DNA from: a virus
Virus record (IMG/VR): IMGVR_UViG_3300007735_000974
Coordinates: 3,884 to 67,883 of that record
Strand: one strand, 5' to 3'
DNA: 64,000 bases
Shown: positions 1 through 64,000 of the stretch, one piece after another
How positions within the stretch are numbered: position 1 is the stretch's first letter
Layout of the letters: each line of letters begins with the position of its first letter
Program-made: the position numbers and the translations under genes
The notes under the pieces: generated by a model
What the model was told of the DNA's origin: nothing
The model's input: only the letters and a program-made list of their open reading frames with translations
The model's database searches: none

Positions 1-2
1 AT

Positions 3-254
3 TCTGTTCGTGAGTTTGTAGAGCAAGCAGCACCATATTTTGGAATGAATATCGTGTGGCAAGGAGAGGGTCTGAATGAGGTTGGTATTGATAGCAATAC
101 TGGATTGGTCCGTGTTATAATTGATCCTAAATATTTTCGACCCGCTGAAGTAGAGACCTTATTAGGTGATGCCTCTAAAGCAAAAAAGAAATTAGGTTGG
201 GAACCTAAAACCTCTTTTAAAAAATTAGTTGAGGATATGTGTATTAATGAATAA
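3..254 (+). CDS. gmd: GDP-mannose 4,6-dehydratase, C-terminal fragment (truncated by window start)
   Basis: Frame is open from the window start (SVREFVE...[27 protein letters not shown]), the typical Gmd C-terminus; fcl lies nearby. Confidence 0.92.
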
Positions 255-1497
255 TAATATGTTTTATGAAATTGAAAAATGCAGAGTTTGTGGAAATAGT
301 CACTTAATTTCTGTACTAGATCTTGGAGATCAATACATCTCTGGAATTTTTCCAAAAAATATTTCTGATGATTTTTACCGAGGACCTCTTACACTTGTGA
401 AGTGTGATGAGTCTAAAGGTGGTTGTGGACATGTTCAACTCAAACACACATTTGATTTGCCAACAATGTATGGTAATGAATATGGATATCGCTCTGGATT
501 GAATTCCAGTATGGTCAATCATCTTCAAGAAAAATATAAAAAAATTACTGATTTTTTGACTTTAAAGGAAAAAGATTTAGTCATTGATATTGCAGGCAAT
601 GATGGAACTTTTCTTGGATTTTTTCCTTCCTATCTAAGACTTATTAGTGTCGATCCAACTTCTAAAAAGTTTTCTAAGTATTATAAAGAACACGTAGGTT
701 ATATTGCTGACTTTTTTAGTGAAAAAACTTATAAGCAATTTCTTGGAGATGAAAAGGCAAAACTAGTTACTTCATTCTCCATGTTCTATGACCTGGAAGA
801 TCCTTGTCAGTTTGCAAGAGAAGTAAATTCTGTTCTTGACCCTCAAGATGGTGTTTGGGTTTTAGAACAAAGTTATATGCCTGAAATGTTACGTGTTAAT
901 TCGTTTGACACAATTTGTCATGAGCATTTGTCTTATTATGGAATGAGGCAATTGAAATATATCATGGACAAATCAAACTTTAAAATTATAGATTTTGAGT
1001 TTAATGATGTTAATGGTGGCAGTATCTCTTTGGTAGTTGCAAATAAAAATAGTAAATATGAAGAGGCAACTCAACGAGTGAATGATATTATTCAAGAAGA
1101 ACTTGATTTAAAACTTGACACCACTAAACCTTGGCAAGAATTTTCTGAACGTATTGAAGATTGTAAAAATAAGTTTTGGGAAATTGTCACTGATTATCAA
1201 AAACAGGGATTGAAAGTTGCTGCTCTTGGTGCAAGTACAAAGGGAAATGTAACTCTTCAAACTTGGAAAATTACACCAAAAGATATTGAAGTTGTTGGTG
1301 ATGTTAATCCAGACAAGGATGGATCTTATACTCCTGGAACTTGGATTCCAATTAAATCCGAAAACGCTGTTATTGATGATTATGACGTATTCGTAATTCT
1401 GCCTTGGCACTTTAGATCCTTTTTTGTTAGCAGTTCTAAATTTAAAGGAAAAAAATTATTGTTTCCTCTCCCAACCCCTCAAGTTGTAGTTGTTTGA
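247..1497 (+). CDS. NDP-hexose C-methyltransferase (Zn-finger, SAM-dependent, C-methyltransferase C-terminal domain)
   Basis: CRVCG...LVKC...C Zn motif, [11 protein letters not shown] motif, [19 protein letters not shown] and LPWHF, typical of sugar C3-methyltransferases. Start at 247 or 259. Confidence 0.85.
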
Positions 1498-1506
1498 TTT
1501 AAAATT

Positions 1507-2442
1507 ATGGAAAAAAATTCTAGGATATTTGTAGCTGGTCATAGAGGTCTTGTTGGTTCTGCAATTGTTAGAACACTTCTAGAAAATGGATATACCAATA
1601 TAGTTACTAGAACAAGAAGTGAAGTTGATCTCCTCAATCAACAGCAGGTTGAAGATTTCTTTAAAAATGAAAACATTGAATATGTGTTTGATGCTGCTGC
1701 CAGAGTAGGTGGTATTAATGCAAATAATGTTTATTCGGCTGAATTTGTGTATGAGAATATTCAAATTCAAACTAATCTAATTCATTATGCTTGGAAATAT
1801 GGCGTTAAAAAGTTTCTCTTTATTGGTTCTGTCTGCATTTATCCTAAGTATGCAGAGGTTCCAGTTAAAGAAGAATCTTTAATGACTGGATATCTAGAAC
1901 CAACAAATGATGCTTATGCTATTGCTAAAATTTCTGGAATTAAAATGCTTCAGGCATATCATAAACAGTATGGATTTAAAAGTGTCTCTCTAATGCCGTC
2001 CAACATTTATGGACCTGGAGATAATTTTCATCCAGAAAATGGGCATGTTATTCCTGCAATGATAACCAAGTTCAATAATTCCAATGGTAAGTCTGTTACT
2101 TTTTGGGGTGACGGTACGCCAATGAGAGAATTTTTATATTCTGACGATTTGGCAGATGCCTGTCTTTTTGCTATGGATAAATTTGAAAATGCCGAAGTTG
2201 TTAATGTGGGTTCTGGGGAGAATGTTAGTATCCTCAATCTTGCAAATACGGTTGCATCAATTGTTGGATATCATGGGGAAATTAATTGGGATACGACTCG
2301 TCCAAATGGAACTCCAAATCGACCACTAGACTATTCTAAAATGACTAGTCTTGGATGGAAACCAAAACATACTCTTCGTGATGGATTGAAAAAATCATAT
2401 CAATGGTTTACTGAAAATACTTTTTATGACAGTTCAAAATAA
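1507..2442 (+). CDS. fcl: GDP-L-fucose synthase
   Basis: AGHRGLVGSA, AARVGGI, GSVCIYP, YAIAK, WGDGTPMREFLY motifs. Confidence 0.95.
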   Translation: MEKNSRIFVAGHRGLVGSAIVRTLLENGYTNIVTRTRSEVDLLNQQQVEDFFKNENIEYVFDAAARVGGINANNVYSAEFVYENIQIQTNLIHYAWKYGVKKFLFIGSVCIYPKYAEVPVKEESLMTGYLEPTNDAYAIAKISGIKMLQAYHKQYGFKSVSLMPSNIYGPGDNFHPENGHVIPAMITKFNNSNGKSVTFWGDGTPMREFLYSDDLADACLFAMDKFENAEVVNVGSGENVSILNLANTVASIVGYHGEINWDTTRPNGTPNRPLDYSKMTSLGWKPKHTLRDGLKKSYQWFTENTFYDSSK

Positions 2443-2458
2443 TCTTGGCACTTAAAAA

Positions 2459-3169
2459 ATGAAATCAAAAACAGAATCAAAAGTCACATTTAATAGACTT
2501 TTAACCGAAGACGATGTTTCAGTATTCTCTGAAATAATTAAAAAAGAAAAGTACCCAGAAAAGGGATTTAGGCATAGAGAACTATGGAATGTTCCTGCTG
2601 GATTTTCAAAATGGGTTTCTGTTCTTGAGCAATTCAGATCTTTAAATAAAAATAATTTAAAGGTTGTGGAATTGGGTCCTGGTACTGGGGTTGTTCCTTA
2701 TATCATTGCCAGTTGGGGAAATGATGTCACTGGAATTGATATTGAAGTTATTGAAAATTGGTGCCCTAAAAATCTAATCAGGATGGTTATTGGAGACGCT
2801 TTATTGGAGATAAAAGAAATGGATAGTGAGAGTGTAGATGTTGTAACCGATCTTTGTGCTATACATGAATTCAATCCCGTAAGTAATGAAGAATTTAAAA
2901 ATGTTGGTCTAAAGCAAGTCGCAGATCAAATTTTTAGAATCTTGAAAAAGGGTGGGAAATTTTTCATGTCTACTGACGTTTCTCTTGTTTTCCCTCCATC
3001 ACAACCAGGTGGATTCCTTCTTCCAGAAGATTTGATTGATATTGTAGAATCATCTGGATTGAAGTTAACTAGTCCATATAAAAAGGAATACGAACAATCA
3101 GAATACAAACCAATCTATCAATCGGCAATTGGTTTGCATATTGCTACTTTCTCTTTTGAAAAACCATAA
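2459..3169 (+). CDS. Class I SAM-dependent methyltransferase
   Basis: VVELGPGTG motif I, VTGID, RILKKGG. Confidence 0.8.
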   Translation: MKSKTESKVTFNRLLTEDDVSVFSEIIKKEKYPEKGFRHRELWNVPAGFSKWVSVLEQFRSLNKNNLKVVELGPGTGVVPYIIASWGNDVTGIDIEVIENWCPKNLIRMVIGDALLEIKEMDSESVDVVTDLCAIHEFNPVSNEEFKNVGLKQVADQIFRILKKGGKFFMSTDVSLVFPPSQPGGFLLPEDLIDIVESSGLKLTSPYKKEYEQSEYKPIYQSAIGLHIATFSFEKP

Positions 3170-3170
3170 T

Positions 3171-4727
3171 ATGAAAATTGTTATTCCAATGTCTGGAATG
3201 AGCCGCAGATTTATAGACGCGGGATATCAAATTCCAAAGTATCTAATTCACGCTAACAATAAAAGAGTCATAGAGCATATTGTTGATTTATATCCTAAGG
3301 ATAGTAATTTTCTGTTTATTATAAATGATAAACATGAGCAGGAGACAGAGGTTGTAAATTTGTTGAATGATATTGTAAGTAATAAAACAATTGTAACTAT
3401 TGATTCTCATAAAAAAGGACCAGTATATACAGTTTCTCAAGCACTACAGCACATAGAAGATGATGAACAAGTAGTTGTTAATTACTGCGACTTTTCAATG
3501 TATTGGGATTATCAAGATTTTGAAAATTTTGTAGATGAAACTGAGTGTGATAGTTGTGTTGTTTGTTACACGGGATTTCATCCACACATGTTAGGTGGTG
3601 ATAATTATGCTTTCTGTAAAGTCAACTTGCACAATGACATATTGGAAATAAGGGAGAAGCAACCCTTTACCGACAATAAAATGTCTGAGTATGCTTCTAC
3701 TGGAACTTATTATTTTCGTAAAGGTGAATATGTTAAAAAATATTTTCAGCAGTTAATTGAAGAAGACGTAAATATCAATGGTGAATATTATGTAAGTCTT
3801 GTTCATAATTTAATGATAAGAGATAATCTTATAAACAAGGTTTATGAAGTTCCTCATATGTTACAATGGGGAACGCCACTTGATTTTGATATGTATCAAA
3901 AGTGGTCCAACTATTATGAAAAAACACTTCATGGGCAAAAGGAAATTTTTATTCCAAATACTGTCACTTTGATACCAATGGCAGGAGCTGGGAGTAGATT
4001 TTTAAAAGAAGGATATTCGGAACCAAAACCATTTATTTCGGTGAATGGTAAAAGAATGGTTGACCAAGCACTTCGTTGTCTGCCTAAAACTGATAAAACT
4101 ATTTTTGGTTGTTTACGTGGACACAGAAGATTCTCTATCCTTGGTAATATTGTATGGATTGATGATGTATTGCCAGGACAAGCTTGTACAACAGAACGTC
4201 TTGTAAATGAAATTGAGTCTGAATCAATATTGATTTCTGCCTGTGATAATGGTGTATTTTATGATGCTAATAAGTTTTTAGATTTGGTAAATGATGATGA
4301 AAATGATATAATTGTTTGGAGTTATAGGAACAATTATACAAGTTACTACAATCCAAATATGTATTCTTGGTTAGACATTGATGAAAATCAAAACGTCTTG
4401 AATGTAAATGTAAAAGAATTTAAAGGAACAAATCCTGTAGAAGAGTATGCTATTGTAGGAACAATGTTCTTTAGAAATAAGGACACTTATCTTGAACCTC
4501 TTCAACAACTTTATAATAAAAATAAGAGAACAAACAATGAGTTCTATATTGATAACTTATTAAATGAAGCTATAGAACTTGGATATAAAGTTAAAAATTT
4601 TGAAATAGATGAATATATTTGTTGGGGAACACCTAACGATTTAAAAACCTACGAGTATTGGCAAAGATTTTTTAATAAAGTTGATTGGCATCTTTATGAA
4701 TACGCAAAAGACTATTTTACCAATTGA
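3171..4727 (+). CDS. Tandem two-domain sugar nucleotidyltransferase-like protein
   Basis: Two IPMxGxxxRF...PK starts (IPMSGMSRRF, IPMAGAGSRF), two NGEYY/NNEFY motifs and two WGTP motifs. Confidence 0.85.
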   Translation: MKIVIPMSGMSRRFIDAGYQIPKYLIHANNKRVIEHIVDLYPKDSNFLFIINDKHEQETEVVNLLNDIVSNKTIVTIDSHKKGPVYTVSQALQHIEDDEQVVVNYCDFSMYWDYQDFENFVDETECDSCVVCYTGFHPHMLGGDNYAFCKVNLHNDILEIREKQPFTDNKMSEYASTGTYYFRKGEYVKKYFQQLIEEDVNINGEYYVSLVHNLMIRDNLINKVYEVPHMLQWGTPLDFDMYQKWSNYYEKTLHGQKEIFIPNTVTLIPMAGAGSRFLKEGYSEPKPFISVNGKRMVDQALRCLPKTDKTIFGCLRGHRRFSILGNIVWIDDVLPGQACTTERLVNEIESESILISACDNGVFYDANKFLDLVNDDENDIIVWSYRNNYTSYYNPNMYSWLDIDENQNVLNVNVKEFKGTNPVEEYAIVGTMFFRNKDTYLEPLQQLYNKNKRTNNEFYIDNLLNEAIELGYKVKNFEIDEYICWGTPNDLKTYEYWQRFFNKVDWHLYEYAKDYFTN

Positions 4728-5799
4728 GTATTGGAATTCTGGAAGAACAAGACTTATAAAAGAAAAAGATGAGAATGGCAGAGATATTGAGGTTGCATAC
4801 TTTTTCTCTTGCCAATTTGTAGGACTATCCAAGCATTATCCACAACCACTCATTTATTCTCACCAAACTCATAAACTACATCTTCCAACCAAGGAGATGT
4901 TTATGTCTCTTGGGAGAGGGACAGTATATGAGGAGACGATGGAATATGAAGTTGAAGTTCCAATGATCTTTAAGAACTTCTGCTCAGTTCCTGTATTTTA
5001 CTTTGTGTACAATGTGGCAAACTACTATCATTTCATTTATGATACATTGCCTTATCTCTATTCATACTTTAATGAGAAAGAGATTCATCCAGACCTGAAA
5101 CTTCTTGTAAGTCCTCCTGAGGGTAAAGACGATTTGTATCCCTTCGTATGGGAATGCCTGGAACTTTTGGGAATAGGTCGTAAGGACGTAGTGTTTCTCA
5201 ATCCAGATACCTTATATAATACGGTTGTAGTTGGTTCTTCATTAACTCACAATGGACTATCAAACACTCCGCCACATTCGGGGGTCTTTGATATTATTAA
5301 CCGTATGAAGGGTGACTATCAAGGACCAGAGAAGATTTATATCTCACGTAGAACTTGGTTACATAATAACTTTGAAAACATCGGCACCAACTACACAGAG
5401 CGTCGTCGTTGTGTGAATGAGGATGAAGTAGCAGAATTTTTTAAATCCCAGGGATATGAAGAAGTCTTCTGTGAAAATATGACAATGAAAGAAAAGATTG
5501 GACTCTTCAATTCTGCAAAGTATGTTGCTGGTCCTATTGGTGGTGGTATGTGTAACGTAATCTTTTCGCCACCAGAAACCAAGGTCATTTCAATCAACAG
5601 CCCTTTGTTCTTTGATATTAATACGCGCTTTGAGTATTCAATGATACACACACAACTTCATCACTTTAACGACACTGAGTTTGTTGAGAAGGTAGAAGAA
5701 AGTGTAGAGAGTGATGGTGCGCTTTCTATTTCTGGTGGTCTAAACTCACCTTGGAAGGTGGATCTAAATAAACTAAAAACATTTCTTAACAATGTCTGA
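4696..5799 (+). CDS. Glycosyltransferase family 61 (DUF563)-like protein
   Basis: NYYHF, KIYISR, RRCVNEDEV, and F..A..VAGPIGGGMCN resembling the GT61 C-terminal motif. Confidence 0.7.
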   Translation: MNTQKTILPIEYWNSGRTRLIKEKDENGRDIEVAYFFSCQFVGLSKHYPQPLIYSHQTHKLHLPTKEMFMSLGRGTVYEETMEYEVEVPMIFKNFCSVPVFYFVYNVANYYHFIYDTLPYLYSYFNEKEIHPDLKLLVSPPEGKDDLYPFVWECLELLGIGRKDVVFLNPDTLYNTVVVGSSLTHNGLSNTPPHSGVFDIINRMKGDYQGPEKIYISRRTWLHNNFENIGTNYTERRRCVNEDEVAEFFKSQGYEEVFCENMTMKEKIGLFNSAKYVAGPIGGGMCNVIFSPPETKVISINSPLFFDINTRFEYSMIHTQLHHFNDTEFVEKVEESVESDGALSISGGLNSPWKVDLNKLKTFLNNV

Positions 5800-6457
5800 A
5801 ATAATAGAACTAGCAAGAGAAATCAGTGAATACACTATCTGTGGTGAGGGTAATGTATCTGTAAGAGACGGAGAGAATACTTTTTTAATTAAGGCAAGTG
5901 GGACTAGTCTTCATACTCTATCTAATGAAGACCTGACACTATGTAATATCCATGGAGTTCAGTTAGATTCTTCTCATAAAAAACCAAGTATTGAAACTTC
6001 ATTTCACGCTTGGATTATGAGAACTTTTCCAGAGATAAACTTTATTGCTCATACTCACCCACCACACACAACTAAAATTCTCTGTTCTAATCAGTTATAT
6101 CAGTTTGCAAATCACCGTTGGTTCCCTGATCAGATTGTGAGAAATGGAACTAAGTCCTGTGTAGTTCCTTATGCACCACCTGGAAAGGCAATTTTAAAAC
6201 TTGTAGAAAAGCACGTATCTGCATTTGTTGATTATGAAGGATACTTTCCAAAGTTGATTTTATTGCAGAATCATGGTATAATCACAGCATCTGCATCTAA
6301 AAAAGATTGCGCTGCCGCAACCTTAATGTGTGAAAAATCTGCTGATATTTTTATTGGAGCAAAACTTCTAGGTGGAGTTAAGTTCCTGACTAAGCAAGAA
6401 GTCGCTGATGTCGATACCTGTCCAAATGAAAACTATAGAAGAAAACTCTATCAATGA
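5792..6457 (+). CDS. Class II aldolase/adducin family protein (FucA/RhaD/MtnB fold)
   Basis: GEGNVS, IKASG, PSIETSFH, HTH and LQNHG metal/phosphate motifs. Confidence 0.88.
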   Translation: MSEIIELAREISEYTICGEGNVSVRDGENTFLIKASGTSLHTLSNEDLTLCNIHGVQLDSSHKKPSIETSFHAWIMRTFPEINFIAHTHPPHTTKILCSNQLYQFANHRWFPDQIVRNGTKSCVVPYAPPGKAILKLVEKHVSAFVDYEGYFPKLILLQNHGIITASASKKDCAAATLMCEKSADIFIGAKLLGGVKFLTKQEVADVDTCPNENYRRKLYQ

Positions 6458-6765
6458 AAATCATTTATGTTGATATTGACGAAACCATTTGTCATCGGGA
6501 AACTTCTGTTGACTTTGGCACAACTCATGATTACACCAAAGCAAAACCTATCCCAGAGAATATAGAAAAGATTAATAAACTCTATGACGAAGGTCATACA
6601 ATAGTTTATTGGACTGCTCGTGGTTCTAGAAAGCAAATTGATTGGACAGAACTTACAAGTCAACAACTTGCTGAGTGGGGAGCGAAGTATCATGAGTTAA
6701 GAGTGGATAAACCTTTTTATGACTTATTCATTGAAGACAAATCATTACGGATTGAAGAATTATGA
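6454..6765 (+). CDS. Small HAD-superfamily phosphatase (capsule-biosynthesis type)
   Basis: DIDETI motif I, WTARG motif II, KP..DLFIEDK motifs III/IV. Confidence 0.82.
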   Translation: MKIIYVDIDETICHRETSVDFGTTHDYTKAKPIPENIEKINKLYDEGHTIVYWTARGSRKQIDWTELTSQQLAEWGAKYHELRVDKPFYDLFIEDKSLRIEEL

Positions 6766-7223
6766 AAATTATTTCTCATCGCGGAAACATTCGTGGTCCT
6801 GTACCTGACAAGGAAAATCGTCCTAGTTACATTGATTGTGCAATCGGTAATGGATATGATGTGGAAATTGACGTTCGTTCAATCAATGGTGAACTTTGGT
6901 TAGGTCACGATGAACCACAGTACAAGGTTGACCATAATTGGATAGATAAGCGTAGGCACTATTTGTGGTTACACTGTAAAAATATTGAAGCAGCAACTGA
7001 ATGTTGGGCATATCATTCATTTTGTCACTCGAATGATCCATTTGTCTATACATCCGTTGGAAAAATTTGGTTGCATAATGACTTAGAATCGGTTTTGTTG
7101 AATGATAACATTATCATACCTAGGATTAGTAAATCTGATTTGGAGTCTTTTAATAAGGATAAAACTTTAGGAACACCATTTGCTATCTGTACTGATTACC
7201 CCGCTATGATTGGAGAATACTGA
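6762..7223 (+). CDS. GDPD/PI-PLC-like phosphodiesterase domain protein
   Basis: ISHRGN, EN, DVEIDV, LGHD, ICTDY motifs. Confidence 0.75.
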   Translation: MKIISHRGNIRGPVPDKENRPSYIDCAIGNGYDVEIDVRSINGELWLGHDEPQYKVDHNWIDKRRHYLWLHCKNIEAATECWAYHSFCHSNDPFVYTSVGKIWLHNDLESVLLNDNIIIPRISKSDLESFNKDKTLGTPFAICTDYPAMIGEY

Positions 7224-7224
7224 A

Positions 7225-7989
7225 ATGACTAAAAAATTTGCTGTTTGTTTTTCTGGTTATCCCAGATTTGTTAGAAAACAATTCGAAAATATTAAGACTA
7301 ATTTTCTAGATGGTCTTGGAGATTATGACATCTATGCGATGTTTCAATGGCCTGAGGATTGGAAAAATACTTTAATGCATGTTAGTCATGACGACAAGTT
7401 TGAAACTAATGAAGTAGAAGATTTCAAAGAACTCTATGGACCTTTAAATCTTAAAAAGATTGCCACTATTCCACCTTATGACTTTAGTCATCTTGAATTT
7501 AATGGTAAAAATGCAGAACCAGATTTGGGTGGGGTTTCTGAAGAAATCTTGAGAGACCTCTTTTATAGACAAAAATGTCAGTTTCAAGGTATCGAAGATT
7601 GTATCAAACTTATTGACAACCCAAATGACTATCAATTTGTTGTCAGAATGAGAACGGATCTAGTCTTTCATTCAGAAGTAACTATGAAAGATTTAGAATC
7701 CAAAGTAATTATCAATCAAGACGGATATATTGCTGGAGCAGATAGACCAGCTTCAGATTGGTTCTTCATCACTCCAACAAATAAACTTGAGTTTTTTACT
7801 GAACTTTCTAAAATTGAAGAGCACTTTAAAGAAGGTGTTGTTGGGCATCACAGAATCATTGCCCAACTTGGTGAGAAGTATGGCATTGAATATCACGAGT
7901 TCAATATTCGAACACCCACAGCCACTGGAGGAGCGTCTGTTCTTTACAAAAAACCCACTGACAATTATAATGTAATTAGGAAGTTTTGA
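7225..7989 (+). CDS. Uncharacterised glycan-locus protein (paralog family with 7994 and 12768)
   Basis: AVCFSGYPR N-terminus and YQFVVRMRTD motif shared with two neighbours. Confidence 0.6.
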   Translation: MTKKFAVCFSGYPRFVRKQFENIKTNFLDGLGDYDIYAMFQWPEDWKNTLMHVSHDDKFETNEVEDFKELYGPLNLKKIATIPPYDFSHLEFNGKNAEPDLGGVSEEILRDLFYRQKCQFQGIEDCIKLIDNPNDYQFVVRMRTDLVFHSEVTMKDLESKVIINQDGYIAGADRPASDWFFITPTNKLEFFTELSKIEEHFKEGVVGHHRIIAQLGEKYGIEYHEFNIRTPTATGGASVLYKKPTDNYNVIRKF

Positions 7990-7993
7990 TAAG

Positions 7994-8770
7994 ATGAAAG
8001 TAGCTTTAATATTTTCTGGTCAACCCAGATTCGTAAAGGAGTGTGCTCCTTATTTAATTGAAAATATTGTTAGCAAATATGATGTAGATGTATTTGCTCA
8101 TTTGTGGTTTGATGAAAACCTATTGAAAACTCCTTATAAGTATGAAGGAAATTGGCCAACTCAAACTATTAGTCCAAATGCTTTAGAAACTTTTAAAGAA
8201 CTTTATAATCCTATCGGTCTTGAAGTTGAAGAAAGCATGTCATTTCAAGACGACAGCATGGACTTTGAAGCAAGTATGAGAAAATATAATGATTGGGCAA
8301 CACCTAATGCTCCAGACAATATGAAAAATGGAACAAAGGGTTTTATGAATTTGATTAAGTCAAATCAAATTTCATACTTTTATAGTCTGAACAAAGCAAA
8401 TCTTTTGAAGAAAAAGTTTGAATATCAAAATAACTTTAAGTATGATTGGGTTATCAGGGCAAGAACTGATACTGCACCACATACTCCTTTGGAACTTTCT
8501 AACTATAATCCAAATGCTGTAACATACACGAATATTAATAATCAAGAATCTGTTACTCCTGGATTAATTTGTGACTGGTTGAATTTTGGTAACTCATACG
8601 TTATGGACGTGTTTAATAGTTGTTTTCCCTGTTATGATCATCTTATTGAAGAATGTAAAAGAACAAATAATGGTGCTTGGTCTCCAGAACTAGTTCATAG
8701 AAAAATGGTTGATCTTTATAAAGTGAAAGCAGAAGGTCATTCTATTCCAGTATCATTGCCCAGATTTTAA
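7994..8770 (+). CDS. Uncharacterised glycan-locus protein (paralog family)
   Basis: KVALIFSGQPR, DVFAHLW, YDWVIRARTD. Confidence 0.6.
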   Translation: MKVALIFSGQPRFVKECAPYLIENIVSKYDVDVFAHLWFDENLLKTPYKYEGNWPTQTISPNALETFKELYNPIGLEVEESMSFQDDSMDFEASMRKYNDWATPNAPDNMKNGTKGFMNLIKSNQISYFYSLNKANLLKKKFEYQNNFKYDWVIRARTDTAPHTPLELSNYNPNAVTYTNINNQESVTPGLICDWLNFGNSYVMDVFNSCFPCYDHLIEECKRTNNGAWSPELVHRKMVDLYKVKAEGHSIPVSLPRF

Positions 8771-9483
8771 TGAATATTCTTATTCCTATGGCAGGTGAGG
8801 GAACACGTTTCCCCAGAGACACCTACAAAGTCCCAAAACCACTAATTAACGTTAATGGTTCTCCAATGATTCAAGTTGCTCTGGCATCTTTAGGATTAGT
8901 TGGAACTTATCATTTTGTTATTCGTAAAGACAGTTACTATGATCAGGTGTGCCATTTATTACACTCTATCTTTCCAGATTCAAAAATAATTAGTGTTGAC
9001 GAAACAACTTCTGGTCCAGCATCTAGTTGTCTTTTGTTTCGGGATTATATCAATAATGAAGATGAGTTAGTTGTTGCTAACTGCGATCAAATCATGTGGT
9101 GGGATCCAAATTTATTTCTTAATACTGCAAGATATTATAGGTATGACGGATTAGTTGTTACTTATACCACAACTACACCAAAGAATAGTTATGCCAAAAT
9201 TGATAAAATGGGATTTGTTCAGGAGATAAAAGAAAAAGAAGTTATTAGTGATGTTTCTTTAAATGGAATTCATTACTGGAGAAAAGGAAAATATTTTGTG
9301 CAAAGTGCAGAAAGTATGATACAATGTAAAGATACTGCTCCAAATGGTGAATTTTATGTTGGTCCGACATATAATTATATGATTAAACAGGGTTTGAAAG
9401 TTGGAATTCATCATATTCCAAACTATCAACATAATCCAGTTGGAGTCCCAGAGGATTTGAATTCTTTCTTGCAAAAATTATGA
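8770..9483 (+). CDS. Sugar nucleotidyltransferase-like protein
   Basis: ILIPMAGEGTRF...PKPLI, NCDQ, EIKEKEVIS, NGEFYV, VGVPED. Confidence 0.85.
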   Translation: MNILIPMAGEGTRFPRDTYKVPKPLINVNGSPMIQVALASLGLVGTYHFVIRKDSYYDQVCHLLHSIFPDSKIISVDETTSGPASSCLLFRDYINNEDELVVANCDQIMWWDPNLFLNTARYYRYDGLVVTYTTTTPKNSYAKIDKMGFVQEIKEKEVISDVSLNGIHYWRKGKYFVQSAESMIQCKDTAPNGEFYVGPTYNYMIKQGLKVGIHHIPNYQHNPVGVPEDLNSFLQKL

Positions 9484-9806
9484 ACGTTACAAAGATAAAA
9501 GATTATGTCCGTGGGTGGTTCATTGGAAACTTTGAACCCTCTTTGTTGAAGACAAGTGGTTTTGAAGTTGGCGTTCTTACCCATCCCAAAGGAGAGCAAT
9601 GGCCAGCACACTATCACAAAGAAACTATTGAATATAATGTTCTTGTTTCTGGTAAAATGACCGTCCAGGGAAAAGAGCTAAATAGTGGTGATGTATTTGT
9701 CTTTGATAAAGGAGAGATTGCAGATCCTGTTTTTCTTGAAGACTGTACTGTTGTTTGTGTGAAAGTCCCCTCCATTCCTTCTGATAAATTTGAGATTGAA
9801 AAATGA
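9480..9806 (+). CDS. Cupin-domain protein
   Basis: HYHKETIEYNVLVSG cupin metal motif; GWFIGNFEP N-terminus. Confidence 0.8.
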   Translation: MNVTKIKDYVRGWFIGNFEPSLLKTSGFEVGVLTHPKGEQWPAHYHKETIEYNVLVSGKMTVQGKELNSGDVFVFDKGEIADPVFLEDCTVVCVKVPSIPSDKFEIEK

Positions 9807-11041
9807 AATTTTTTAGAGAACTAACTGAATACGAAAAAGATCGTTGTGTAGTTGCAACTTACTACATTGAATCTTATGAAAACCTTGGCACTTTGAGAGA
9901 TGCTGCTTGGAATCTTGCCATTGGACAAAGCGTTGGTAACCCAAAAGTTCGTAATCGTTGGGAAAGCGATGAACTATTTGAGCTAGCATCTTGTGTGATT
10001 TACGCTGACGAAAATGAACTTTCTCAGCAAACCAAAGGGCAAGTAAAAATTGGTTTCCCTAAAGTTAATACTGACTGGGAGGGAGATGGAATTTCTCACC
10101 TTCTTTGTCAATTGATGGGTGGTCAGTTAGACATTGATGTATTCAAAGTTTGCAGACTGCAGAAGTTAGAGTTTCCTGCAGATGTTGAAGCATCATTCCT
10201 TGGACCTAAAAATGGTATTGATGGAATTAGAAAGTTTGTTAATCGTTATGACAAACCTCTTTCTGGTGCGATTGTAAAACCAAAAACTGGTATCTCTCCA
10301 CAAACTCTCTCCGAGATGGTGAAAGAACTTCTTGACGGAGGCGTAGACTTTATTAAAGAAGATGAGATTCTTTCTAATCCCTCCTTCTGTCGTCTTGAAG
10401 ATCGTGTAGAACTTATTTCTAACATTGTTAATAATTGTGGGAGAAATGTAATCTATACATTCTGCATTAATGGTGATCATCATACCATTCTTGATCGTGC
10501 TAAATTTGTTGCAGAGAATGGTGGTAACGGTATTCATATTAATTTCTGGTCAGGTCTTGGAGTTTATAACTCTGTAAGAAAAATGAACCTACCATTGTTT
10601 ATCCATTATCAGAAGAGTGGAGACAAAATCCTTACGGATAAACGCCACGCATTTGGAATAGATTGGGACGTTCTTTGTGACCTTGCTGGTCTCTGTGGTG
10701 TGGATACGATTCACGCTGGAATGTGGGGTGGATATCTAAGCGATGACGAAAATGAACTTCGTCAAACCATGGCAACACTTCATAAGAGAAATGTTCTTCC
10801 CGCACTGAGCTGTGGTATGCATCCAGGCATTGTCAACACGACCGCAGAGAAGTTTGGTACAGACTTCCTTGCTAATTGTGGTGGAGCAGTTCATGGGCAC
10901 CCAGGTGGCACTCTGGCAGGTGCTCTGGCAATGCGTCAGGCAATCGACAAAACTCCTGGTCCAGAGTTTCGTGCTGCTATTGATAAATGGGGGTATGAAA
11001 CTGGAGGAGGTTCTTTACCTGAGTGGGTTTTAGATTTTTGA
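9803..11041 (+). CDS. RuBisCO-like protein (form IV, RLP)
   Basis: FLGPKNGIDG, IVKPKTG (K175/K177), GGVDFIKEDE (K201/D203/E204), IHAG (H327), SCG (S379), GGAVHGHPGG...GA.AMRQA. No small-subunit gene in the window. Confidence 0.93.
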   Translation: MKFFRELTEYEKDRCVVATYYIESYENLGTLRDAAWNLAIGQSVGNPKVRNRWESDELFELASCVIYADENELSQQTKGQVKIGFPKVNTDWEGDGISHLLCQLMGGQLDIDVFKVCRLQKLEFPADVEASFLGPKNGIDGIRKFVNRYDKPLSGAIVKPKTGISPQTLSEMVKELLDGGVDFIKEDEILSNPSFCRLEDRVELISNIVNNCGRNVIYTFCINGDHHTILDRAKFVAENGGNGIHINFWSGLGVYNSVRKMNLPLFIHYQKSGDKILTDKRHAFGIDWDVLCDLAGLCGVDTIHAGMWGGYLSDDENELRQTMATLHKRNVLPALSCGMHPGIVNTTAEKFGTDFLANCGGAVHGHPGGTLAGALAMRQAIDKTPGPEFRAAIDKWGYETGGGSLPEWVLDF

Positions 11042-11118
11042 TTCCCTCTTTTAAAACGAATATATAAAAAAGAATTTTATTTACTGAAGATTATTTAATT
11101 TAACAAGGAGATTAATTC

Positions 11119-11760
11119 ATGAAGTGGCAAACTGACCTTATTAAGGACATTAGAAGCAATACGCCTTATGATGATACTGAAGCAGGTATTAATCATTTTC
11201 TACATATTTGGCCTGGTATTGAAAATGATCCAGGAGTTTTAAATCCATTTGATGGTGTTGAGTGTAGTGAGTGTAATAAAGCAGCACTGCTTGAACAATT
11301 TTTGAAGGTTCGGGATAACTGTGCGGCAATTCTTGAAATTGGAATTGGTAGAAATGGTGAGAACTCTTTTGCTCATGTGTTTTTCAAAAATAAAAAAGAC
11401 GAAACCAAGTACGTTGGAATTGACATTGAAGATCGTAGTTGGTTGATTGATTGTGGTGAAAACATCTACACTATTCAAGGTAGTAGTTCAAACTATGAGG
11501 AGAATGTAGAAATTTTTAAAACTATGGGTGTAGATAAATTTGATTTTATTTTCATTGATGGTGATCATAGTGTAAATCAAGTTCTTAGAGATTGGGAATA
11601 TTCAAATCTTCTAAATGATGGTGGAATTGTTGGATTCCATGATACTAGTCATCATACTGGACCTTATCTATTCATTAAAAATTTGAATAAAGATATTTGG
11701 GATGTAGTTGAAAATGCTTGCCCACAAGATTATGGCATTGGATTTGCCAGAAAAAAATAA
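11119..11760 (+). CDS. Class I SAM-dependent methyltransferase (Methyltransf_24-like)
   Basis: LEIGIG, FDFIFIDGDHS, GGIVGFHD. Confidence 0.85.
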   Translation: MKWQTDLIKDIRSNTPYDDTEAGINHFLHIWPGIENDPGVLNPFDGVECSECNKAALLEQFLKVRDNCAAILEIGIGRNGENSFAHVFFKNKKDETKYVGIDIEDRSWLIDCGENIYTIQGSSSNYEENVEIFKTMGVDKFDFIFIDGDHSVNQVLRDWEYSNLLNDGGIVGFHDTSHHTGPYLFIKNLNKDIWDVVENACPQDYGIGFARKK

Positions 11761-11763
11761 ATC

Positions 11764-12771
11764 ATGAATCATATTGAAAATTTAAAATCCCAATATAAGG
11801 TAATTGTCTGGGGATTTAAACCAAACGAACAAGGCATTCATAAAAATACTGTAGGTTATGTTTGGGGTGGGTATTATAAAGGTTTCAAATCATTAGGGTT
11901 TGAAACCCACTGGATGTGTGATGATGATTATGATTCATCTCTAGATTATTCTAACTGCATTTTTATTGCTGAAGCATGGGACAGTAATAAAATGCCAATT
12001 GAAAATACATCCATTTATTACGTTCATAATGCTTATGATCCCTCAAAATATATCGGTAAAGTAAAAAAATTTATCGATATGAGATATAATCAAAAGTTTA
12101 TGAATAATCCAAATTATGTTTTTGAACGTAATAAAGACGAAGATGTTAAGGTAGGTCCTTGTTGCTATTATCAAGAATCGACTAATAAAATAATTCATTT
12201 AAAAAATGGATTTGTTGATTATGATATAGATGACTTTGACAAAATCTATACTAATTGGGCAACTGATTTATTGCCGGAAGAAATGAATGAGGATGATATT
12301 TACTTAGAGAGAGAAAATCTTATTGTTTTTCTTGGCACAATTTATTCTGATCAGTATACTAATATACCAGAATTACAAGAATTTGCAGAAGTTTGTAAAA
12401 CAAATAATGTTGATTTTCTAGTTAATCCATATTCTTATGGATCAGATCAAATTTCTGTAGATGACTATATCTCAAATTACAAAAGATCATTGTTTGGTCT
12501 TGACCTAAGAGGAAAAGATAATAGAGAAACTGGATATATTCCGTGCCGAGTATTTAAGAATGCAAGTTATGGTCTTTTGAGCACCACTAATTCCGAAGAA
12601 ATTTTCAAAGAAATGGACGGATATTGTGTATACAATCCATCTGTAACTCAACTATTTTATGATGCAATGGAGAAAAGAACAGATTTGGATTTTGTAAAGG
12701 AATCTTTTAATTATGTAAAAGAAAATCATACTTATATTAATAGATGTTCTGATTTGCTTAAAGTACTATGA
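11764..12771 (+). CDS. Putative GT-B glycosyltransferase-like protein
   Basis: C-terminal PCRVFK..SYG...VKENHTYINR resembles CgeB/GT1_2-type tails; glycan-locus context. Confidence 0.5.
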   Translation: MNHIENLKSQYKVIVWGFKPNEQGIHKNTVGYVWGGYYKGFKSLGFETHWMCDDDYDSSLDYSNCIFIAEAWDSNKMPIENTSIYYVHNAYDPSKYIGKVKKFIDMRYNQKFMNNPNYVFERNKDEDVKVGPCCYYQESTNKIIHLKNGFVDYDIDDFDKIYTNWATDLLPEEMNEDDIYLERENLIVFLGTIYSDQYTNIPELQEFAEVCKTNNVDFLVNPYSYGSDQISVDDYISNYKRSLFGLDLRGKDNRETGYIPCRVFKNASYGLLSTTNSEEIFKEMDGYCVYNPSVTQLFYDAMEKRTDLDFVKESFNYVKENHTYINRCSDLLKVL

Positions 12772-13490
12772 AAGTAGCATTTTGTTTTTGTGGACAACCA
12801 AGAGACGTTAAAAACAGTCTTGATAATATAAAAAAAGCATGGGGAACATATCAAGAATTAGATTTTTTCTTCCATACTTGGATACCAGAAGATAGAACAC
12901 CATATCGTATTGATACGCCATCAGATTCTTATTTTACTGGCATTGAATCATATTTAATTGAAAGTTTGAACCCAGTCAAGTGTGAATTTCAAAGACAAAT
13001 AACTTTTAGAAATCAATACAGAGATTCTGTGCATTGGCCAATCCGTAGTGCCTTTATCCCTAATCCGTCTCAAAATATTCAGTCCTTCTTTTATTCACTG
13101 AAGAAGGCAAATGATTTGAAACGGCAACATGAAATTGAAAATAATTTTCGATATGATTGTGTAATTAGATGTAGATTTGACTACATCTTCAATAAAAAGT
13201 ATAATGTTGAAGACTTTGATTTAAATTATCTAAACGTAAAGGGTGATTGTAAGCATACTGAATATGCTATCAATGACCATGTTGCATTATCAAACAGCGA
13301 AAATATGGATTTATATTCTACCGTGATTGATAATATGCAGAAGTATTATATGGAAGGTATTGAATTTAATACTGAAGTTATCTTAGGATATAATGCAATG
13401 ATGCAGGGTTTGGAATATCATAAAACTCTGGGTGATAATGATGAGTCATACGTTTCTACAAAAGTTGAAAGGAATAGAGTTTTCTTATGA
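12768..13490 (+). CDS. Uncharacterised glycan-locus protein (paralog family)
   Basis: KVAFCFCGQPR, DFFFHTW, YDCVIRCRFD. Confidence 0.6.
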   Translation: MKVAFCFCGQPRDVKNSLDNIKKAWGTYQELDFFFHTWIPEDRTPYRIDTPSDSYFTGIESYLIESLNPVKCEFQRQITFRNQYRDSVHWPIRSAFIPNPSQNIQSFFYSLKKANDLKRQHEIENNFRYDCVIRCRFDYIFNKKYNVEDFDLNYLNVKGDCKHTEYAINDHVALSNSENMDLYSTVIDNMQKYYMEGIEFNTEVILGYNAMMQGLEYHKTLGDNDESYVSTKVERNRVFL

Positions 13491-14455
13491 ACATTGCTTT
13501 TATTGGTCCTGGTGTTATGCCCATCCCACCTAATGGTTGGGGTGCTGTTGAGATGATGATATGGGACTATGCTACCATTATGGGAGACTTAGATCACACT
13601 GGTATAATCATCAATACTCCAGACAGAAATCAAATTCTTGAAGAATTGAAGCAAGATAAGTTTGATATTGTTCATCTTCATTATGATGTGTTTCATGATA
13701 TTATTCCTTACATTCCAACCGTAACAAATGGGAAATTAGTAGTATCAAGTCATTATCCTTATATAAACAATCCTTCAATGTGGAGGCAAGATAACTATGG
13801 TCCAATTATGAATTCTTATTCCAAGAATGAGAACTTTCATATTTTTGCCTCAAGTCAAAACGATATTAATACATTTGTTGAAAATGGTGCAATTGAAGAA
13901 CGCTGTTGGTTGAGTCGTCTTGGTGTCTTGCATTCTTCATATTCTTTTGACGCAACTCCAACATATAGTAATACACTTTGTTTTTCCCAAGTATGTGATC
14001 GCAAACGTCAATATCTTCTGCAAGATTTTGATAATGTGGACATTATTGGAAGAATGGAGCAAGGAAGGTTTACCAATCCAAAAAACTATAAAGGTGAGTA
14101 TGATAGGAAAAAACTAAACGAAGAGATTACCAAGTATCCAAACTTTACTCTTCTAAGTAAAATTGAAAATACAACTCCTCTTGTTGTAAAAGAAGCATTG
14201 ATTTGTGGACTTGGCGTAGTTGTTTCTGAAACAGTTTCTGTTGAATTGGATACTACAAGAGAATTTGTTGACGTGATTCCAGAAGATAGAATAGAAGACA
14301 TTTCATACGTTAATTCGGTTTTGGAAAAGAACAAAGAGTACTCCGTTCAAAACAGAGAAGAGATTAGAGAATATGGTATCAATACTTTTGGATTGGAAAG
14401 TATCATTAAAAATGAATATGTTCCTAAATTGGAATCTATAATCAATGAAAATTAG
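13487..14455 (+). CDS. Glycosyltransferase family 4-like
   Basis: PIPPNGWGAVE N-terminus, LVVKEALICGLGVV. Confidence 0.8.
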   Translation: MNIAFIGPGVMPIPPNGWGAVEMMIWDYATIMGDLDHTGIIINTPDRNQILEELKQDKFDIVHLHYDVFHDIIPYIPTVTNGKLVVSSHYPYINNPSMWRQDNYGPIMNSYSKNENFHIFASSQNDINTFVENGAIEERCWLSRLGVLHSSYSFDATPTYSNTLCFSQVCDRKRQYLLQDFDNVDIIGRMEQGRFTNPKNYKGEYDRKKLNEEITKYPNFTLLSKIENTTPLVVKEALICGLGVVVSETVSVELDTTREFVDVIPEDRIEDISYVNSVLEKNKEYSVQNREEIREYGINTFGLESIIKNEYVPKLESIINEN

Positions 14456-15389
14456 TATTATTGGTCCTGCAACTCAAATACCTCCAGTTGGTTGGGGAGC
14501 AGTAGAAAGTTTAATCTGGGATTATAAGATAACTCTAGAGAAGTTGGAACATCAAGTTCAAATTATTAACGTTGGAAGTCCTGTAGAAATCATTCAAAAA
14601 GTTAATTCTTTTAGACCAGATTTTGTTCATATTAACTATGACGATTGGATTACAATCTATCCATACATTCAGTATCCTTGTGCTTGTACAACTCACTATG
14701 GTTATCTTGAAAATCAAGATATGATGGGTGGATATGTGAATATATTCAATTTATTTGGACAATACAAACCAAATATTTTTTGTTTGTCTTCAGGTATAAA
14801 AGAAGTATACAGAACTAGGTTAGGTATACCAGAGCAAAATTTATATTTGAATCCAAATGGAGTAAATGTAGAAAATTTTAAATTTACTACAGACCCAAAA
14901 TTTCCTGATAGAAGCATTTATCTTGCAAAGGTTGACTATAGAAAAAGACAATATTTGTTTCAAGGAATCTCCAGTTTATGGTATGCTGGGAACATTGCAG
15001 ACTCTAGATTCAATACTCAAAAAAATTATCTTGGGGAGTGGAGTAAAGAAACTCTTTATGCCAATTTGACAGACTATGGAAATCTGGTATTATTGAGTGA
15101 TGGTGAAGCGCATCCTCTAGTTTGCATGGAGGCTTTTGCTGCTGGTTTAGGTGTTGTCGTTAGTGAATATGCGACTGCTAATCTAGATTTAGATAAAGAT
15201 TTTATTGACGTTATTCCTGAAAATAAAATCAGTGACATTTCATATATTGAAAGTGTTATAACCAAGAACAGAGAATATTCTATTTCTCATCGTGAAGAAA
15301 TTTTTGAATACTCCAAAAACTTTGAGTGGTCAAATATAATAGAGAATTATTATCTACCCAGTATTGAAAAATTGATTGAAAAATTATGA
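14445..15389 (+). CDS. Glycosyltransferase family 4-like (paralog of 13487)
   Basis: IPPVGWGAVE, PNGV, EAHPLVCMEAFAAG (E-x7-E). Confidence 0.82.
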   Translation: MKISIIGPATQIPPVGWGAVESLIWDYKITLEKLEHQVQIINVGSPVEIIQKVNSFRPDFVHINYDDWITIYPYIQYPCACTTHYGYLENQDMMGGYVNIFNLFGQYKPNIFCLSSGIKEVYRTRLGIPEQNLYLNPNGVNVENFKFTTDPKFPDRSIYLAKVDYRKRQYLFQGISSLWYAGNIADSRFNTQKNYLGEWSKETLYANLTDYGNLVLLSDGEAHPLVCMEAFAAGLGVVVSEYATANLDLDKDFIDVIPENKISDISYIESVITKNREYSISHREEIFEYSKNFEWSNIIENYYLPSIEKLIEKL

Positions 15390-16177
15390 TAGGATTTAAT
15401 GCTTTAGGTCAATTAGGCAGACTTGGAAATCAAATGTTTCAATTTGCTGCTCTCAAAGGAGTTGCAAATAAACATGGATATCAATACTGTATTCCTCCAA
15501 GTCAAAATAAAAATGAGTGGAAAGATCATCAATTGTTGGTCCCATTCAAATTAGAAAGTGTTTCTCAATTGAACGTCCAATATATTGATGTTGATAGACC
15601 AATTGTTATGGAAGGGACATTTTCATTTAATGAAAAGTTTTTTAATCAATGTCCTGATTGGGTTTCTATTCAAGGATTTTTTCAATCTGAAAAATACTTC
15701 AAACATATTGAAGATGAGATTAGATCTGATTTTACATTCAAAGATGAAATCCTGGAACCTTGCAGAGAAATGATTTCTCAATTGAATGCTTCTCCAATTG
15801 CACTTCATATTCGTAGAACGGACTATATTACCAATCCAAATCATACTGCACTTGAATTGGATTATTATCAAAAAGCATTGGAGCAGTTTGGTAATGAAAC
15901 AGTTCTTGTATTCTCTGATGATCCAGAATGGTGCAATCAACAAGAACTATTTTCTTCAGATAGGTTTCTTATTGCTGAGGGCAATAGTAATTATGTTGAC
16001 TTATGTTTGATGACATTATGTTCGGGTCATATTATTGCAAACTCTTCATTCTCTTGGTGGGGTGCGTGGTTAGCAAACAATAATAAAGTTGTTGCGCCAT
16101 CTGGGTGGTTTGCTGGATCTGATAATAAACACATAGATACTAAAGATCTTATTCCAGAAACTTGGATGATAATTTAA
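15386..16177 (+). CDS. Alpha-1,2-fucosyltransferase (GT11)
   Basis: GRLGNQMFQ, GFFQSEKYF, HIRRTDY, FSDD, ANSSFSWWGAWL. Confidence 0.93.
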   Translation: MIGFNALGQLGRLGNQMFQFAALKGVANKHGYQYCIPPSQNKNEWKDHQLLVPFKLESVSQLNVQYIDVDRPIVMEGTFSFNEKFFNQCPDWVSIQGFFQSEKYFKHIEDEIRSDFTFKDEILEPCREMISQLNASPIALHIRRTDYITNPNHTALELDYYQKALEQFGNETVLVFSDDPEWCNQQELFSSDRFLIAEGNSNYVDLCLMTLCSGHIIANSSFSWWGAWLANNNKVVAPSGWFAGSDNKHIDTKDLIPETWMII

Positions 16178-16893
16178 TGAAAGTTGCGATTTGTTTTATT
16201 GGAACTGGAAAGTATTTGAACTTCCTTCCAAAGTATTATGAAAATATTCAAGAATATTTTCTTCCTAACAGCGAAAAGACTTTTTTAGTTTTTACTGATG
16301 GAGAAGGTGATTTTCCTGATGATGTCAAAGTATATCAACAAGAACATCTTGAATGGCCTTATGTTACTTTAACAAGATTTGGAATCATTCAAAAAGCAAA
16401 AAAAGAAATTGTAAAGAATGATTGGTTTGTTTTTATTGATGCAGATGCATTGGTAGTTGATTCAATTACTGAAGAAGAATTTTTTAATAATGAAAAACCA
16501 TTCTTTGGTGTTCACCATCCTTGCCACTTCCTTCAAATGCCTCCTCATAATAAATATCCAGGAGCATTTGAAACCAATCCACTATCACTATCACACATAA
16601 GTCAAACTGATGATTTATCTGTGTATTATCAGGGATGTTTATGGGGAGGAAGAGTTCCTGATGTTCTTGAAATGATTGAAGAACTTGATGGTAGAATCAA
16701 TAAAGATCTTGAAAATAATGTGATTGCGGTCTGGCATGATGAAAGTCATATCAACAAATTTTTTATTGAGCGCAAAGAAAATGTAAATATTTTAGGACCT
16801 GAATATGCATATCCTGAAGTATTTTCTGAACATTGCAAATTTGAACCAAAAATAGTACACTTAGCAAAGAACAACTCAAAATATCATGTTTGA
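16177..16893 (+). CDS. Glycosyltransferase family 6 (ABO/alpha-Gal-type)
   Basis: IGTGKY, VFTD, WP..TL.RF, DAD, YYQGCLWGG, WHDESHIN, PEY. Confidence 0.9.
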   Translation: MKVAICFIGTGKYLNFLPKYYENIQEYFLPNSEKTFLVFTDGEGDFPDDVKVYQQEHLEWPYVTLTRFGIIQKAKKEIVKNDWFVFIDADALVVDSITEEEFFNNEKPFFGVHHPCHFLQMPPHNKYPGAFETNPLSLSHISQTDDLSVYYQGCLWGGRVPDVLEMIEELDGRINKDLENNVIAVWHDESHINKFFIERKENVNILGPEYAYPEVFSEHCKFEPKIVHLAKNNSKYHV

Positions 16894-17695
16894 ATTAGTT
16901 GATAAGAATAAATCTGCTCATAAACTTAAAGGTATTGGTCCAATCTATTACTTAAATCTTGATGGTCAACCAGAAAGACGCCAGTATATGGAAGACCAAT
17001 TTAAATATTGGGAGATTGAAAACTACACACGTATTTCTGCATATGATGGACGTGAGGATGACTTAAGTAATATTATTGCTGGTCGTTATCCTGAAATGAT
17101 GACTTCTGGTGAAATTGGATGCACTACATCTCATCTAAAAGCAATTAAACATTGGATGGAAACATCTGATGATCCTTATGCAATTATTATGGAGGATGAT
17201 TGCAACTTAGACTTGGTTAAGTTCTGGAACTTTACTTGGGATGATTTCTATGCACACATCCCTTATGACTGGGATATTGTACAAATTGCTATTATCTGTA
17301 CTGGCGATATTCACGTTAAGTTGCATAAGAGATTTGTAAATGATTTTTCTACGGCTTGTTATTTGATTAATCGACATCACGCAGAAAAACTTCTTAAGTT
17401 TCATTGTAGAGGAAATAAGTATAAACTTGATAATGGCGTTAAACCAAGACCTGTTGCAGATGATTTGATTTATAATACGGGGAATACATATTCAATTCCT
17501 CTTCTTCTTTATAGAATTGAATTGGGATCTTCTATTCATCCAGAACATATTGATGCATTTCATAAAGCAAACTATAATGCTTTATCGCAGTTTTGGGAAC
17601 AGAATGGTGCTGATATTGATATTAAGGATTATATGAATTACGATCCTTATCTTGGTAGGATAACCGAAAATTCCGCAGCAAATCAATCCGCTTGA
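16886..17695 (+). CDS. Glycosyltransferase family 25
   Basis: YLNLD..PERR, RISAYDG, GEIGCTTSH, IMEDD, STACYLI. Confidence 0.88.
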   Translation: MFELVDKNKSAHKLKGIGPIYYLNLDGQPERRQYMEDQFKYWEIENYTRISAYDGREDDLSNIIAGRYPEMMTSGEIGCTTSHLKAIKHWMETSDDPYAIIMEDDCNLDLVKFWNFTWDDFYAHIPYDWDIVQIAIICTGDIHVKLHKRFVNDFSTACYLINRHHAEKLLKFHCRGNKYKLDNGVKPRPVADDLIYNTGNTYSIPLLLYRIELGSSIHPEHIDAFHKANYNALSQFWEQNGADIDIKDYMNYDPYLGRITENSAANQSA

Positions 17696-17756
17696 CATAT
17701 TTTATAATTTATATTATACTATGCTCATCTTAAGATTTGCTTAAGACGTATAAATA
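17692..17756 (+). promoter_or_regulatory. Sigma70-type promoter (TTGACA-17-TATACT) followed by T4-type late promoter TATAAATA, upstream of the porin
   Basis: TTGACA 17692-17697, TATACT 17715-17720, TATAAATA 17749-17756. Confidence 0.75.
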
Positions 17757-17816
17757 ACGAAGATTTGCCTTGTTGTAAATCTTCACATTGTCGTTTAGTA
17801 CAAAAAACAAACTTTT

Positions 17817-19304
17817 ATGAAAATCAAACAACTGATGCTTGCACCTGTTGCTTTGGGTATGATTGCTCCTTCTGTTGCAAATGCCGCAGACCTTAATATG
17901 TCAGCAGTCAATCAATACTCAACTGGAGAACAGGTTTCGAGCGTTACTCAATTGTCTGATGTTCGTCCTACGGATTGGGCATACCAGGCACTCAGCAACC
18001 TTGTTGAGAAATATGGTTGCGTTGCAGGTTATCCCAACGGAACCTTTGGTGGTGGTAAGTCAATGACCCGTTTTGAGGCAGCAGCTCTTCTGAATGCTTG
18101 TCTTGATCGTGTGACTGAAAGCACTGACGAACTTCGCAAACTTCTTGCTGAGTTTGATACAGAACTTACTGTTATCACTGCTCGTGTTGATGGTCTTGAA
18201 AGCAAAGTTGGTAAACTTCAAGCACAACAGTTCTCTACCACTACCAAACTGAAGGGTGAAGCAACTTTCGTTCTTGGTGGTGTTCCTGGTTATAAGACTA
18301 CTACTGGTGCTACTGCTGGTAATACTGCATTCAACTATGATCTTCGTATCAACCTTGATACTTCGTTCACTGGTAAAGATTTGCTTCGCACTCGTCTGCG
18401 TTCTGGCAACTTCTCTGCACAACCTTTTGGTTCTTCTTCTTCACTTCTCAAACTTGATAAAGCAGAAACTTCACAAGGTACTGGAACTACCAGTAACATC
18501 TGGTTGGATCGTCTTTACTACACCTTCCCTGTTGGTCAGAATGTAAAACTGACTGCAGGTGCTCTGGTTCGTAACACAGAACTTGCTTGGATTCCTTCTG
18601 CTTACAAGTCGGACATTCTTGACTTCTTCCAACTTGGTGGTGCTTCAGGTGTTTATAACAAAGCAACTGGTGCTGGATTTGGTGCTCAGTACACTCAACC
18701 TGGCAAACAAGGTTTTGTTGCTAACTTGAACTATATTGCTGAGAATGGTTCTGATAGTTCTACTGGTGTCTTTGATTCTGAAGGTAAACTGAACCTTCTG
18801 GGTCAGATTGGTTATCGTGCCACTCAATGGGGTGCTGCTGTTGGTTATCGTTATGGTACTTACGGTACTCGCGTTCGTAACTACAACGCTCTTGGCGGTG
18901 GTTCTGGTGCTCTTACAAATGGTCAAGAATCAAATAGTGTTGCATTCAACGCTTATTGGCAACCAAAGACTTCTGGTATCGTTCCTTCCATCAGCTTCGG
19001 TTATGGATACAACGGTGTGAGCGGTGCTGGTGCAAGAACTGGCGCTACTAACTCACAATCGTGGATGGCAGGTCTTCAGTGGTCTGATGTGTTTGCTAAA
19101 GGTAATGCTGCTGGTGTTGCTTACGGTGAACCTTCTAACTCGGAAAATGCTCCTAAAGCACAAATGTTGGAAGTGTTCTATAAGTATCGTGTGAGCGATA
19201 ACATTAGTGTTACTCCTGCTGTGTTCTATGTTTCGGACAACCAAGGTGCTAAAAATGCTGCCTCTAACTGGGGTGGTGTGATTCAGACAACCTTCAAGTT
19301 CTGA
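17817..19304 (+). CDS. Cyanobacterial outer-membrane porin (SLH domain + OprB-like barrel; Som/iron-uptake porin family)
   Basis: Signal peptide, SDVRPTDWAYQAL..LVEKYGCVAGYPNG SLH, FSTTTKLKGE, C-terminal TTFKF. Confidence 0.92.
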   Translation: MKIKQLMLAPVALGMIAPSVANAADLNMSAVNQYSTGEQVSSVTQLSDVRPTDWAYQALSNLVEKYGCVAGYPNGTFGGGKSMTRFEAAALLNACLDRVTESTDELRKLLAEFDTELTVITARVDGLESKVGKLQAQQFSTTTKLKGEATFVLGGVPGYKTTTGATAGNTAFNYDLRINLDTSFTGKDLLRTRLRSGNFSAQPFGSSSSLLKLDKAETSQGTGTTSNIWLDRLYYTFPVGQNVKLTAGALVRNTELAWIPSAYKSDILDFFQLGGASGVYNKATGAGFGAQYTQPGKQGFVANLNYIAENGSDSSTGVFDSEGKLNLLGQIGYRATQWGAAVGYRYGTYGTRVRNYNALGGGSGALTNGQESNSVAFNAYWQPKTSGIVPSISFGYGYNGVSGAGARTGATNSQSWMAGLQWSDVFAKGNAAGVAYGEPSNSENAPKAQMLEVFYKYRVSDNISVTPAVFYVSDNQGAKNAASNWGGVIQTTFKF

Positions 19305-19307
19305 TAA

Positions 19308-20627
<1,320 letters not shown>

Positions 20628-20634
20628 TTTACTT

Positions 20635-20671
20635 GGGGATGCTTGACATCCCTTTCTTTTTCCTATATAAT
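20635..20671 (+). promoter_or_regulatory. Terminator-like hairpin overlapping a consensus sigma70 promoter for hli
   Basis: GGGATG-CTTGA-CATCCC plus T tract; TTGACA 20643-20648, 17-nt spacer, TATAAT 20666-20671. Confidence 0.75.
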
Positions 20672-20698
20672 TGTGTAACAATTCGTAATAAAACGAAA

Positions 20699-20908
20699 AT
20701 GACTGTAACAACTAATGAACGCGGACAACAAAATATGTTCGCTAAAGAACCTAAGATGTATGTCTCGCAAAGTGATGCAGAACGCTATGCGCTTCAAACA
20801 CACGCAGAACGTGCTGAACTCTTGAATGGACGCACTGCGATGTTGGGATTTGTTGCTGCACTTGTATCTTATGCAACAACAGGACACCTCTTCTTTGGTG
20901 TAGTATAA
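20699..20908 (+). CDS. hli: High-light-inducible protein
   Basis: AELLNGRTAMLGF (ExxNGRxAMxG) and MFAKEPKMY N-terminus. Confidence 0.93.
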   Translation: MTVTTNERGQQNMFAKEPKMYVSQSDAERYALQTHAERAELLNGRTAMLGFVAALVSYATTGHLFFGVV

Positions 20909-20994
20909 TGAGTGAAGCAATCTTTACCATAACAAGTATTGCCTTCTTTGTGCTTCTTGCACATTCTATCAATCAACTTTCAGAAACTTATTAA
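20908..20994 (+). CDS. Small hydrophobic peptide (MSEAIFTITSIAFFVLLAHSINQLSETY)
   Basis: TAATG translational coupling to the hli stop; 28 codons. Confidence 0.5.
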   Translation: MSEAIFTITSIAFFVLLAHSINQLSETY

Positions 20995-21005
20995 GGAGAA
21001 AAACA

Positions 21006-21113
21006 ATGAACGAACGCGCAGAACGTATTAATGGTTGGTTTGCTATGATTGGAATCGTAGCAGCAATGGGTGCTTATGCATTGACGGGCCAAGTAATTCC
21101 TGGAGTATGGTGA
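21006..21113 (+). CDS. hli: High-light-inducible protein, short form (35 aa)
   Basis: MNERAERINGWFAMIGIVAAMGAYALTGQVIPGVW with AGGAG RBS; below the ORF-track cutoff. Confidence 0.92.
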   Translation: MNERAERINGWFAMIGIVAAMGAYALTGQVIPGVW

Positions 21114-21114
21114 G

Positions 21115-21240
21115 ATGAATCATCTACCACAACTATTATTAGTTTTGTGGGTAACTTTCATCTGTTGGAAAGCATCTCAACCACCTGATGATGATGACCA
21201 TAGTGGAGGAAAACTTCAACCAGTTTATGTGAGAAAATAA
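21115..21240 (+). CDS. Small membrane peptide with acidic DDDD-GG motif
   Basis: MNHLPQLLLVLWVTFICWKASQPPDDDDHSGGKLQPVYVRK, directly after hli. Confidence 0.55.
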   Translation: MNHLPQLLLVLWVTFICWKASQPPDDDDHSGGKLQPVYVRK

Positions 21241-21302
21241 AAACAAAATAAGTATTCATAATTATCTCTACTCTAAATATGAGTGGAGATTTTTTTTATT
21301 GT

Positions 21303-21459
21303 ATGCATAGAAACGAATTTTCAAAAGGAAGAAATTAGGTGTTATGTTGAAAAGTTAAAGTGTCAATTGGATAAAGAAAAATACACATCAGATCCAAAAG
21401 GATTGGCGCACAAATACCTTAATCAAGTTTTGGATAAAATTCATGAATATTATAGATGA
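21303..21459 (+). pseudogene. Small phage ORF interrupted by an apparent +1 frameshift
   Basis: ATG at 21303 stops after 11 codons; removing one base from the TTTT/AAAA run gives a 51-aa ORF ending DPKGLAHKYLNQVLDKIHEYYR. Confidence 0.45.
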
Positions 21460-21556
21460 TTTATTATTCTTTTTTAGTTTATTTTGTTTTGGATATAACT
21501 TTAATTATAATAAAGGCATCAAGATCTAAATAGGATAGTGTTACATATGAGGTAAA

Positions 21557-22246
21557 ATGACCTTAGATCTTCATAACTTTTTTAAGTATTATGATGATAA
21601 GAATGAAAATCATGTAGCAGCAGTACAGTGGTTAGAAGATAACCTCCCTGCTGAATATATGGATGATTCAGAAACCGAATGGATTAAAATCTTTAGAACT
21701 AAGCCACCAACTCCACCAGTATTGGCAGTTCCATACTTTAACCAAGTAGATAATTACAGAGATGCACATAGGACTTGCAACTCTTCGTCGTGTGCAATGT
21801 GCTTGGAGTTCCTCAAACCAGGTACTCTCAAAGGTGCAAAAGGCGACGATGCCTATGTACAAAAAGTTTTCGCAATTGGTGATTCAACTGACCACGCAGT
21901 ACAGACGAAAGTTCTTGCTTCTTATGGCGTTAAGTCACATTTTAGTTACAATCTTGGGTTTGCTGATATTGATAGAGAGCTTGCTGCTGGGCGTCCATTG
22001 GTTATCGGTATCCTCCACCGTGGTCCTCTTTCTGCTCCAACTGGCGGTCACATGGTCGTAGTTATTGGTACTACGCCAGATCTTAAAGGTTATTATATTA
22101 ATGACCCATATGGATCATTAAATGATAACTATACTGGTCCAGTAGAGCATGGTAAGAAAACCATTTATACCAAAGATGTTCTCAAGTATCGTTGGTTAGA
22201 TCAAGGTAAACCTGGCACTGGCTGGGGTCGTATTTTCGGTTCGTAA
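21557..22246 (+). CDS. Peptidase C39-like protein (putative lysin)
   Basis: VPYFNQ...RTCNSSSCAM catalytic Cys, GGHM His, INDPYG Asp. Confidence 0.85.
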   Translation: MTLDLHNFFKYYDDKNENHVAAVQWLEDNLPAEYMDDSETEWIKIFRTKPPTPPVLAVPYFNQVDNYRDAHRTCNSSSCAMCLEFLKPGTLKGAKGDDAYVQKVFAIGDSTDHAVQTKVLASYGVKSHFSYNLGFADIDRELAAGRPLVIGILHRGPLSAPTGGHMVVVIGTTPDLKGYYINDPYGSLNDNYTGPVEHGKKTIYTKDVLKYRWLDQGKPGTGWGRIFGS

Positions 22247-22264
22247 TCATCAGGAGACAGAACA

Positions 22265-22915
22265 ATGGCAAAAGTAGATCTACACAATTTTTTCAAGTTT
22301 TATGATGATAAGAATGAAAATCACGTAAAAGGAGTTCAGTGGTTGGAAGATCATCTTCCAGTTCAGTATTTGGAAGATAAAGCAGAATGGGCGGAGATTT
22401 TTAGAAAAAAGACTAATGCTGTAGCAGCACCTGCCGCTGCAGCATCTGGTGATGACGTTCCAGCAGCGGGACTTCAATTGATTAAACAATTTGAAGGATG
22501 CCGATTGAATGCATATCCAGATCCTCTTACAGGAGGTCTTCCAATCACAATTGGATGGGGATGCACTAGAGATAAGAATGGTGGTCCATTTAAATTAGGT
22601 CAATCTATTACACAAGCAGAAGCAGATTCATTGTTAATGGATGAATGCCGTAAGAACTTCCTTCCAGCACTTCGTAAAATTCCACATTGGAATGAAATGA
22701 GTGATGGTAAGAGAGGTGCATTACTTTCTTTTGCTTATAACTTGGGTGCTGGTTTTTATGGTAGTGGTGACTTTAATACTATTACCAAACGTCTAAAAAA
22801 TAAAGAATGGGATTTAGTTCCTGATGCTTTATATCTCTACCGCAATCCTGGTTCAAATGTAGAAGCAGGTCTTGCTCGTAGAAGAAAGGCAGAAGGTGAA
22901 TTTTGGAAGAAGTAA
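22265..22915 (+). CDS. Lysozyme (GH24) with N-terminal domain shared with the C39 protein
   Basis: LIKQFEG, AYPDP...TIGWG, ALLSFAYNLG, GLARRRKAE. Confidence 0.92.
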   Translation: MAKVDLHNFFKFYDDKNENHVKGVQWLEDHLPVQYLEDKAEWAEIFRKKTNAVAAPAAAASGDDVPAAGLQLIKQFEGCRLNAYPDPLTGGLPITIGWGCTRDKNGGPFKLGQSITQAEADSLLMDECRKNFLPALRKIPHWNEMSDGKRGALLSFAYNLGAGFYGSGDFNTITKRLKNKEWDLVPDALYLYRNPGSNVEAGLARRRKAEGEFWKK

Positions 22916-22916
22916 A

Positions 22917-23408
22917 ATGAAAACATTCCAGGAATTTTTAAAAGAAGCATCTTGTTCTTGTGATAAAAGAACTAGTGTGAAAGAGTTTGAAAAACTTATT
23001 CCTAAGTTTCTTCCATTTGTTTTCAAAGAATTGAAAATGAAAAAGAAGCAAATTCCTCCTATGCATTTTCCTCACGATGAACATGATAATGGTAATGGAC
23101 TTCATGTAAAAGATATTCCTGGAATTACATTTACCACTAATTCTGATTGGGGACAAACAAAACACACTTGGGGGCAAACAAGTTCAAAAAATCGTATTGT
23201 GGTTGATATTAAAAATCGCCATCCATTAGATGCATTAAGAACATTGGGACATGAGATCGTTCATTATCATCAACATATAAATGGTATTCACGGTGATGGT
23301 GTAACTGGAAGTCCGACAGAGAACGAAGCAAATGCACGTTCTGCTGTTATGATGAGAAACTTTGATGCTGCCTATCCAGAGGTCTTCAAAATGCATCCTA
23401 TAGAATAA
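22917..23408 (+). CDS. Putative Zn-metallopeptidase-like protein with T4 capsid-targeting-like N-terminus
   Basis: MKTFQEFLKE start; RTLGHEIVHYHQ (HExxH) and downstream E.EAN. Confidence 0.6.
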   Translation: MKTFQEFLKEASCSCDKRTSVKEFEKLIPKFLPFVFKELKMKKKQIPPMHFPHDEHDNGNGLHVKDIPGITFTTNSDWGQTKHTWGQTSSKNRIVVDIKNRHPLDALRTLGHEIVHYHQHINGIHGDGVTGSPTENEANARSAVMMRNFDAAYPEVFKMHPIE

Positions 23409-23429
23409 ATAAAATCTTTACTTAAAAAA

Positions 23430-23816
23430 ATGAAACTTTTTAAAATTGGTGCAGTGGTTGCTGCCCTTTCTTTAGCAACATTATCTGTTAAGGCAGATGT
23501 TATTACTGGAGTTCACGATGGAGATACTGTAACAACATCATCAGGTGAAAAGATTCGTCTCGCTTGTATTGATGCTCCAGAAGTAACAAATAACAAGCAC
23601 GGTAAAAAGGATCCGATTGGTGGTCCAGCAGCACAGAAATGGTTGTCTGATTTAGTTCTTAATCAAGATATTAAAATTGAAAGAGTTACTAAAGACCTTT
23701 ATGGTAGAACTGTTGGTCGTCTTTTCCTTTCTGATGGAACTGAAATCAATCAACAGGCAGTTGCAACAGGTCATGCTGTAGTTTATATGCCAAAGGCATG
23801 TCCTTGGGCTAAATAG
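23430..23816 (+). CDS. Thermonuclease (SNase) family protein with signal peptide
   Basis: VHDGDT, IRLACIDAPE, DLYGRTVG. Confidence 0.9.
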   Translation: MKLFKIGAVVAALSLATLSVKADVITGVHDGDTVTTSSGEKIRLACIDAPEVTNNKHGKKDPIGGPAAQKWLSDLVLNQDIKIERVTKDLYGRTVGRLFLSDGTEINQQAVATGHAVVYMPKACPWAK

Positions 23817-23861
23817 GTTAGAATAATTATCTAAAGTGAGTCCACCATTATTTTAGATACA

Positions 23862-24224
23862 ATGTCTAATTCATCAAACAAAAGAGAAAATGGTATGGGA
23901 ACTTTGATTCGTGTTACTGTTTTAAGTTGGGCAGCTGCCCTTTTGACTGCTAGTTATGCTGGATTGCTTCCCAAAATGGATCCAACCTTCATTGCTACAG
24001 TCTTTACTGCTTCTGCGGCAACATTTGGTGTAAATACTATGAAGAAGGATAGTGAAGGAGATGCCAAACGAGATTCCGAACCTGCAATCACCGCAGTTGA
24101 ACCAACTCCAGAACTTGTCGAACCAACAGTTGAACCAGTTGTCGCAACTGAATCAACTGAAGGTTGCCCAACCTGTGGAGATTCCCCAGACTACAGTAGA
24201 GCGTCTGCCTCAACACAAGTTTGA
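23862..24224 (+). CDS. Hypothetical membrane protein
   Basis: Two hydrophobic segments (LSWAAALLTASY; MDPTFIATVFTASAATFG) and an acidic tail. Confidence 0.65.
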   Translation: MSNSSNKRENGMGTLIRVTVLSWAAALLTASYAGLLPKMDPTFIATVFTASAATFGVNTMKKDSEGDAKRDSEPAITAVEPTPELVEPTVEPVVATESTEGCPTCGDSPDYSRASASTQV

Positions 24225-24813
24225 TCTTCCAGTTATAAAGGATTTGGGGCGTCCCATAGTGAACGTTCCAGATCCTTCTTTATCTTATCCTGTACTTCAA
24301 GTTCCAACACAAGAGGAGTTTGATGCTGCCGTAAAAGCGGACCAACAAAAGAAAGAAAAAGAAGAAGAACAGAAAGAAAGAAAATTACCTGATAGTAAAC
24401 CAGTAATTCCGCAGGTTCAAATTCCTGCTCAAAATACACAAGATAATCGGAATATTTCAGATCAACCACCCGTATCTAATCTTGGTGTTCCAGAAATCCA
24501 GGTTCCATTTGTTGGACCAGTTCCAGTGCCACCTAAAGAACAAGTTATGCTTGCTGGAACAACTGCAACTGCATCTGTTGCCGCAGCAATTATAGGTAAG
24601 TCTTTTGTTGAATGGATGGTCAAAAAATTCAAACCAGTTGTAGAAAGAATGTTTGCTCAGGCAAAGAAAATGATGAATAAGGACTTGACACCTTATGAAA
24701 CACAATTAATCTTTACTGCGGCTCTTGATAAAAAACATCTTAAACTACTCAAGAAAGAACAGAAAAAAGAAAAACTAGAACAGAAGAAAAAGTTTGATTC
24801 TAAAAAATCTTAA
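24061..24813 (+). CDS. Hypothetical Pro-rich membrane protein
   Basis: Long ORF with AGTTATASVAAAIIG hydrophobic segment; start uncertain and overlaps the upstream gene. Confidence 0.55.
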   Translation: MPNEIPNLQSPQLNQLQNLSNQQLNQLSQLNQLKVAQPVEIPQTTVERLPQHKFDLPVIKDLGRPIVNVPDPSLSYPVLQVPTQEEFDAAVKADQQKKEKEEEQKERKLPDSKPVIPQVQIPAQNTQDNRNISDQPPVSNLGVPEIQVPFVGPVPVPPKEQVMLAGTTATASVAAAIIGKSFVEWMVKKFKPVVERMFAQAKKMMNKDLTPYETQLIFTAALDKKHLKLLKKEQKKEKLEQKKKFDSKKS

Positions 24814-25012
24814 AGTCTCTGGTTCCAGGAATTTTTGGAAGAGGTAGATTTTTTAGTAAATCATTTACTCTGTGTTCTACAATTTTATTAATCATCTCTT
24901 CTGGATGATTAATCATATCTTCTGCTTTTTTATAAGTTACATAAGCACCAACTGCTAAACCTAAAGATACAGTTAAACTGAGTGCTGATAAGATTAATGA
25001 GAGTTCTTTCAT
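24800..25012 (-). CDS. Hypothetical membrane protein
   Basis: MKELSLILSALSL... with GGAGG RBS. Confidence 0.65.
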   Translation of the reverse strand: MKELSLILSALSLTVSLGLAVGAYVTYKKAEDMINHPEEMINKIVEHRVNDLLKNLPLPKIPGTRDFKIF

Positions 25013-25119
25013 TGATGTTCCTCCAAATACGCCAATCGTAGTATATAGTAAATACTCCAAAGAGTTCCTACTAAACCAAGTCCAAGAATTATAATTACAC
25101 CCCAAGGTAGTTCAGTCAT
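25009..25119 (-). CDS. Small membrane protein (MTELPWGVIIILGLGLVGTLWSIYYILRLAYLEEHQ)
   Basis: ATGA-coupled on both sides within the minus-strand operon. Confidence 0.6.
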   Translation of the reverse strand: MTELPWGVIIILGLGLVGTLWSIYYILRLAYLEEHQ

Positions 25120-25853
25120 TTTTTAGGAATACACTCCTGTTTCTTTTTGTTCTCATTATATGGATAATATTTACCTTCTGGTTTCATAAATCCACAACCA
25201 ATCAACCATTCTTTTGTTTTTGGTGTTGGTGGATATTCTTTATAAAGAGTTTTATTTGCACAAGCCTCTAATCCTTTAGCAGTTTCACCTTTTTGATTTG
25301 CTGCCCAGATTGCATCTGCTTCCCAGGGAATTGCTGCACCTTGACCTGCAAGACCATAAAGTTCTTCTGCTCTTGCCTTTACCCAATTTGGAATTTGATC
25401 ATCGTGATAAACTTGAGCGATGAATGGATTTGAAACACCTCCTGCCATACAATCTTGAACTGTATGCCATCCTTCGTGACGTAGAGTGCTTAGGAATCCT
25501 CTAGGATCATCTAAAAGATCTCTACGAATAAAGAATCTATTATAATCTGGTTTATAAATTCCATTCAAATATCTTGGAAAGTATTTTTTATCTCCAATAT
25601 AAACACCAACATTAATCTTATCTAAAGCAACAATAATTTTTGATGCTTCATCTGCCATTTCTGGAATGAATTTATCAAATTTATAATCTGCGTGGATCTG
25701 TTCTACACCTTTCATACATTCCAAAAGGATCATACACCCAAGAGCAGCATTGCTATTATCTGGAAGATCTTGTGTATCTTTTCCAGGAGTAACTGCGAGT
25801 GTAGGTAAAGTTAAACTTAATGAAAGTCCAATTGCCGTAAGTAGTTTTTTCAT
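25116..25853 (-). CDS. Secreted HExxH metallopeptidase-like protein
   Basis: MKKLLTAIG signal peptide; LRHEGWHTVQDC; PWEADA. Confidence 0.65.
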   Translation of the reverse strand: MKKLLTAIGLSLSLTLPTLAVTPGKDTQDLPDNSNAALGCMILLECMKGVEQIHADYKFDKFIPEMADEASKIIVALDKINVGVYIGDKKYFPRYLNGIYKPDYNRFFIRRDLLDDPRGFLSTLRHEGWHTVQDCMAGGVSNPFIAQVYHDDQIPNWVKARAEELYGLAGQGAAIPWEADAIWAANQKGETAKGLEACANKTLYKEYPPTPKTKEWLIGCGFMKPEGKYYPYNENKKKQECIPKK

Positions 25854-26050
25854 TCGTTCCAACATCCTTCTTCTTTGTGTATCCAAACCTTCAAGTTTTT
25901 TACATATTTTCTTAATATTTCTGCTTGTTCCTCGTGCCACGGATCTCCTGTTTCCATTCCGATCCTTGTGTGATTGTCTATTGCTTTTAATATTTGGTGT
26001 ATTGGTTTATTCCAACACTCACGTTTGGGAGTGTTCCACTCTCTTGGCAT
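25850..26050 (-). CDS. Hypothetical protein
   Basis: MPREWNTPKRECWN...; GAGG RBS; coupled to the next gene. Confidence 0.65.
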   Translation of the reverse strand: MPREWNTPKRECWNKPIHQILKAIDNHTRIGMETGDPWHEEQAEILRKYVKNLKVWIHKEEGCWNE

Positions 26051-26056
26051 AAATCC

Positions 26057-26173
26057 TCACTTTTTCTTACCACCATTTTTTGCTTTTTTGGCAGTCGCAT
26101 TGCCTTGATTTTGTTTGGAGTTCTTTTGTCCTCCAGCAGAACCTTTTTTACCTTTGTTTGCTGACTTTGCCAT
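26057..26173 (-). CDS. Small Lys/Gly-rich basic protein (MAKSANKGKKGSAGG...KNGGKKK)
   Basis: 38 codons, preceded on the minus strand by a late-promoter-like ATAAATA (~26195-26201). Confidence 0.55.
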   Translation of the reverse strand: MAKSANKGKKGSAGGQKNSKQNQGNATAKKAKNGGKKK

Positions 26174-26768
26174 TGTTCTGTTGTATTGACTTAGTATTTA
26201 TTGAATTTACTGGATCAATTGTAACAATTTTTGGTGGTTGTATTATAATATCCGCACAAATTTTTGCATAAGGACTATTAGGATGAAAATCAACTCCAGA
26301 TTTCTTTGCTTCTCCACATTTGATTAATCTTACAAGTTCAAAATCAAGACGTGCTTTTGCTGCTTCTGCATCTTGTCTTTCTATTTCTGTTCGCACTCTT
26401 TGTTTGCAGAGTTCTTGTAATGAACCATCAAGAGGAAAGTTAAAACCCATTGAAAATCCAAAGTTTCCATTATAAGTTTGAAATGATGTTGGGTCTTGAC
26501 TAAAATTTGTACTGCCTAAAAGAAAAGGTGCAAAACTCATTGTAGGTCCTTGGCAAGAAACACCAGCACCATAAGTATTTGTAGCATAAGGACCTTGAAG
26601 AACCTGAACTGCCTGATTGGTTACATTGCCAGTTGCAGATGCTGAAGGTCCTGCTATGTTTGTGTTTGATGGTGCTTGCTGAGCCATTGCTGACCCAGCA
26701 AACATTATTGCGTAAAGACAGAGATTGAATTTGTTGTAGAATCTTCTGTAGTTTTTCTGTCGATCCAT
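26148..26768 (-). CDS. Hypothetical exported protein
   Basis: SAMAQ cleavage-like site, GVSCQGP, RLDFELVRL..C; start uncertain. Confidence 0.65.
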   Translation of the reverse strand: MDRQKNYRRFYNKFNLCLYAIMFAGSAMAQQAPSNTNIAGPSASATGNVTNQAVQVLQGPYATNTYGAGVSCQGPTMSFAPFLLGSTNFSQDPTSFQTYNGNFGFSMGFNFPLDGSLQELCKQRVRTEIERQDAEAAKARLDFELVRLIKCGEAKKSGVDFHPNSPYAKICADIIIQPPKIVTIDPVNSINTKSIQQNNGKVSKQR

Positions 26769-27067
26769 GTCTCTTTACTGATACCAGGTGTCAGTGATGT
26801 TTCACTAAACTGGAATGCGGCACCTTGATTATAAATTGAATAGTTTGCTCCTGGTTGAGGTCTTCCAGGAATATTGATATTCGTGCCAGTTACAGTATAT
26901 GAATTTCCAGTGGAATATTCTATTTGGTGAATGTTCTCAATAACTTCAGTATGTGTTTTTGTTTCTGCTGTGATGGTTCCACTCGTAAAATTTGGAACCA
27001 CGGGAACCGCTAGGGCAGTGGATGAAGAAAACCCTAGCAGAAATAAACCTGCTAGGAATTTTCTCAT
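26705..27067 (-). CDS. Hypothetical exported beta-rich protein
   Basis: Signal peptide followed by VPVVPNFTSG. Confidence 0.7.
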   Translation of the reverse strand: MRKFLAGLFLLGFSSSTALAVPVVPNFTSGTITAETKTHTEVIENIHQIEYSTGNSYTVTGTNINIPGRPQPGANYSIYNQGAAFQFSETSLTPGISKETWIDRKTTEDSTTNSISVFTQ

Positions 27068-27525
27068 TTGAATACACTCAATTCAACACTACGTTGTGCT
27101 GTTGCGGTAGTACCAGGACCACCAGCGGTTACCGTAGGAACTCCAGTGCCACTTAAAGTTCCTGCAAGAGAACCTTTATCACCTGCCAACTGAGTAACAG
27201 AATCTCCATAAAGGTTTGGTGAGGAAATTGCTCCAGATGACCATGTTTGACTGGTTACTGAGGTATCAGCAGCATTTTTAGTTTCTGAAAAACTAAATGA
27301 TTGTCCAGCAGTATTGACATCATAAGAACCAGCAGTTCCAACACCACCAAATGTTGTTGCTTTAATATTTGAACCCGAAACCGAGTATGATGCGCCAATT
27401 CTGGTTGATTGAACCGCAGCACCCTGAACGCCTAATTGTACGGAATCAGTTATTTTGTTTGTAATCTCACCAGCAAAAGCAGGAGTAACCAAGAATAACG
27501 AAAAGATAAGAGATAATCTTTTCAT
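27064..27525 (-). CDS. Hypothetical exported Ser/Thr/Gly-rich protein
   Basis: Signal peptide (PAFA), EITNKITDSVQL; late-promoter-like ATAAATA upstream on the minus strand. Confidence 0.7.
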   Translation of the reverse strand: MKRLSLIFSLFLVTPAFAGEITNKITDSVQLGVQGAAVQSTRIGASYSVSGSNIKATTFGGVGTAGSYDVNTAGQSFSFSETKNAADTSVTSQTWSSGAISSPNLYGDSVTQLAGDKGSLAGTLSGTGVPTVTAGGPGTTATAQRSVELSVFK

Positions 27526-27622
27526 TGTTCTATTTTATAGGACTATAAGTATTTATCGACATATTTTTTTATATTTGACTACTTGTGCCATACTATAAAT
27601 AAGTCGAATTAATTAATTTGTT

Positions 27623-27847
27623 ATGACCGAACAACAAGAACATCTTGCAAATCTTGTAAAGCAAGCACAAGACCTTTCCCTTGAATTGGAAGGATTACAA
27701 ATTAAATCTACAACAAAAAGAGAACTATTTTTGAAAGTACAAGGTGCGATTGAGTATCTTACACAAATAGGTGTAACTCTTCCAGAACCAGAACCTGAAG
27801 AAATTCCACTCCCAGAAGCAGAAGAATCTGCGGTAGAAGCAGAATGA
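27623..27847 (+). CDS. Hypothetical coiled-coil protein
   Basis: TATAAATA at 27594-27601 upstream; terminator downstream. Confidence 0.65.
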   Translation: MTEQQEHLANLVKQAQDLSLELEGLQIKSTTKRELFLKVQGAIEYLTQIGVTLPEPEPEEIPLPEAEESAVEAE

Positions 27848-27852
27848 TTTAC

Positions 27853-27875
27853 AGTCCCCGAAAGGGGACTTTTTT
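27853..27875 (+). terminator. Intrinsic terminator
   Basis: AGTCCCC-GAAA-GGGGACT followed by a T tract. Confidence 0.85.
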
Positions 27876-27880
27876 ATGAC

Positions 27881-27941
27881 TTGACAGGATTTCCTGACAA
27901 TGCTATGATAAATAAATGTTAAGAAATGAAACATTTCTTAA
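27881..27941 (+). promoter_or_regulatory. psbA promoter region: sigma70 promoter, late-type ATAAATA and a palindrome
   Basis: TTGACA 27881-27886, 17 nt, TG-C-TATGAT 27904-27909; TTAAGAAATG-AAA-CATTTCTTAA inverted repeat at 27919-27941. Confidence 0.7.
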
Positions 27942-27943
27942 TC

Positions 27944-28041
27944 TTGCCCCACCGAGACTAATGGGCAAATAAAATCCGTCTCTCATACCCACACTGGAGG
28001 GTGGTGTGGGATATACTGTAATCGTTCAGTTCCCCCTGAAC
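27944..28041 (+). ncRNA. Structured psbA 5' leader, PhotoRC-II-like RNA motif
   Basis: Hairpins TTGCCC/GGGCAA, CCCACAC/GTGTGGG, GTTCAG/CTGAAC; loop GAGAC complementary to downstream GTCTC (pseudoknot). The family name is recalled, not searched. Confidence 0.6.
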
Positions 28042-28062
28042 TTATACCTACCCTTTTAACAA

Positions 28063-29145
28063 ATGACTGCTACAATTGCTTCACGCCGCTCTGGCGAAAA
28101 TACCTGGGAACAATTCTGCTCTTGGGTGACTTCTACGAACAACCGCCTTTATGTCGGCTGGTTCGGTGTATTGATGATTCCAACGTTGCTTGCTGCAACC
28201 ACTTGCTTCATCATCGCATTCGTCGGTGCTCCCCCTGTGGACATTGACGGTATTCGTGAACCCGTTGCTGGTTCACTCATGTATGGAAACAACATCATCT
28301 CTGGTGCCGTTGTTCCTTCTTCTAATGCTATCGGTCTTCACTTTTATCCCATTTGGGAAGCTGCTTCCCTGGATGAATGGCTTTACAATGGCGGCCCTTT
28401 CCAACTTGTTGTATTCCACTTCCTCATTGGCATCTACTGCTATATGGGACGTGAATGGGAACTCTCTTATCGTTTAGGTATGCGTCCTTGGATTATGGTT
28501 GCTTACAGCGCACCTGTTGCTGCTGCATCTGCTGTATTCCTGGTCTATCCTTTCGGTCAAGGTTCTTTCTCTGATGCAATGCCTCTGGGTATCAGTGGCA
28601 CTTTCAACTACATGCTTGTGTTCCAGGCAGAACATAACATCCTGATGCACCCCTTCCATATGCTTGGAGTTGCTGGTGTGTTCGGTGGTTCACTGTTCAG
28701 TGCTATGCACGGTTCTCTGGTTACTTCTTCGTTGGTTCGTGAAACCACCGAGAATGAGTCACAGAATTATGGTTACAAGTTCGGTCAAGAAGAAGAGACA
28801 TACAACATCGTTGCTGCACACGGTTATTTTGGACGCCTTATTTTCCAATACGCTTCCTTTAATAACTCACGTTCACTGCACTTCTTCCTTGCTGCTTGGC
28901 CCGTTGTAGGCATCTGGTTCACTGCTCTTGGTGTTTCTACGATGGCTTTTAATTTAAACGGGTGGAATTTTAACCAAAGTATTTTGGACTCACAAGGACG
29001 TGTAGTTAACTCTTGGGCAGATGTCCTCAATCGTGCTGGACTCGGAATGGAAGTTATGCATGAGCGTAATGCCCACAACTTTCCTCTGGACCTTGCTGCG
29101 GCAACCAACACTCCTGTTGCCCTGACTGCACCAAGTATCGGTTGA
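28063..29145 (+). CDS. psbA: Photosystem II D1 protein
   Basis: Full-length D1: [36 protein letters not shown]; no intron. Confidence 0.99.
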
Positions 29146-29164
29146 TAAAAACTCAATAGTTTTT

Positions 29165-29191
29165 AAGACCTCCTTCTGGGGGTCTTTTTTT
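29165..29191 (+). terminator. Intrinsic terminator after psbA
   Basis: AAGACCTCC-loop-GGGGGTCTT followed by a T tract. Confidence 0.8.
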
Positions 29192-29236
29192 ATGGGCACT
29201 TGACTAAATAGTTAAACTTATGGTATAATAAGTTTA

Positions 29237-29695
29237 ATGTTTAATAAGCAAACAATGAAAACCTGTAATGTATGTGGCGAAACAAAACCTATTTTGGAAT
29301 ATTATCCAACTAAATTCAAGAGTAAAGAATTTCCCGATAAAGTATATTATCATGGTAAATGTAAGTCCTGTTTTATTAAGGCAAAGCAAAAAGATTACAC
29401 TCCTGAAAAAGGTAGGGATAAAAATTTAAGACATTTATATGGAATAACACTTCAAGAATATAATGCCCTATTAGAAAAACAAAATAATCGTTGTGCTATT
29501 TGTGAGAGCACCGATCCAAAAGGTAGAAAGTCTGGTAGAGGTGGGGCAGTAGAAGTTTTTTATGTTGATCATGATCATAATACAGGAAAAGTAAGAGGAT
29601 TGCTTTGTAATATTTGTAATAGAACTATGGGATATATTGGTGAAAATTCTGGTGTATTAGAAGAAATGATTAAATACCTACAAAAGCATCAATAA
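29237..29695 (+). CDS. Free-standing endonuclease VII-family homing endonuclease (F-CphI-like position)
   Basis: CNVC...CKSC Zn finger, YGIT..EY..L...Q..RCAIC, VDHDHNTGKVRGLLC..CN; directly downstream of psbA. Confidence 0.85.
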   Translation: MFNKQTMKTCNVCGETKPILEYYPTKFKSKEFPDKVYYHGKCKSCFIKAKQKDYTPEKGRDKNLRHLYGITLQEYNALLEKQNNRCAICESTDPKGRKSGRGGAVEVFYVDHDHNTGKVRGLLCNICNRTMGYIGENSGVLEEMIKYLQKHQ

Positions 29696-29699
29696 AAAA

Positions 29700-29780
29700 A
29701 TGCTCCTCATCCTCCTTCTCTTTCAACTCTTCGGAATATTCATGTTCATAATGTCTATCACAGACCACTATCACTATTAA
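29700..29780 (+). CDS. Small hydrophobic peptide, copy 1 (MLLILLLFQLFGIFMFIMSITDHYHY)
   Basis: Near-duplicate of 30553-30627 with conservative or silent differences. Confidence 0.5.
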   Translation: MLLILLLFQLFGIFMFIMSITDHYHY

Positions 29781-30151
29781 TAAGAAAAAATACTCTCAAT
29801 AAAATCCCAGGAATACTCTAATTTTTTATCTTGAACTATTCTCCAACAGTGTTTTTTGTTGCTAATATTTTTCATAAGAACTAAAATATCCTCACACCAT
29901 TCAATAGATAGTAATTCAAGACAATGTGTGATTATTTGTTTTTTATTTCTTTTTAATTTCATTAATAATAATTCTTTGTCTCCATTATAGTTGGATATAA
30001 TGCCAGAAATTTCCGAAAGTCTAAATCCAATATAATATTTTAATTCTGAAGTTTTACTATTAGTTTCCAAGTAGTCTTGAAAATTAAGTATAAATTGCTC
30101 TATACTATTCGAATATAACTTTAATAGTTTTGATTTTTCAGGGATTTTCAT
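29777..30151 (-). CDS. Hypothetical protein (very AT-rich)
   Basis: 124-aa ORF overlapping the upstream minus-strand gene. Confidence 0.55.
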   Translation of the reverse strand: MKIPEKSKLLKLYSNSIEQFILNFQDYLETNSKTSELKYYIGFRLSEISGIISNYNGDKELLLMKLKRNKKQIITHCLELLSIEWCEDILVLMKNISNKKHCWRIVQDKKLEYSWDFIESIFSY

Positions 30152-30533
30152 TTTTTTGATACATCTTATTTAAGAGTCTTTTATTATCTTTATTTGTTTT
30201 ATTAATTTCTGACTGTTGTTTTAAATCCTTTAATTTTGATTTTTTAGTATGTCCTTTTATTAATGTGCTGATTACATTTACATTTTGTGCATTTTTTCCT
30301 TCATCATCTCCTTTATGAACTGCTGCATATGTATTTTTTCTAATTGTATCAATTGCTCTTTTTGAATTATTTGTATCCCCAGATTTAGTCATAAAATTTT
30401 TAACAACTTTCATCTTATGTGCATCTTGATTCGAACCACTTTTCATTTTTCTATCAATTTGCCTACTTACACTATCTTCTGGAAATGGTTTAAATTTCTC
30501 AAGTAATGATATAAATTCTTTATAAGTTCTCAT
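30138..30533 (-). CDS. Basic hypothetical protein with capsid-targeting-like N-terminus (MRTYKEFISLLE)
   Basis: Late promoter TATAAATA on the minus strand at 30542-30549 just upstream of the ATG. Confidence 0.6.
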   Translation of the reverse strand: MRTYKEFISLLEKFKPFPEDSVSRQIDRKMKSGSNQDAHKMKVVKNFMTKSGDTNNSKRAIDTIRKNTYAAVHKGDDEGKNAQNVNVISTLIKGHTKKSKLKDLKQQSEINKTNKDNKRLLNKMYQKNENP

Positions 30534-30552
30534 AAGAATTTTATTTATATTT

Positions 30553-30627
30553 ATGTTTCTCATCCTCCTCCTCTTCCAACTCTTCGGAGTTTTCCTTTTC
30601 ATAATGTCCATCACACAATATCTTTAA
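30553..30627 (+). CDS. Small hydrophobic peptide, copy 2 (MFLILLLFQLFGVFLFIMSITQYL)
   Basis: Near-duplicate of 29700-29780. Confidence 0.5.
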   Translation: MFLILLLFQLFGVFLFIMSITQYL

Positions 30628-30635
30628 TACATAGA

Positions 30636-30815
30636 ATGGTTTCTACTAAAACTATGAAAAACATATCACTTTCAGAAGAGCAGATTAAACTTCTTGCTGA
30701 TGCAGTATGGATGAGACAAAGACGTTTCATCGCAGGGGACAAAAGATTCAAAGAATATGGTGAAATGTTAGATACCCTTTTGGAGGGAATGGAATATACT
30801 CCTACTCGATTTTGA
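30636..30815 (+). CDS. Hypothetical protein (LLADAVWMRQRRFIAGDKRF)
   Basis: 59-aa ORF abutting the next gene; below the track cutoff; alternative start 30654. Confidence 0.6.
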   Translation: MVSTKTMKNISLSEEQIKLLADAVWMRQRRFIAGDKRFKEYGEMLDTLLEGMEYTPTRF

Positions 30816-30817
30816 TT

Positions 30818-31525
30818 ATGACTTACGATACGGTTTTTATATCTGATGTGCATTTGGGAACCAATCGGTGTGATGCTGAAAGGTTCTTAAAGTTTCTCAA
30901 AGAACTTAAAACAAAAAAATTAGTATTGGTCGGAGACATTATTGATATTGCTTGTATGGAAAAATATGGCACAAAATGGAAATCAATACATACAGAATGT
31001 CTCCACCAAATCTTAAACTTAGCAAAGAAAGGTACAGAAGTCGTTTATATTCTTGGTAATCACGAAGGGCAGATTCGTCGTTATGCAAATTTTGAACACA
31101 AGAACTTTCAGATGGTAGATGAGTATACTCATAAAGATTCAAACGGAAATAAGTTTTTTTGTATTCACGGAGATAAGTATTCGGAGTATTCTTCTGGATC
31201 TTGGAAGCAATTGGTGTTCAATAAGGGATATGAGTTAATTACTCCTTTGAGCATGTTTCTGGAAAGATTCTTCAGATTCTCTTTGGTTTATTACTTAAAG
31301 AATACAATTCGTGGAAAGAATTATATTAATCAATATGAAACTGATATTGCATCCTATTGCGTTCAGAAAGATAAAAAATATGATGGGGTAATATGTGGAC
31401 ATATTCATCATGGAAATATTCGTAACTTTGGAAAAATTACTTATATGTGCTGTGGTGATTGGTGTGACACATGTTCTGCAATTGTAGAGAAAAATGGAAT
31501 GTATGCTCTTGAAAAATATAAATGA
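30818..31525 (+). CDS. LpxH-like metallophosphoesterase (UDP-2,3-diacylglucosamine diphosphatase family)
   Basis: FISDVHLG, LVGDIID, GNHE, IHGD, ICGHIH, GDW. Confidence 0.85.
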   Translation: MTYDTVFISDVHLGTNRCDAERFLKFLKELKTKKLVLVGDIIDIACMEKYGTKWKSIHTECLHQILNLAKKGTEVVYILGNHEGQIRRYANFEHKNFQMVDEYTHKDSNGNKFFCIHGDKYSEYSSGSWKQLVFNKGYELITPLSMFLERFFRFSLVYYLKNTIRGKNYINQYETDIASYCVQKDKKYDGVICGHIHHGNIRNFGKITYMCCGDWCDTCSAIVEKNGMYALEKYK

Positions 31526-31650
31526 TTAGTTCAGAAACACCAGATAAACTTGCAGAGATTATCATGGATACTTGGCCTAATCTTTACAGACCAATGAAAA
31601 GAGAGTATAATACTCAAAGAACTCAAAAGCAAAATGATCGAAAGGATTAA
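31522..31650 (+). CDS. Small hypothetical protein (MISSETPDKLAEIIMDTWPNLYRP)
   Basis: ATGA overlap with the upstream stop. Confidence 0.5.
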   Translation: MISSETPDKLAEIIMDTWPNLYRPMKREYNTQRTQKQNDRKD

Positions 31651-31888
31651 TGAACTCATCGCAGAACTTGGATGGGAACCAACGGATGAGATTGTAGTTC
31701 AGATTGGTGGTGTAGCAGCAACTGGAACAGCAACTCATCCTGATGCAAATCCAAAATGGGCAAAACCTTTTGGCACAGTCTCATATCAAAATGATGCTTT
31801 CATTGTCATTAAAAATGCAAATAGGAATCCAGTTGTTCCTTCTCAACTAAACCCAGAATTGAAACAACATCATGAACAAGTACAATAG
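31634..31888 (+). CDS. Hypothetical protein
   Basis: ORF track; operon-like overlap. Confidence 0.6.
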   Translation: MIERINELIAELGWEPTDEIVVQIGGVAATGTATHPDANPKWAKPFGTVSYQNDAFIVIKNANRNPVVPSQLNPELKQHHEQVQ

Positions 31889-32159
31889 TGAAGATTATTT
31901 TTCGGTCATTGAAACTAAGACTGGAAGAAAGATTGTAGATTGTGCAGAAGAATTAGATGCATTGATGATGGTAGCATTTGATCCTGCTAACAGAACTTAT
32001 ACAAGAAATAAGTTTCTGATGGGTCCTGTGGTGGATATTCATATGCCTAAAGCACTTCCGACAAATGAAATTGTTGTAAGTAAAAGTGATCCTATAAAAG
32101 TAGAAAAATTACCTCAAGTTAAGTTGCCAGAAGGAAAACAAGAACCTTTTGTAGTATGA
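31872..32159 (+). CDS. Hypothetical protein
   Basis: ORF track; operon-like overlap. Confidence 0.65.
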   Translation: MNKYNSEDYFSVIETKTGRKIVDCAEELDALMMVAFDPANRTYTRNKFLMGPVVDIHMPKALPTNEIVVSKSDPIKVEKLPQVKLPEGKQEPFVV

Positions 32160-32192
32160 ATCTTTAATACATAATTATAGTTGCAACTACTT

Positions 32193-32564
32193 ATGGTTCC
32201 TCTACATTCTTTCAAGGACTATCTGTTTAATTTAGAAACAACAAGTAAAGCAGAAGCAAAACGAATGTGGAGGCAAAGCATAAAAGAACAATGGGAGTAT
32301 AAATGTGCCTATTGTGGCTCGGAAGAAAACATAACACTGGACCATATTATTCCACAATGTAAAGGTGGACTTGATATTAAAACAAATGTAGTGGCATGTT
32401 GTCATTCTTGCAATCAATCAAAAGGACATACCTATTGGGAAGATTGGTTTTCTATGCAAGAATTTTTTGTAGAAGAAAAACTTTATAAATTATATGAGTG
32501 GATGAAACCCGAAAAACCACAAAATCTTTATATTTACAGACCCAGAAGAAACGACGCAAGTTAG
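32193..32564 (+). CDS. HNH endonuclease
   Basis: CAYCG...TLDHIIP..KGG....NVVACCHSCNQSKG. Confidence 0.9.
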   Translation: MVPLHSFKDYLFNLETTSKAEAKRMWRQSIKEQWEYKCAYCGSEENITLDHIIPQCKGGLDIKTNVVACCHSCNQSKGHTYWEDWFSMQEFFVEEKLYKLYEWMKPEKPQNLYIYRPRRNDAS

Positions 32565-32568
32565 TATT

Positions 32569-32808
32569 ATGAAATTTACAGTTTATTCAAAAGATGGTTG
32601 CCCCTATTGCAGCAAGATTGAGCAGGTGCTACAATTAGCAAACCTTGAGCATGTTGTCTACAAACTTGGAGACCATTTTGACCGTGAAGCATTTTATGCA
32701 GAATTTGGCCAAGGTTCTACCTTTCCTCAAGTAATCTTGAATGATCAAGAACATCTTGGGGGTTGTTCGGACACAGTTCAGTATCTTCAGGAGCAAAAAT
32801 TAGTTTAA
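32569..32808 (+). CDS. nrdC: Glutaredoxin (T4 NrdC-like)
   Basis: CPYC, STFPQV, LGG. Confidence 0.9.
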   Translation: MKFTVYSKDGCPYCSKIEQVLQLANLEHVVYKLGDHFDREAFYAEFGQGSTFPQVILNDQEHLGGCSDTVQYLQEQKLV

Positions 32809-33167
32809 TGGAAAGCACTTTTCACGAAGTATACTTTGATGTTGAAAAAGCAATTGACTTTGCTTTTGACGGAAAATTTATTTTAAAATTTTATGAATAT
32901 CTTAAAATAAAGGGAATCCGAAAAGCAGAAGTTGAAGAGTTCATTGAAAGTAAAACTGCAAGTGAACTTAGCAATTTAGTTATGGACTTGGATGAATATC
33001 TTGAGGGTGGCGATGATAATAATCATAAACAACTTCGTGAAGGATATGGTCATATTCCAAAACCACAAGCAAGAAAAATAAGAAATTACCTTTATGGTAT
33101 TCTTGAAGATGCCTGGAGATACAACAATGACAAGAGACCAGGAAGAAAGAAAAAACAAACTAAATAA
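32808..33167 (+). CDS. Hypothetical protein
   Basis: TAATG coupling; LREGYGHIPKPQARKI. Confidence 0.7.
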   Translation: MESTFHEVYFDVEKAIDFAFDGKFILKFYEYLKIKGIRKAEVEEFIESKTASELSNLVMDLDEYLEGGDDNNHKQLREGYGHIPKPQARKIRNYLYGILEDAWRYNNDKRPGRKKKQTK

Positions 33168-33333
33168 TTCAGAACCCGAAATCAATCGGGGGGTTGAGTT
33201 ATTACTTAGAAATAGGAGGAGAGAATCATTAAAGCCAAAGACTTTTCAAATGAAGTTTGGTAAAATGATTTCTCTCCTCCAGAGAGAGTTTCATTTCTTT
33301 ATAGAATTTCACTTTGATATTAGGAAAAAATAA
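33094..33333 (+). CDS. Hypothetical protein (start uncertain)
   Basis: INRGVELLLRNRR; fills the gap between neighbouring genes. Confidence 0.45.
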   Translation: MVFLKMPGDTTMTRDQEERKNKLNNSEPEINRGVELLLRNRRRESLKPKTFQMKFGKMISLLQREFHFFIEFHFDIRKK

Positions 33334-33350
33334 CTCTCTGGAGAAAACAA

Positions 33351-33596
33351 ATGGAACTATCAGTTATTTTGACATTTACAACTTTATTTTGTATAATGTT
33401 CTTATTAATCGGACTTATTGTAGGATGGATTTTTAAACAATATCAAGTTGAAAGGATATATGGTATTCGTAATATTCATCCAGAATTTTTTGATAATAAT
33501 GGAAATTTAATTCCAGATGAGGTATTATCTGTTCGTTTTGAAAAAGGGTTTTTTGATGAAGATGATTATGATGAAGATGATTATGATGATGATTGA
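33351..33596 (+). CDS. Hypothetical membrane protein with acidic tail
   Basis: GGAG RBS, TM helix, HPEFFDNNGN, Asp-rich tail. Confidence 0.7.
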   Translation: MELSVILTFTTLFCIMFLLIGLIVGWIFKQYQVERIYGIRNIHPEFFDNNGNLIPDEVLSVRFEKGFFDEDDYDEDDYDDD

Positions 33597-33646
33597 TAAA
33601 TAAACAAAATTCTATTATAATAAACTAATTATTTTTGAAAAAAATT

Positions 33647-34213
33647 ATGACAATTACTAAAACAAAAACTTCAACTACAATTGAGAGTTTACCTGCAAAC
33701 CCATTTATTTTTGAAATTTTAAATTTAGCATCTAAGCAGAGATCAAATGCAAAAAAAGTAGAAGTTCTCCAAACGTATAATGAGCCTGCTTTAAAGTCTA
33801 TCCTAATTTGGAATTTTGATGAATCTGTTATTTCTCTTCTTCCAGAAGGACAAGTACCATATGCTAGTGCAGGGGAGCAAACATCTTATAGTGGAACATT
33901 AAGTGCAAAAATTGAAGATGCAGTATCTAAAATGCAAGAATTGAATTCTAATTCTCTTGGATCTATGGATCAAGGCAAATCTTCAATTAGAAAAGAATAT
34001 CATATGTTCTATAATTTTGTAAAAGGTGGTAATGATGGATTAAGTTCTCTTCGCAGAGAAACTATGTTTATTAATATTCTTCAAGGATTACATCCTCTTG
34101 AGGCAGAAATTCTTTGCCTTGTCAAGGATAAAAAACTTCAAACTAAGTATAAGATCAGTTTTGAAAATGTGAAAGAAGCATATTCGGACATTGTTTGGGG
34201 TGGGCGTTCATGA
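33647..34213 (+). CDS. Conserved T4-like phage hypothetical protein
   Basis: IWNFDES..SLLPEG.VPY, NFVKGG, RRETMFI..L.GLHP.EA. Confidence 0.75.
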   Translation: MTITKTKTSTTIESLPANPFIFEILNLASKQRSNAKKVEVLQTYNEPALKSILIWNFDESVISLLPEGQVPYASAGEQTSYSGTLSAKIEDAVSKMQELNSNSLGSMDQGKSSIRKEYHMFYNFVKGGNDGLSSLRRETMFINILQGLHPLEAEILCLVKDKKLQTKYKISFENVKEAYSDIVWGGRS

Positions 34214-34545
34214 GTTCTGCAGTAGTGGAGAAAGAAAAAATGGCAGAAAATAAAAAAGTACAAAACCAAGTTCTGCCTCATGAATATGGATGTGAAATTC
34301 TTTTAGAAAAAACAAAACTTGAACAAGCAAAAGATTCTTCTTTTCCAAATGATGCTTATTTAATTTGGTATAGTGTTGACGGACAAAATTATATTGATTT
34401 GGTAAGAGGAACTAGAGTTCGTATTTTTGATATGTATTATGATAAGTATGGTTCTGGTTCTGTACAAAAAATTGATTTTGGATATGGCAGAATAAGTCCC
34501 AAACTATGGGGATACAAACAACCAGAAAAAAAGAAAAGAAAATGA
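34210..34545 (+). CDS. Hypothetical protein
   Basis: IFDMYYDKYG...GYGRISPKLWG. Confidence 0.7.
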   Translation: MSSAVVEKEKMAENKKVQNQVLPHEYGCEILLEKTKLEQAKDSSFPNDAYLIWYSVDGQNYIDLVRGTRVRIFDMYYDKYGSGSVQKIDFGYGRISPKLWGYKQPEKKKRK

Positions 34546-34748
34546 GTGCAGGATTTGGTGCCGAAAAAATTAAAAGTGGTGAAGCAAAAGTTATCATCAA
34601 TGATAATGAAGTAAATAAACTACTAAAAAAATATAAGAAAATTAAAAAATATATGAAGTCTCCTTTGTATGCTGTCAAAACAATTGATGGTACAGAAGAA
34701 ATTGTGAGTTCATTACTTAAAGAAGCAGAGGAGAACCCTATAGACTAA
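34542..34748 (+). CDS. Hypothetical protein
   Basis: ATGA-coupled ORF. Confidence 0.6.
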   Translation: MSAGFGAEKIKSGEAKVIINDNEVNKLLKKYKKIKKYMKSPLYAVKTIDGTEEIVSSLLKEAEENPID

Positions 34749-35074
34749 TGGGTAAGCATTATCTACTTAACTTGTATGGGTGCTCGTTTGTCCTTTTGGA
34801 CGACGAGCGTTGTCTTATAGATTTATTAGAAAACGCAGCAATTGCAAGTGGCGCTACTGTGATTCAAACTATTTCAAAGAAGTTTGAACCACAAGGAGTT
34901 ACTGTTATTTGTCTGCTTTCGGAAAGTCATATCAGTATTCATACATGGCCTGAGGAAGGTAAAGCATCAGTGGATGTCTATACATGTGGAGATTGCAATC
35001 CAAAGATTGGATGTGATATAATCATTCAGCAACTCTATGCAACTGATCATACATTGAGTTACATAGAACGGTAA
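34748..35074 (+). CDS. speD: S-adenosylmethionine decarboxylase proenzyme
   Basis: GKHY, F.PQGVT, LLSESHISIHTWPE (pyruvoyl cleavage site), DVYTCG. Confidence 0.93.
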   Translation: MGKHYLLNLYGCSFVLLDDERCLIDLLENAAIASGATVIQTISKKFEPQGVTVICLLSESHISIHTWPEEGKASVDVYTCGDCNPKIGCDIIIQQLYATDHTLSYIER

Positions 35075-35084
35075 CAAATGTTAC
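35071..35084. promoter_or_regulatory. NtcA-type binding site (GTA-N8-TAC)
   Basis: Palindrome GTAACAAATGTTAC about 22 nt upstream of a glutamine riboswitch. Confidence 0.65.
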
Positions 35085-35106
35085 AAAATTGACTGTCTAA
35101 ATAAAT

Positions 35107-35163
35107 GACGTTCATTCGCTATTCGCAAATAGCGAACGGAAGTAGGGATACCGAAGGAACGCA
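35107..35163 (+). ncRNA. Glutamine riboswitch (glnA RNA motif, class I)
   Basis: P1 CGTTC/GAACG, P2 TTCGCTATT-CGCA-AATAGCGAA, conserved CGGAAGTA E-loop, short P3 GG-GATA-CC, then GAAG. Confidence 0.85.
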
Positions 35164-35193
35164 CCAATACCCAAAAAGTAAAGGAGCACTCCA

Positions 35194-35292
35194 ATGAAAA
35201 TTAAAAACAACTGGCAATTAGTTCTTATTAAGAAACAAAAAGAAAAAGAACAACGTAAACATCAAGCAAAACTTGCAATGGCAATGCGTTGA
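35194..35292 (+). CDS. Small basic peptide under riboswitch control (MKIKNNWQLVLIKKQKEKEQRKHQAKLAMAMR)
   Basis: AAGGAG RBS at 35181-35186; followed by a terminator. Confidence 0.7.
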   Translation: MKIKNNWQLVLIKKQKEKEQRKHQAKLAMAMR

Positions 35293-35297
35293 GTTCT

Positions 35298-35333
35298 GAG
35301 AGGGTTGACACCCTCTCTTTTTTTGTTTATAAT
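35298..35333 (+). promoter_or_regulatory. Terminator hairpin whose loop is the -35 box of a consensus sigma70 promoter
   Basis: GAGAGGG-TTGACA-CCCTCTC plus T tract; TATAAT 35328-35333 (17-nt spacer). Confidence 0.8.
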
Positions 35334-35354
35334 TACTGTGTCTGATTTATATCA

Positions 35355-35519
35355 ATGGATAAAGAAAAACTTAAATTGATTGTTAGAAACCTTGAGTCTT
35401 TAGTGGAGTGCCTTAAGTCAGAAGTTTATTCTGATGTAGATTCATATGAATTAAAATATGAAGAAGTGGCACCTTATATTACTGACTACGACGAAGTATT
35501 TTATGATGGAGATGATTAA
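35355..35519 (+). CDS. Small acidic hypothetical protein (MDKEKLKLIVRNLESLV...)
   Basis: 54-aa ORF between the promoter and thyX. Confidence 0.65.
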   Translation: MDKEKLKLIVRNLESLVECLKSEVYSDVDSYELKYEEVAPYITDYDEVFYDGDD

Positions 35520-35520
35520 T

Positions 35521-36276
35521 ATGAAACCTATTAAAGCAAAAGATCTTTTAGAACTCGATAAAGAAATGAAAGTTGTGATGCTTCGGCAGACACAACTTCC
35601 ACAAACTCTTGTTTATCAGGGTGGAAAAAATGATTACTCCGAAGATCCAATTCATACAAAACTCACTCCAAATGAAACGGAATGTGGTAAATGGGTTATT
35701 GAGCAATTACTTGCGAATGAACGTGGGCACTGGGGTCCGTTGGAACATCCTGCGATTGCTTTGGATTGTGTTGGATTTGTTCATAATGTAATGGTTCAGG
35801 CACGAACTCATCGTGTTGGTGTATCATTTGATGTTCAATCTCAACGTTATACTGGTCGTCGTGTTCTTAAGGTTGCTAAAGGTGAATTGAAACCTCAACA
35901 AGTTTATTATGTGCGTCCTGCTGGTCTCTATCTTGACCGTAAAGGGCACAAATATGAATGGACGCAAGATGACTACGAAAGGCAGTTAAAGTTCTGTCTG
36001 GCGGCATCTGAGAGGTATGCAGAGGGTTATGAAAAACGTGGTATGGCGGAAGAACATTTGAGAGATTATCTTCCACAGAATATTCGTCAAAACTTTGTAG
36101 TTTCATTCTCATTGAGAGCAGCACTTCATTTTCTTGATCTTCGTGCAAAACTTGATGCACAAGTTGAAATTCAGGCACTCTGTGAAGGTATGGTTCCAGT
36201 GATTAAACAATGGGTTCCTGAGATCTTTAGTTATTATGAAGAGAAGCGTCTTCATAAAGCACGTTTGAGTCCTTAA
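35521..36276 (+). CDS. thyX: FAD-dependent thymidylate synthase
   Basis: GHWGPLEH, QARTHR..SFDVQSQRY, R..LP, HFLDLR...AQ.EI. Confidence 0.95.
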   Translation: MKPIKAKDLLELDKEMKVVMLRQTQLPQTLVYQGGKNDYSEDPIHTKLTPNETECGKWVIEQLLANERGHWGPLEHPAIALDCVGFVHNVMVQARTHRVGVSFDVQSQRYTGRRVLKVAKGELKPQQVYYVRPAGLYLDRKGHKYEWTQDDYERQLKFCLAASERYAEGYEKRGMAEEHLRDYLPQNIRQNFVVSFSLRAALHFLDLRAKLDAQVEIQALCEGMVPVIKQWVPEIFSYYEEKRLHKARLSP

Positions 36277-36281
36277 ATCGT

Positions 36282-36440
36282 ATGAAAAACTGGTGTTTAA
36301 AGAACAATCTAACGGGAGATATTTTTAAGGTTTTTCTTACTAAAGAAAAACTTAGTGAATATCTTGAAACAAATTTAAATGTTGAAGAGTGTATTGATTG
36401 TATAGAGTGTGATGATGCTCCGTCTATCTGTATCGAATAA
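36282..36440 (+). CDS. Small Cys-containing hypothetical protein
   Basis: 52-aa ORF MKNWCLKNNLTG...CIDCIECDD. Confidence 0.45.
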   Translation: MKNWCLKNNLTGDIFKVFLTKEKLSEYLETNLNVEECIDCIECDDAPSICIE

Positions 36441-36467
36441 ATATTTTTGTATATTATTTTTTAATAA

Positions 36468-36716
36468 ATGGCAACGTATCCTGTTTGTAATAAAGTTACT
36501 GGTGAACAAAAAGAAGTTGTTCTAAGTGTTCATGATTGGGATCAGTGGAAAAAAGATAACCCTGATTGGGATCGTGATTGGTCTGATCCATCGACTTGTC
36601 CATCATCTGGGGAAGTGGGCGAAGTTTATGATCGATTAAAAAAATCACATCCAGGGTGGAATGATGTTCTTCATCGAGCATCAAAAATGCCTGGATCAAA
36701 AGTAAAACCAATCTGA
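36468..36716 (+). CDS. Conserved T4-like hypothetical protein upstream of phoH
   Basis: MATYPV..K.TGE, GWNDVL, PGS. Confidence 0.75.
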   Translation: MATYPVCNKVTGEQKEVVLSVHDWDQWKKDNPDWDRDWSDPSTCPSSGEVGEVYDRLKKSHPGWNDVLHRASKMPGSKVKPI

Positions 36717-36720
36717 CATC

Positions 36721-37473
36721 ATGACAAGAAAAAATACACCCAAATCACCAGTTCCATTTGGTGTAAGTAATCGGCAGATGAAGAGGAAGAAACCACTCAA
36801 TCTTGATATTATGAGAGAGATAGAACCTCTCACAGAAAATCAAACAAAGATGTATGAATCATATAAAAAAAATCAACATATTGTTGCTTATGGGTGTGCT
36901 GGTACAGGTAAAACTTTCATCACACTTTATAATGCATTGAAAGATGTTTTGGATGAAAAGAGTCCATATGAAAAAATTTATATTGTTCGTTCTTTGGTTG
37001 CAACTCGTGAAATCGGTTTTCTTCCTGGCGATCATGAAGACAAGTCTTCCCTTTATCAAATTCCCTATAAGAATATGGTAAAGTATATGTTTGAGTTACC
37101 AACAGAAGCAGACTTTGAAATGCTTTATGGTAATCTCAAAACTCAAGGGACGATTAGTTTCTGGAGTACTTCATTCATTCGTGGAACAACTCTTGATAAC
37201 TCCATTATTATTGTTGATGAATTCCAAAACTTGAATTTTCATGAACTTGATAGTATAATTACCCGAGTTGGTGAAAATTCGAAGATCATGTTCTGTGGCG
37301 ATGCTACACAATCCGATCTTCAAAAAACTAATGAAAAGAATGGTATTATTGATTTTATGAAAATTCTTCGTGTAATGCCTTCTGTAGATATTATTGAATT
37401 TGGAGTGGCAGATATTGTGCGCTCTGGATTTGTGAAAGAATATATTGTCGCAAAAATGGAATGTAATCTATGA
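36721..37473 (+). CDS. phoH: PhoH-family ATPase
   Basis: GCAGTGKT Walker A, REIGFLPG, FIRGTT, DEFQN, GDATQSD. Confidence 0.95.
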   Translation: MTRKNTPKSPVPFGVSNRQMKRKKPLNLDIMREIEPLTENQTKMYESYKKNQHIVAYGCAGTGKTFITLYNALKDVLDEKSPYEKIYIVRSLVATREIGFLPGDHEDKSSLYQIPYKNMVKYMFELPTEADFEMLYGNLKTQGTISFWSTSFIRGTTLDNSIIIVDEFQNLNFHELDSIITRVGENSKIMFCGDATQSDLQKTNEKNGIIDFMKILRVMPSVDIIEFGVADIVRSGFVKEYIVAKMECNL

Positions 37474-38153
37474 GTTTTATTCATTGTAATTACTTAGGTG
37501 ACATTGAATTAGAGTGCAAAACAACAGAAAGCATCCGTCTCTATAATCTTCCGAATGGAGACTGGGTGCCTTCTATTACTTCTGTAACTTCATTCTACAA
37601 TCGCCAGATCTTTGCGAAGTGGCGTGAGCGTGTTGGACTTGAAGAAGCAAATCGTATTACAAAGAAAGCAACAGCAAGAGGTACGGACTTTCATCAAGTC
37701 TGTCAGGACTATCTTGAAAATAAAGAACTTAACTGGGATGACTATCAACCCCTAACAAAGTTTATGTTCTTTCATGCTAAACCATATCTTGATAAGATAA
37801 ATAATATTCATGCGATTGAGAGAACTCTGTATTCAGAATACCTGGGATTAGCAGGTAGAGTTGATTGTATCGCAGAATACGATGGAGAACTTGCAGTCAT
37901 TGACTTCAAAACATCGGAAAAAATTAAACCAGAAAAATGGATTGAAAACTATTTCGTTCAAGAAACATTTTATGCTGCTGCATACTATGAACTGACTGAT
38001 ATCGTTCCTAAAAAACTTATTACCATTATGGTAACTCCTGGTGGTGAAGTCAAAATATTTGACAAAAGAAACAAAGGGGATTATATTAAGTTATTAGTTC
38101 GCTATATTAAGGAATTTGTACATCACAATACTGGGACAGAGAATGGAGAATGA
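37470..38153 (+). CDS. PD-(D/E)xK exonuclease (cyanophage exonuclease A type)
   Basis: PSITSV, RGT.FH, AGRVDC...IDFKTS, YFVQ..FYA. Confidence 0.85.
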   Translation: MSFIHCNYLGDIELECKTTESIRLYNLPNGDWVPSITSVTSFYNRQIFAKWRERVGLEEANRITKKATARGTDFHQVCQDYLENKELNWDDYQPLTKFMFFHAKPYLDKINNIHAIERTLYSEYLGLAGRVDCIAEYDGELAVIDFKTSEKIKPEKWIENYFVQETFYAAAYYELTDIVPKKLITIMVTPGGEVKIFDKRNKGDYIKLLVRYIKEFVHHNTGTENGE

Positions 38154-38400
38154 ATTAGAAAAGGTTCTGGAAAGTAAGTTTTTCTGTCCTGCTCGGTTTG
38201 CACAGGAGATTGAAACTCTTGTGCATAGTGAGGAAAAGATGAGTTACATTGATGCAATTATTCATTTCTGTGAGAAGAATAATCTTGATGTAGAATCAGT
38301 GCCCAAACTGATTTCGAAACCATTGAAAGAAAAGATTAAGTATGAAGCAATGGAACTTAACTTCTTGAAAAAGACCTCTCGTGCCAAATTAGTCTTTTAA
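38143..38400 (+). CDS. 33: Late promoter transcription accessory protein (gp33)
   Basis: YIDAI..FCE.N..E...KLISKPLKEK..EA..LN; T4-like gene order. Confidence 0.85.
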   Translation: MENELEKVLESKFFCPARFAQEIETLVHSEEKMSYIDAIIHFCEKNNLDVESVPKLISKPLKEKIKYEAMELNFLKKTSRAKLVF

Positions 38401-38456
38401 TTCTTTTTAGTGGGAAAATTTTCCCGGTAAAAATTCACTATATTACTTTTTTTTGA

Positions 38457-39053
38457 ATGATGCCTTTTGATGCTTATAAGTGTTATCTCTCTCTAAAAAA
38501 TCATTTTACGAAAGAGTCATATGATTATCACAAATATTGTGGTAAAAGTCGTGCAACAGTACAATCTTTTTATAAACGCAAAGATAGGTTTTGGTTTGAA
38601 AAAGTAGTAAGACAAAAATCAGATCAAGAAGTAGTAGATTTTTTTGTTGCAAATTTTGTTTCTTGTAGTGATCCCCAATCATTATGGATTGGTGAGATTA
38701 TGAAAGAGGGTGAAACAAGATATAGAGAATGGCAAAAGAAAGTTCAGTCACTCTCTTATCTGTTCAAGGAAGAATCTCAACAACTCTTCTCTCAATATAA
38801 GTTTGAGGAAGTATTTGATTGCTCCAAGTCTCATCCAATATTATTGCGAATGTTTCTGAGTGGAAAGATTAGTATTGAAACATTGGTCATCTATAACAGA
38901 ATCTTTCAGTACGGGAATAATTTTGATAAGAAATTAAAAGATCCTGTGTGGGAAACCGTCAGTATGAAAATTAAAAAGTACAGTCCATTTCTAAATATTG
39001 ATGTATTTCATTATAAAAGAATTTTGAAAAAAGTTATTCTTGGGGATTCATGA
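38457..39053 (+). CDS. 59: Helicase loader (gp59)
   Basis: Y..YLSLKNHF...YDY.KY.GK, F.KRKDR..F. Confidence 0.88.
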   Translation: MMPFDAYKCYLSLKNHFTKESYDYHKYCGKSRATVQSFYKRKDRFWFEKVVRQKSDQEVVDFFVANFVSCSDPQSLWIGEIMKEGETRYREWQKKVQSLSYLFKEESQQLFSQYKFEEVFDCSKSHPILLRMFLSGKISIETLVIYNRIFQYGNNFDKKLKDPVWETVSMKIKKYSPFLNIDVFHYKRILKKVILGDS

Positions 39054-39394
39054 GTTTTTTTAATTCCGATATCGTCCGTGCAGAGATGACCGAAATCTCC
39101 GAACTACAAGATGAAATCTATGGAAGTGTCTTCACTTTTCCTACAATGACGAAGGAAGAAAAAATTCGTCATGTTGAACTTTTGGATAAACTTTTAAATA
39201 AACAACAAATTCTTTATACTCGTCTAAGTCTATCTGATGATCCAGAAGCACAGAGAATGAAAGAAAAAATTTCAAGTTCTGCTGTAATGATGGGACTTTC
39301 TCCTGGTGTGGACATGAATGTTATCTTTAACAACATGTCTAAAATGCTTGAAGTGATGAAAGAACAGATTGACAAAAACGATTCTGACGAGTAG
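39050..39394 (+). CDS. DUF1825-like cyanobacterial/cyanophage protein
   Basis: FFNSDIV, KQ.I.YTRLSLSDDP.A. Confidence 0.75.
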   Translation: MSFFNSDIVRAEMTEISELQDEIYGSVFTFPTMTKEEKIRHVELLDKLLNKQQILYTRLSLSDDPEAQRMKEKISSSAVMMGLSPGVDMNVIFNNMSKMLEVMKEQIDKNDSDE

Positions 39395-39397
39395 AAT
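39369..39397 (+). promoter_or_regulatory. Sigma70-type promoter for gene 32
   Basis: TTGACA-17-TAGAAT. Confidence 0.7.
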
Positions 39398-39442
39398 AAC
39401 GAAGTACACAAAAGCCAAATCCGATTAATCTGAGGTATACAA

Positions 39443-40375
39443 ATGTCTTTTTCAGATCTTAAAAAGCAATCTTCTCTTGGTTCTTTGACTCAAAAACTGG
39501 TCAAAGAAGTTGAGAAGATGAGCACTACTTCTGGTGGTGCTGATGAACGTCTCTGGAAACCAGAGATGGATAAAACTGGCAACGGATTCGCAGTTATTCG
39601 TTTCCTGCCTGCTCCCGAAGGTGAAGAACTTCCTTGGGCAAAAATGTATTCCCATGCCTTTCAAGGTCCTGGTGGTTGGTACATTGAGAACTCACTGACT
39701 ACCATTGGTCAGAAAGATCCTCTTGGTGAATACAATCGTGAACTGTGGAACACTGGTACTGAAGCAAATAAAGAAACTGTTCGTAAGCAGAAGCGTAAAC
39801 TGTCTTACTATAGCAATATCTACGTTGTAAAAGATCCTGCAAATCCTGCAAACGAAGGTAAAGTCTTTCTGTTCAAATACGGCAAGAAGATTTTTGATAA
39901 GGTTATGGAAGCCATGCAACCTGAATTTGAAGATGAAACTCCTATCAATCCCTTTGACTTTTGGCAAGGTGCAAACTTCAAACTGAAGATTGTGAAGAAG
40001 GATGGTTACTGGAACTATGATAAATCTGAGTTTGATCGTCAGGGACCTCTTCTTGACGATGATGATGCAATGGAAGCAATTTGGAAGAAAGAGTATTCTC
40101 TTGCTGCTGTAGTTGCTCCCGATCAATTCAAGTCCTATGAAGATCTTGAGCGTCGTCTCAAGAATGTTCTGGGTCAAAAGAGTGCTGCTCGTGCAGTTGC
40201 TGAGCAAGAGGAAGTTTATGAGTCCTATACTCAAGCACCTACTGCTGAAAGTCGTGTAGTAGAAGAACTGGAGCAATCTTATGCTCGTTCTAAATCTCCT
40301 TCACTTCCCGTAGTTAATTCTGTAGATGAAGATGAAGATGATGCCTTGCAATATTTTCAACGCTTGGCAGAATAA
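39443..40375 (+). CDS. 32: Single-stranded DNA-binding protein (gp32)
   Basis: GNGFAVIRFLPA, HAFQGPGGWYIENS, KYGKKIFDK, GANFKLK, acidic tail. Confidence 0.96.
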   Translation: MSFSDLKKQSSLGSLTQKLVKEVEKMSTTSGGADERLWKPEMDKTGNGFAVIRFLPAPEGEELPWAKMYSHAFQGPGGWYIENSLTTIGQKDPLGEYNRELWNTGTEANKETVRKQKRKLSYYSNIYVVKDPANPANEGKVFLFKYGKKIFDKVMEAMQPEFEDETPINPFDFWQGANFKLKIVKKDGYWNYDKSEFDRQGPLLDDDDAMEAIWKKEYSLAAVVAPDQFKSYEDLERRLKNVLGQKSAARAVAEQEEVYESYTQAPTAESRVVEELEQSYARSKSPSLPVVNSVDEDEDDALQYFQRLAE

Positions 40376-40480
40376 ATAGTAATGCCTTAACTGACTCGCA
40401 TCTTTAAGGTTGGTGGGGGGAGAGAAATCTCCTCCTTTTTAATATAAATAATAATGCGAGTCATTTTAAGAGCAGTTATG
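40372..40480 (+). promoter_or_regulatory. Homing-endonuclease leader element, copy 1 (late promoter, hairpin, terminator, late promoter)
   Basis: ATAAATA; GCCTTAA/TTAAGGT stem; terminator; TATAAATA 40443-40450; loop TGACTCGCAT complementary to ATGCGAGTCA at 40454-40463. Confidence 0.7.
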
Positions 40481-41095
40481 GAATTTATAGAGTATCACTA
40501 TGTCTATTATTCCTATGAGGAATATGGAATGGGATATATTGGATCAAGAACTTGTAGATGCTTACCCGAAGAAGATGTAAAGTATTTTGGTTCATTCAAA
40601 GATGAAACATTCAAACCAACCAAGAAGATAATACTCAAAAGCGATTATACTACAAGAGAGGAAGCATATATTGATGAAATTGTTTTACAGCAGTACTATA
40701 AAGTAGTAGAAAATCCACACTTTGCTAATAGAGCATATCAAACTTCTACTGGTTTTAGTAGAAAAGGAGTGGTTCCTCATAACAAGGGAATTAAAATGTC
40801 TGAAGAACAAATAAAAAAACTAAGTGAATCCTGTAAAGGAAGAAAGTTATCTAATAAAACCAAACAAAAAATAAGTGAAAAAATTAAGGGAAGAGTTTTA
40901 TCAGAGGATCATAAAAGAAAAATAGGAGAATCAAATAAAGGAAAATCAAGACAAACTACGGAAGGTATAGAAAGACTTAAAAAGATGCAACAAGAAAAAA
41001 AAGGAAAACCTGGAAAGAAACATTCTGAAGAAACTAAAAGAAAAATAAGTGAAGCATCCAAAGGAAGAGTTCCTTGGAATAAAAAACCTAATTAG
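40478..41095 (+). CDS. Free-standing GIY-YIG/NUMOD3 homing endonuclease (Seg-like)
   Basis: HYVY...GYIGSR, YFGS, multiple (H)SEE(T)K.KI(S) NUMOD3 repeats, PWNK. An in-frame ATG also lies at 40454. Confidence 0.85.
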   Translation: MEFIEYHYVYYSYEEYGMGYIGSRTCRCLPEEDVKYFGSFKDETFKPTKKIILKSDYTTREEAYIDEIVLQQYYKVVENPHFANRAYQTSTGFSRKGVVPHNKGIKMSEEQIKKLSESCKGRKLSNKTKQKISEKIKGRVLSEDHKRKIGESNKGKSRQTTEGIERLKKMQQEKKGKPGKKHSEETKRKISEASKGRVPWNKKPN

Positions 41096-41756
41096 TTAAA
41101 CGAATATTATCTCCTCTCTTAAGGTCCTCACTAACATACTGTGAGGACCCTTTCCTATAGGGCATAATATCTCCCATATCATCAAAAACTACATTCAAGT
41201 ATCTTGGTTTAAGAACAAAGATATTTCTCTTATTATTCTCTAACTTATCTTCATACTCATAATTGGTAACTGGTTTTGCAATATTTCCAGTATTAACTTG
41301 TTTATTAATAAAGTAGTCATAATAATTTATTGAATATCCATTAGGAACTTCTAATCCACCAGGAACCATAATTACTCCTTGACTATTTTTGATTTCAGTT
41401 GTTTCGTAATGATGTATTCCATTATAAAGAGTATCATAATTGCCATACTTATTCAGCACGTATCTATCAAATCCATCTTGTGTTAATGGCCATTCTGTTT
41501 GAATATTGACTACATTATTGCAGAGAAGAACCAACCAATCTAATGTCGAATCTCCATAAACTTCAAAGGCAACATTATCGGGGCGATCATTTCCCCTAAT
41601 CTTATACTTTTCAAAGAATGCTAAGTCTTGGAAAATGTCTTCACGAAGTTTCCCTTTTTTAAAAATATTTTTTACGGGAATATAATCTCCAATATTAGCA
41701 TTTGGAAGTCTGCTGACGTAATCAAAATTTGGAACTTGGCGGAAGTAACTTGGCAT
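41088..41756 (-). CDS. 53: Baseplate wedge subunit (gp53)
   Basis: RPDNVAFEVYGD...WLVLL.N, WP, IHHYET, NYEYE...N..KRNI. Confidence 0.88.
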   Translation of the reverse strand: MPSYFRQVPNFDYVSRLPNANIGDYIPVKNIFKKGKLREDIFQDLAFFEKYKIRGNDRPDNVAFEVYGDSTLDWLVLLCNNVVNIQTEWPLTQDGFDRYVLNKYGNYDTLYNGIHHYETTEIKNSQGVIMVPGGLEVPNGYSINYYDYFINKQVNTGNIAKPVTNYEYEDKLENNKRNIFVLKPRYLNVVFDDMGDIMPYRKGSSQYVSEDLKRGDNIRLTN

Positions 41757-41757
41757 T

Positions 41758-43071
41758 TTAGTAACCTATTTCTGTGTCTGGTTGATTATCAGCATTTCCA
41801 TAATCATCATTAAAGATTGGTTCAAGTTCTGTAAATTGCATTTGAATTTCATATGATACCATTGCACCATCAGTAAATGTTGCATAATTTGCTTCTGGCG
41901 TATAATTTACAGTAAAAGATTGTAATGCACATTCTTTTATTTTATTAATAAATTTGTGTTCTTTATTTTTATGGAGATACTGAATTTGAAATGTATGGGG
42001 GGCTTTTAAAAATAGATTTGATTGTGTTCTGATTGGAGACATTCCTTGCTTAAAAAATCTAATAATACTTCTAACACTTTCTGCTTCTTTTTTGCTTCTT
42101 GGACTCAATCTGAATATAAAATTAAATGGTCTTAATTGAGGACCATTGAATAATAACTCCATATTTGGATTTGTTACTGCTCCCTGTGTTCTTGCAAGAA
42201 GTCCAGTGACTCCTGTAGCTGATTGTGCAAAATAAACTGATAATCCTTTTTTTGCATCTCCAAGATTATTCTGTAAAGCAGACAATCCATCATTAGCAGC
42301 ATCAGCACCCTCTTTTCCGCCACCATTGATTCCAGATAATGCTATTTTTGCTGCTTCAATTTCCAAAGCATTCATCGATTGAGAACCCCAATCCACTAGA
42401 TTTCCATCACTTATTCCTCCTGGAATTGGGAGAGTAACAGTTCCTATTATATCTCTACCTTTGTTTCCTGCTTGAATTCTTGAAGAAAACCCAAAACTAC
42501 TGCCTCCCGAACTTGCAAAATTTTTGGGTGAATATTTTACCATATTAAATTTAATCACATCTTGATATTCTACTTGTAGATTTTCTGGGTATTTTAATAT
42601 AAGGGAGAAATTGTTTCTTGTTCCTCCTTGTTCTTTTGCAATATCTGCTGTAAGAGCAGCTGTAGTTTTTGCATCTTCTGCTGATGTTCCAGCATTTGCT
42701 AAAGAACTTTTAAATTCCTTCGAATCTTTTATTTTTGCAAGTTCGTCTTTAGTTGATATTCCTGGAGTTGATAAAAGTTTAGTTGATTGTTGTTTATTTG
42801 CTTTTTCTGCGTTTTGTAGTTTGGTTAGTCCTTGGAATTTAACAAAGTTGTCATAATTACCACCTTTTGTTACTTTTCCACTAACATCTGTTGTTGTAAG
42901 TAATCCTCTTGTATTGCTTATAGGTTGTATAAGATATAATTGTCTCTGTCCTGTTGTTACATTTGTTACATTCGCATATCTATTACCATCCACAGTAAAC
43001 TCTGAAGAATATTCTTCAGGTTTATTTGAATTTATATTATTCCATCCATTAACAGTTGGTCTATCTGTCAT
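41758..43071 (-). CDS. 48: Baseplate tail tube cap (gp48)
   Basis: NPNMELLF.GP.LR.F.F.F..SPRS..EA, C.L....VNYTP. Confidence 0.85.
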   Translation of the reverse strand: MTDRPTVNGWNNINSNKPEEYSSEFTVDGNRYANVTNVTTGQRQLYLIQPISNTRGLLTTTDVSGKVTKGGNYDNFVKFQGLTKLQNAEKANKQQSTKLLSTPGISTKDELAKIKDSKEFKSSLANAGTSAEDAKTTAALTADIAKEQGGTRNNFSLILKYPENLQVEYQDVIKFNMVKYSPKNFASSGGSSFGFSSRIQAGNKGRDIIGTVTLPIPGGISDGNLVDWGSQSMNALEIEAAKIALSGINGGGKEGADAANDGLSALQNNLGDAKKGLSVYFAQSATGVTGLLARTQGAVTNPNMELLFNGPQLRPFNFIFRLSPRSKKEAESVRSIIRFFKQGMSPIRTQSNLFLKAPHTFQIQYLHKNKEHKFINKIKECALQSFTVNYTPEANYATFTDGAMVSYEIQMQFTELEPIFNDDYGNADNQPDTEIGY

Positions 43072-43087
43072 TATAGATATGGTCTTT

Positions 43088-43480
43088 TTATTTATTTAGA
43101 CGGAATTTTGCATAAGGTATAGACATTAATTCGTCAAGTTCATTATATCTAACTGTAAAAAGTTTTCCTGCAACTTCTTCCCAAGTATAATTTCTATATT
43201 TTTCCCAATGAAAATTAATTCCCCTAAATCCCCACTTAAAAAGACCTGTACAAGCAATTAGTGGATGTTGATCATATTCAATATTAGGTGTTTTTGGATT
43301 ATAAACAAAAGTATAAAACTTGCCAATTTCTGGATATAATGCATCTTCTTTAAGAACATCCATAATAATCAGCATCAATTCTTCGGGATTTTTTGTACCT
43401 GCTGCAGCAACTCTTTTTTTAAGTTCTTTTACTCTTGCAGTTGAGGATTTATCTACATACTGCCCGAAACCTTCTGCCAT
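43088..43480 (-). CDS. DNA end protector-like protein (gp2-like)
   Basis: GKFYTFVY.PKT...YDQHPLI...GFRGINFHW; adjacent to gene 4. Confidence 0.65.
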   Translation of the reverse strand: MAEGFGQYVDKSSTARVKELKKRVAAAGTKNPEELMLIIMDVLKEDALYPEIGKFYTFVYNPKTPNIEYDQHPLIACTGLFKWGFRGINFHWEKYRNYTWEEVAGKLFTVRYNELDELMSIPYAKFRLNK

Positions 43481-43917
43481 TAGAACAACTCTTCTTCGGT
43501 TATAATTTTAAATTCTAACATTCTATCTTTACACCACTCATCTGCTGCTTTCCACTTTGCCTGATTAACTGCATAAGTTTTTGCTTCATATAAAAATCCT
43601 TTTGTCATTCTTGATTTTGGTTTCGGTGGTTGAGTTTGTCTCTTTGGTTTGACTTCAATCACATATGTCTTAATTTGTCCGGTGATTTCTTTGACTTTGA
43701 TTATGAAATCTGGAAAGTATCTATGAACGCGATTATCAACGGGAGAGAGATATGGGATCCAAAACTCTTCACTTCCCCATTCAATTATATTTTCATTTAG
43801 ATCGCACCAAGAGCAGAAACGTCTTTCCCAACTACTCCTACAAATAATATTGTTTGCGTCACCTTTATATTTGTTTGGATGAGATGGTTTGTATTTGCTC
43901 TTAATACTTTCTGCCAT
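43480..43917 (-). CDS. 4: Head completion nuclease (gp4)
   Basis: P..KYKGD, RSSWE, W.SEE..IPY.SP.D...HRYFPDF, EVKP, N.AKW.AA. Confidence 0.92.
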   Translation of the reverse strand: MAESIKSKYKPSHPNKYKGDANNIICRSSWERRFCSWCDLNENIIEWGSEEFWIPYLSPVDNRVHRYFPDFIIKVKEITGQIKTYVIEVKPKRQTQPPKPKSRMTKGFLYEAKTYAVNQAKWKAADEWCKDRMLEFKIITEEELF

Positions 43918-43959
43918 TATCTCTACTACATAATATAACGGTTCAAAAAGTATTTATAA

Positions 43960-44835
43960 ATGCCTACTAAAAGGACAGTAGCATCCATTAAAGCAAATTT
44001 ACTTCGCCCAGCACTGACTTCTCATTTTGAAGTTGAAATTGCAGCACCAAGCAATGGTGAATTTAAAAAATTTCTTAAATATAATGGAGTAAATTACAAA
44101 CAGGAACAATTAAATTTACTATGTTCAGAAGCAACTCTTCCTGGATCGAGATTAGCGACTCTTGAAATTAATAATGATTTTACTGGCGTAACAGAAAGAC
44201 ACGCATATAGAAGAGTCTATGATGAGGGAATTGATTTTACTTTCTATGTTGATGCAGAGAACTATTTGCCAATTAGATTTTTTGAGACTTGGATTAAATT
44301 TATTGTAGATGAAGGTATTGGAAAACAGTCAGATAAAAATGCAGGATCAAAAGATCCACATTATTTTTATAGAGCAAGATACGTGGAAGAGTACGTTGCA
44401 TCTGGACTAAAAGTTATAAAATTTGAAAGAGATTATAAAGGACAGACTTTGGAGTATGAATTTATAAAATCATTTCCAACTTCTGTAACTTCAATACCAG
44501 TTTCTTATGATGCATCATCTCTACTTAAATGTACCGTAACTATGACTTATATTAGATATGTTTTGAATCAAGGAAGTGCAGAAGATATACAACAACCAAA
44601 TGATCAATCATCTTCAAAATCTCCAAGTGGATTTGGTGATCCTGCATTAGAAGCTGCTTATAACAGAGCAAATAATCCATTACAAGGAAATGGATTTGCT
44701 GATCCAAAACTTGAAGCAAGTGCTCAGGCAGCACTTGGCGGAGCAACTCCTGGATATTCTGATCCTGGTCTTGAAAAAGCATATCAAGCACAATTTGGAA
44801 ATAAAGAAGAAATTACAATAAATTCTTTTAGATAA
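43960..44835 (+). CDS. Tail tube-like baseplate protein (gp54/gp19 fold)
   Basis: LLCSEATLPG, YD...FTFYVD, FFETW, FP, L.K.TV...Y.RY. Confidence 0.7.
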   Translation: MPTKRTVASIKANLLRPALTSHFEVEIAAPSNGEFKKFLKYNGVNYKQEQLNLLCSEATLPGSRLATLEINNDFTGVTERHAYRRVYDEGIDFTFYVDAENYLPIRFFETWIKFIVDEGIGKQSDKNAGSKDPHYFYRARYVEEYVASGLKVIKFERDYKGQTLEYEFIKSFPTSVTSIPVSYDASSLLKCTVTMTYIRYVLNQGSAEDIQQPNDQSSSKSPSGFGDPALEAAYNRANNPLQGNGFADPKLEASAQAALGGATPGYSDPGLEKAYQAQFGNKEEITINSFR

Positions 44836-44845
44836 TTGTATAAAA

Positions 44846-44870
44846 AATGAGGGTCATTAAGACCCTCATT
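44846..44870. terminator. Bidirectional terminator-like hairpin
   Basis: AATGAGGGTC-ATTAA-GACCCTCATT between convergent genes. Confidence 0.7.
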
Positions 44871-44980
44871 CTCTTGCATTTGTGGGTGGATCAGGTAAAG
44901 GTAATATTGATATTATATAAGTCATACCAAAAATGGCACCTGTAAATATAAAATACGCAATTATTATTTTTTTTAGTAAA

Positions 44981-45220
44981 TTAATCATCTTTTTTATAGG
45001 AACCAATCATTCCAAGAGCGCCTGTAACTGCAATTAAATTTGAAAGTAAAAACCAATTTCCTTCAGCAGAGACATTCATTCTATGACGAATTTCTTGATG
45101 CTGTGCTCCCACGGAAACTGCTTTTTCAAGAGATTCCATGTCTTTAATTCCCCAAGATCCAAAATAAGTTGAAAGTCCAACTCCATAAAGAAAAACAAGA
45201 CCAAAGAAAAGTTGTCGCAT
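44981..45220 (-). CDS. Small two-helix membrane protein
   Basis: Two hydrophobic segments; own TATAAT promoter on the minus strand. Confidence 0.6.
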   Translation of the reverse strand: MRQLFFGLVFLYGVGLSTYFGSWGIKDMESLEKAVSVGAQHQEIRHRMNVSAEGNWFLLSNLIAVTGALGMIGSYKKDD

Positions 45221-45340
45221 TTGTGTTGTTTGTTTGTCCTCATATTATAGAGTATTTTCTGCAGAAAACCTATTGAGGTGGTCACTTTTTCATCCGTCCA
45301 CCCCCTATAAATAATCACACTGAACTACTTATAGGACATT

Positions 45341-46060
45341 ATGCCTTTACCAAAGATTTCTACGCCAACTTATGAACTTGAATTGCCATCAACAGGAGAA
45401 ACAATTCAATATCGACCATTTTTAGTTAAAGAAGAAAAACTACTTGTAATTGCTTTAGAAAGTGAAGAAACAAAGCAAATTACAACTGCGATTAAAACAG
45501 TTATCAAGAACTGTATTCTTACTAAAAGTATTAAGGTAGAAACTCTTCCTACTTTTGATATTGAATATTTGTTCTTAAATATTCGCGGTAAGTCTGTTGG
45601 AGAAGAACTTGAAGTTAATATTATTTGCCCTGATGATAGTGAGACTCAAGTACCTGTAAAAATTAATCTTGATGATATTCAAGTTCAAAAGAACGAAGAA
45701 CATACTAACAAGATAAAAGTTGATAAATCGATTATGATGGAAATGAAGTATCCTTCATTGGACCAATTCATCAAAAGTAATTTTGATTTTAATGATAAAA
45801 ATGCTATGGATCAATCATTTGATTTGATTGGATCTTGTATTGATAAAATTTATACAGAAGATGAAGTTTGGTCTACTGGTGATGTCACTAAAAAAGAACT
45901 GAGTGACTTTTTAGAATCAATGAATTCATCACAATTCAAAGAAATCGAAAAGTTTTTTGAGACGATGCCAAAACTTTCTCATAAAATTAAAGTTATAAAT
46001 CCAAAAACACAAGTAGAAAGTGAAGTTATCTTAGAAGGGTTAGCATCTTTTTTCGCATAG
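45341..46060 (+). CDS. 26: Baseplate hub subunit (gp26)
   Basis: MPLPK..TP.YEL.LPS, YRPFLVKEEK, FDIEYLFL.IR.KSVGE, FFETMP; TATAAATA upstream. Confidence 0.9.
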   Translation: MPLPKISTPTYELELPSTGETIQYRPFLVKEEKLLVIALESEETKQITTAIKTVIKNCILTKSIKVETLPTFDIEYLFLNIRGKSVGEELEVNIICPDDSETQVPVKINLDDIQVQKNEEHTNKIKVDKSIMMEMKYPSLDQFIKSNFDFNDKNAMDQSFDLIGSCIDKIYTEDEVWSTGDVTKKELSDFLESMNSSQFKEIEKFFETMPKLSHKIKVINPKTQVESEVILEGLASFFA

Positions 46061-46062
46061 CC

Positions 46063-46251
46063 TTGGTCCACATGGACCTTGAGAATTATTTTCGACTTAA
46101 TTTTTCGTTAATGCAATATCATAAATATTCATTAACAGAGATTGAAAATATGATTCCTTGGGAAAGGGATGTCTATGTTACATTGCTACAACAGCATCTT
46201 GAAGAAGAGCAAGCAAAACAACAGCAGCAAATGAGTAATGGACACTTCTAA
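46063..46251 (+). CDS. 51: Baseplate hub assembly catalyst (gp51)
   Basis: NFSLMQYHKYSLTEIENMIPWER.VYV.LL. Confidence 0.88.
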   Translation: MVHMDLENYFRLNFSLMQYHKYSLTEIENMIPWERDVYVTLLQQHLEEEQAKQQQQMSNGHF

Positions 46252-48703
46252 TGATTTAAAAAATTTAGAATTCCAACTTAAAAAGAAGGTAATCTCTACT
46301 GAAAGTTTTAAGAGAGGCGGTACATTTGACACGTCTAAAAACATTACAAATATTCATAAGAACATATCTAATCTTGCTGGACACCTTAGAAAAGTTGCTA
46401 TAAGAGTTGGTAATTTAGAGAAGGTGGTTAAAAATAATTCGAGAAAAATTACAAGTCTTAAAAACATCTCTAAACTTCAAGGACCACAAATAAGAGGAAC
46501 CAATATTGGTGCAAAACTTCCTGGTGGATCAGTTCAAAGTGTAGATAAAGATATTGCTGCAATTACTGCTGCTGTCATTTCTATTCATGAAACAATAAAA
46601 CAACAACAAAATTTACTTGCAGGTTCTATAGAATCTGATAGAAGAAAAAAAGAAAAGGAAAAAGGGGCGGCCGCTGAAAGTAAATTAGAAAAAAGATTTG
46701 AAGGACTAAAAAAGATTGCAGAGAAAATAATTGCACCTGTGAAATCCATTCTTGATAAGATAATAGATTTTTTTATTAATATTTTACTTGGCAGAGTAGT
46801 AATTAAATTACTTGATTGGTTAGCAGATCCAAAGAATGCTACCAAGGTCAAATCTATTATTAGATTCTTGGGAGATTGGTGGCCTGCTTTATTAGGAGCT
46901 TATATTTTATTTGGTAATTCTTTTGGCGGATTAATTCGCAGCACTGTAGGAATTGTTGGAAGATTTATATTTCAAATAGGAAAGGTTGCTATACCTCAAC
47001 TTTTAAGAGTTATTGCTGCAAATCCAATTGCTTCTTTGGTAGTTGGTGGAGCAGCTGCTGTAGGTATTGGTGCATACACTGCATCACAACAAAACGAACA
47101 AAAGAGAGAAGGTGTAAAACCAGGACAAGGAACTCCAGGAGCTCCTCAATTACAAAGAGAGCAGGTTTTACAGCGTGGTCTTGGTGGAATGTTTAATGGT
47201 GGTGGATTTGCCCGTGCTTACAGTGGTGGTGGATTATCGAGTGGATTTGTAAGTGGAGAAAAGGGAGTAGATAAAATTCCTGCAATGCTTTCTGATGGCG
47301 AATTTGTGATGTCTCGTGGTGCCGTTGCAAAGTATGGTGTTGATACTTTGGAGGAAATGAATGCTGCTGGTGGTGGAACAAATAAACCAAAAATGATTTC
47401 AGGTGTTCCTCATGCTGCTGGTGGAGGTTTAATTGGCGATCTATATGAAGGTGCTAATAGAGCATCTGGTGGAAATTTAAAACCAGTTGTTGATGAAATT
47501 ATTAGAGGATTATCGTCACAATATAAATGGGCAAATGATTTAGCAAGAAAAACTGGAGTTAAACTTTCTGGAGTTGGTAATAATGTATATAATGCGGTTA
47601 TGAATGAAGGTGTAAAGGCACAGGGATATCTTACTGGTGGAAGATTGCAAAAAGATGCAACAAATCTTTTAACTTCTGCTGCAAGTAATGCAAGTGGACT
47701 TTATAATCAAGTGAATAATACTGTCAATGATCCAAATTTACAAAAAAATGTATTAAATTATGGTCAGAAAACATTAAATTCTGTTAAAAAAAATGTTGTT
47801 AACTCCGCTGCAGGAATTTTTAGTGGAATAGAAAAAGGCGCATCATCAAACGAATATAAAAAATTCTCTGATACATCAAATAAAACACAAGATAAACTTA
47901 TTAATGTCAATGATAAATTTACTAAGATGCTTCCAGAAGGTCCTTTTAGAGAAATGATGGATAAGGGATTAATTCCTATTCCTTCTGGTAATGCAACTAT
48001 GATGAGAAATTTGACTTTTGTAAAGGCAATGTTAGGTCCTTTAGGTAAACCTTTCAAAATTATGTCAAATAAAGAAGTTGACGCGATGAGACAAAAAACA
48101 ATTGATCTTACTGCAAAAAAACATGGGCTAATTACTGATCCAAAAACTGGTCAAATTAAAATGAATTGGAACCAGGAGGATATTAATAAAGGTGGTCGTG
48201 GAGGTGGTGCATATACAGATAAACTTGGACCAGGAGGACGTGCATTTAATTCTATTTTAGGAAGATTCTCTGCATCAACGGAAGGTAATGGTAATACTTT
48301 ATACACAGATGACCGATATAATTTTAATAAAACAGTATCGGAATATGCTGGGATGGCAAAAAAAGGATTATTAAAAGGATCTTTGAGTGATGCTGGATAT
48401 TATGGATTATCAATGGCAGGTAGATTTGCTCAAGATATTGGATGGTTAAATCAAAGAGCTCTTGGGTCCAGAATTGAAATTGGAAGAGTTAAAAGACCAC
48501 CAGCACAAATAGCAAAATCAAAACCAGTTGCAAAACCAGTTAAACCTCCAGTAAAACCACAAGCAAAAGTTGTTTATGGTCCTTCAGTTCCATCACGTTT
48601 GAAGAGTAAACCAGGTGCTACTCCCAAATCTAGTGTTCCAAACTTTACTGCAGGTGCTCCTGGTATGAGATCAAAACAACAAACTCTTGGGTTAATGAGA
48701 TAA
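46238..48703 (+). CDS. Tape-measure/baseplate-hub-like virion protein
   Basis: Helical and Gly/Ala-rich; G..GVDKIPAMLSDGEFVM motif; position after gene 51. Confidence 0.65.
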   Translation: MDTSNDLKNLEFQLKKKVISTESFKRGGTFDTSKNITNIHKNISNLAGHLRKVAIRVGNLEKVVKNNSRKITSLKNISKLQGPQIRGTNIGAKLPGGSVQSVDKDIAAITAAVISIHETIKQQQNLLAGSIESDRRKKEKEKGAAAESKLEKRFEGLKKIAEKIIAPVKSILDKIIDFFINILLGRVVIKLLDWLADPKNATKVKSIIRFLGDWWPALLGAYILFGNSFGGLIRSTVGIVGRFIFQIGKVAIPQLLRVIAANPIASLVVGGAAAVGIGAYTASQQNEQKREGVKPGQGTPGAPQLQREQVLQRGLGGMFNGGGFARAYSGGGLSSGFVSGEKGVDKIPAMLSDGEFVMSRGAVAKYGVDTLEEMNAAGGGTNKPKMISGVPHAAGGGLIGDLYEGANRASGGNLKPVVDEIIRGLSSQYKWANDLARKTGVKLSGVGNNVYNAVMNEGVKAQGYLTGGRLQKDATNLLTSAASNASGLYNQVNNTVNDPNLQKNVLNYGQKTLNSVKKNVVNSAAGIFSGIEKGASSNEYKKFSDTSNKTQDKLINVNDKFTKMLPEGPFREMMDKGLIPIPSGNATMMRNLTFVKAMLGPLGKPFKIMSNKEVDAMRQKTIDLTAKKHGLITDPKTGQIKMNWNQEDINKGGRGGGAYTDKLGPGGRAFNSILGRFSASTEGNGNTLYTDDRYNFNKTVSEYAGMAKKGLLKGSLSDAGYYGLSMAGRFAQDIGWLNQRALGSRIEIGRVKRPPAQIAKSKPVAKPVKPPVKPQAKVVYGPSVPSRLKSKPGATPKSSVPNFTAGAPGMRSKQQTLGLMR

Positions 48704-48704
48704 G

Positions 48705-51700
48705 ATGGCAATTAATACTCAAAAGTTTTTGCCATCATCTAAAGGAGGAGCACTTACAAAAGTTGCTAAGATTTCTAAAGGTTCTGTTGCGATTATTTCT
48801 GAAAAGTCGCAAAAAAATATTGGAATTATAAAAGTAAAAGTTATTGAGATTGATAAACTATTAAAGGGAACAATAGCATCTCAAAAGAAAGAACTTAATG
48901 CTAAAAGAATAAAAAGTGAAGAGGAAAAATTCTCCGAATTAGAATCAAAATTAGAAACAAAACCAAAGGCAGAAAAAGGAAAAATAGAAATGCCAAAAGT
49001 CCCGAAAATGGGATTTTTGGATTGGATTAAAAACTTTATTGGTAATATTATTCTTGGATATTTTGCAGTAAGACTTGTAGATCAATTACCAAAATTGAAG
49101 GGAGTAATTTCTTTTATTGGAAAAGCATCTGATTTTGTTCTGGATATTGGAGGAAAACTTTTAGATGGATTAGTAACATTTATTGATTGGGGATACAAAG
49201 CATATGATGCTACCAGAGGATTTGTAAAAAACCTCTTCGGTCAAAATGAAGTAAAACAATTTGATAGATTATCAAGTTTATTAAATCAGTTTTTAAATCT
49301 TGCTATTATCGCAGGAATGGTTGCTGCTGGTTCTGGCGGTGGACGTGGTGGAAGAGGTGGTGGTGCAAGACTCAGACCTGGAATGGGTGGAAGACCAAGA
49401 GTAACGACAAGTGGAGGTGGTCGTGCTGGTGGCATTGATATAAGAAATCCACTTAGAGAAAGACCTACAATAACTGAAGGACGTGGTGGAAGAACTGGAT
49501 TTAGACTGCCAGAACTTTTTGGAGGAAAACCAAAAGCAAAAGTTACTGTAGGTGGATCTGCTGAGAAAGGATTATTTGGCGGAATATTTAAAGGATTAAA
49601 AGGTCCCAAAGCAGCAAAAGCATTAGGATTTGTTGGAAGAGGATTAGAAGTTGCCGCATTAATTCCTACAGTACTTGAAGTTATTGATTTAGTTAAACAG
49701 AAAAAATATAAAGATGCTGTTCGCACTATTATTAGTGCTGGATTAAGTATTGCAGTATTTGAGACAGTTATGGGTGCCACTGGTGCTGCTGCTCTTGCTG
49801 AAGAAATTTTTAGTGGCGGAGTTGCAACTCCCGCAGCAATCGCAACGTTATTTGGGGGTGTAGTTGCTTCAACTGCCGCATCTGCAGGAACTTCTGCAGT
49901 ATCTGATGCTCTTCTCAAAAAACTTGGACTGGAAGATAAACCTAAAGGTATGAGAAGTGGTGGTACAACATCAAAAGGCCCAAAAAGAAGAACTTTAAAT
50001 ACAAAGAAAGGAAAATATAAAAGAAAACTTGCTCCAAGAAAACCTGGACAAGTTCAAATTCAACCTGGTGCTGATGTTGGTGGTGAAGATAAATTATTTG
50101 GATTATTTCCCAATCCGCTTAAAGCGGCTCAAAATGCTATTGATATGATGAATCCATTTAAGGTGATTGAAAATACTGGAAAAGAACTTGGAAAGAGTGA
50201 TTACTTTGGACCAATTCTGGCGATTACTTCTAAAATTCTTTTAGGACAAAAACCAAACCAAAAAGATTATGAAAACGTTGGTCTTGGAATTAATCTTTTA
50301 GTTTCAAAAGGATTGAATGAAGGTCAATTAAAGGGTGGACTTGCTGCTGCATTTGCAGAAGGTGGATTTGTTGATCCAAAAACTTTAGATGCCATAAATC
50401 AAGGCGGTGATATTACAAATTGGGTTGCAAAAGCATTTAGAGAATCAACAGAGAATAATACCCAAGATATTTTAAGAGACATTCAAGAAAACTTGAGATT
50501 GAAAAAAGGAGAACCACCTGCACCTACCCCAGACACCGAGGGCACTGGTGGAGTTGGGGGCGAATATTCTCCTTCTGGACTGCAGGGAGACATATACAAG
50601 TATCTTCTTTCTAAAGGCATGGATGATATACATGCTCTTGGAATTATGGCTAATATATCAAGAGAAAGTGGATTTAGACCAGGAGCAGATGAAACTGGAA
50701 CAGGTAGTGGTGGAGTAGGACTATTTCAATATACTTATCCAGCCAGAAAAGAAAAATTTTTAAAAGCAGTTGCTGATTATAAAACAAATTGGAAAGGTCA
50801 AATTGATTATGCAATTAATGAAAGCGTAGGTCCACAATATTTAAAAATGAATTTTAAATCACCACAAGAAGCTGCAGATTGGTGGATGTTAAAATGGGAA
50901 AATCCTGCGGAAGATATAAAATATGATAAAGGTCCAAAGATACACGCACAATATCTTGCAAGTCTTGAAAAATTTAAAACACAAAAAGGATACCAAATAC
51001 CAACCAGTGCTGATGTGGGAAGTATGCTTGGTGGAAGTGGAAAATTAAAACAGTATCTTACAGGAGATCATACAGATAAAGCACATTATGATAAAAATCA
51101 CGATAGTATTGCAGGTGTAATAGACAATTATCATGACCATTTAGCATTTGCTGATCATGCAACTGCGGTTAATGCATATAATTTTTTCAAACAAAAAGGT
51201 TTTACAGTAACTGAACTTCTTGGAAATCCATATTCCTCAACAGAACTTGCTAGAAGACATAGTGGACCAGATCATCCTGCTGGTCTTGCTTTTGATGTTC
51301 CGGGTATTCAATGGGGAGGAAAACCGGGAACTTCATCTGGACCAAGAGAATGGCAAGGATCTGCAAAAGTTAGAGATACCTTAAAACAATTTCTTGGTGG
51401 CTCTTCTAATCCAGCAATCGCAAAAGCATATGCAAAAGGCGGAGAAACTCTTGCTGGACCTCACCTTGCAATGTTGGGAGAAAAGGGAAGAGAGATAGTT
51501 GTTGATGCTGATAGTTCTGGTCCAGCAAGAGATATGTTGCTTGCTATCAACCAAGCAAAAGATCATAAAGGAGTGATGAAAGCAATTCAACAATATGCTC
51601 CTTATGATGCACTCTCACCACAAACAATTGTTATGCCATCATCTGGTGGAGAAAGTGATTATGATTCTGGAATGTCTGGTGGAGGTGTTATGATGATGGA

Positions 51701-51755
51701 CGGAGGTGGAGGAGATTCTTATGATCCATTTGATGCTCTGGAAATGGGTGGTTAA
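48705..51755 (+). CDS. Tape-measure-like virion protein with phage tail lysozyme domain
   Basis: ALGIMANISRESGF...GVGLFQY...QIDY...AA..W...WE lysozyme-like segment; AMLGEKGRE motif. Confidence 0.7.
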   Translation: MAINTQKFLPSSKGGALTKVAKISKGSVAIISEKSQKNIGIIKVKVIEIDKLLKGTIASQKKELNAKRIKSEEEKFSELESKLETKPKAEKGKIEMPKVPKMGFLDWIKNFIGNIILGYFAVRLVDQLPKLKGVISFIGKASDFVLDIGGKLLDGLVTFIDWGYKAYDATRGFVKNLFGQNEVKQFDRLSSLLNQFLNLAIIAGMVAAGSGGGRGGRGGGARLRPGMGGRPRVTTSGGGRAGGIDIRNPLRERPTITEGRGGRTGFRLPELFGGKPKAKVTVGGSAEKGLFGGIFKGLKGPKAAKALGFVGRGLEVAALIPTVLEVIDLVKQKKYKDAVRTIISAGLSIAVFETVMGATGAAALAEEIFSGGVATPAAIATLFGGVVASTAASAGTSAVSDALLKKLGLEDKPKGMRSGGTTSKGPKRRTLNTKKGKYKRKLAPRKPGQVQIQPGADVGGEDKLFGLFPNPLKAAQNAIDMMNPFKVIENTGKELGKSDYFGPILAITSKILLGQKPNQKDYENVGLGINLLVSKGLNEGQLKGGLAAAFAEGGFVDPKTLDAINQGGDITNWVAKAFRESTENNTQDILRDIQENLRLKKGEPPAPTPDTEGTGGVGGEYSPSGLQGDIYKYLLSKGMDDIHALGIMANISRESGFRPGADETGTGSGGVGLFQYTYPARKEKFLKAVADYKTNWKGQIDYAINESVGPQYLKMNFKSPQEAADWWMLKWENPAEDIKYDKGPKIHAQYLASLEKFKTQKGYQIPTSADVGSMLGGSGKLKQYLTGDHTDKAHYDKNHDSIAGVIDNYHDHLAFADHATAVNAYNFFKQKGFTVTELLGNPYSSTELARRHSGPDHPAGLAFDVPGIQWGGKPGTSSGPREWQGSAKVRDTLKQFLGGSSNPAIAKAYAKGGETLAGPHLAMLGEKGREIVVDADSSGPARDMLLAINQAKDHKGVMKAIQQYAPYDALSPQTIVMPSSGGESDYDSGMSGGGVMMMDGGGGDSYDPFDALEMGG

Positions 51756-51778
51756 ATAGAAATAAGAGGTAATATCAA

Positions 51779-53119
51779 ATGTCAAAACAGATAATCTCAA
51801 AAAGTGCAGAACCGTCTTTTATTGAAAGATTGGATATTGTATCAAATAAAGATCAGAGTAAGACCGTAAGCGTTACTGGTGGAACTATTCGTTTGATGTA
51901 TTATGAAAGTATCTTACAAGATACTATAAAAGCAACTATAACGTTTACAGATTCTGGAAATAGTATTGACAAGAAAACCGTTCTTGAGGGATTGCCTCTG
52001 GTTGGACAAGAGAAAGTTTATGTAAAATTCAAAGACAATAATGACCAACAAATAGATCTAACTTTATATGTAAATAAAGTTACTCCCCTATCTGATGATA
52101 CAACAAAATCCATGGTTCAATTGGATCTTGTATCTAAAGAGTTTATTATGAATGAGAAGGTGAGGTTAAACACAAGATTCGATGGCAAAATATCTGATCA
52201 TATTAAAAAAATTCTATCGGATGCTAATTATATCAATACTCAAAAGAAACTTGATATTGAAGAGACATCTAATACCTATAACTTTATTGGTAATAATAAA
52301 AAACCATACTATGTAATGAACTGGTTATCAAAAAAAGCAGTTCCACAATTACCTGGAGCAGATGGAAGCACTGCTGGTTATTTTTTCTTTGAAACTTCGG
52401 AGGGGTTTAAATTTAAATCAATTGATTCTATGCTAAATCAAGAGAAGAAAAAATCAATTACTTTTAACCAATCACCAGATTCAAGAGGAGATAATATACC
52501 TGCAGGTTATGATATAAAGGCTTTAGAATATTCAAAAGATAATCGTGTTGATGTCAAAGAAAAATTAAAAATGGGAGCATTCTCAACTCGTACAATTTTA
52601 TTTGATCCATTCAATTGTTACTATGAAGTTATCACCCCAAATGCAAAAGAAAAAGAAAAAGATTTGAAACTTGGTGGAAAAGAACTGCCTGTATTAAATC
52701 CTGAATTTAATAAAGAAGGAAAAAATAAAGATTTTTCAAGAACAACATATATGTTGATTGATAAAGGATCGCTTCCTTCTGGAGATACTTCACAGCAAAT
52801 AGAAAAATCAAAAGAGCAAAATTTTGATCCAAAGAAAATCTTAAATCAATCAATTATGAGGTATAATCAATTATTCTCTGCTAAAAGCACAGTCACAATA
52901 CCCGGAGACTTTTCATTACATGCAGGAGATTCTGTTCTTATTGATGCGAAACAACTTGCCGAGGCAGATGAAGAAATAAACAAGGAATATGGAGGTCTAT
53001 ATATTATAGCGGATTTATGTCATTATATTTCTACAAAAGAAACTTATACTAAACTTAATTTGGTAAGGGATTCATTTGGTAGAATTGGTAATCACACATC
53101 TGGGAAAATACCATTATGA
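51779..53119 (+). CDS. Baseplate hub protein (gp27-like)
   Basis: YYESIL, LPLVGQEKV, GYFFFET..GF.FKSID, IPGDF.LHAGD, GG.YII..LCH. Confidence 0.7.
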   Translation: MSKQIISKSAEPSFIERLDIVSNKDQSKTVSVTGGTIRLMYYESILQDTIKATITFTDSGNSIDKKTVLEGLPLVGQEKVYVKFKDNNDQQIDLTLYVNKVTPLSDDTTKSMVQLDLVSKEFIMNEKVRLNTRFDGKISDHIKKILSDANYINTQKKLDIEETSNTYNFIGNNKKPYYVMNWLSKKAVPQLPGADGSTAGYFFFETSEGFKFKSIDSMLNQEKKKSITFNQSPDSRGDNIPAGYDIKALEYSKDNRVDVKEKLKMGAFSTRTILFDPFNCYYEVITPNAKEKEKDLKLGGKELPVLNPEFNKEGKNKDFSRTTYMLIDKGSLPSGDTSQQIEKSKEQNFDPKKILNQSIMRYNQLFSAKSTVTIPGDFSLHAGDSVLIDAKQLAEADEEINKEYGGLYIIADLCHYISTKETYTKLNLVRDSFGRIGNHTSGKIPL

Positions 53120-53334
53120 ACAACAGAACTCTTCAACAGCATATTGATGATGATAAGAATGAATTGGATAATTCAAATACAAATAGTCAGAGGCGTCGTC
53201 ATTTAGAAGATGAATTGTCTTCTTTAGAAAAATATAAGGAAAATCATCCAGAAGATCATCACGACCCATCACCATTAGAACTTTATTGTGATAGTAATCC
53301 AGAAGCATTAGAATGTAGAATTTATGAAAATTGA
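53116..53334 (+). CDS. cp12: Calvin-cycle inhibitor CP12
   Basis: HDPSPLELYCDSNPEALECRIYE C-terminal Cys pair; RRRH...EL..L motif of cyanophage CP12. Confidence 0.9.
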   Translation: MNNRTLQQHIDDDKNELDNSNTNSQRRRHLEDELSSLEKYKENHPEDHHDPSPLELYCDSNPEALECRIYEN

Positions 53335-53340
53335 TAAGTA

Positions 53341-55155
53341 ATGGAAGGAACTGCATTATTTAATTCGGGATTTTTGGGAGCATCATTTAATTGGTGGGTT
53401 GGTCAGATTGCTGATGACTCCACCTGGCGTGATAATATGCTGCCTGGAAAACATCAAAGTAAGGATGAGGTTCCTGGTTGGGGTCGTAGATATAAAGTCA
53501 GAATTATTGGATTGCATGATAAAGAAGAAGAGACGATTCCTTCGGACCAACTTCCTTGGGCTCAGGTTATGTATCCCATCACAGCAGGTGGTGGTCAAAC
53601 AAATGCACTTGAAACTCCAGGTTTGAGGCAAGGTAATTTTGTATTTGGATTTTTCCTTGATGGACAGGATCAGCAAGTTCCTGTAATTATGGGAGTGTTA
53701 GGTAATAATTCTCAGACCGCACTTGCAACAAAAATTGGAACAACAAAACAAAACTTTGCTGCTACAAGTGGATATGCAGAAGGAAAAGAACCTCCACAAC
53801 TACAAGCAAGACCAAAAGTTCCTGACACTGGATTAGGTACAAAAAAACCAAAAGATCCAGAACAATCTGCAGAATGTGCTCCTGCTCCTCCTGGTGTTAA
53901 GGTTAATGAGTTTGGTCTTCGTTCAGATTTACCTTTAAGTAAGTTGCAATTTTTAGATCAACAAAGTGCGCTAAGAGAAGCAGAAGCAAGAGGATTGACA
54001 GGAGCAAATAAATCTGATTTCGTTCAAAAAGCAGTTGCTAAAGGAATTAAAGATCGCTGCAAGTTTGCAAATTCTCCACAATCTGGATCAGCGCCAGGAG
54101 CAACAATTGAGCAACCAGATAATCCACATATTGTAACTGCTGGTGATGTAAAGAGACAAGAATATTATACTAAAAAAATTGTATTGATGAATCCTTGTGA
54201 TATGACTGGATCTTCATTAAAAGCAATGAAAACAATTATTGAAAATCTTACAAAAGATATTAATAAGTATTTGGCAGCAGCAAATAGTTATATTGATGCG
54301 GTTACAAATGTAATATCATCTCTTAAAGATATAATTGCAAATGCTGCTTGTCAAATTGCAAAATACATGAAGATTATTTTTGATAAAATCTTTGAATATG
54401 TTTTGAAAAAAATTAATAAAGCACTATCAAAAACAGTTGATTTATTATTTCCAAATCAAAGATTTAAGTATAGTGACATTAAGGAAAAGATTAATGAAAT
54501 TCTTAATGCTGTATATAGTAAAATTACTAATAATCTTTGTGGACAAATACAAGGATTTTTGGATAAAGTTCTGAATAAAAGTATATCAAAAGAACGTGAT
54601 CCAGATGAAGAAGATTCAACTGTTCCAACAAATGGTACTACCACAATTACTCCTATTTGTTCTGTAGAAGAATTAAGTGGAAGTATCATTGGTCAAAATA
54701 TGAGTGATATGAATAAATCTGCAGATGACATTTTAAATAATGTCAATAATTTTCTTTCAGATATTCAATCTGAGTTGTCAGAAGTTTCTGGTGCAGTCAA
54801 TAATATTTCGTCTATAGTTGGAGGAATTAGTGGAAGTATTACAACAGCACTTAATTTTACAAATATTATCTTAAATATATTTCCAAGTGATTCAAAACCA
54901 AACTGTGCAGTATCAGATCAATATTGTTTAGCAACTGGTGGAGGTGCTACTGAACCAGCACAATTACCAAGAGCTGCTGAAGTAGACAAAGCAGCACAGA
55001 ATCCCACACAATCAACACCCACACCAACAGTACCATTCAAAGAACCTTCAAAATCTACAGTTGATGTTAATTATAGTGACAAACCATCTACTGCTGCTGA
55101 AAGAGCACAAGTCAGTGCAAATCAAACTCCTGGGTTTACCCGGATTGGTGGATAA
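53341..55155 (+). CDS. 5: Baseplate hub/spike protein (gp5 N-terminal OB domain)
   Basis: WWVGQ, RYKVRIIG.H, LPWA, G..VFGFFLDG...QVPVIMG. Confidence 0.85.
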   Translation: MEGTALFNSGFLGASFNWWVGQIADDSTWRDNMLPGKHQSKDEVPGWGRRYKVRIIGLHDKEEETIPSDQLPWAQVMYPITAGGGQTNALETPGLRQGNFVFGFFLDGQDQQVPVIMGVLGNNSQTALATKIGTTKQNFAATSGYAEGKEPPQLQARPKVPDTGLGTKKPKDPEQSAECAPAPPGVKVNEFGLRSDLPLSKLQFLDQQSALREAEARGLTGANKSDFVQKAVAKGIKDRCKFANSPQSGSAPGATIEQPDNPHIVTAGDVKRQEYYTKKIVLMNPCDMTGSSLKAMKTIIENLTKDINKYLAAANSYIDAVTNVISSLKDIIANAACQIAKYMKIIFDKIFEYVLKKINKALSKTVDLLFPNQRFKYSDIKEKINEILNAVYSKITNNLCGQIQGFLDKVLNKSISKERDPDEEDSTVPTNGTTTITPICSVEELSGSIIGQNMSDMNKSADDILNNVNNFLSDIQSELSEVSGAVNNISSIVGGISGSITTALNFTNIILNIFPSDSKPNCAVSDQYCLATGGGATEPAQLPRAAEVDKAAQNPTQSTPTPTVPFKEPSKSTVDVNYSDKPSTAAERAQVSANQTPGFTRIGG

Positions 55156-55177
55156 ATATTGTTAATCAGAAAAAGAT

Positions 55178-58100
55178 ATGCCGACTAATTTATTTGGACC
55201 TGCATCAAAAGATGATATTAAAGTAGGGTACATTTCTACTGATACTGGATATGTGACGGGAGTGACTATCTGCGAGGCAAATAATTATGCTCAAAAAAAT
55301 CCAGGAACAACATTTATTTTTAGAAATGGAAATAATAATATTCAGTATTTGAATATTAATGAAGTAAATAAATTAACACCAAATGACATCGTTTCTACAG
55401 CAAATACTTGTGGTGGACCTCAAGCAGTTGTAGAGTGCGGCGTTCCTGTCATTAGTATTACTGGTGGAGGTGGTGTAGGAGCATTGGGAAATGCAGTTGT
55501 TGGTAGTGATGGAGCAATACTTGCAGTAGATGTGATAGAAGGAGGATTTGGATATCAGTACGAACCTTTTGTAAATGCAAAAGATAACTGCCAAATTGGT
55601 AATGGTGCAGTGCTGACTGCTGTTCTTGGAGAAAGTACTGAAACACTTGAAACATATGATAATGAAGCAGACTTTGAAGAATATGAAATATGTCCCGATA
55701 CAACTGTTGGATATGGTAGAAATTGGGGTCCTAATGGAGAAGATTTAGGACCTTGGGATCCAAAAACTTATACAGAGGTAAGTGAAGATCCAATTCAAAA
55801 AGAAATTGAAAAATATCAAAAAGAAGTTACTGTAGGAAAAAATCCATTCTGGACAACAAGAAAGAATACACCAAAAAGAGTCACATCTTTAGGACAACCT
55901 TTTAGAAAGTATGACGTAACTGATGCTTCACATTTGAAATTAGTTCGTGAGTCAACTAAAAATAAAACCTATACTGCTTGGAATGAATTTATGAATTCCT
56001 ACGCAGTATCTCCTGTTTCTCCTTCAAATGTTTCGGGAAGTGATTATGCAGGAAGAGTATTTACTTTTGAATGGGAGGATAGTTTCCCTCGTGATGGTGA
56101 ATATATTTTTAGAGGATTGTGTGATAACAAAGCAACACTATATGTTGATGGATTAAAATTATTTGATCTTGGTGGTTTTAATCAAGCTGTAAATCCTCAA
56201 AGAAAAACTTTGCAGGCGGGAGTTCATAAAATTAGAGTAGATCTTTTAAATAATCCAATTTATGAAACTAAAATAATACAGGATAAAGTAGAAACTCAAG
56301 TAGCAGGAGCAGATTTCATTCTTAAGAGTGATGGATATTATTTACTGGTTGGTGGAAATGTTGAAACTGAAGTAACTCTTTCATTGTCTTGGAAAGATGA
56401 TCCAAATAGTTATGGAATAGCAATTTCAAAAGCAATTATTCCAAATCCAGATGGTGAACCAATAATCTTAGAAAAAAATAAAGAAAATGGCAATTGGGCA
56501 ACAAGGGGATCTGTAAGTGCAAAATCTATTTTTAAAGTAAATAGAGAATATGGACCAATTACACTTGTAGATACGCAAAGAACACCAAGACTTGCAAATA
56601 AAAATACTTTTTATGGAGAAAGTAGTACCAGGTATGGAAAAATTGAATTCTTTGATGGAGGTGGTGATGATGTAAATGGTTATATTCAAATTATAGAAAC
56701 AAAAAATCTTCAACCAAATAGAATAATTAGTCAACCCACATCAAGTGCAATTCAAAATAGAGTTGTATTTAATACAGTAGATTATATTGATAAGGCAAAT
56801 CGTCCTTTGTGGAGAACTAATGTATTTGGTAGAGGTGGATTTATTAATGATTATGGAGTATGTCCATTTGATACTACTGTAACTTTAAATGATAATCCAT
56901 ATGCAGGTACTCATACGATTGTTTGGTCGAATGTAAATTTCCCTGTTGATGGTTCTTATAGAATTAGAATGGGAGTTGACGATAATGTAACTCTTTATAT
57001 CGGGGATGAGCAAATAAGATATGAGGGATTTATTCCAGGAACATCAATATCAAAACCTGAATTTAACGAGATTAGAACTTTTAAAGCGGGAAATTATACT
57101 ATTCGCGCAGAACTTGAACAAATACCTGGTGGACAATTTGGATTTGATCCAACAAGACTTCTCAATCCAATGGTGCTTGCTATTGATATTGGAATTTCAT
57201 ATGCTTCTGAACAGGTTGTCACTTCAAAATCTTGGAATGAAAACCCAATGGCAATTTCTGTTACAATTGATGCTCCTCCTCCAATCATTCCTCAAGAAAA
57301 ACCACCTGTACAAACTGGAAGATGTCCTCCAAGTCCACTTTGGTCTACAAGATTTCCTGGAGCATCTAACTCTTGGTATCCTGTAAGATTTAATGGATGG
57401 AGCAAATTCTTAAATCGTTATGCACTATCTCCAGTTCCTCCGTTGGATACTCTTGACAGTGATAGTGGAGGATCAATTTTTAGAAATTCTTGGAATATAG
57501 AAATTCCTTATCGAGGATATTATAAACTTCAAGGAGAGGTAGATGATATTGCAAAAATTTATATTGATGATAAATTGTCATTGAATCTTTCACGAAGAGT
57601 GGGCAAAACGAATGGTTCGGAAAAGGTTCTATTAGAAAAAGGCAATCATACAATTTCTGTTGAGGTTACTAACTATACTTCTGAAGCATTTACGCAAGTT
57701 GAAAAGAAAATTTTTAGTACTCACGATTGGGAAGTTGCTCCAGTAATTACTCAAAAGCAAGAACAAAAAGCAGGAAGTCTTTTTATTAAAGAAGGAAATC
57801 AATATTATATGCTTGCAGGTGGCAATGACATTGTTGAAATTGATCTTGTACTTGATTGGAAAGATGATCCAAGAACTGCTGGACTTGCTGTAAAGAAATT
57901 AATTATCGATACAGAAAAGGGTCCCTTGATATTTGATAAAGCTCCTGGTGTCACAATCAGTGGTAGGCAGAGGGGACTTAGGATATCTGGAGGAACAATA
58001 CCAACGACAGGTTCTATTGCAAAAACAGGAACATTTAAGGCGAATAAAAAATATGCAATCACAATTGAAGGAAGAGCAGAAGGTTCATTAGATCCTGTCA

Positions 58101-59344
58101 TCGTTGATACTGGATCAAACCCAGATCAAAAGCAACAAAGAATTAATTTATTTGATGGTGATGGTAATGATGTAAATGGTAAGTTTACTGCTACAAATGC
58201 AAGACAACTTTCTCCAGCAAGAGAATCCCAAACCTTGACTCCAATATTAGAAAAAAATGGAGTGACTTATTCGGGTCCTCAACTTGCTTCTTATCGATCT
58301 GGTTTTATTTCCCCTGCATATTTTGATGGAACTGGTCAAGAAGTTATGGATAAAAACTGGACTATGAAATGGACTAATGTTGATTTCCCAGAAGATGGAC
58401 AATATATTATAAAAGCAGAAGCAGATGATGAAGTAATTGTTAGAATTGATGGAGTTGAAGCAGGAAGAGCTAAAGTATTTCAAGGTATGAGAACATCTTT
58501 TATAAACGTTACTAAAGGAAAAAGAACTGTTGAATTGCAACTTTATAATATTGCAGGAAATGCTCAAAGTACTTTTGAAGATAATCCAGTTGTTGCTGCG
58601 GTAGAAATTACTAAAAATGTAACAGTCAGTACAGGGCACAGTAAACCCTGGACTGAAAATCCAATTGGAGTATCTGCAATTTTAGTTCCACCACCTTGCC
58701 CTAAATTGATTAGAGGTAGAGGTGTTGTAGATAAAGTAATTGTAGAAGATCCAGGAGTTGGATATATATCACCTGCACCTACTGGTCAAGGATATCCAGT
58801 TATTCTTAAACTTGCAGAAGTTATTGTAGAAAATCCAGGAATCAATTATAATTGTGGAGTGGACCAACTTCAAATTACTCCTGATACTGGATGCCAATTG
58901 AGTTATACTTGCGATTCTTTTGGTAGAATTAAAGATGTCAAAGTAAATGGTGGGTGTAGTGGATTTACTTTCTACCCAGAAATTACTCTTCCATCAGAAA
59001 CAGGAGTAAATGCATCATTCCGCCCAGTATTTGAAGTTATAAGAGATCCATTAACTGTTGATGATGGAAAAAAATTAATTCAAGTCACTGATTTAGTAGG
59101 TCTCAAACAAACTGGATATGTAGATGGTCGTGCATATTATGGTGCTGTCTTCTATGAAAATGGTGTAAAATATGCAGGATATTATAAAACAGTTGGAACA
59201 CCAACTCGTGTTTATAATACTCTTCAAGAAAGCATTACTGCCAAGGTCACAACCCCTGCAAGTGCAATTGAAAGGTCTGGTACTGATGTTACCAGCAATG
59301 ATCCAAGACTTAATATTCCAGGTACACCAAATACCACTACATAG
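55178..59344 (+). CDS. Large virion structural protein with repeated PA14-like beta-sandwich domains
   Basis: Repeated F..DG.Y.....DD/DN...LY.D...G.H.I modules and SW.ENP motifs. Confidence 0.7.
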   Translation: MPTNLFGPASKDDIKVGYISTDTGYVTGVTICEANNYAQKNPGTTFIFRNGNNNIQYLNINEVNKLTPNDIVSTANTCGGPQAVVECGVPVISITGGGGVGALGNAVVGSDGAILAVDVIEGGFGYQYEPFVNAKDNCQIGNGAVLTAVLGESTETLETYDNEADFEEYEICPDTTVGYGRNWGPNGEDLGPWDPKTYTEVSEDPIQKEIEKYQKEVTVGKNPFWTTRKNTPKRVTSLGQPFRKYDVTDASHLKLVRESTKNKTYTAWNEFMNSYAVSPVSPSNVSGSDYAGRVFTFEWEDSFPRDGEYIFRGLCDNKATLYVDGLKLFDLGGFNQAVNPQRKTLQAGVHKIRVDLLNNPIYETKIIQDKVETQVAGADFILKSDGYYLLVGGNVETEVTLSLSWKDDPNSYGIAISKAIIPNPDGEPIILEKNKENGNWATRGSVSAKSIFKVNREYGPITLVDTQRTPRLANKNTFYGESSTRYGKIEFFDGGGDDVNGYIQIIETKNLQPNRIISQPTSSAIQNRVVFNTVDYIDKANRPLWRTNVFGRGGFINDYGVCPFDTTVTLNDNPYAGTHTIVWSNVNFPVDGSYRIRMGVDDNVTLYIGDEQIRYEGFIPGTSISKPEFNEIRTFKAGNYTIRAELEQIPGGQFGFDPTRLLNPMVLAIDIGISYASEQVVTSKSWNENPMAISVTIDAPPPIIPQEKPPVQTGRCPPSPLWSTRFPGASNSWYPVRFNGWSKFLNRYALSPVPPLDTLDSDSGGSIFRNSWNIEIPYRGYYKLQGEVDDIAKIYIDDKLSLNLSRRVGKTNGSEKVLLEKGNHTISVEVTNYTSEAFTQVEKKIFSTHDWEVAPVITQKQEQKAGSLFIKEGNQYYMLAGGNDIVEIDLVLDWKDDPRTAGLAVKKLIIDTEKGPLIFDKAPGVTISGRQRGLRISGGTIPTTGSIAKTGTFKANKKYAITIEGRAEGSLDPVIVDTGSNPDQKQQRINLFDGDGNDVNGKFTATNARQLSPARESQTLTPILEKNGVTYSGPQLASYRSGFISPAYFDGTGQEVMDKNWTMKWTNVDFPEDGQYIIKAEADDEVIVRIDGVEAGRAKVFQGMRTSFINVTKGKRTVELQLYNIAGNAQSTFEDNPVVAAVEITKNVTVSTGHSKPWTENPIGVSAILVPPPCPKLIRGRGVVDKVIVEDPGVGYISPAPTGQGYPVILKLAEVIVENPGINYNCGVDQLQITPDTGCQLSYTCDSFGRIKDVKVNGGCSGFTFYPEITLPSETGVNASFRPVFEVIRDPLTVDDGKKLIQVTDLVGLKQTGYVDGRAYYGAVFYENGVKYAGYYKTVGTPTRVYNTLQESITAKVTTPASAIERSGTDVTSNDPRLNIPGTPNTTT

Positions 59345-59364
59345 TAATACGTTAGGCATTTCTA

Positions 59365-60036
59365 ATGGCTACATCACAAAATCGTAATAATTCAAAACTG
59401 GGTACTCCCACAGCATTGATTAAAGGTGGTGCTGCCGGAGGTCCACTCTCGAAAACAAATACTGCTAAACAAAACTATACTGCAAAAACACTTGGTAATG
59501 ATCATGGGTCAATTTCTTTTGGCGCTATTCATAAACAAGGTGACGTAACTTCAGATGTAATGCTTCAAGCATCTGATGGAAGACACGGAATTGTCTTAGA
59601 TAAAGATGGTTCTCGTAAAGGATGTACACAAATTACTGCACCAGGTAGAATTACTATTGATGCAGGTCTTGATAAAAAAGAAGCAGAAGATACATTGATG
59701 ATTCATTCTTGGAATGGAAACATTTGTATCGTTGCAAGTAATGGAAAACTTCGATTGCAGGGAACTGATATTGAATTAGTTGCTGTTGGTGAAGGTGGTT
59801 CCAAAGGAAACATCCGTATGAAAGCAAGTGAAACAATTGAACTTGACGGGAAAAAAATTATTGGAAATGCAAAAACTTTATGTAAAATGGTTTCCAGTGG
59901 TAAAGTTGAAATGGCAGCAAATACTTGTATGAATATCTATGGATCATTAATTAGAAATACCACTGATGCTGTCTCAAATAAAGACGGTAAGAATGGTGGA
60001 CAACTTCTTCAAAATTTACAAAATCTAATAAGTTAA
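59365..60036 (+). CDS. Putative tail spike/beta-helix structural protein
   Basis: Beta-repeat composition (NG.I.I.A.NG...L.G.DI); late structural context. Confidence 0.55.
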   Translation: MATSQNRNNSKLGTPTALIKGGAAGGPLSKTNTAKQNYTAKTLGNDHGSISFGAIHKQGDVTSDVMLQASDGRHGIVLDKDGSRKGCTQITAPGRITIDAGLDKKEAEDTLMIHSWNGNICIVASNGKLRLQGTDIELVAVGEGGSKGNIRMKASETIELDGKKIIGNAKTLCKMVSSGKVEMAANTCMNIYGSLIRNTTDAVSNKDGKNGGQLLQNLQNLIS

Positions 60037-60043
60037 AAGTAAA

Positions 60044-60832
60044 ATGGCAAATTCTTCTGATGATATTTCAACTGGAAGACAGTTGATGGTTGGTGCAGGA
60101 CAACCTTTATGGATGGGTATTGGAGCAGCTGCTGTAAGAGGTGCTGCATTTGTCGAAGGTCCTGTATCAATGGGAAATGCAACACAATTTCCTGGTGCAT
60201 ATGCAACATTAATGGTTGGTCCTTTAACGAATGGAGATGCAATAAAAATTCCCGTTGGTGGTGCAAACTGTGGACAAAACTTTTCTCCCTATTCACTTGT
60301 TGTAAGTGGAGATGCTGCAATCTTTGATAATTTAAGTGTCAGCAGTAAAGTCATTACAGGTTCTGATGTTATTGCTCAAGGAGAAGTTAAATCAAGATGC
60401 GGAGCACATATCTTATCTGCTAAAAAGAACTTTGATATTCCTCATCCATCTAAAGAGGGGTGGAGACTGCGCCATACGTGCCCAGAAGGTCCCTCAAATG
60501 ATGTTTATGTAAGAGGAAAGGTTCTGAACCGAAATGAGATTCAACTTCCTTCTTATTGGAAAGACTTTGTTGATTGGACGACAATTACAGTATCATTGAC
60601 ACCAATTGGTTCTCATCAAGATGTAATTGTAAAAAGAATTGATGAAGATAAAATCTATCTTCAATCAAAAGGTGGTATGCCCATTCATTGTTTCTATCAC
60701 ATCTTTGCAGAAAGAAAAGATGGTGAGAGATTGATTTCTGAGTATGAAGGAGAAAGTCCAGCAGATTACCCAGGCAATAATAATGAATATTCAGTTTCTG
60801 GATATCATTATGATACTAAAGGAGAAAACTAA
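60044..60832 (+). CDS. Putative tail protein with conserved C-terminal KxFDIxHP domain
   Basis: KNFDIPHPSKEGWRLRHTCPEGP...RG, LP.YW...VD, LT.IG, AERKD. Confidence 0.65.
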   Translation: MANSSDDISTGRQLMVGAGQPLWMGIGAAAVRGAAFVEGPVSMGNATQFPGAYATLMVGPLTNGDAIKIPVGGANCGQNFSPYSLVVSGDAAIFDNLSVSSKVITGSDVIAQGEVKSRCGAHILSAKKNFDIPHPSKEGWRLRHTCPEGPSNDVYVRGKVLNRNEIQLPSYWKDFVDWTTITVSLTPIGSHQDVIVKRIDEDKIYLQSKGGMPIHCFYHIFAERKDGERLISEYEGESPADYPGNNNEYSVSGYHYDTKGEN

Positions 60833-61464
60833 TGGCTGAATTTAATCTTGTAAACAATGAAAGAGTTGCTGATTGTTCTGATAGAGGAACATCAGGAACA
60901 AAATCTATGATGTATGATTATATTGTTAAGTCACAGACTAACGATGCAGATTATCCATCAGATGCATGTACTCCATATGTTCATGGCAATGCTCAAATTG
61001 ACAACTTACAAGTAAACCAAAATCTTACTGCTGCGGGCACTGTTACTGCAAGTCAAGTTACTGCTGGTGGAATTACTTTAACATCCAGAAAAGCATTTGA
61101 TATTTCTCACCCAACTAAAGAAGGATGGAGACTTCGCCATATTTGTTTGGAAGGTCCAGAGTCTGCCGTTTATTATCGCGGAAAACTTGTCGATAATAAT
61201 ATTATTGAACTTCCAGAATACTGGATTGGTTTTGTAGATCCAGAAAGTATTACAGTAACTCTAACTCAAATTGGATATTCTCAAGATTTGATTGTAGAAA
61301 AAATTGAATGGGGAAGAAGAGTTTTAATAAAATCAGGAACAGGTGCAAACATTAATTGTTATTTTCTTGTTCACGGCGAAAGAATCGATGGTGAAAAGTT
61401 AATTGTAGAATATGAGGGCATTGATTATCCGGGTGACAATTCTCAATATAGTATCAATAAGTAA
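60832..61464 (+). CDS. Paralog of the upstream tail protein
   Basis: KAFDISHPTKEGWRLRHICLEGP...GERID...VEYEG..YPG.N..YS. Confidence 0.65.
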   Translation: MAEFNLVNNERVADCSDRGTSGTKSMMYDYIVKSQTNDADYPSDACTPYVHGNAQIDNLQVNQNLTAAGTVTASQVTAGGITLTSRKAFDISHPTKEGWRLRHICLEGPESAVYYRGKLVDNNIIELPEYWIGFVDPESITVTLTQIGYSQDLIVEKIEWGRRVLIKSGTGANINCYFLVHGERIDGEKLIVEYEGIDYPGDNSQYSINK

Positions 61465-61467
61465 CAC

Positions 61468-61496
61468 TTGACAACCCGTCCTGATCCTGCTATACT
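61468..61496 (+). promoter_or_regulatory. Sigma70-type promoter
   Basis: TTGACA-17-TATACT with extended TG. Confidence 0.75.
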
Positions 61497-61521
61497 ACAT
61501 AGGTAATCAAAAAACGAACCA

Positions 61522-61704
61522 ATGCAAGATGAGTACCTGTCACGCTGCGTAGTAGATCCACTGAAGCGTACCGTGTATCTGTATTCTAATGAAGGAGACA
61601 CTAAAGAAGTGACTTGTGATACCGTTGAACAATTTATGAGTGTGTTGAATTACGTGCGTAACACAGTGGATGAAAGTACTCTCTCATATGCAAATCCACT
61701 TTAA
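61522..61704 (+). CDS. Hypothetical protein
   Basis: ORF track; downstream of a promoter. Confidence 0.65.
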   Translation: MQDEYLSRCVVDPLKRTVYLYSNEGDTKEVTCDTVEQFMSVLNYVRNTVDESTLSYANPL

Positions 61705-61766
61705 GTTCCAAAAAAGGTCGAAAAAAATTCCGGTAAAATTTTCTCACACGATACTTTTTTAAAAGT

Positions 61767-61973
61767 ATGAATTTATACAAAATTAATTACAAAAACCTTA
61801 AAGAGGAACCAGTGAAGACAACTCCGCAGAATGTTAAAGAAGCAAATGAAGGTTTGTTTTATTCAAAAATGAATCTTCCCGAAGCAGCAAAACACTGCGG
61901 AATGTCACAAAAAGAGATGCGCTTGACATTCTTCGAGTATTTGAAGTATCATCCTATCACGTATCAAGCGTGA
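61767..61973 (+). CDS. Small HTH-like protein
   Basis: MNLPEAAKHCGMSQKEM..TF helix-turn-helix-like pattern. Confidence 0.55.
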   Translation: MNLYKINYKNLKEEPVKTTPQNVKEANEGLFYSKMNLPEAAKHCGMSQKEMRLTFFEYLKYHPITYQA

Positions 61974-61982
61974 TTTTTAACA

Positions 61983-62011
61983 TTGACAATTTAAGATTTG
62001 GGTCTTATAAT
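61983..62011 (+). promoter_or_regulatory. Sigma70-type promoter for tRNA-Leu
   Basis: TTGACA 61983-61988, 17 nt, TATAAT 62006-62011. Confidence 0.8.
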
Positions 62012-62021
62012 TGTTTTATAC

Positions 62022-62313
62022 GGGCGTGTATTCCAATCGGTAGAGAAAATCGACTTCAATAATTTGAGCACCATAGTAGGAAACTTTATGTGTGAATTCC
62101 ATCAAATTCGGGGAAACCTAAGTTCTTATGAATAAGGCAATCCCGAGCCAAGCAAGATAAATCTTGAAGGTGTAGAGAGCAGTAGGTGGAAACCTAAATC
62201 CTTAAGGATATGGTTAAGGGGTGCTCCAGACCACAAACAATCCTATGATTGGTAGAGAAATCTATAGTGGTAAGAAAATCGATCCAGTGTCGGTTCGAAT
62301 CCGACCACGCCTA
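62022..62313 (+). tRNA. trnL: tRNA-Leu(UAA), split by an intron (exons 62022-62056 and 62275-62313)
   Basis: Acceptor GGGCGTG/CACGCCT+A; spliced anticodon arm ATCGA-CTTAAAA-TCGAT; T arm GTCGG-TTCGAAT-CCGAC. Confidence 0.88.
62057..62274 (+). mobile_element. Group I self-splicing intron (tRNA-Leu type, IC3-like), 218 nt, no internal ORF
   Basis: Follows U34 and ends in G; IGS GAG pairs exon CTT; P AAATTCGGGGAA, Q AATCCCGAGC, P7 GAGAGCA/TGCTCC. Confidence 0.88.
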
Positions 62314-62410
62314 TAAATAGTAATACCTGAATGACGGCAATCTTCAGGAGGAGGGTGAAAGTCCCTCCTTTTTAATATAAATAATAATGCCGTCATTTAG
62401 AGTAGAAATG
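62312..62410 (+). promoter_or_regulatory. Homing-endonuclease leader element, copy 2
   Basis: TATAAATA 62312-62319; CCTGAA/TTCAGG stem; GGAGGG/CCCTCC terminator; TATAAATA 62376-62383; AATGACGGCA complementary to TGCCGTCATT. Confidence 0.7.
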
Positions 62411-63088
62411 AATTACTTAAAGCATTATTGTAGACTTATCAGGAAAGCGGAAAATAGAACTCCTCCTGAAGGTTATACAGAAAAACATCATATCTTTCCA
62501 AAAAGTATTTTTGGAAAAAATAATCGAGTTGTAATTCTTACTGCAAGAGAACATTCTGTTGCTCACGCATTGTTAGAGAAAATTTACTTGAAAAGATGTG
62601 GTATTGAAAATTGGAAAACTCAAAAAATGATTTTTGCATATTGTAATATGAGCGCCAGTAATCAATATCATAAAAATAGATATATTAACTCTAAATTATA
62701 TGAAAGTTCTAAAATAAGAAAAAGTAAAATAATGTCAGGAAAAAATAATCCATTTTATGGAAAAAAGCATAGTGATGAAGTAATTGCCAAAATAAGACAA
62801 GCAAATTCTGGAAGGATTATGGTAATTACTGAAGACCACGCTAAAAAAATTAGTGAAAGTAAAAAAGGAAAACCACCGTCAAAAAAATGCAGAGAAAGAT
62901 GCAAAGAAGTTAATATCGGAAATAGTTACAGATTAGGAACTAAACATACTAATGAAGCAAAAGAAAAAATGAGAAAAAAACGAGAAGGATTAAAATGGTG
63001 GAATAATGGAGAAACAAATATAATGAAAAAAGAATGTCCAGGAGAAAAATGGAAACCGGGTAGATTGTTTTATAAGAGAAATAAATAA
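62408..63088 (+). CDS. Free-standing HNH/NUMOD3 homing endonuclease (Mob-like)
   Basis: YTEKHHIFPKS, LTAREH..AH.LL, NPFYGKKHS, KHT.E.KEK, WWNNG. Confidence 0.87.
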   Translation: MNYLKHYCRLIRKAENRTPPEGYTEKHHIFPKSIFGKNNRVVILTAREHSVAHALLEKIYLKRCGIENWKTQKMIFAYCNMSASNQYHKNRYINSKLYESSKIRKSKIMSGKNNPFYGKKHSDEVIAKIRQANSGRIMVITEDHAKKISESKKGKPPSKKCRERCKEVNIGNSYRLGTKHTNEAKEKMRKKREGLKWWNNGETNIMKKECPGEKWKPGRLFYKRNK

Positions 63089-63099
63089 AATTAAAACCA

Positions 63100-63378
63100 A
63101 TGAAGTATAAAATAACTTATTCTTATAATTGGTATCAAACTGATAAAGATAAGTTTATAATTAAGACATACTATGTTAATAATATTGAATTTACTTTCGA
63201 CGAATTACCTTCAATTATGCAAGATGATCCAGAGATTATTGAAAGAGCAAATGAGCAACTAACAATGACACCGGAAATTTTTTATCAAAAATCATTTTAC
63301 TTAATAGATGAAGAAGCACATCCTTGTTTATTTGAAATGGAATTAGAAAATCCAGAAATACTTGACGAAATTCTCTAA
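63100..63378 (+). CDS. Hypothetical protein
   Basis: YLIDEEAHPCLF; ORF track. Confidence 0.65.
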   Translation: MKYKITYSYNWYQTDKDKFIIKTYYVNNIEFTFDELPSIMQDDPEIIERANEQLTMTPEIFYQKSFYLIDEEAHPCLFEMELENPEILDEIL

Positions 63379-63390
63379 TTATCTTATAAT
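63362..63390 (+). promoter_or_regulatory. Sigma70-type promoter for tRNA-Thr
   Basis: TTGACG-17-TATAAT. Confidence 0.7.
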
Positions 63391-63399
63391 AAATTTATT

Positions 63400-63471
63400 G
63401 CCGAATTAGCTCAGTGATAGAGCGCCATACTTGTAATATGGATGTCATCGGTTTGATCCCGATATTCGGCT
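63400..63471 (+). tRNA. trnT: tRNA-Thr(UGU)
   Basis: GCCGAAT/ATTCGGC acceptor, GCTC/GAGC D stem, CCATA-CTTGTAA-TATGG anticodon arm, ATCGG/CCGAT T stem. Confidence 0.9.
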
Positions 63472-63490
63472 TGAGTTTATAACTCCAATT

Positions 63491-63646
63491 ATGTCACTCA
63501 TTTCTCAACAAGATAGAGACCTTGCTATTGAAGCATTAGACTTCTATCTTTTCAATAAAAAATTTGATTTTACTGAAGCAAAGAGAGCAGAAGTCAATGC
63601 TCTTCTAAATTGGATTAAATTAGAAAAAAGTAAGCATGAACATTAA
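63491..63646 (+). CDS. Small hypothetical protein (MSLISQQDR...ALLNWIKLE)
   Basis: 51-aa ORF overlapping the next gene. Confidence 0.6.
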   Translation: MSLISQQDRDLAIEALDFYLFNKKFDFTEAKRAEVNALLNWIKLEKSKHEH

Positions 63647-63809
63647 ACTCTGGTATTGTGAGTCAATGAAACAATGGCGCTGGACATTGACTGATAGTTC
63701 TCGCCCTATTCGTAAACAAGAATCTGGACAACAGCCATTTCTTCGTGATGCGATGAATGATGTAGCAAACACGGTAGAATATATGTTGGAAACAAAACAA
63801 AACGAATGA
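63636..63809 (+). CDS. Small hypothetical protein (MNIKLWYCESMKQWRWTL...)
   Basis: 57-aa ORF, ATGA-coupled to the next gene. Confidence 0.6.
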   Translation: MNIKLWYCESMKQWRWTLTDSSRPIRKQESGQQPFLRDAMNDVANTVEYMLETKQNE

Positions 63810-64000
63810 GTAAAAGTACTTACTTTATAGATAATGTGAAGAAGTGCGAAGTAAAAAACTTACTTCAAACTTATCATTATCTTAAAGACGAATCTAAAGA
63901 TTTTAAAGTAAGTCCTTATTCATATGGTCTCTACAGAAACAGTGTTACAGATATTCTGCACATTGGTAGTTGTCTTGGTGTTTGTATTTTTACTAAAATC
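63806..64000 (+). CDS. Possible Mom-like DNA-modification acetyltransferase, N-terminal fragment
   Basis: LL..YHYL...K.FK...YSYGL...LGVCIF resembles Mom/GNAT N-termini; truncated by the window end. Confidence 0.45.
   Translation, partial: MSKSTYFIDNVKKCEVKNLLQTYHYLKDESKDFKVSPYSYGLYRNSVTDILHIGSCLGVCIFTKI

What the first reader, a model, noticed from the sequence alone, without database searches (positions are those of the whole stretch)
3171..11041. Phage sugar-modification module built around a RuBisCO-like protein (nucleotidyltransferases, aldolase, HAD, GDPD-like, cupin, RLP)
Seen: a contiguous, mostly translationally coupled run of a double nucleotidyltransferase, GT61, class II aldolase, HAD phosphatase, GDPD-like protein, two unknown paralogs, a nucleotidyltransferase, a cupin and a form IV RuBisCO-like protein. 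It sits in a T4-like cyanophage glycan island, and the last three genes overlap by ATGA/TAATG. Established: RLPs act on ketose-phosphate-like substrates (methionine-salvage enolase/isomerase; branched-sugar catabolism), and nucleotidyltransferase+HAD modules occur in bacterial capsule loci that carry ketose side groups. Inference: this is an undescribed pathway in which a RuBisCO fold works biosynthetically to make an unusual ketose or branched sugar for virion or host-surface glycosylation, perhaps from Calvin/pentose-phosphate pools (the phage also encodes CP12). Alternative: aldolase+RLP+HAD+cupin match the folds of the MtnB/W/X/D methionine-salvage set, and the phage has ahcY and speD. However, no mtnK/mtnA is in the window and the nucleotidyltransferase coupling argues for glycan synthesis.
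Basis: partly seen in the sequence, partly recalled or inferred. Interest (0 to 1): 0.92.

Follow-up and report, generated by a model that had tools for sequence, protein, structure and literature searches.

The report
Phage RuBisCO-like sugar-activation gene cassette
A T4-like cyanophage carries a RuBisCO relative that has lost the residues needed to fix CO2 and that travels with, and is sometimes fused to, a sugar-activating enzyme and a small cupin in glycan gene clusters of phages, bacteria and tiny archaea, which points to an untested sugar-building job for the RuBisCO fold.

Summary
The ten genes are real, intact and tightly coupled at 3171-11041, inside a glycan island of a T4-like cyanophage contig.

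They are two modules, not one pathway.
- **Module A (3171-7223):** tandem nucleotidyltransferase, GT61, class II aldolase, mini-HAD and mini-GDPD. It is syntenic with cultured phage Bellamy, which has no RLP.
- **Module B (8770-11041):** nucleotidyltransferase (NT), cupin and RuBisCO-like protein (RLP). This is the conserved unit.

In 121 loci (80 viral, 40 cellular, the window) an NT lies within 3 kb of the RLP in 111. A cupin or a mini-GDPD lies there in about half of the RLP lineages. The aldolase and GT61 lie there in none of the other 120 loci.

Two metagenomic proteins fuse RLP, NT and cupin. The RLP keeps the enolisation residues and lacks those for CO2 addition and cleavage. It fails every curated RuBisCO/RLP model.

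A parallel cassette (HAD, small kinase, NT::RpiB fusion, cupin, mini-GDPD) is mutually exclusive with the RLP. Legionella places LicD beside RLP-NT.

Best reading (0.6): an enolising ketose-phosphate isomerase that feeds an NDP-activated glycan unit. The product is unknown.

Phage RLPs are in print (Jaffe 2019) without a function. This scan found the same cassette before on other DNA.

The parts
3171..4727 (+). Module A: tandem (double) nucleotidyltransferase, 518 aa from ATG 3171
   Evidence: Pfam NTP_transf_3 9.2e-12 in two stretches. phrog_3980 2.4e-169. Both halves align to the NT domain of P0123. 70.8% nt identity to Bellamy genes 209-210. Start ATG one base after the upstream stop.
4696..5799 (+). 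Module A: GT61-family glycosyltransferase
   Evidence: Pfam Glyco_transf_61 5.2e-19. In-frame ATG at 4696. Syntenic with Bellamy gene 210. Found in 0 of 80 viral RLP loci.
5792..6457 (+). Module A: class II aldolase/epimerase-family protein
   Evidence: Pfam Aldolase_II 1.9e-29. The best NCBIfam models are L-ribulose-5-P 4-epimerase (74 bits, cut-off 251) and ribulose-1-P aldolase (67 bits, cut-off 300); MtnB scores 49 (cut-off 226). All are below cut-off. Found in 0 of 120 other RLP loci. Same position as the Bellamy 'aldolase' gene 211.
6454..6765 (+). Module A: 103-aa cap-less HAD phosphatase
   Evidence: DxDxT motif in the translation. HAD_PNKP 8.3e-5 and TIGR01689 EcbF-BcbF 3.7e-5, both below cut-off. 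phrog_1238 1.5e-30. ATGA overlaps on both sides.
6762..7223 (+). Miniature GDPD-like phosphodiesterase (153 aa). This is the only copy in the window, and by similarity it is the module A type.
   Evidence: Invariant H6 R7 N19 E35 D37 H49 in 32 sequences. Profile against solved GDPDs 4.5e-5. AlphaFold pLDDT 90.2. Foldseek top hits are GDPDs, 1v8e E 1.2e-4, TMq 0.56. 65% identical to Bellamy gene 213 and 30-43% identical to the RLP-adjacent copies.
7225..7989 (+). SGQPR-motif / DUF7796-like protein, paralog 1 (putative transferase, function unknown)
   Evidence: phrog_13607 5.6e-38. Member of cluster cl5. Alignment A5 has invariant G9, R12, R157 and D159. ATG at 7225.
7994..8770 (+). SGQPR-motif / DUF7796-like protein, paralog 2
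   Evidence: phrog_13607 1.1e-48. Pfam DUF7796 1.8e-6. The nearest Atlas clusters are viral and are auto-named capsular polysaccharide or glycosyltransferase proteins. No solved relative by sequence. Not LicD-like by hhalign.
8770..9483 (+). Module B: sugar-phosphate nucleotidyltransferase (237 aa), the near-universal partner of the RLP
   Evidence: Pfam NTP_transferase 1.8e-8. GxGxRF...PKPL and EK motifs. Best solved relative is 4evw, 3.3e-33, an uncharacterised NDP-sugar pyrophosphorylase. Lies within 3 kb of the RLP in 111 of 121 loci and 47 of 53 lineages.
9480..9806 (+). Module B: 108-aa metal-type monocupin
   Evidence: H44-x-H46...E51...G58 conserved in 21 sequences. AlphaFold pLDDT 96.9. 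Foldseek gives generic small cupins, including archaeal phosphomannose isomerases. Lies near the RLP in 73 of 121 loci and 25 of 53 lineages.
9803..11041 (+). Module B: RuBisCO-like protein (412 aa), non-carboxylating
   Evidence: Pfam RuBisCO_large 2e-43. Below every NCBIfam cut-off. The residue pattern was read against C. necator form I CbbL. 230 viral relatives and 40 cellular loci. The split from 4 outgroup rows has 100/100 support.
11119..11760 (+). Methyltransf_24 methyltransferase, a frequent neighbour of the cassette
   Evidence: Pfam 1.7e-7. A homologue is present in 34 of 80 viral loci. It sits here where close relatives carry the RLP-adjacent GDPD-like gene.
12768..13490 (+). SGQPR-motif / DUF7796-like protein, paralog 3
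   Evidence: Pfam DUF7796 6.2e-5. Same cluster cl5 as 7225-7989 and 7994-8770.

Best explanation
The functional unit is the three-gene block NT-cupin-RLP (8770-11041). Elsewhere it usually carries a miniature GDPD-like phosphodiesterase as a fourth member.

Proposed pathway:
1. The RLP acts as a Mg2+-dependent enolising isomerase or epimerase. It reshapes a common ketose phosphate, most likely a ketose carrying one phosphate next to the carbonyl, or a pentulose phosphate.
2. Where the cupin is present, it performs a second isomerisation or epimerisation.
3. The nucleotidyltransferase joins the product to a nucleotide.
4. The activated unit is transferred to a glycan by neighbouring transferases. 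Candidates are the GT61 and SGQPR-family proteins here, LicD in Legionella, and GT2, GT17 and GT61 in SAR11.

The RLP-type cassette does, without a kinase and a phosphatase, the job that a parallel cassette does with HAD + small kinase + RpiB fused to the homologous NT.

Module A (3171-7223) is a second, independent sugar-activation and transfer unit in the same island.

**Shown:** gene content, synteny, fusions, residue pattern, mutual exclusivity.
**Inferred:** reaction type, order of steps, glycan target.
**Unknown:** substrate, product, nucleotide, and the role of the GDPD-like protein.
For: 1. **Linkage.** Unbiased ORF clustering of 121 loci gives 53 RLP lineages at 85% identity. An NT lies within 3 kb in 111 of 121 loci and 47 of 53 lineages. 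The mini-GDPD does so in 26 of 53 lineages and the cupin in 25 of 53. No other family exceeds 15 of 53. Of the 40 cellular loci, 36 have an NT. The four without are a 3.1-kb contig, a 1.6-kb contig, one contig that ends inside the RLP, and the 31%-identical outgroup L121.
2. **Fusion.** P0122 (813 aa) and P0123 (817 aa) read RLP 1-390, NT 398-637, cupin 711-810.
3. **Residues.** Read against form I CbbL in 23 family rows, with spinach numbering recalled from memory. K175, K177, K201, D203, E204, S379 and G381 are kept in 23 of 23. H327 and G403/G404 are kept in 22 of 23. Changed positions: E60 to G, T65 to N, W66 to P, N123 to G (followed by a conserved Q or H), H294 to Q, R295 to K or R, H298 to D or I, K334 to Y. 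By established RuBisCO mechanism (recalled), this keeps enolisation and removes CO2 addition and hydration/cleavage.
4. **Glycan context.** Gmd lies upstream. A C-methyltransferase, an epimerase, and GT61, GT4, GT11, GT6 and GT25 are in the island. SAR11 loci carry GT17, GT61 and a CMP-sugar cytidylyltransferase. LicD (3e-43) sits divergently beside RLP-NT in 4 of 4 Legionellaceae loci. A full-length GDPD (2.4e-21) is present in 8 loci, mostly DPANN.
5. **Displacement.** 30 of 30 viral loci with the NT::RpiB fusion carry the PfkB-like gene. 29 carry the HAD, 29 a cupin (45% identical to the window's) and 26 a mini-GDPD. None carries an RLP. Conversely, 0 of 80 viral and 0 of 40 cellular RLP loci carry the RpiB domain, the kinase or that HAD.
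6. **Known precedent.** Phages build NDP-pentose by isomerase, kinase, HAD phosphatase and NT in the Afh/UDP-arabinofuranose pathway (PMC13326640, passages read).
7. **Weak support.** Contigs from three RNA libraries of three studies cover the cupin-RLP region, and one of them (X18) also covers part of the NT gene. In two of them the contig runs on past the RLP stop into a GDPD-like gene start. The tool warns that DNA can be present in such libraries, and I laid no silent control stretch.
Against: - There is no biochemical datum for any member. Substrate, product and nucleotide are unknown.
- About half of the RLP lineages lack a detectable cupin or mini-GDPD near the RLP, so only RLP+NT is general.
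- The role of the GDPD-like protein is unexplained.
- The NT resembles sugar-1-phosphate transferases, yet an RLP product would carry a non-anomeric phosphate. No kinase was recognised in the island; the two 320-335-aa ORFs without any family hit stay open.
- In Legionella the genes form a small islet between housekeeping genes, not an LPS cluster.
- The cupin tree shows only that RpiB-type cupins are one tight clade. It does not resolve whether that clade nests inside the RLP-type.
- Sampling is biased. Only the best 80 of 230 viral matches were examined, and loci were found through peptide patterns of this protein.
- Phage sugar cassettes can serve DNA modification instead of glycans.
Confidence: 0.6

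Rival explanations
1. One reading: all ten genes (3171-11041) form one pathway. The aldolase builds a ketose-1-phosphate from DHAP. The RLP and cupin reshape it, the HAD and GDPD trim phosphates, the two NTs activate it and GT61 transfers it.
For: - All genes are co-oriented and abut or overlap.
- Class II aldolases make ketose-1-phosphates, the substrate class of characterised RLPs (established knowledge, recalled).
- The aldolase's second-best NCBIfam model is ribulose-1-phosphate aldolase.
- The window lacks the RLP-adjacent GDPD copy that close relatives have, so it may borrow module A's copy.
Against: - Aldolase and GT61 accompany the RLP in 0 of 80 viral loci. The HAD does so in 1 of 80 viral and 2 of 40 cellular loci.
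- The block NT2x-GT61-aldolase-HAD-GDPD occurs in the same order in Bellamy, which has no RLP by tblastn.
- Two paralogous genes of unknown function separate the blocks.
Confidence: 0.12
2. Methionine or SAM by-product salvage. The RLP and cupin act like the DeepYkr RLP and the cupin methylsulfurylase of the MTA-isoprenoid shunt, or like MtnW and MtnD together with the aldolase (MtnB) and HAD (MtnX). They would recycle MTA or 5'-deoxyadenosine made during infection.
For: - An adjacent RLP-cupin pair is the hallmark of the MTA-isoprenoid shunt (PMC5893883, passages read).
- The phage encodes ahcY and speD.
- The four folds match MtnB, MtnW, MtnX and MtnD.
Against: - MtnW models score 169 (cut-off 409) and 125 (cut-off 513.6). 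MtnB models score 49 (cut-off 226) and 46 (cut-off 137).
- The position where MtnW carries its catalytic lysine (recalled) is Gly here.
- No MtnA-family gene is on the 67.9-kb contig, which is a fragment.
- The constant partner is a nucleotidyltransferase, which no salvage route needs. It is fused to the RLP in two proteins.
- Aldolase and HAD do not co-travel with the RLP.
- The neighbours are glycosyltransferases.
- Membership in the DeepYkr clade could not be tested, because no reference sequence was on hand.
Confidence: 0.08
3. The activated sugar is a donor for hypermodification of phage DNA rather than for a glycan, as in arabinosyl-hydroxycytosine phages.
For: T4-like phages build NDP-pentoses with isomerase, kinase, HAD and NT for DNA arabinosylation (PMC13326640). 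The target of the cyanophage island has never been shown.
Against: - The same RLP-NT pair sits in cellular genomes next to LicD, GT2, GT17 and GT61.
- The island here carries Gmd, sugar methyltransferases and five GT families.
- I did not see or search for a base-hydroxylating thymidylate-synthase homologue beside the cassette.
Confidence: 0.06
4. A carbon-metabolism auxiliary gene. The RLP acts on ribulose-1,5-bisphosphate or its misfire products to redirect host Calvin-cycle carbon, independently of its neighbours.
For: The best-scoring curated model is form III RuBisCO (199.8 bits). The phage carries CP12 and psbA.
Against: - The residues recalled as binding the second phosphate and CO2 are changed.
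- The family occurs in SAR11, Legionella and other heterotrophs.
- Linkage and fusion to the NT argue for a joint pathway.
Confidence: 0.04

Closest known systems
'Form IV-like' RuBisCO-related proteins of phages and Beckwithbacteria (Jaffe, Castelle, Dupont, Banfield, Mol Biol Evol 2019, PMC6389311; abstract and passages read)
   Same: Phage-encoded, some on Myoviridae contigs from IMG/VR. Highly divergent from other RLPs, with only part of the key residues kept. Function was left open.
   Different: The paper gives no gene-neighbourhood or pathway reading in the passages I read. I could not check identity of the families sequence by sequence, because its supplements are closed. The NT, cupin and GDPD linkage, the fusions and the RpiB-type alternative cassette are not mentioned there.
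DeepYkr RLP (5-methylthioribulose-1-P 1,3-isomerase) with adjacent cupin methylsulfurylase, the MTA-isoprenoid shunt of Rhodospirillum rubrum and Rhodopseudomonas palustris (PMC5893883, passages read)
   Same: An RLP next to a small cupin. The RLP acts as an isomerase that moves a carbonyl along a ketose phosphate. The product (DXP) feeds a pathway whose later step uses a cytidylyltransferase (recalled).
   Different: That pathway is salvage, fed by MtnP and MtnA, and is not linked or fused to a nucleotidyltransferase. It does not sit among glycosyltransferases. Clade membership was not tested here. No MtnA is on this contig.
3-oxo-isoapionate-4-phosphate decarboxylase OiaX and related RLPs of acid-sugar catabolic operons
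   Same: These are the nearest annotated relatives in the plasmid collection, at 24-32% identity. They have the same fold and the same metal triad.
   Different: They sit beside a four-carbon acid-sugar kinase, TIM and RpiB-like isomerases in catabolic operons. OiaX keeps H294, R295 and K334 and lacks K177 and H327, the opposite pattern. The OiaX model scores 155 against a cut-off of 700. They are separated from the NT-linked clade by a 100/100 branch.
Isomerase-kinase-HAD phosphatase-nucleotidyltransferase routes: ADP-heptose (recalled) and phage UDP-arabinofuranose Afh pathway (PMC13326640, passages read)
   Same: The logic is the same: a central ketose phosphate becomes an NDP-sugar in a phage. 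The parallel NT::RpiB cassette follows this logic and shares NT, cupin and mini-GDPD families with the RLP cassette.
   Different: The RLP cassette has no kinase and usually no HAD. An RLP stands where the isomerase stands. The cupin and GDPD-like proteins have no counterpart in those pathways.
lic-type phospho-alcohol decoration (LicC cytidylyltransferase + LicD transferase; function recalled)
   Same: In 4 of 4 Legionellaceae loci a LicD-family gene lies beside RLP-NT. The NT profile weakly matches LicC (1jyk, 5e-4).
   Different: There is no choline kinase or transporter. An RLP would have to supply the phosphorylated unit. LicD is absent from the phage loci, and the SGQPR family is not LicD-like.

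Membership tests
RuBisCO large-subunit superfamily | Match to the catalytic-domain model above its curated cut-off | tested here: met
   PF00016 149.2 bits against a cut-off of 30.1. 99 solved chains match at E <= 0.001.
Bona fide RuBisCO (forms I-III) | Full catalytic set, including K334, E60, N123 and H294 (roles recalled) | tested here: not met
   K334 to Y, E60 to G, N123 to G and H294 to Q in 23 of 23 family rows aligned to C. necator CbbL. rubisco_III scores 199.8 against a cut-off of 497.45.
Bona fide RuBisCO (forms I-III) | Activation and metal site K201, D203, E204, plus K175 | tested here: met
   KEDE and KPK motifs are invariant in 23 of 23 rows.
MtnW / YkrW DK-MTP-1-P enolase | Score above the equivalog cut-offs | tested here: not met
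   NF007095 168.6 against 409. TIGR03332 125 against 513.6.
MtnW / YkrW DK-MTP-1-P enolase | Genomic company of mtnA, mtnK, mtnB, mtnX and mtnD | tested here: not met
   No IF-2B/MtnA match on the contig, which is a fragment. Aldolase and HAD do not co-occur with the RLP elsewhere.
DeepYkr RLP (MTRu-1-P 1,3-isomerase) | Clade membership in a tree with reference sequences | not tested
   No reference DeepYkr sequence could be fetched. No R. rubrum or R. palustris RLP is named among the 60 best solved chains listed.
DeepYkr RLP (MTRu-1-P 1,3-isomerase) | Adjacent small cupin | tested here: met
   The cupin overlaps the RLP start by ATGA. A cupin lies near the RLP in 73 of 121 loci. Homology of this cupin to the methylsulfurylase was not tested.
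OiaX/OiaC-type RLP | Score above the cut-off and a neighbouring acid-sugar kinase | tested here: not met
   NF042437 155 against 700. No such kinase cluster appeared among the neighbours, unlike.
Phage 'form IV-like' RLPs of Jaffe et al. 2019 | Phage-borne, divergent from the RLP clades, key residues partly kept | tested here: inconclusive
   The features agree. Direct comparison of sequences was impossible because the supplements are closed.
GDPD (glycerophosphodiester phosphodiesterase) | Catalytic HR...EN...E-x-D...H motif | tested here: met
   H6, R7, N19, E35, D37 and H49 are invariant and E18 nearly so. The profile aligns this stretch to solved GDPDs.
GDPD (glycerophosphodiester phosphodiesterase) | Full-length TIM barrel and a Pfam GDPD match | tested here: not met
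   The protein has 153 aa against 217-250 in the solved GDPDs matched. No Pfam hit at E <= 0.01. TM normalised to the target is 0.36-0.42. Full-length GDPDs do accompany the RLP in 8 loci.
Sugar-phosphate nucleotidyltransferase (RmlA/GalU/MurU-like) | N-terminal GxGxR...K signature and the family fold | tested here: met
   G9, F14 and K23 plus E155-K156 are conserved. 59 solved NTs match at E <= 0.001. All NCBIfam equivalogs are below cut-off, so the substrate is undefined.
Isomerase-kinase-phosphatase-NT sugar activation (ADP-heptose / Afh type) | An anomeric kinase in the cassette | tested here: not met
   No kinase family was found in 29 island ORFs scanned. No PfkB-like homologue is in the 120 other RLP loci. 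ORFs 11764-12771 and 13487-14455 have no family hit.

The most novel reading that the evidence does not exclude
A clade of the RuBisCO superfamily is a biosynthetic enzyme. In one enolisation-driven step it converts a central ketose phosphate into the precursor that a dedicated nucleotidyltransferase activates. It thereby replaces the isomerase + kinase + phosphatase trio of classical NDP-sugar routes. The product would be a so far undescribed nucleotide-linked keto- or deoxy-pentose (or polyol-phosphate) unit. It would be attached through LicD-, GT61- or SGQPR-type transferases to surface glycans of SAR11, Legionella, DPANN archaea and cells infected by aquatic T4-like phages.
Probability: 0.3. 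Interest if true: 0.85.

Novelty: new variant of a known kind. Interest (0 to 1): 0.68.

Why it matters
- Every characterised RuBisCO-like protein works in salvage or catabolism. A glycan-building role would add a new functional class to one of the best-studied enzyme folds.
- It would assign a job to the large 'form IV-like' phage clade that has had none since 2019.
- The cassette is abundant: 230 viral stretches in IMG/VR, plus SAR11.
- It occurs in cultured Legionella species, so the question can be tested at the bench now.
- The mutually exclusive RpiB-type cassette in cultured cyanophages (Bellamy, SynMITS9220M01) offers a natural comparison that could reveal the shared product.
- It would also bear on what cyanophage glycan islands decorate, which is unknown.

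Tried and rejected
- **RLP in cultured phages.** tblastn of the RLP against 50,697 phage records found no match. The tool notes that the window's own record may be left out.
- **SGQPR/DUF7796 family.** hhalign against LicD gave probability 0.2. The profile against the PDB gave only chance-level hits, E 0.64 and above. The Atlas gave viral clusters with automatic names only. Its function stays unknown.
- **Cupin.** Foldseek gave 257 hits at E <= 0.001, all generic cupins, so no specific function follows.
- **Cupin tree.** It was meant to show whether RpiB-type cupins nest inside the RLP-type. 17 of its 30 inner branches are unsupported, so it shows only one clean split.
- **Long forms.** The search gave 3 proteins. 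P0124 (724 aa) has an RLP plus about 330 residues with no family hit.
- **Literature searches.**
  - 'rubisco-like protein' + cyanophage: 5 papers, none on this cassette.
  - 'rubisco-like' + viral + 'auxiliary metabolic': 1 paper, Jaffe 2019.
  - 'rubisco-like' + nucleotidyltransferase + polysaccharide: 0 papers.
  - 'rubisco-like' / cupin / cytidylyltransferase, at least 2 of 3: 28 papers. None of the 15 listed holds 'rubisco-like' together with cytidylyltransferase and cupin, and the RLP-cupin papers concern methionine salvage.
  - On these searches the NT-linked reading is not in print. Subscription journals are not covered.
  - PMC12168267 mentions RLPs only for bookkeeping.
- **RNA-library contigs.** Parts of 6400-11800 have no cover in the RNA runs. 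That says nothing about expression.
- **Not done.**
  - A tree with MtnW, DeepYkr, Photo and form II/III references, because no such sequences could be fetched.
  - The 150 weaker viral matches were not examined.
  - The supplements of Jaffe et al. 2019 may hold the phage RLP sequences and a gene map (fig. S1) and could not be seen.

Full report
**What is there**

The window is bases 3884-67883 of a 67,883-base IMG/VR viral record. Megablast of 30000-54000 hits 68 phage records, 64 of them named Synechococcus phages, over gp26, PhoH, the ssDNA-binding protein and other genes. psbA, ahcY, speD and CP12 are present.

GC is even over the region, 0.33-0.37 against a window range of 0.31-0.42. The same cassette sits in 230 other viral stretches. 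A chimera with host DNA is therefore unlikely.

From at least Gmd, just upstream of the window, to GT25 at 17695, the + strand is a glycan island. It holds a C-methyltransferase, an epimerase, methyltransferases, and GT61, GT4, GT11, GT6 and GT25.

The family assignments stand and so do the overlaps. The 'GDPD-like' call, which Pfam misses, holds on three counts:
- a conserved HR...EN...E-x-D...H motif;
- a profile match to solved GDPDs at 4.5e-5;
- a confident model (pLDDT 90) whose best structural matches are GDPDs.

At 153 residues the protein is a miniature of that fold.

**Two modules, not one**

tblastn of the window's proteins on 80 viral loci found through the RLP (the best 80 of 230) gave these counts:

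| Window protein | Viral loci with a homologue (of 80) |
|---|---|
| NT | 76 |
| GDPD-like | 68 |
| Cupin | 66 |
| Aldolase | 0 |
| GT61 | 0 |
| HAD | 1 |

Hits of the tandem NT (75 loci) are mostly cross-hits on the single NT gene.

I then clustered all ORFs of at least 70 aa in 121 loci (80 viral, 40 cellular, and the first 22 kb of the window; L001 was left out because it is the window's own DNA). This gave 53 RLP lineages at 85% identity.
- An NT lies within 3 kb in 47 of 53 lineages.
- The mini-GDPD does so in 26.
- The cupin does so in 25.
- Nothing else exceeds 15.

Genes 3171-7223 (tandem NT, GT61, aldolase, HAD, GDPD) lie in the same order in cultured phage Bellamy as genes 209-213. 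The tandem NT and GT61 genes share 70.8% nucleotide identity with Bellamy genes 209-210. Bellamy has no RLP.

The window's GDPD-like protein is 65% identical to Bellamy's. It is only 30-43% identical to the copies that follow the RLP elsewhere. Close relatives of this phage carry a GDPD-like gene directly after the RLP. Two RNA-library contigs run on from the RLP stop into one. Here a methyltransferase stands in that place.

**The conserved unit and its reach**

The typical viral order is NT, cupin, RLP, GDPD-like.

The RLP family also occurs in cellular genomes:
- a complete Pelagibacter genome and many SAR11 single-cell assemblies;
- Verrucomicrobia and Azospirillum oleiclasticum;
- three Legionella species and a Tatlockia MAG;
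- Francisellaceae, Turneriella, Elusimicrobia and Bacteroidota;
- DPANN archaea.

An NT lies beside the RLP in 36 of these 40 loci. The four exceptions are two contigs of 3.1 and 1.6 kb, one contig that ends inside the RLP, and a 31%-identical outgroup RLP.

Two metagenomic proteins fuse RLP, NT and cupin in one chain.

In a tree of 23 chosen family members and 4 outgroups (form I CbbL, OiaX, a haloarchaeal RLP, L121), the family is split off with 100/100 support. The viral rows fall with one SAR11 row and one Verrucomicrobia row.

**What the RLP can and cannot do**

I aligned the family to C. necator CbbL and read the classical positions, using spinach numbering recalled from memory.
- **Kept:** the metal and carbamate triad K201, D203, E204, together with K175, K177, S379 and G381, in all 23 rows; H327 and G403/G404 in 22 of 23.
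- **Changed:** E60 to Gly, N123 to Gly (followed by a conserved Gln or His), H294 to Gln, R295 to Lys or Arg, H298 to Asp or Ile, and K334 to Tyr.

By the established mechanism (recalled), this retains enolisation and one phosphate site. It removes CO2 addition and the hydration/cleavage base.

Every curated model is missed by a wide margin:

| Curated model | Score (bits) | Cut-off (bits) |
|---|---|---|
| Form III RuBisCO | 200 | 497 |
| MtnW (NF007095) | 169 | 409 |
| MtnW (TIGR03332) | 125 | 514 |
| OiaX | 155 | 700 |

OiaX-type RLPs are the nearest annotated relatives on plasmids, at 24-32% identity. They show the opposite residue pattern and sit in catabolic operons with an acid-sugar kinase.

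**Clues to the pathway**

1. *A parallel cassette.* Bellamy and SynMITS9220M01 carry HAD, a PfkB-like small kinase, a 385-aa NT::RpiB fusion, a cupin 45% identical to the window's, an SGQPR-family gene and a mini-GDPD.
   - In 30 IMG/VR loci found with the fusion, 30 have the kinase, 29 the HAD, 29 the cupin, 26 the GDPD-like gene and 0 an RLP.
   - None of the 120 RLP loci has the RpiB domain, the kinase or that HAD.
   - The RLP thus stands where an aldose-ketose isomerase, plus a kinase and a phosphatase, stands in a cassette that shares its other parts.
   - That cassette follows the isomerase-kinase-phosphatase-NT logic used by phages for UDP-arabinofuranose.
2. *LicD in Legionellaceae.* A LicD-family transferase lies divergently beside RLP-NT in 4 of 4 Legionellaceae loci. 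This hints at transfer of a phosphorylated unit from a CDP-type donor (LicD function recalled).
3. *Full-length GDPDs.* They accompany the RLP in 8 loci, mostly DPANN.
4. *The NT.* It has the sugar-phosphate transferase signature. Its only close solved relative is uncharacterised.
5. *The cupin.* It has a metal-binding motif but no specific structural match.

**Reading and rivals**

I commit at 0.6 to an enolising isomerase or epimerase that prepares a ketose-phosphate-derived unit for activation by the NT and use in a glycan.
- The single ten-gene pathway gets 0.12.
- Methionine or SAM by-product salvage gets 0.08. The RLP-cupin pair of the MTA-isoprenoid shunt is a real parallel. The NT linkage, the scores and the missing MtnA speak against it.
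- A DNA-modification donor gets 0.06.
- A carbon-metabolism role gets 0.04.

**Occurrence and expression**

- Near-identical DNA is held by an estuary metagenome run of a study other than the possible source (X4; 6 of 11 laid pieces at 99% identity or more).
- Contigs from three RNA libraries of three studies (one freshwater, two riverine) cover the cupin-RLP region; one of them (X18) also covers part of the NT gene.
- This is weak evidence of transcription. Contigs cannot exclude DNA carry-over, and I laid no control stretch.

**Novelty**

Phage RLPs were reported in 2019 without a function. My four searches found nothing in print on the NT-linked cassette.

This scan has described the same cassette repeatedly on other DNA, and the NT::RpiB cassette as well. 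The lead to the Afh paper came from one of those notes.

For this window I add:
- the split into two modules;
- the missing RLP-adjacent GDPD copy;
- the counted mutual exclusivity with the RpiB-type cassette;
- the LicD and full-length GDPD neighbours;
- the residue map against a form I sequence.

Noticed in passing
window 17817-19304 (+): A 495-aa ORF with an SLH domain and an OprB-type carbohydrate-selective porin domain (Pfam 1e-8 and 1.6e-13). It lies in the only GC-rich stretch of the window (0.415). It looks like a cyanobacterial outer-membrane porin gene carried by the phage.
   Followed up: no
window 19374-20627, 34748-35074, 53116-53334, 28063-29145: Auxiliary metabolic genes: ahcY (AdoHcyase 1.6e-64), speD (AdoMet_dc 1.9e-35), CP12 (3.2e-15) and psbA (5.8e-89).
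   Followed up: partly
L154 3091-4137 (contig bases upstream of the window) and window 229-3169: GDP-mannose 4,6-dehydratase (2.8e-155) is followed by a sugar C-methyltransferase, an epimerase/reductase and a methyltransferase. This is a separate route, probably to a C-methylated 6-deoxy sugar, at the start of the island.
   Followed up: partly
L122 (Bellamy 162488-163645), L123, L124-L153: A 385-aa fusion of a nucleotidyltransferase with an RpiB/LacAB isomerase, annotated 'phosphatase'. It heads a conserved cassette of HAD, PfkB-like kinase, NT::RpiB, cupin and mini-GDPD in cultured and uncultured marine cyanophages.
   Followed up: yes
L113-L116 (Legionella maceachernii, nautarum, drozanskii; a Tatlockia MAG): A compact islet made of a carboxymuconolactone-decarboxylase-family gene, a 328-aa unknown, LicD, and divergently RLP-NT. 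In L113 it lies between purD/purN and housekeeping genes and is not part of a large LPS cluster. These are cultured, tractable carriers.
   Followed up: partly
L050-L057, L060, L072 and L084 (complete Pelagibacter genome): A cupin-less variant ordered GDPD-like, NT, RLP. In nine of the ten viral loci (all but L072, whose contig ends inside the RLP) it is followed by a 242-aa protein with no family. The viral row L053 pairs with Pelagibacter L084 at 100/99 in the RLP tree. These 'viral' contigs may be pelagiphages or SAR11 fragments.
   Followed up: no
L096-L107 (SAR11 single cells, DPANN MAGs): Two nucleotidyltransferase genes flank the RLP, one on each side. This recalls the tandem NT of module A.
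   Followed up: no
window 11764-12771 and 13487-14455 (+): Two ORFs of 335 and 322 aa with no Pfam hit. They recur with the island in about 7 of 80 viral loci. They are candidates for missing functions such as a kinase or transferase.
   Followed up: no
window 21557-22915 (+): A Peptidase_C39-like protein (2e-13) lies directly before a phage lysozyme (9e-22).
   Followed up: no
P0124 (724 aa, metagenomic): An RLP of this family (51% identical) is fused to about 330 C-terminal residues that match no Pfam family and none of the cassette proteins.
   Followed up: partly

Follow-up and report, generated by a model that had tools for sequence, protein, structure and literature searches.

The window, a stretch of 64,000 nucleotides from IMG/VR virus record IMGVR_UViG_3300007735_000974 (positions 3,884 to 67,883 of that record), belongs to a T4-like cyanomyophage, which is recognized by psbA, a gp32-like SSB, a baseplate hub and a tail tube. 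A glycan gene cluster on one strand surrounds the gene of a RuBisCO-like protein (RLP), and the features that matter for its interpretation are the following:

229-17695, plus strand: same-strand glycan cluster surrounding the RLP gene
6762-7223, plus strand: mini GDPD-like phosphodiesterase (mini-GDPD), 153 aa, with invariant HR, EN, ExD, HD and HxK
8770-9483, plus strand: sugar-phosphate nucleotidyltransferase (NTase), 237 aa, matching Pfam NTP_transferase at 1.8e-8
9480-9806, plus strand: small cupin, 108 aa, with an HYH...E motif, matching Pfam Cupin_2 at 3.7e-5, under the cut-off
9803-11041, plus strand: RLP, 412 aa, ATG start, of the 'form IV-like' clade
19374-20627: SAH hydrolase

The cluster also encodes a C-methyltransferase, an NAD epimerase/dehydratase, methyltransferases, a second NTase, a class II aldolase and a HAD phosphatase, together with GT61, GT4, GT11, GT6 and GT25 glycosyltransferases and DUF7796-like paralogues. 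A promoter and terminator scan of positions 1-20000 returned background levels, with 83 promoter-like signals against 85.9 expected and 12 terminator-like signals against 9.4.

The boundaries noted for the RLP open reading frame, 9803 and 11041 on the plus strand, are exact, and its product is a full-length protein of the RuBisCO large-subunit superfamily. Residues 138-382 match Pfam RuBisCO_large PF00016 with 149.2 bits (E 2e-43; cut-off 30.1), while the Pfam model of the RuBisCO N-terminal domain gives 16.7 bits, under its cut-off of 20.7. A phmmer search against PDB sequences retrieved 99 distinct chains at E<=1e-3, and the best of them were form III RuBisCOs (8dht 4.3e-40, 2cwx 1.7e-38, 3a13 4e-37). 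The structure prediction and superposition proposed along with the original prediction yielded a full RuBisCO fold: the AF2 model (pLDDT 93.5, pTM 0.91) has the two domains of the superfamily, an N-terminal alpha+beta domain and a C-terminal TIM barrel, and Foldseek aligned it to form III structures with a TMq of 0.86 over about 440 alignment columns, other matches being MtnW 2oem (TMq 0.81) and a Chlorobium RLP 1tel (0.83). At the level of functional subfamilies, the protein scored under the cut-off in all six NCBIfam equivalog and subfamily models, namely the carboxylase models (rubisco_III 199.8 versus 497.45; the others 193 versus 438 and 107.6 versus 489), the MtnW models (168.6 versus 409 and 125 versus 513.6) and the OiaX model (155 versus 700, E 2.5e-45).

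The active-site residues were mapped through HMMER alignments to true carboxylases and a MAFFT alignment with a form I large subunit (L082) and OiaX (L083). RLP positions are given in spinach numbering, which we take from the motifs; around K175-E204 the numbering of the form I sequence is that of spinach plus 2. The earlier reading of the sequence by eye had claimed that the enolisation core is retained, and the two independent alignments agree on every residue named: K175 and K177 in IVKPK (protein K159 and K161), K201, D203 and E204 in IKEDE (K185, D187 and E188), H327 (H304), S379, and G403 and G404, the last two in CGGA as against FGGG. In LSCG, compared with ASGG, S379 and G381 are kept and G380 is replaced by C337, so that the backbone site formed by G381, G403 and G404, presumably the P1 phosphate site in our assignment of residues to P1 and P2, is retained in the family.

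The losses named in the same reading also hold in both alignments. E60 is replaced by G41 and T65 by N46 (AIGQSVGN versus VAGESSTAT), H294 by Q270, R295 by K271 and H298 by D274 (IHYQKSGD versus LHLHRAGH), and K334 by Y311 (IHAGMWGGYL versus IHAGTVVGKL); N123 is further replaced by G107 (MGGQ versus IGNV) and T173 by I157. The proper alignment thus places none of K334, H294 and E60 as conserved. The lysine at position 295 preserves the positive charge. W66 is the only ambiguous position, assigned to P47 by HMMER, whereas MAFFT opens a six-residue insertion and aligns a later tryptophan.

Conservation was counted over 235 unique sequences of the RLP family, which share 35-97% identity with the window protein. 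Each of G41, Q42, S43, I157, K159, K161, K185, D187, E188, Q270, Y311, S336, G338 and G360 is present in all 235 relatives, which consequently all carry the carbamylatable lysine and the metal ligands (K201, D203 and E204) as well as K175; glycine occupies the N123 position in 234 of them and H298D occurs in 215. Because they are fixed across the 235 relatives, the replacements represent a family signature rather than decay. The invariant residues gained in the active site (H245, N247, Q270, Y311, Q42 and S43) point to a distinct reaction rather than a simple loss, and H298D would argue against a second phosphate on the substrate. E60, N123, H294 and K334 are required for carboxylation by RuBisCO. 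Since all four are replaced throughout the family, the conclusion that the RLP is not a carboxylase and does not fix CO2, as had been predicted, is well supported by the aligned residues.

The relatives of the RLP are numerous. Of the 231 matched IMG/VR stretches, 230 encode one, and further relatives occur in 44 cellular loci of SAR11, CPR, DPANN and others, the clade numbering over 2,600 database proteins (E<=1e-10); a tblastn search of 50,697 INPHARED phage records, a set from which the window's own record may be missing, found none in an isolate genome. Some of the IMG/VR contigs at 59-68% identity to the RLP may be cellular. In a tree with 87 other superfamily rows outside, including form I and OiaX, 26 RLP family rows and one partial representative formed a single branch (SH-aLRT 100). 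The active-site string was present in none of the 86 other superfamily representatives tabulated, and the partial representative (P0207), placed inside the family by the tree, matches the string at the six positions that it covers. The gene is under strong purifying selection: dN/dS was 0.017-0.083 in the eight of 12 phage pairs that had finite dS, dS being saturated in the other four. RNA-library contigs cover the RLP gene in three runs, which belong to three studies, although such contigs may contain DNA; two of them run from the 3' end of the RLP into the start of a mini-GDPD gene, where DNA is again possible and transcription is not proven.

That a virus should encode a superfamily member, which the original prediction had regarded as unusual, is out of date, and virus-encoded RLPs are already known. 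Jaffe, Castelle, Dupont & Banfield (Mol Biol Evol 36:435, online Dec 2018; PMC6389311) described 'form IV-like' phage RLPs, and passages of that article report about 80 non-redundant form IV-related RLPs from contigs of phages, in part Myoviridae. Like the window RLP, that clade is divergent and comes from IMG/VR phage contigs; its phage members are described as grouping with Beckwithbacteria, apart from the remaining RLP clades, and as differing from known form IV proteins in key residues (PMC6389311). The present clade likewise forms a separate branch (SH-aLRT 100), among whose members are a Beckwithbacteria sequence (locus L095, 50% identity) and those of many viral contigs. Judging by where the sequences come from, by their taxa and by the published description, we infer that the two clades are the same. 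The passages concerned leave the function of the phage RLPs unclear and describe no gene neighbourhood (PMC6389311).

In the gene neighbourhood, the stop codon of the NTase gene overlaps the cupin start and that of the cupin gene overlaps the RLP start, in each case as ATGA, and the RLP is, as read from the sequence, translationally coupled to the cupin and the NTase. In 80 viral loci the NTase accompanied the RLP 75 times (median offset -1033), the mini-GDPD 68 times (+1240) and the cupin 66 times (-323). When the 78 viral loci with an RLP open reading frame were counted, the numbers were 73, 64 and 64, respectively; the 42 cellular loci contained the NTase in 37, the mini-GDPD in 20 and the cupin in 11, and a longer protein was found in another ten, one representative proving to be a Pfam GDPD of full length (5.2e-23). 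The RLP is genetically tied to an NTase, a GDPD-type phosphodiesterase and often a cupin in viruses, bacteria and archaea, within clusters for glycan biosynthesis. This linkage is a correlation, and glycan clusters are mosaic.

As for the partners themselves, the NTase matches PDB 4evw at 3.2e-12 and also the MobA/IspD-type model NTP_transf_3 at 9.6e-7; the best PDB matches of the cupin are generic (YxaG 5.4e-5, MJ0764 0.033), and ESM-Atlas look-ups of both proteins gave generic names only. The mini-GDPD gene lies directly 3' of the RLP in most relatives and is displaced upstream of it in the window. Its 153-aa product falls in no Pfam or NCBIfam family, its phmmer matches in the PDB are at chance level, and none of 14 members matched Pfam PF03009 at E<=1. 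Its profile matches the PDB GDPD 7e0v at 2.1e-4, and its AF2 model (pLDDT 89.1) has GDPDs as top Foldseek matches (1v8e, E 1.6e-4, TMq 0.50); the protein is GDPD-like and not a filed GDPD member. An APH-type kinase was considered as a stand-in for the mini-GDPD and was rejected, as three long-flank loci have both. Participation of the class II aldolase and the HAD phosphatase in the RLP pathway was likewise rejected, for they are not conserved beside the RLP (0 and 1 of 80 viral loci, with the SAH hydrolase also in 0), and the window's copies are of no help to its function.

We lean, with moderate confidence, towards the view that the RLP is a catalytically competent, Mg/carbamate-dependent enolising, non-carboxylating enzyme that feeds a nucleotide-activated glycan precursor. 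A keto-sugar monophosphate would be held at the conserved backbone phosphate site, and the Mg-bound carbamate would take an alpha-proton to give an enediolate, which would be reprotonated without addition of CO2, Y311 in loop 6 at the K334 position being the likely proton donor. The product would be a carbonyl-transposed or epimerised sugar phosphate, the work of an isomerase or epimerase, which the NTase would next convert into its NDP derivative; transfer of this NDP-activated product to a glycan would then fall to glycosyl- or phospho-transferases encoded in the cluster. The phage cassette would accordingly constitute an auxiliary module of an LPS-like glycan gene cluster, with the surface of the infected cyanobacterium or a phage structure as candidate targets, and the RLP probably contributes to the synthesis of an unusual activated sugar destined for surface glycans. 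That a proton is abstracted from a monophosphorylated sugar, as proposed at the outset, is a reasonable inference that nothing found here contradicts. Two points bear on the chemistry. In true RuBisCO, H294 contributes to enolisation too, and with H294Q the proton chemistry of the RLP may differ from the RuBisCO-type step. Moreover, the substrates normally used by the NTase family are anomeric (aldose-1-) phosphates or primary alditol phosphates, and how an enolised ketose phosphate would lead to one of that type is not evident.

Among the alternatives, the one that fares best, unlikely though we consider it, takes the DeepYkr RLP of Rhodospirillum rubrum as its model, an isomerase that proceeds via an enediolate on a ketose-1-phosphate and is encoded beside a cupin, MTXu-5-P methylsulfurylase (PMC6302742). 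The window RLP would then be a 1,3-isomerase turning a 5-substituted ribulose-1-phosphate into a xylulose-5-phosphate analogue, from which the cupin would remove the substituent before an IspD-like cytidylyltransferase activated the DXP/MEP-like phosphate. What likens the two systems is solely the adjacency of RLP and small cupin, the arrangement of the MTA-isoprenoid shunt (PMC6302742); the cupin is coupled to the RLP in the window and occurs in 64/78 viral loci, protonation of the enediolate at C2 by the tyrosine in place of K334 could be the first half of a 1,3-shift, and the match of the NTase to NTP_transf_3 would suit the activation step. However, the clade stands apart from all the other superfamily representatives in the tree, and its active-site string occurs in none of the others tabulated. 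Many loci do without the cupin, which is absent from 31 of the 42 cellular loci that retain RLP and NTase, whereas the NTase is the constant partner; the best PDB matches of the cupin are generic, and no conserved reductoisomerase was found near the RLP in the viral and cellular neighbourhoods.

A decarboxylase or transcarboxylase-hydrolase acting on a beta-keto acid-sugar phosphate, similar to OiaC/OiaX of D-apiose catabolism, is very improbable. The NCBIfam OiaX model does match the RLP at 2.5e-45, its top plasmid matches are annotated OiaX genes at about 30% identity, and OiaX likewise has glycine at N123 and an aromatic residue near 334/335, but the score lies far under the cut-off. OiaX retains H294 and R295 and has lost K177, the reverse of the RLP, and it is encoded in catabolic operons with an acid-sugar kinase; neither the viral nor the cellular RLP neighbourhoods contain the four-carbon acid-sugar kinase partner, and their context is biosynthetic rather than catabolic. 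The residues quoted here for known RLP clades are those that we take to be typical of them, in part on the basis of unnamed superfamily representatives.

Still less credit can be given to an MtnW-type enolase of 2,3-diketo-5-methylthiopentyl-1-phosphate (DK-MTP-1-P) within a phage methionine-salvage set comprising an MtnB-like aldolase, an MtnX-like HAD phosphatase, an MtnD-like cupin and the SAH hydrolase. All four enzyme superfamilies of the Bacillus pathway do lie within 5 kb, the aldolase weakly matches the MtnB models PRK09220 (4.6e-13) and TIGR03328 (3.6e-12), both under the cut-off, and the MtnW/YkrW structures are good matches of the RLP model (Geobacillus 2oek/2oem and Alicyclobacillus 4nas, TMq 0.77-0.81, 2oem the highest); MtnW, itself an RLP, acts on a monophosphorylated keto compound, which it enolises by means of the same metal site. 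Nevertheless, the RLP scores far under the MtnW models, and it differs from MtnW at positions 294, 295 and 334 and in its gene partners. The catalytic lysine of MtnW reportedly lies at the N123 position, as Imker et al. 2007 are said to have found, and a separate clade of representatives has lysine there, whereas the RLP family has glycine. The aldolase, HAD phosphatase and SAH hydrolase are not kept beside the RLP, and the constant partner, the NTase, has no role in methionine salvage.

A true form III-like RuBisCO that boosts the carbon fixation of the host is next to inconceivable: the closest matches of the RLP in sequence and structure are form III carboxylases (Thermococcus kodakarensis 3a12/3a13, Pyrococcus horikoshii 2cwx, and 8dht; TMq 0.85-0.87), with which the RLP shares the Lys-carbamate/Mg site and K175/K177, and the phage has psbA, a photosynthesis gene, but identity is 27-28%, E60, N123, H294, R295, H298 and K334 are replaced, four of them (E60G, N123G, H294Q and K334Y) throughout the family, the rubisco_III score is less than half its cut-off, and the surroundings of the RLP contain no gene for a small subunit, PRK or the AMP pathway.

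The enolising, glycan-directed function favoured here would have wider implications. RLP functions have been found clade by clade, in methionine salvage, the MTA-isoprenoid shunt and apiose catabolism, and each is a further use of the RuBisCO scaffold besides carboxylation. For the phage clade, the literature searches found nothing on function; its linkage to NTase, cupin and GDPD and the list of its invariant residues are new here. Abundant marine and freshwater lineages carry the clade, as do hundreds of viral contigs, and its unusually clean invariant signature and constant gene partners make the assignment of a function tractable. Such an assignment would place a defined step in the LPS-like glycan clusters of cyanomyophages, which are poorly understood. 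More tentatively, and as a possibility that we would not yet expect to hold, the clade may constitute a fifth functional class of the RuBisCO superfamily, biosynthetic as opposed to one of salvage or catabolism, which supplies a rare sugar phosphate to NTase and GDPD for glycan decoration. The carbamate/Mg core together with Q270, Y311, H245, N247, Q42 and S43 would make a keto- or carbonyl-shifted sugar phosphate, from which the NTase and the GDPD-type phosphotransferase would yield a nucleotide-activated or phosphodiester-linked decoration, and phages would carry this cassette of three or four genes between cyanobacterial hosts, SAR11, CPR and DPANN. If this were true, infected cells or virions would display a sugar outside the known pathways.

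The RuBisCO-like protein (RLP) of this cyanophage is almost certainly a non-carboxylating member of the "form IV-like" clade of phage and Beckwithbacteria RLPs. Its gene and three partner genes are arranged as follows.

8770-9483: sugar-phosphate nucleotidyltransferase (NTase), ATGA overlap with the cupin gene; in 75/80 viral loci, median offset -1033
9480-9806: cupin of 108 aa, ATGA overlap with the RLP gene; in 66/80 viral loci, median offset -323
9803-11041, + strand: RLP, an open reading frame of 412 aa with an ATG start, exactly the interval originally predicted
6762-7223: mini-GDPD, a GDPD-like phosphodiesterase of 153 aa; in 68/80 viral loci, median offset +1240, directly after the RLP gene

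The RLP matched the Pfam RuBisCO_large model at 2e-43 (149.2 bits, cut-off 30.1), while the N-terminal domain model reached 16.7, under its cut-off of 20.7. Six NCBIfam models also matched, all scoring far below their own cut-offs: rubisco_III (199.8, cut-off 497.45), PRK04208 (193, 438), MtnW PRK09549 (168.6, 409), OiaX (155, 700), TIGR03332 (125, 513.6) and PRK13475 (107.6, 489). A PDB sequence search gave 99 distinct chains at E<=1e-3, headed by the form III carboxylases 8dht (4.3e-40), 2cwx (1.7e-38) and 3a13 (4e-37), after which came the RLPs 4nas (4.2e-36), 3nwr (5.8e-36) and 2oej (1.1e-32). The AlphaFold2 model, built from a 26-sequence family alignment, had a mean pLDDT of 93.5 and a pTM of 0.91, and Foldseek again ranked form III RuBisCOs best (TMq 0.85-0.87), with 0.83 for the Chlorobium RLP 1tel, 0.81 for MtnW 2oem and 0.79 for 3nwr. 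The sole part of the model with pLDDT <50 was residues 401-412 (11003-11041), an extra C-terminal tail ending in GSLPEWVLDF, which is conserved in a few relatives, such as the database protein P0112, and absent from most family members.

The active site was mapped by HMMER alignments to three true carboxylases and by a MAFFT alignment (A1) to an annotated form I large subunit from a Phyllobacterium plasmid (L082) and an annotated OiaX (L083), and both routes led to the identical residue map, W66 being the sole ambiguous position. In spinach numbering, assigned motif by motif, K175, K177, K201, D203, E204, H292, H327, L335, S379, G381, G403 and G404 are kept, whereas the replacements are E60G, T65N, N123G, T173I, H294Q, R295K, H298D, K334Y and G380C. 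All kept and changed positions of the original prediction were thereby borne out, including the loss at E60, H294 and K334, none of which is conserved.

For the family alignment, 138 database proteins (340-460 aa) were pooled with RLP open reading frames of viral and cellular loci (>=340 residues aligned), giving 258 sequences with the window RLP and, after removal of duplicates, 235 unique ones at 35-97% identity to it. In the RLP's own numbering, G41, Q42, S43, I157, K159, K161, K185, D187, E188, H245, N247, Q270, Y311, S336, G338 and G360 were found in 235/235, and N46, P47, G106 and G107 in 234/235, followed by C337 (232/235), G361 (231/235), H304 (224/235), K271 (222/235) and D274 (215/235). 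The substitutions are thus a fixed signature of the family. The invariance of H245, N247, Q270 and Y311 indicates that the family has, in addition, acquired fixed residues at the ends of barrel strands and in loop 6, a gain absent from the original prediction. Of 12 pairwise comparisons of the RLP with phage homologues, 8 gave a finite dS, and dN/dS in these was 0.017-0.083, although even there dS was near 1; dS was saturated in the other 4.

A quick maximum-likelihood tree was calculated from 114 rows, namely 26 family members, 86 other representatives (50%-cluster, 370-500 aa, out of 117 ids P0157-P0273), form I and OiaX. The family and one partial representative (P0207) share a branch with SH-aLRT 100 opposite the 87 others, the root being a midpoint root only. 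P0207 matches the family's active-site string at each of the six positions that it spans; the string occurs in none of the 86 other representatives. Lys at the N123 position, a feature of MtnW, is found in a separate clade of representatives. Neither an MtnW-type enolase nor a DeepYkr-type isomerase or an OiaX-type decarboxylase fits the invariant residues and the gene partners together, and the same applies to a true carboxylase, despite the form III matches. The RLP is a new member of a published, uncharacterised clade of phage, CPR, DPANN and SAR11 RLPs.

The conserved NTase-cupin-RLP-GDPD cassette is a useful new lead. Linkage was measured by tblastn of 23 window cluster proteins against the best 80 of the matched IMG/VR loci, with offsets counted from the RLP start. 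Counted by open reading frame presence in the 78 viral loci with an RLP frame, the RLP was accompanied by NTase, cupin and mini-GDPD in 46, NTase and mini-GDPD in 10, NTase and cupin in 8, NTase, cupin and an APH-type kinase in 5, all three partners plus the kinase in 3, mini-GDPD only in 3, cupin and mini-GDPD in 2, and NTase only in 1; several incomplete combinations are located at contig ends. The 42 cellular loci gave counts of 37 for the NTase, 20 for the mini-GDPD and 11 for the cupin. A different protein, of 250 aa, occurs in 10 of them, and its representative is a genuine Pfam GDPD (5.2e-23). The 153-aa protein is termed GDPD-like because none of 14 aligned members matched any Pfam model; its invariant motifs are HR, EN, ExD, HD and HxK (alignment A3), its profile found the GDPD 7e0v (2.1e-4), and its AlphaFold2 model (pLDDT 89.1) retrieved GDPDs first (1v8e, E 1.6e-4, TMq 0.50). 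The closest solved NTase relative is 4evw, an uncharacterised Vibrio "NDP-sugar pyrophosphorylase" (3.2e-12). Three studies contributed three RNA-library runs with contigs covering the RLP at 90-99% identity, and in two of these runs the contig extends beyond 11042 into the start of a mini-GDPD gene, the common gene order; these are a hint of expression rather than proof, since they are assembled contigs and RNA libraries can hold DNA.

The RLP has an intact carbamate/Mg site, has lost the residues for RuBisCO CO2 addition and carries new invariant polar residues, so the original interpretation stands as to a non-carboxylating enzyme, while its proton abstraction on a monophosphate carries over only as a conditional reading. 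The protein would enolise a keto-sugar phosphate and then protonate it instead of carboxylating, with Y311 lying in K334's place over C2 of the enediolate, which would lead to a carbonyl shift or epimerisation; this specific chemistry is put forward tentatively. A monophosphate substrate is suggested by H298D together with the altered N-domain residues, as compared with the backbone phosphate site, which is retained. The RLP rather probably works with the NTase toward an activated glycan precursor: the NTase would nucleotide-activate its product or a later intermediate, and the GDPD-type enzyme would make or transfer a phosphodiester.

The surroundings form a 17 kb same-strand glycan cluster with methyltransferases, an epimerase/dehydratase, a second NTase, GT61, GT4, GT11, GT6, GT25 and DUF7796-like paralogues. 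Among the frames at 7210-7989, 7994-8770 and 12768-13490, two paralogues matched DUF7796 (1.8e-6 and 6.2e-5, the latter under cut-off); that at 7210-7989 lacks a Pfam match, yet has their N-terminal SG.PRF motif. A DUF7796-like protein cluster is the fifth commonest RLP neighbour (41 viral loci; 10/42 cellular) and may be a transferase using the module's product. A class II aldolase and a HAD phosphatase (5792-6765) also lie here, the former closest to L-ribulose-5-P 4-epimerase (1e-20) and ribulose-1-P aldolase (1.6e-18) models, all under cut-off, and the latter a 103-aa protein of capsule EcbF/BcbF type (3.7e-5). By tblastn, they were found in 0/80 and 1/80 viral RLP loci, respectively, and are specific to their own phage.

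Other neighbourhoods differ. In a phage sub-clade formed by viral loci L030-L037 (RLP 83-86% identical), an APH/fructosamine-kinase-type kinase comes directly after the RLP, with a DHQ-synthase-like sugar-phosphate cyclase and an SDR; this set with the NTase resembles C7-cyclitol (valienol-type) pathways and raises the idea of a keto-cyclitol phosphate substrate. The cultured actinomycete Nonomuraea rosea (L121, 5096-12920) has the order GDPD-like, RLP, cupin, NTase; next come a GT2, a 442-aa protein whose SAH hydrolase match is confined to the NAD-binding domain (9.3e-16), and a dNK-like kinase, and a phage-type integrase lies upstream. The arrangement is suggestive of a mobile island, and the substrate may derive from a nucleoside. 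In Azospirillum oleiclasticum (L122, 6771-11480), CysD-like and CysN/CysC-like sulfate-activation genes and a TPR-GT41 protein follow the module, pointing to a sulfated glycan context.

The window is assigned to a T4-like cyanomyophage on account of psbA (phrog_182, 2.4e-200), a gp32-type SSB, a baseplate hub/tail lysozyme, a tail tube and a tube cap; the parent IMG/VR record measures 67.9 kb at 32% CheckV completeness. A virus-encoded RuBisCO-superfamily member, originally thought unusual, had already been published: Jaffe et al. (PMC6389311) describe a non-redundant set of about 80 form IV-related sequences from putative phage contigs in IMG/VR, some Myoviridae, which cluster with Beckwithbacteria as an outgroup to other RLPs, their function being "unclear". 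Relatives were encoded in 230/231 pattern-matched IMG/VR stretches, whereas 0/50,697 INPHARED phage records matched. Of 8,000 scored candidates, 2,678 database proteins reached E<=1e-10, and 44 cellular loci held relatives, including a complete Pelagibacter chromosome, SAR11 single-cell genomes, Beckwithbacteria, Saccharibacteria, Woese- and Nanoarchaeota, Verrucomicrobia, N. rosea and A. oleiclasticum. Word-index holders of this stretch were labelled mostly freshwater, estuary and viral metagenomes. A 4.6-kb contig binned in a Methanobacteriota MAG (L084) is probably a mis-binned phage fragment; its NTase, cupin, RLP and mini-GDPD are 75-85% identical to their phage counterparts.

Just past the glycan cluster lie a cyanobacterial-type porin (17817-19304; OprB 1.6e-13, SLH domain 1e-8) and a complete S-adenosylhomocysteine hydrolase (19374-20627; AdoHcyase 1.6e-64). 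By tblastn, neither occurred next to the RLP in any of the 80 viral loci. A terminator-like hairpin (19338-19357) follows the porin, and GC is 0.415 at 18001-20000 against ~0.31-0.37 in flanking bins. A C39-like papain-fold peptidase is encoded at 21557-22246, and a protein of 1,388 aa (55178-59344) situated among the tail genes contains three PA14 domains.
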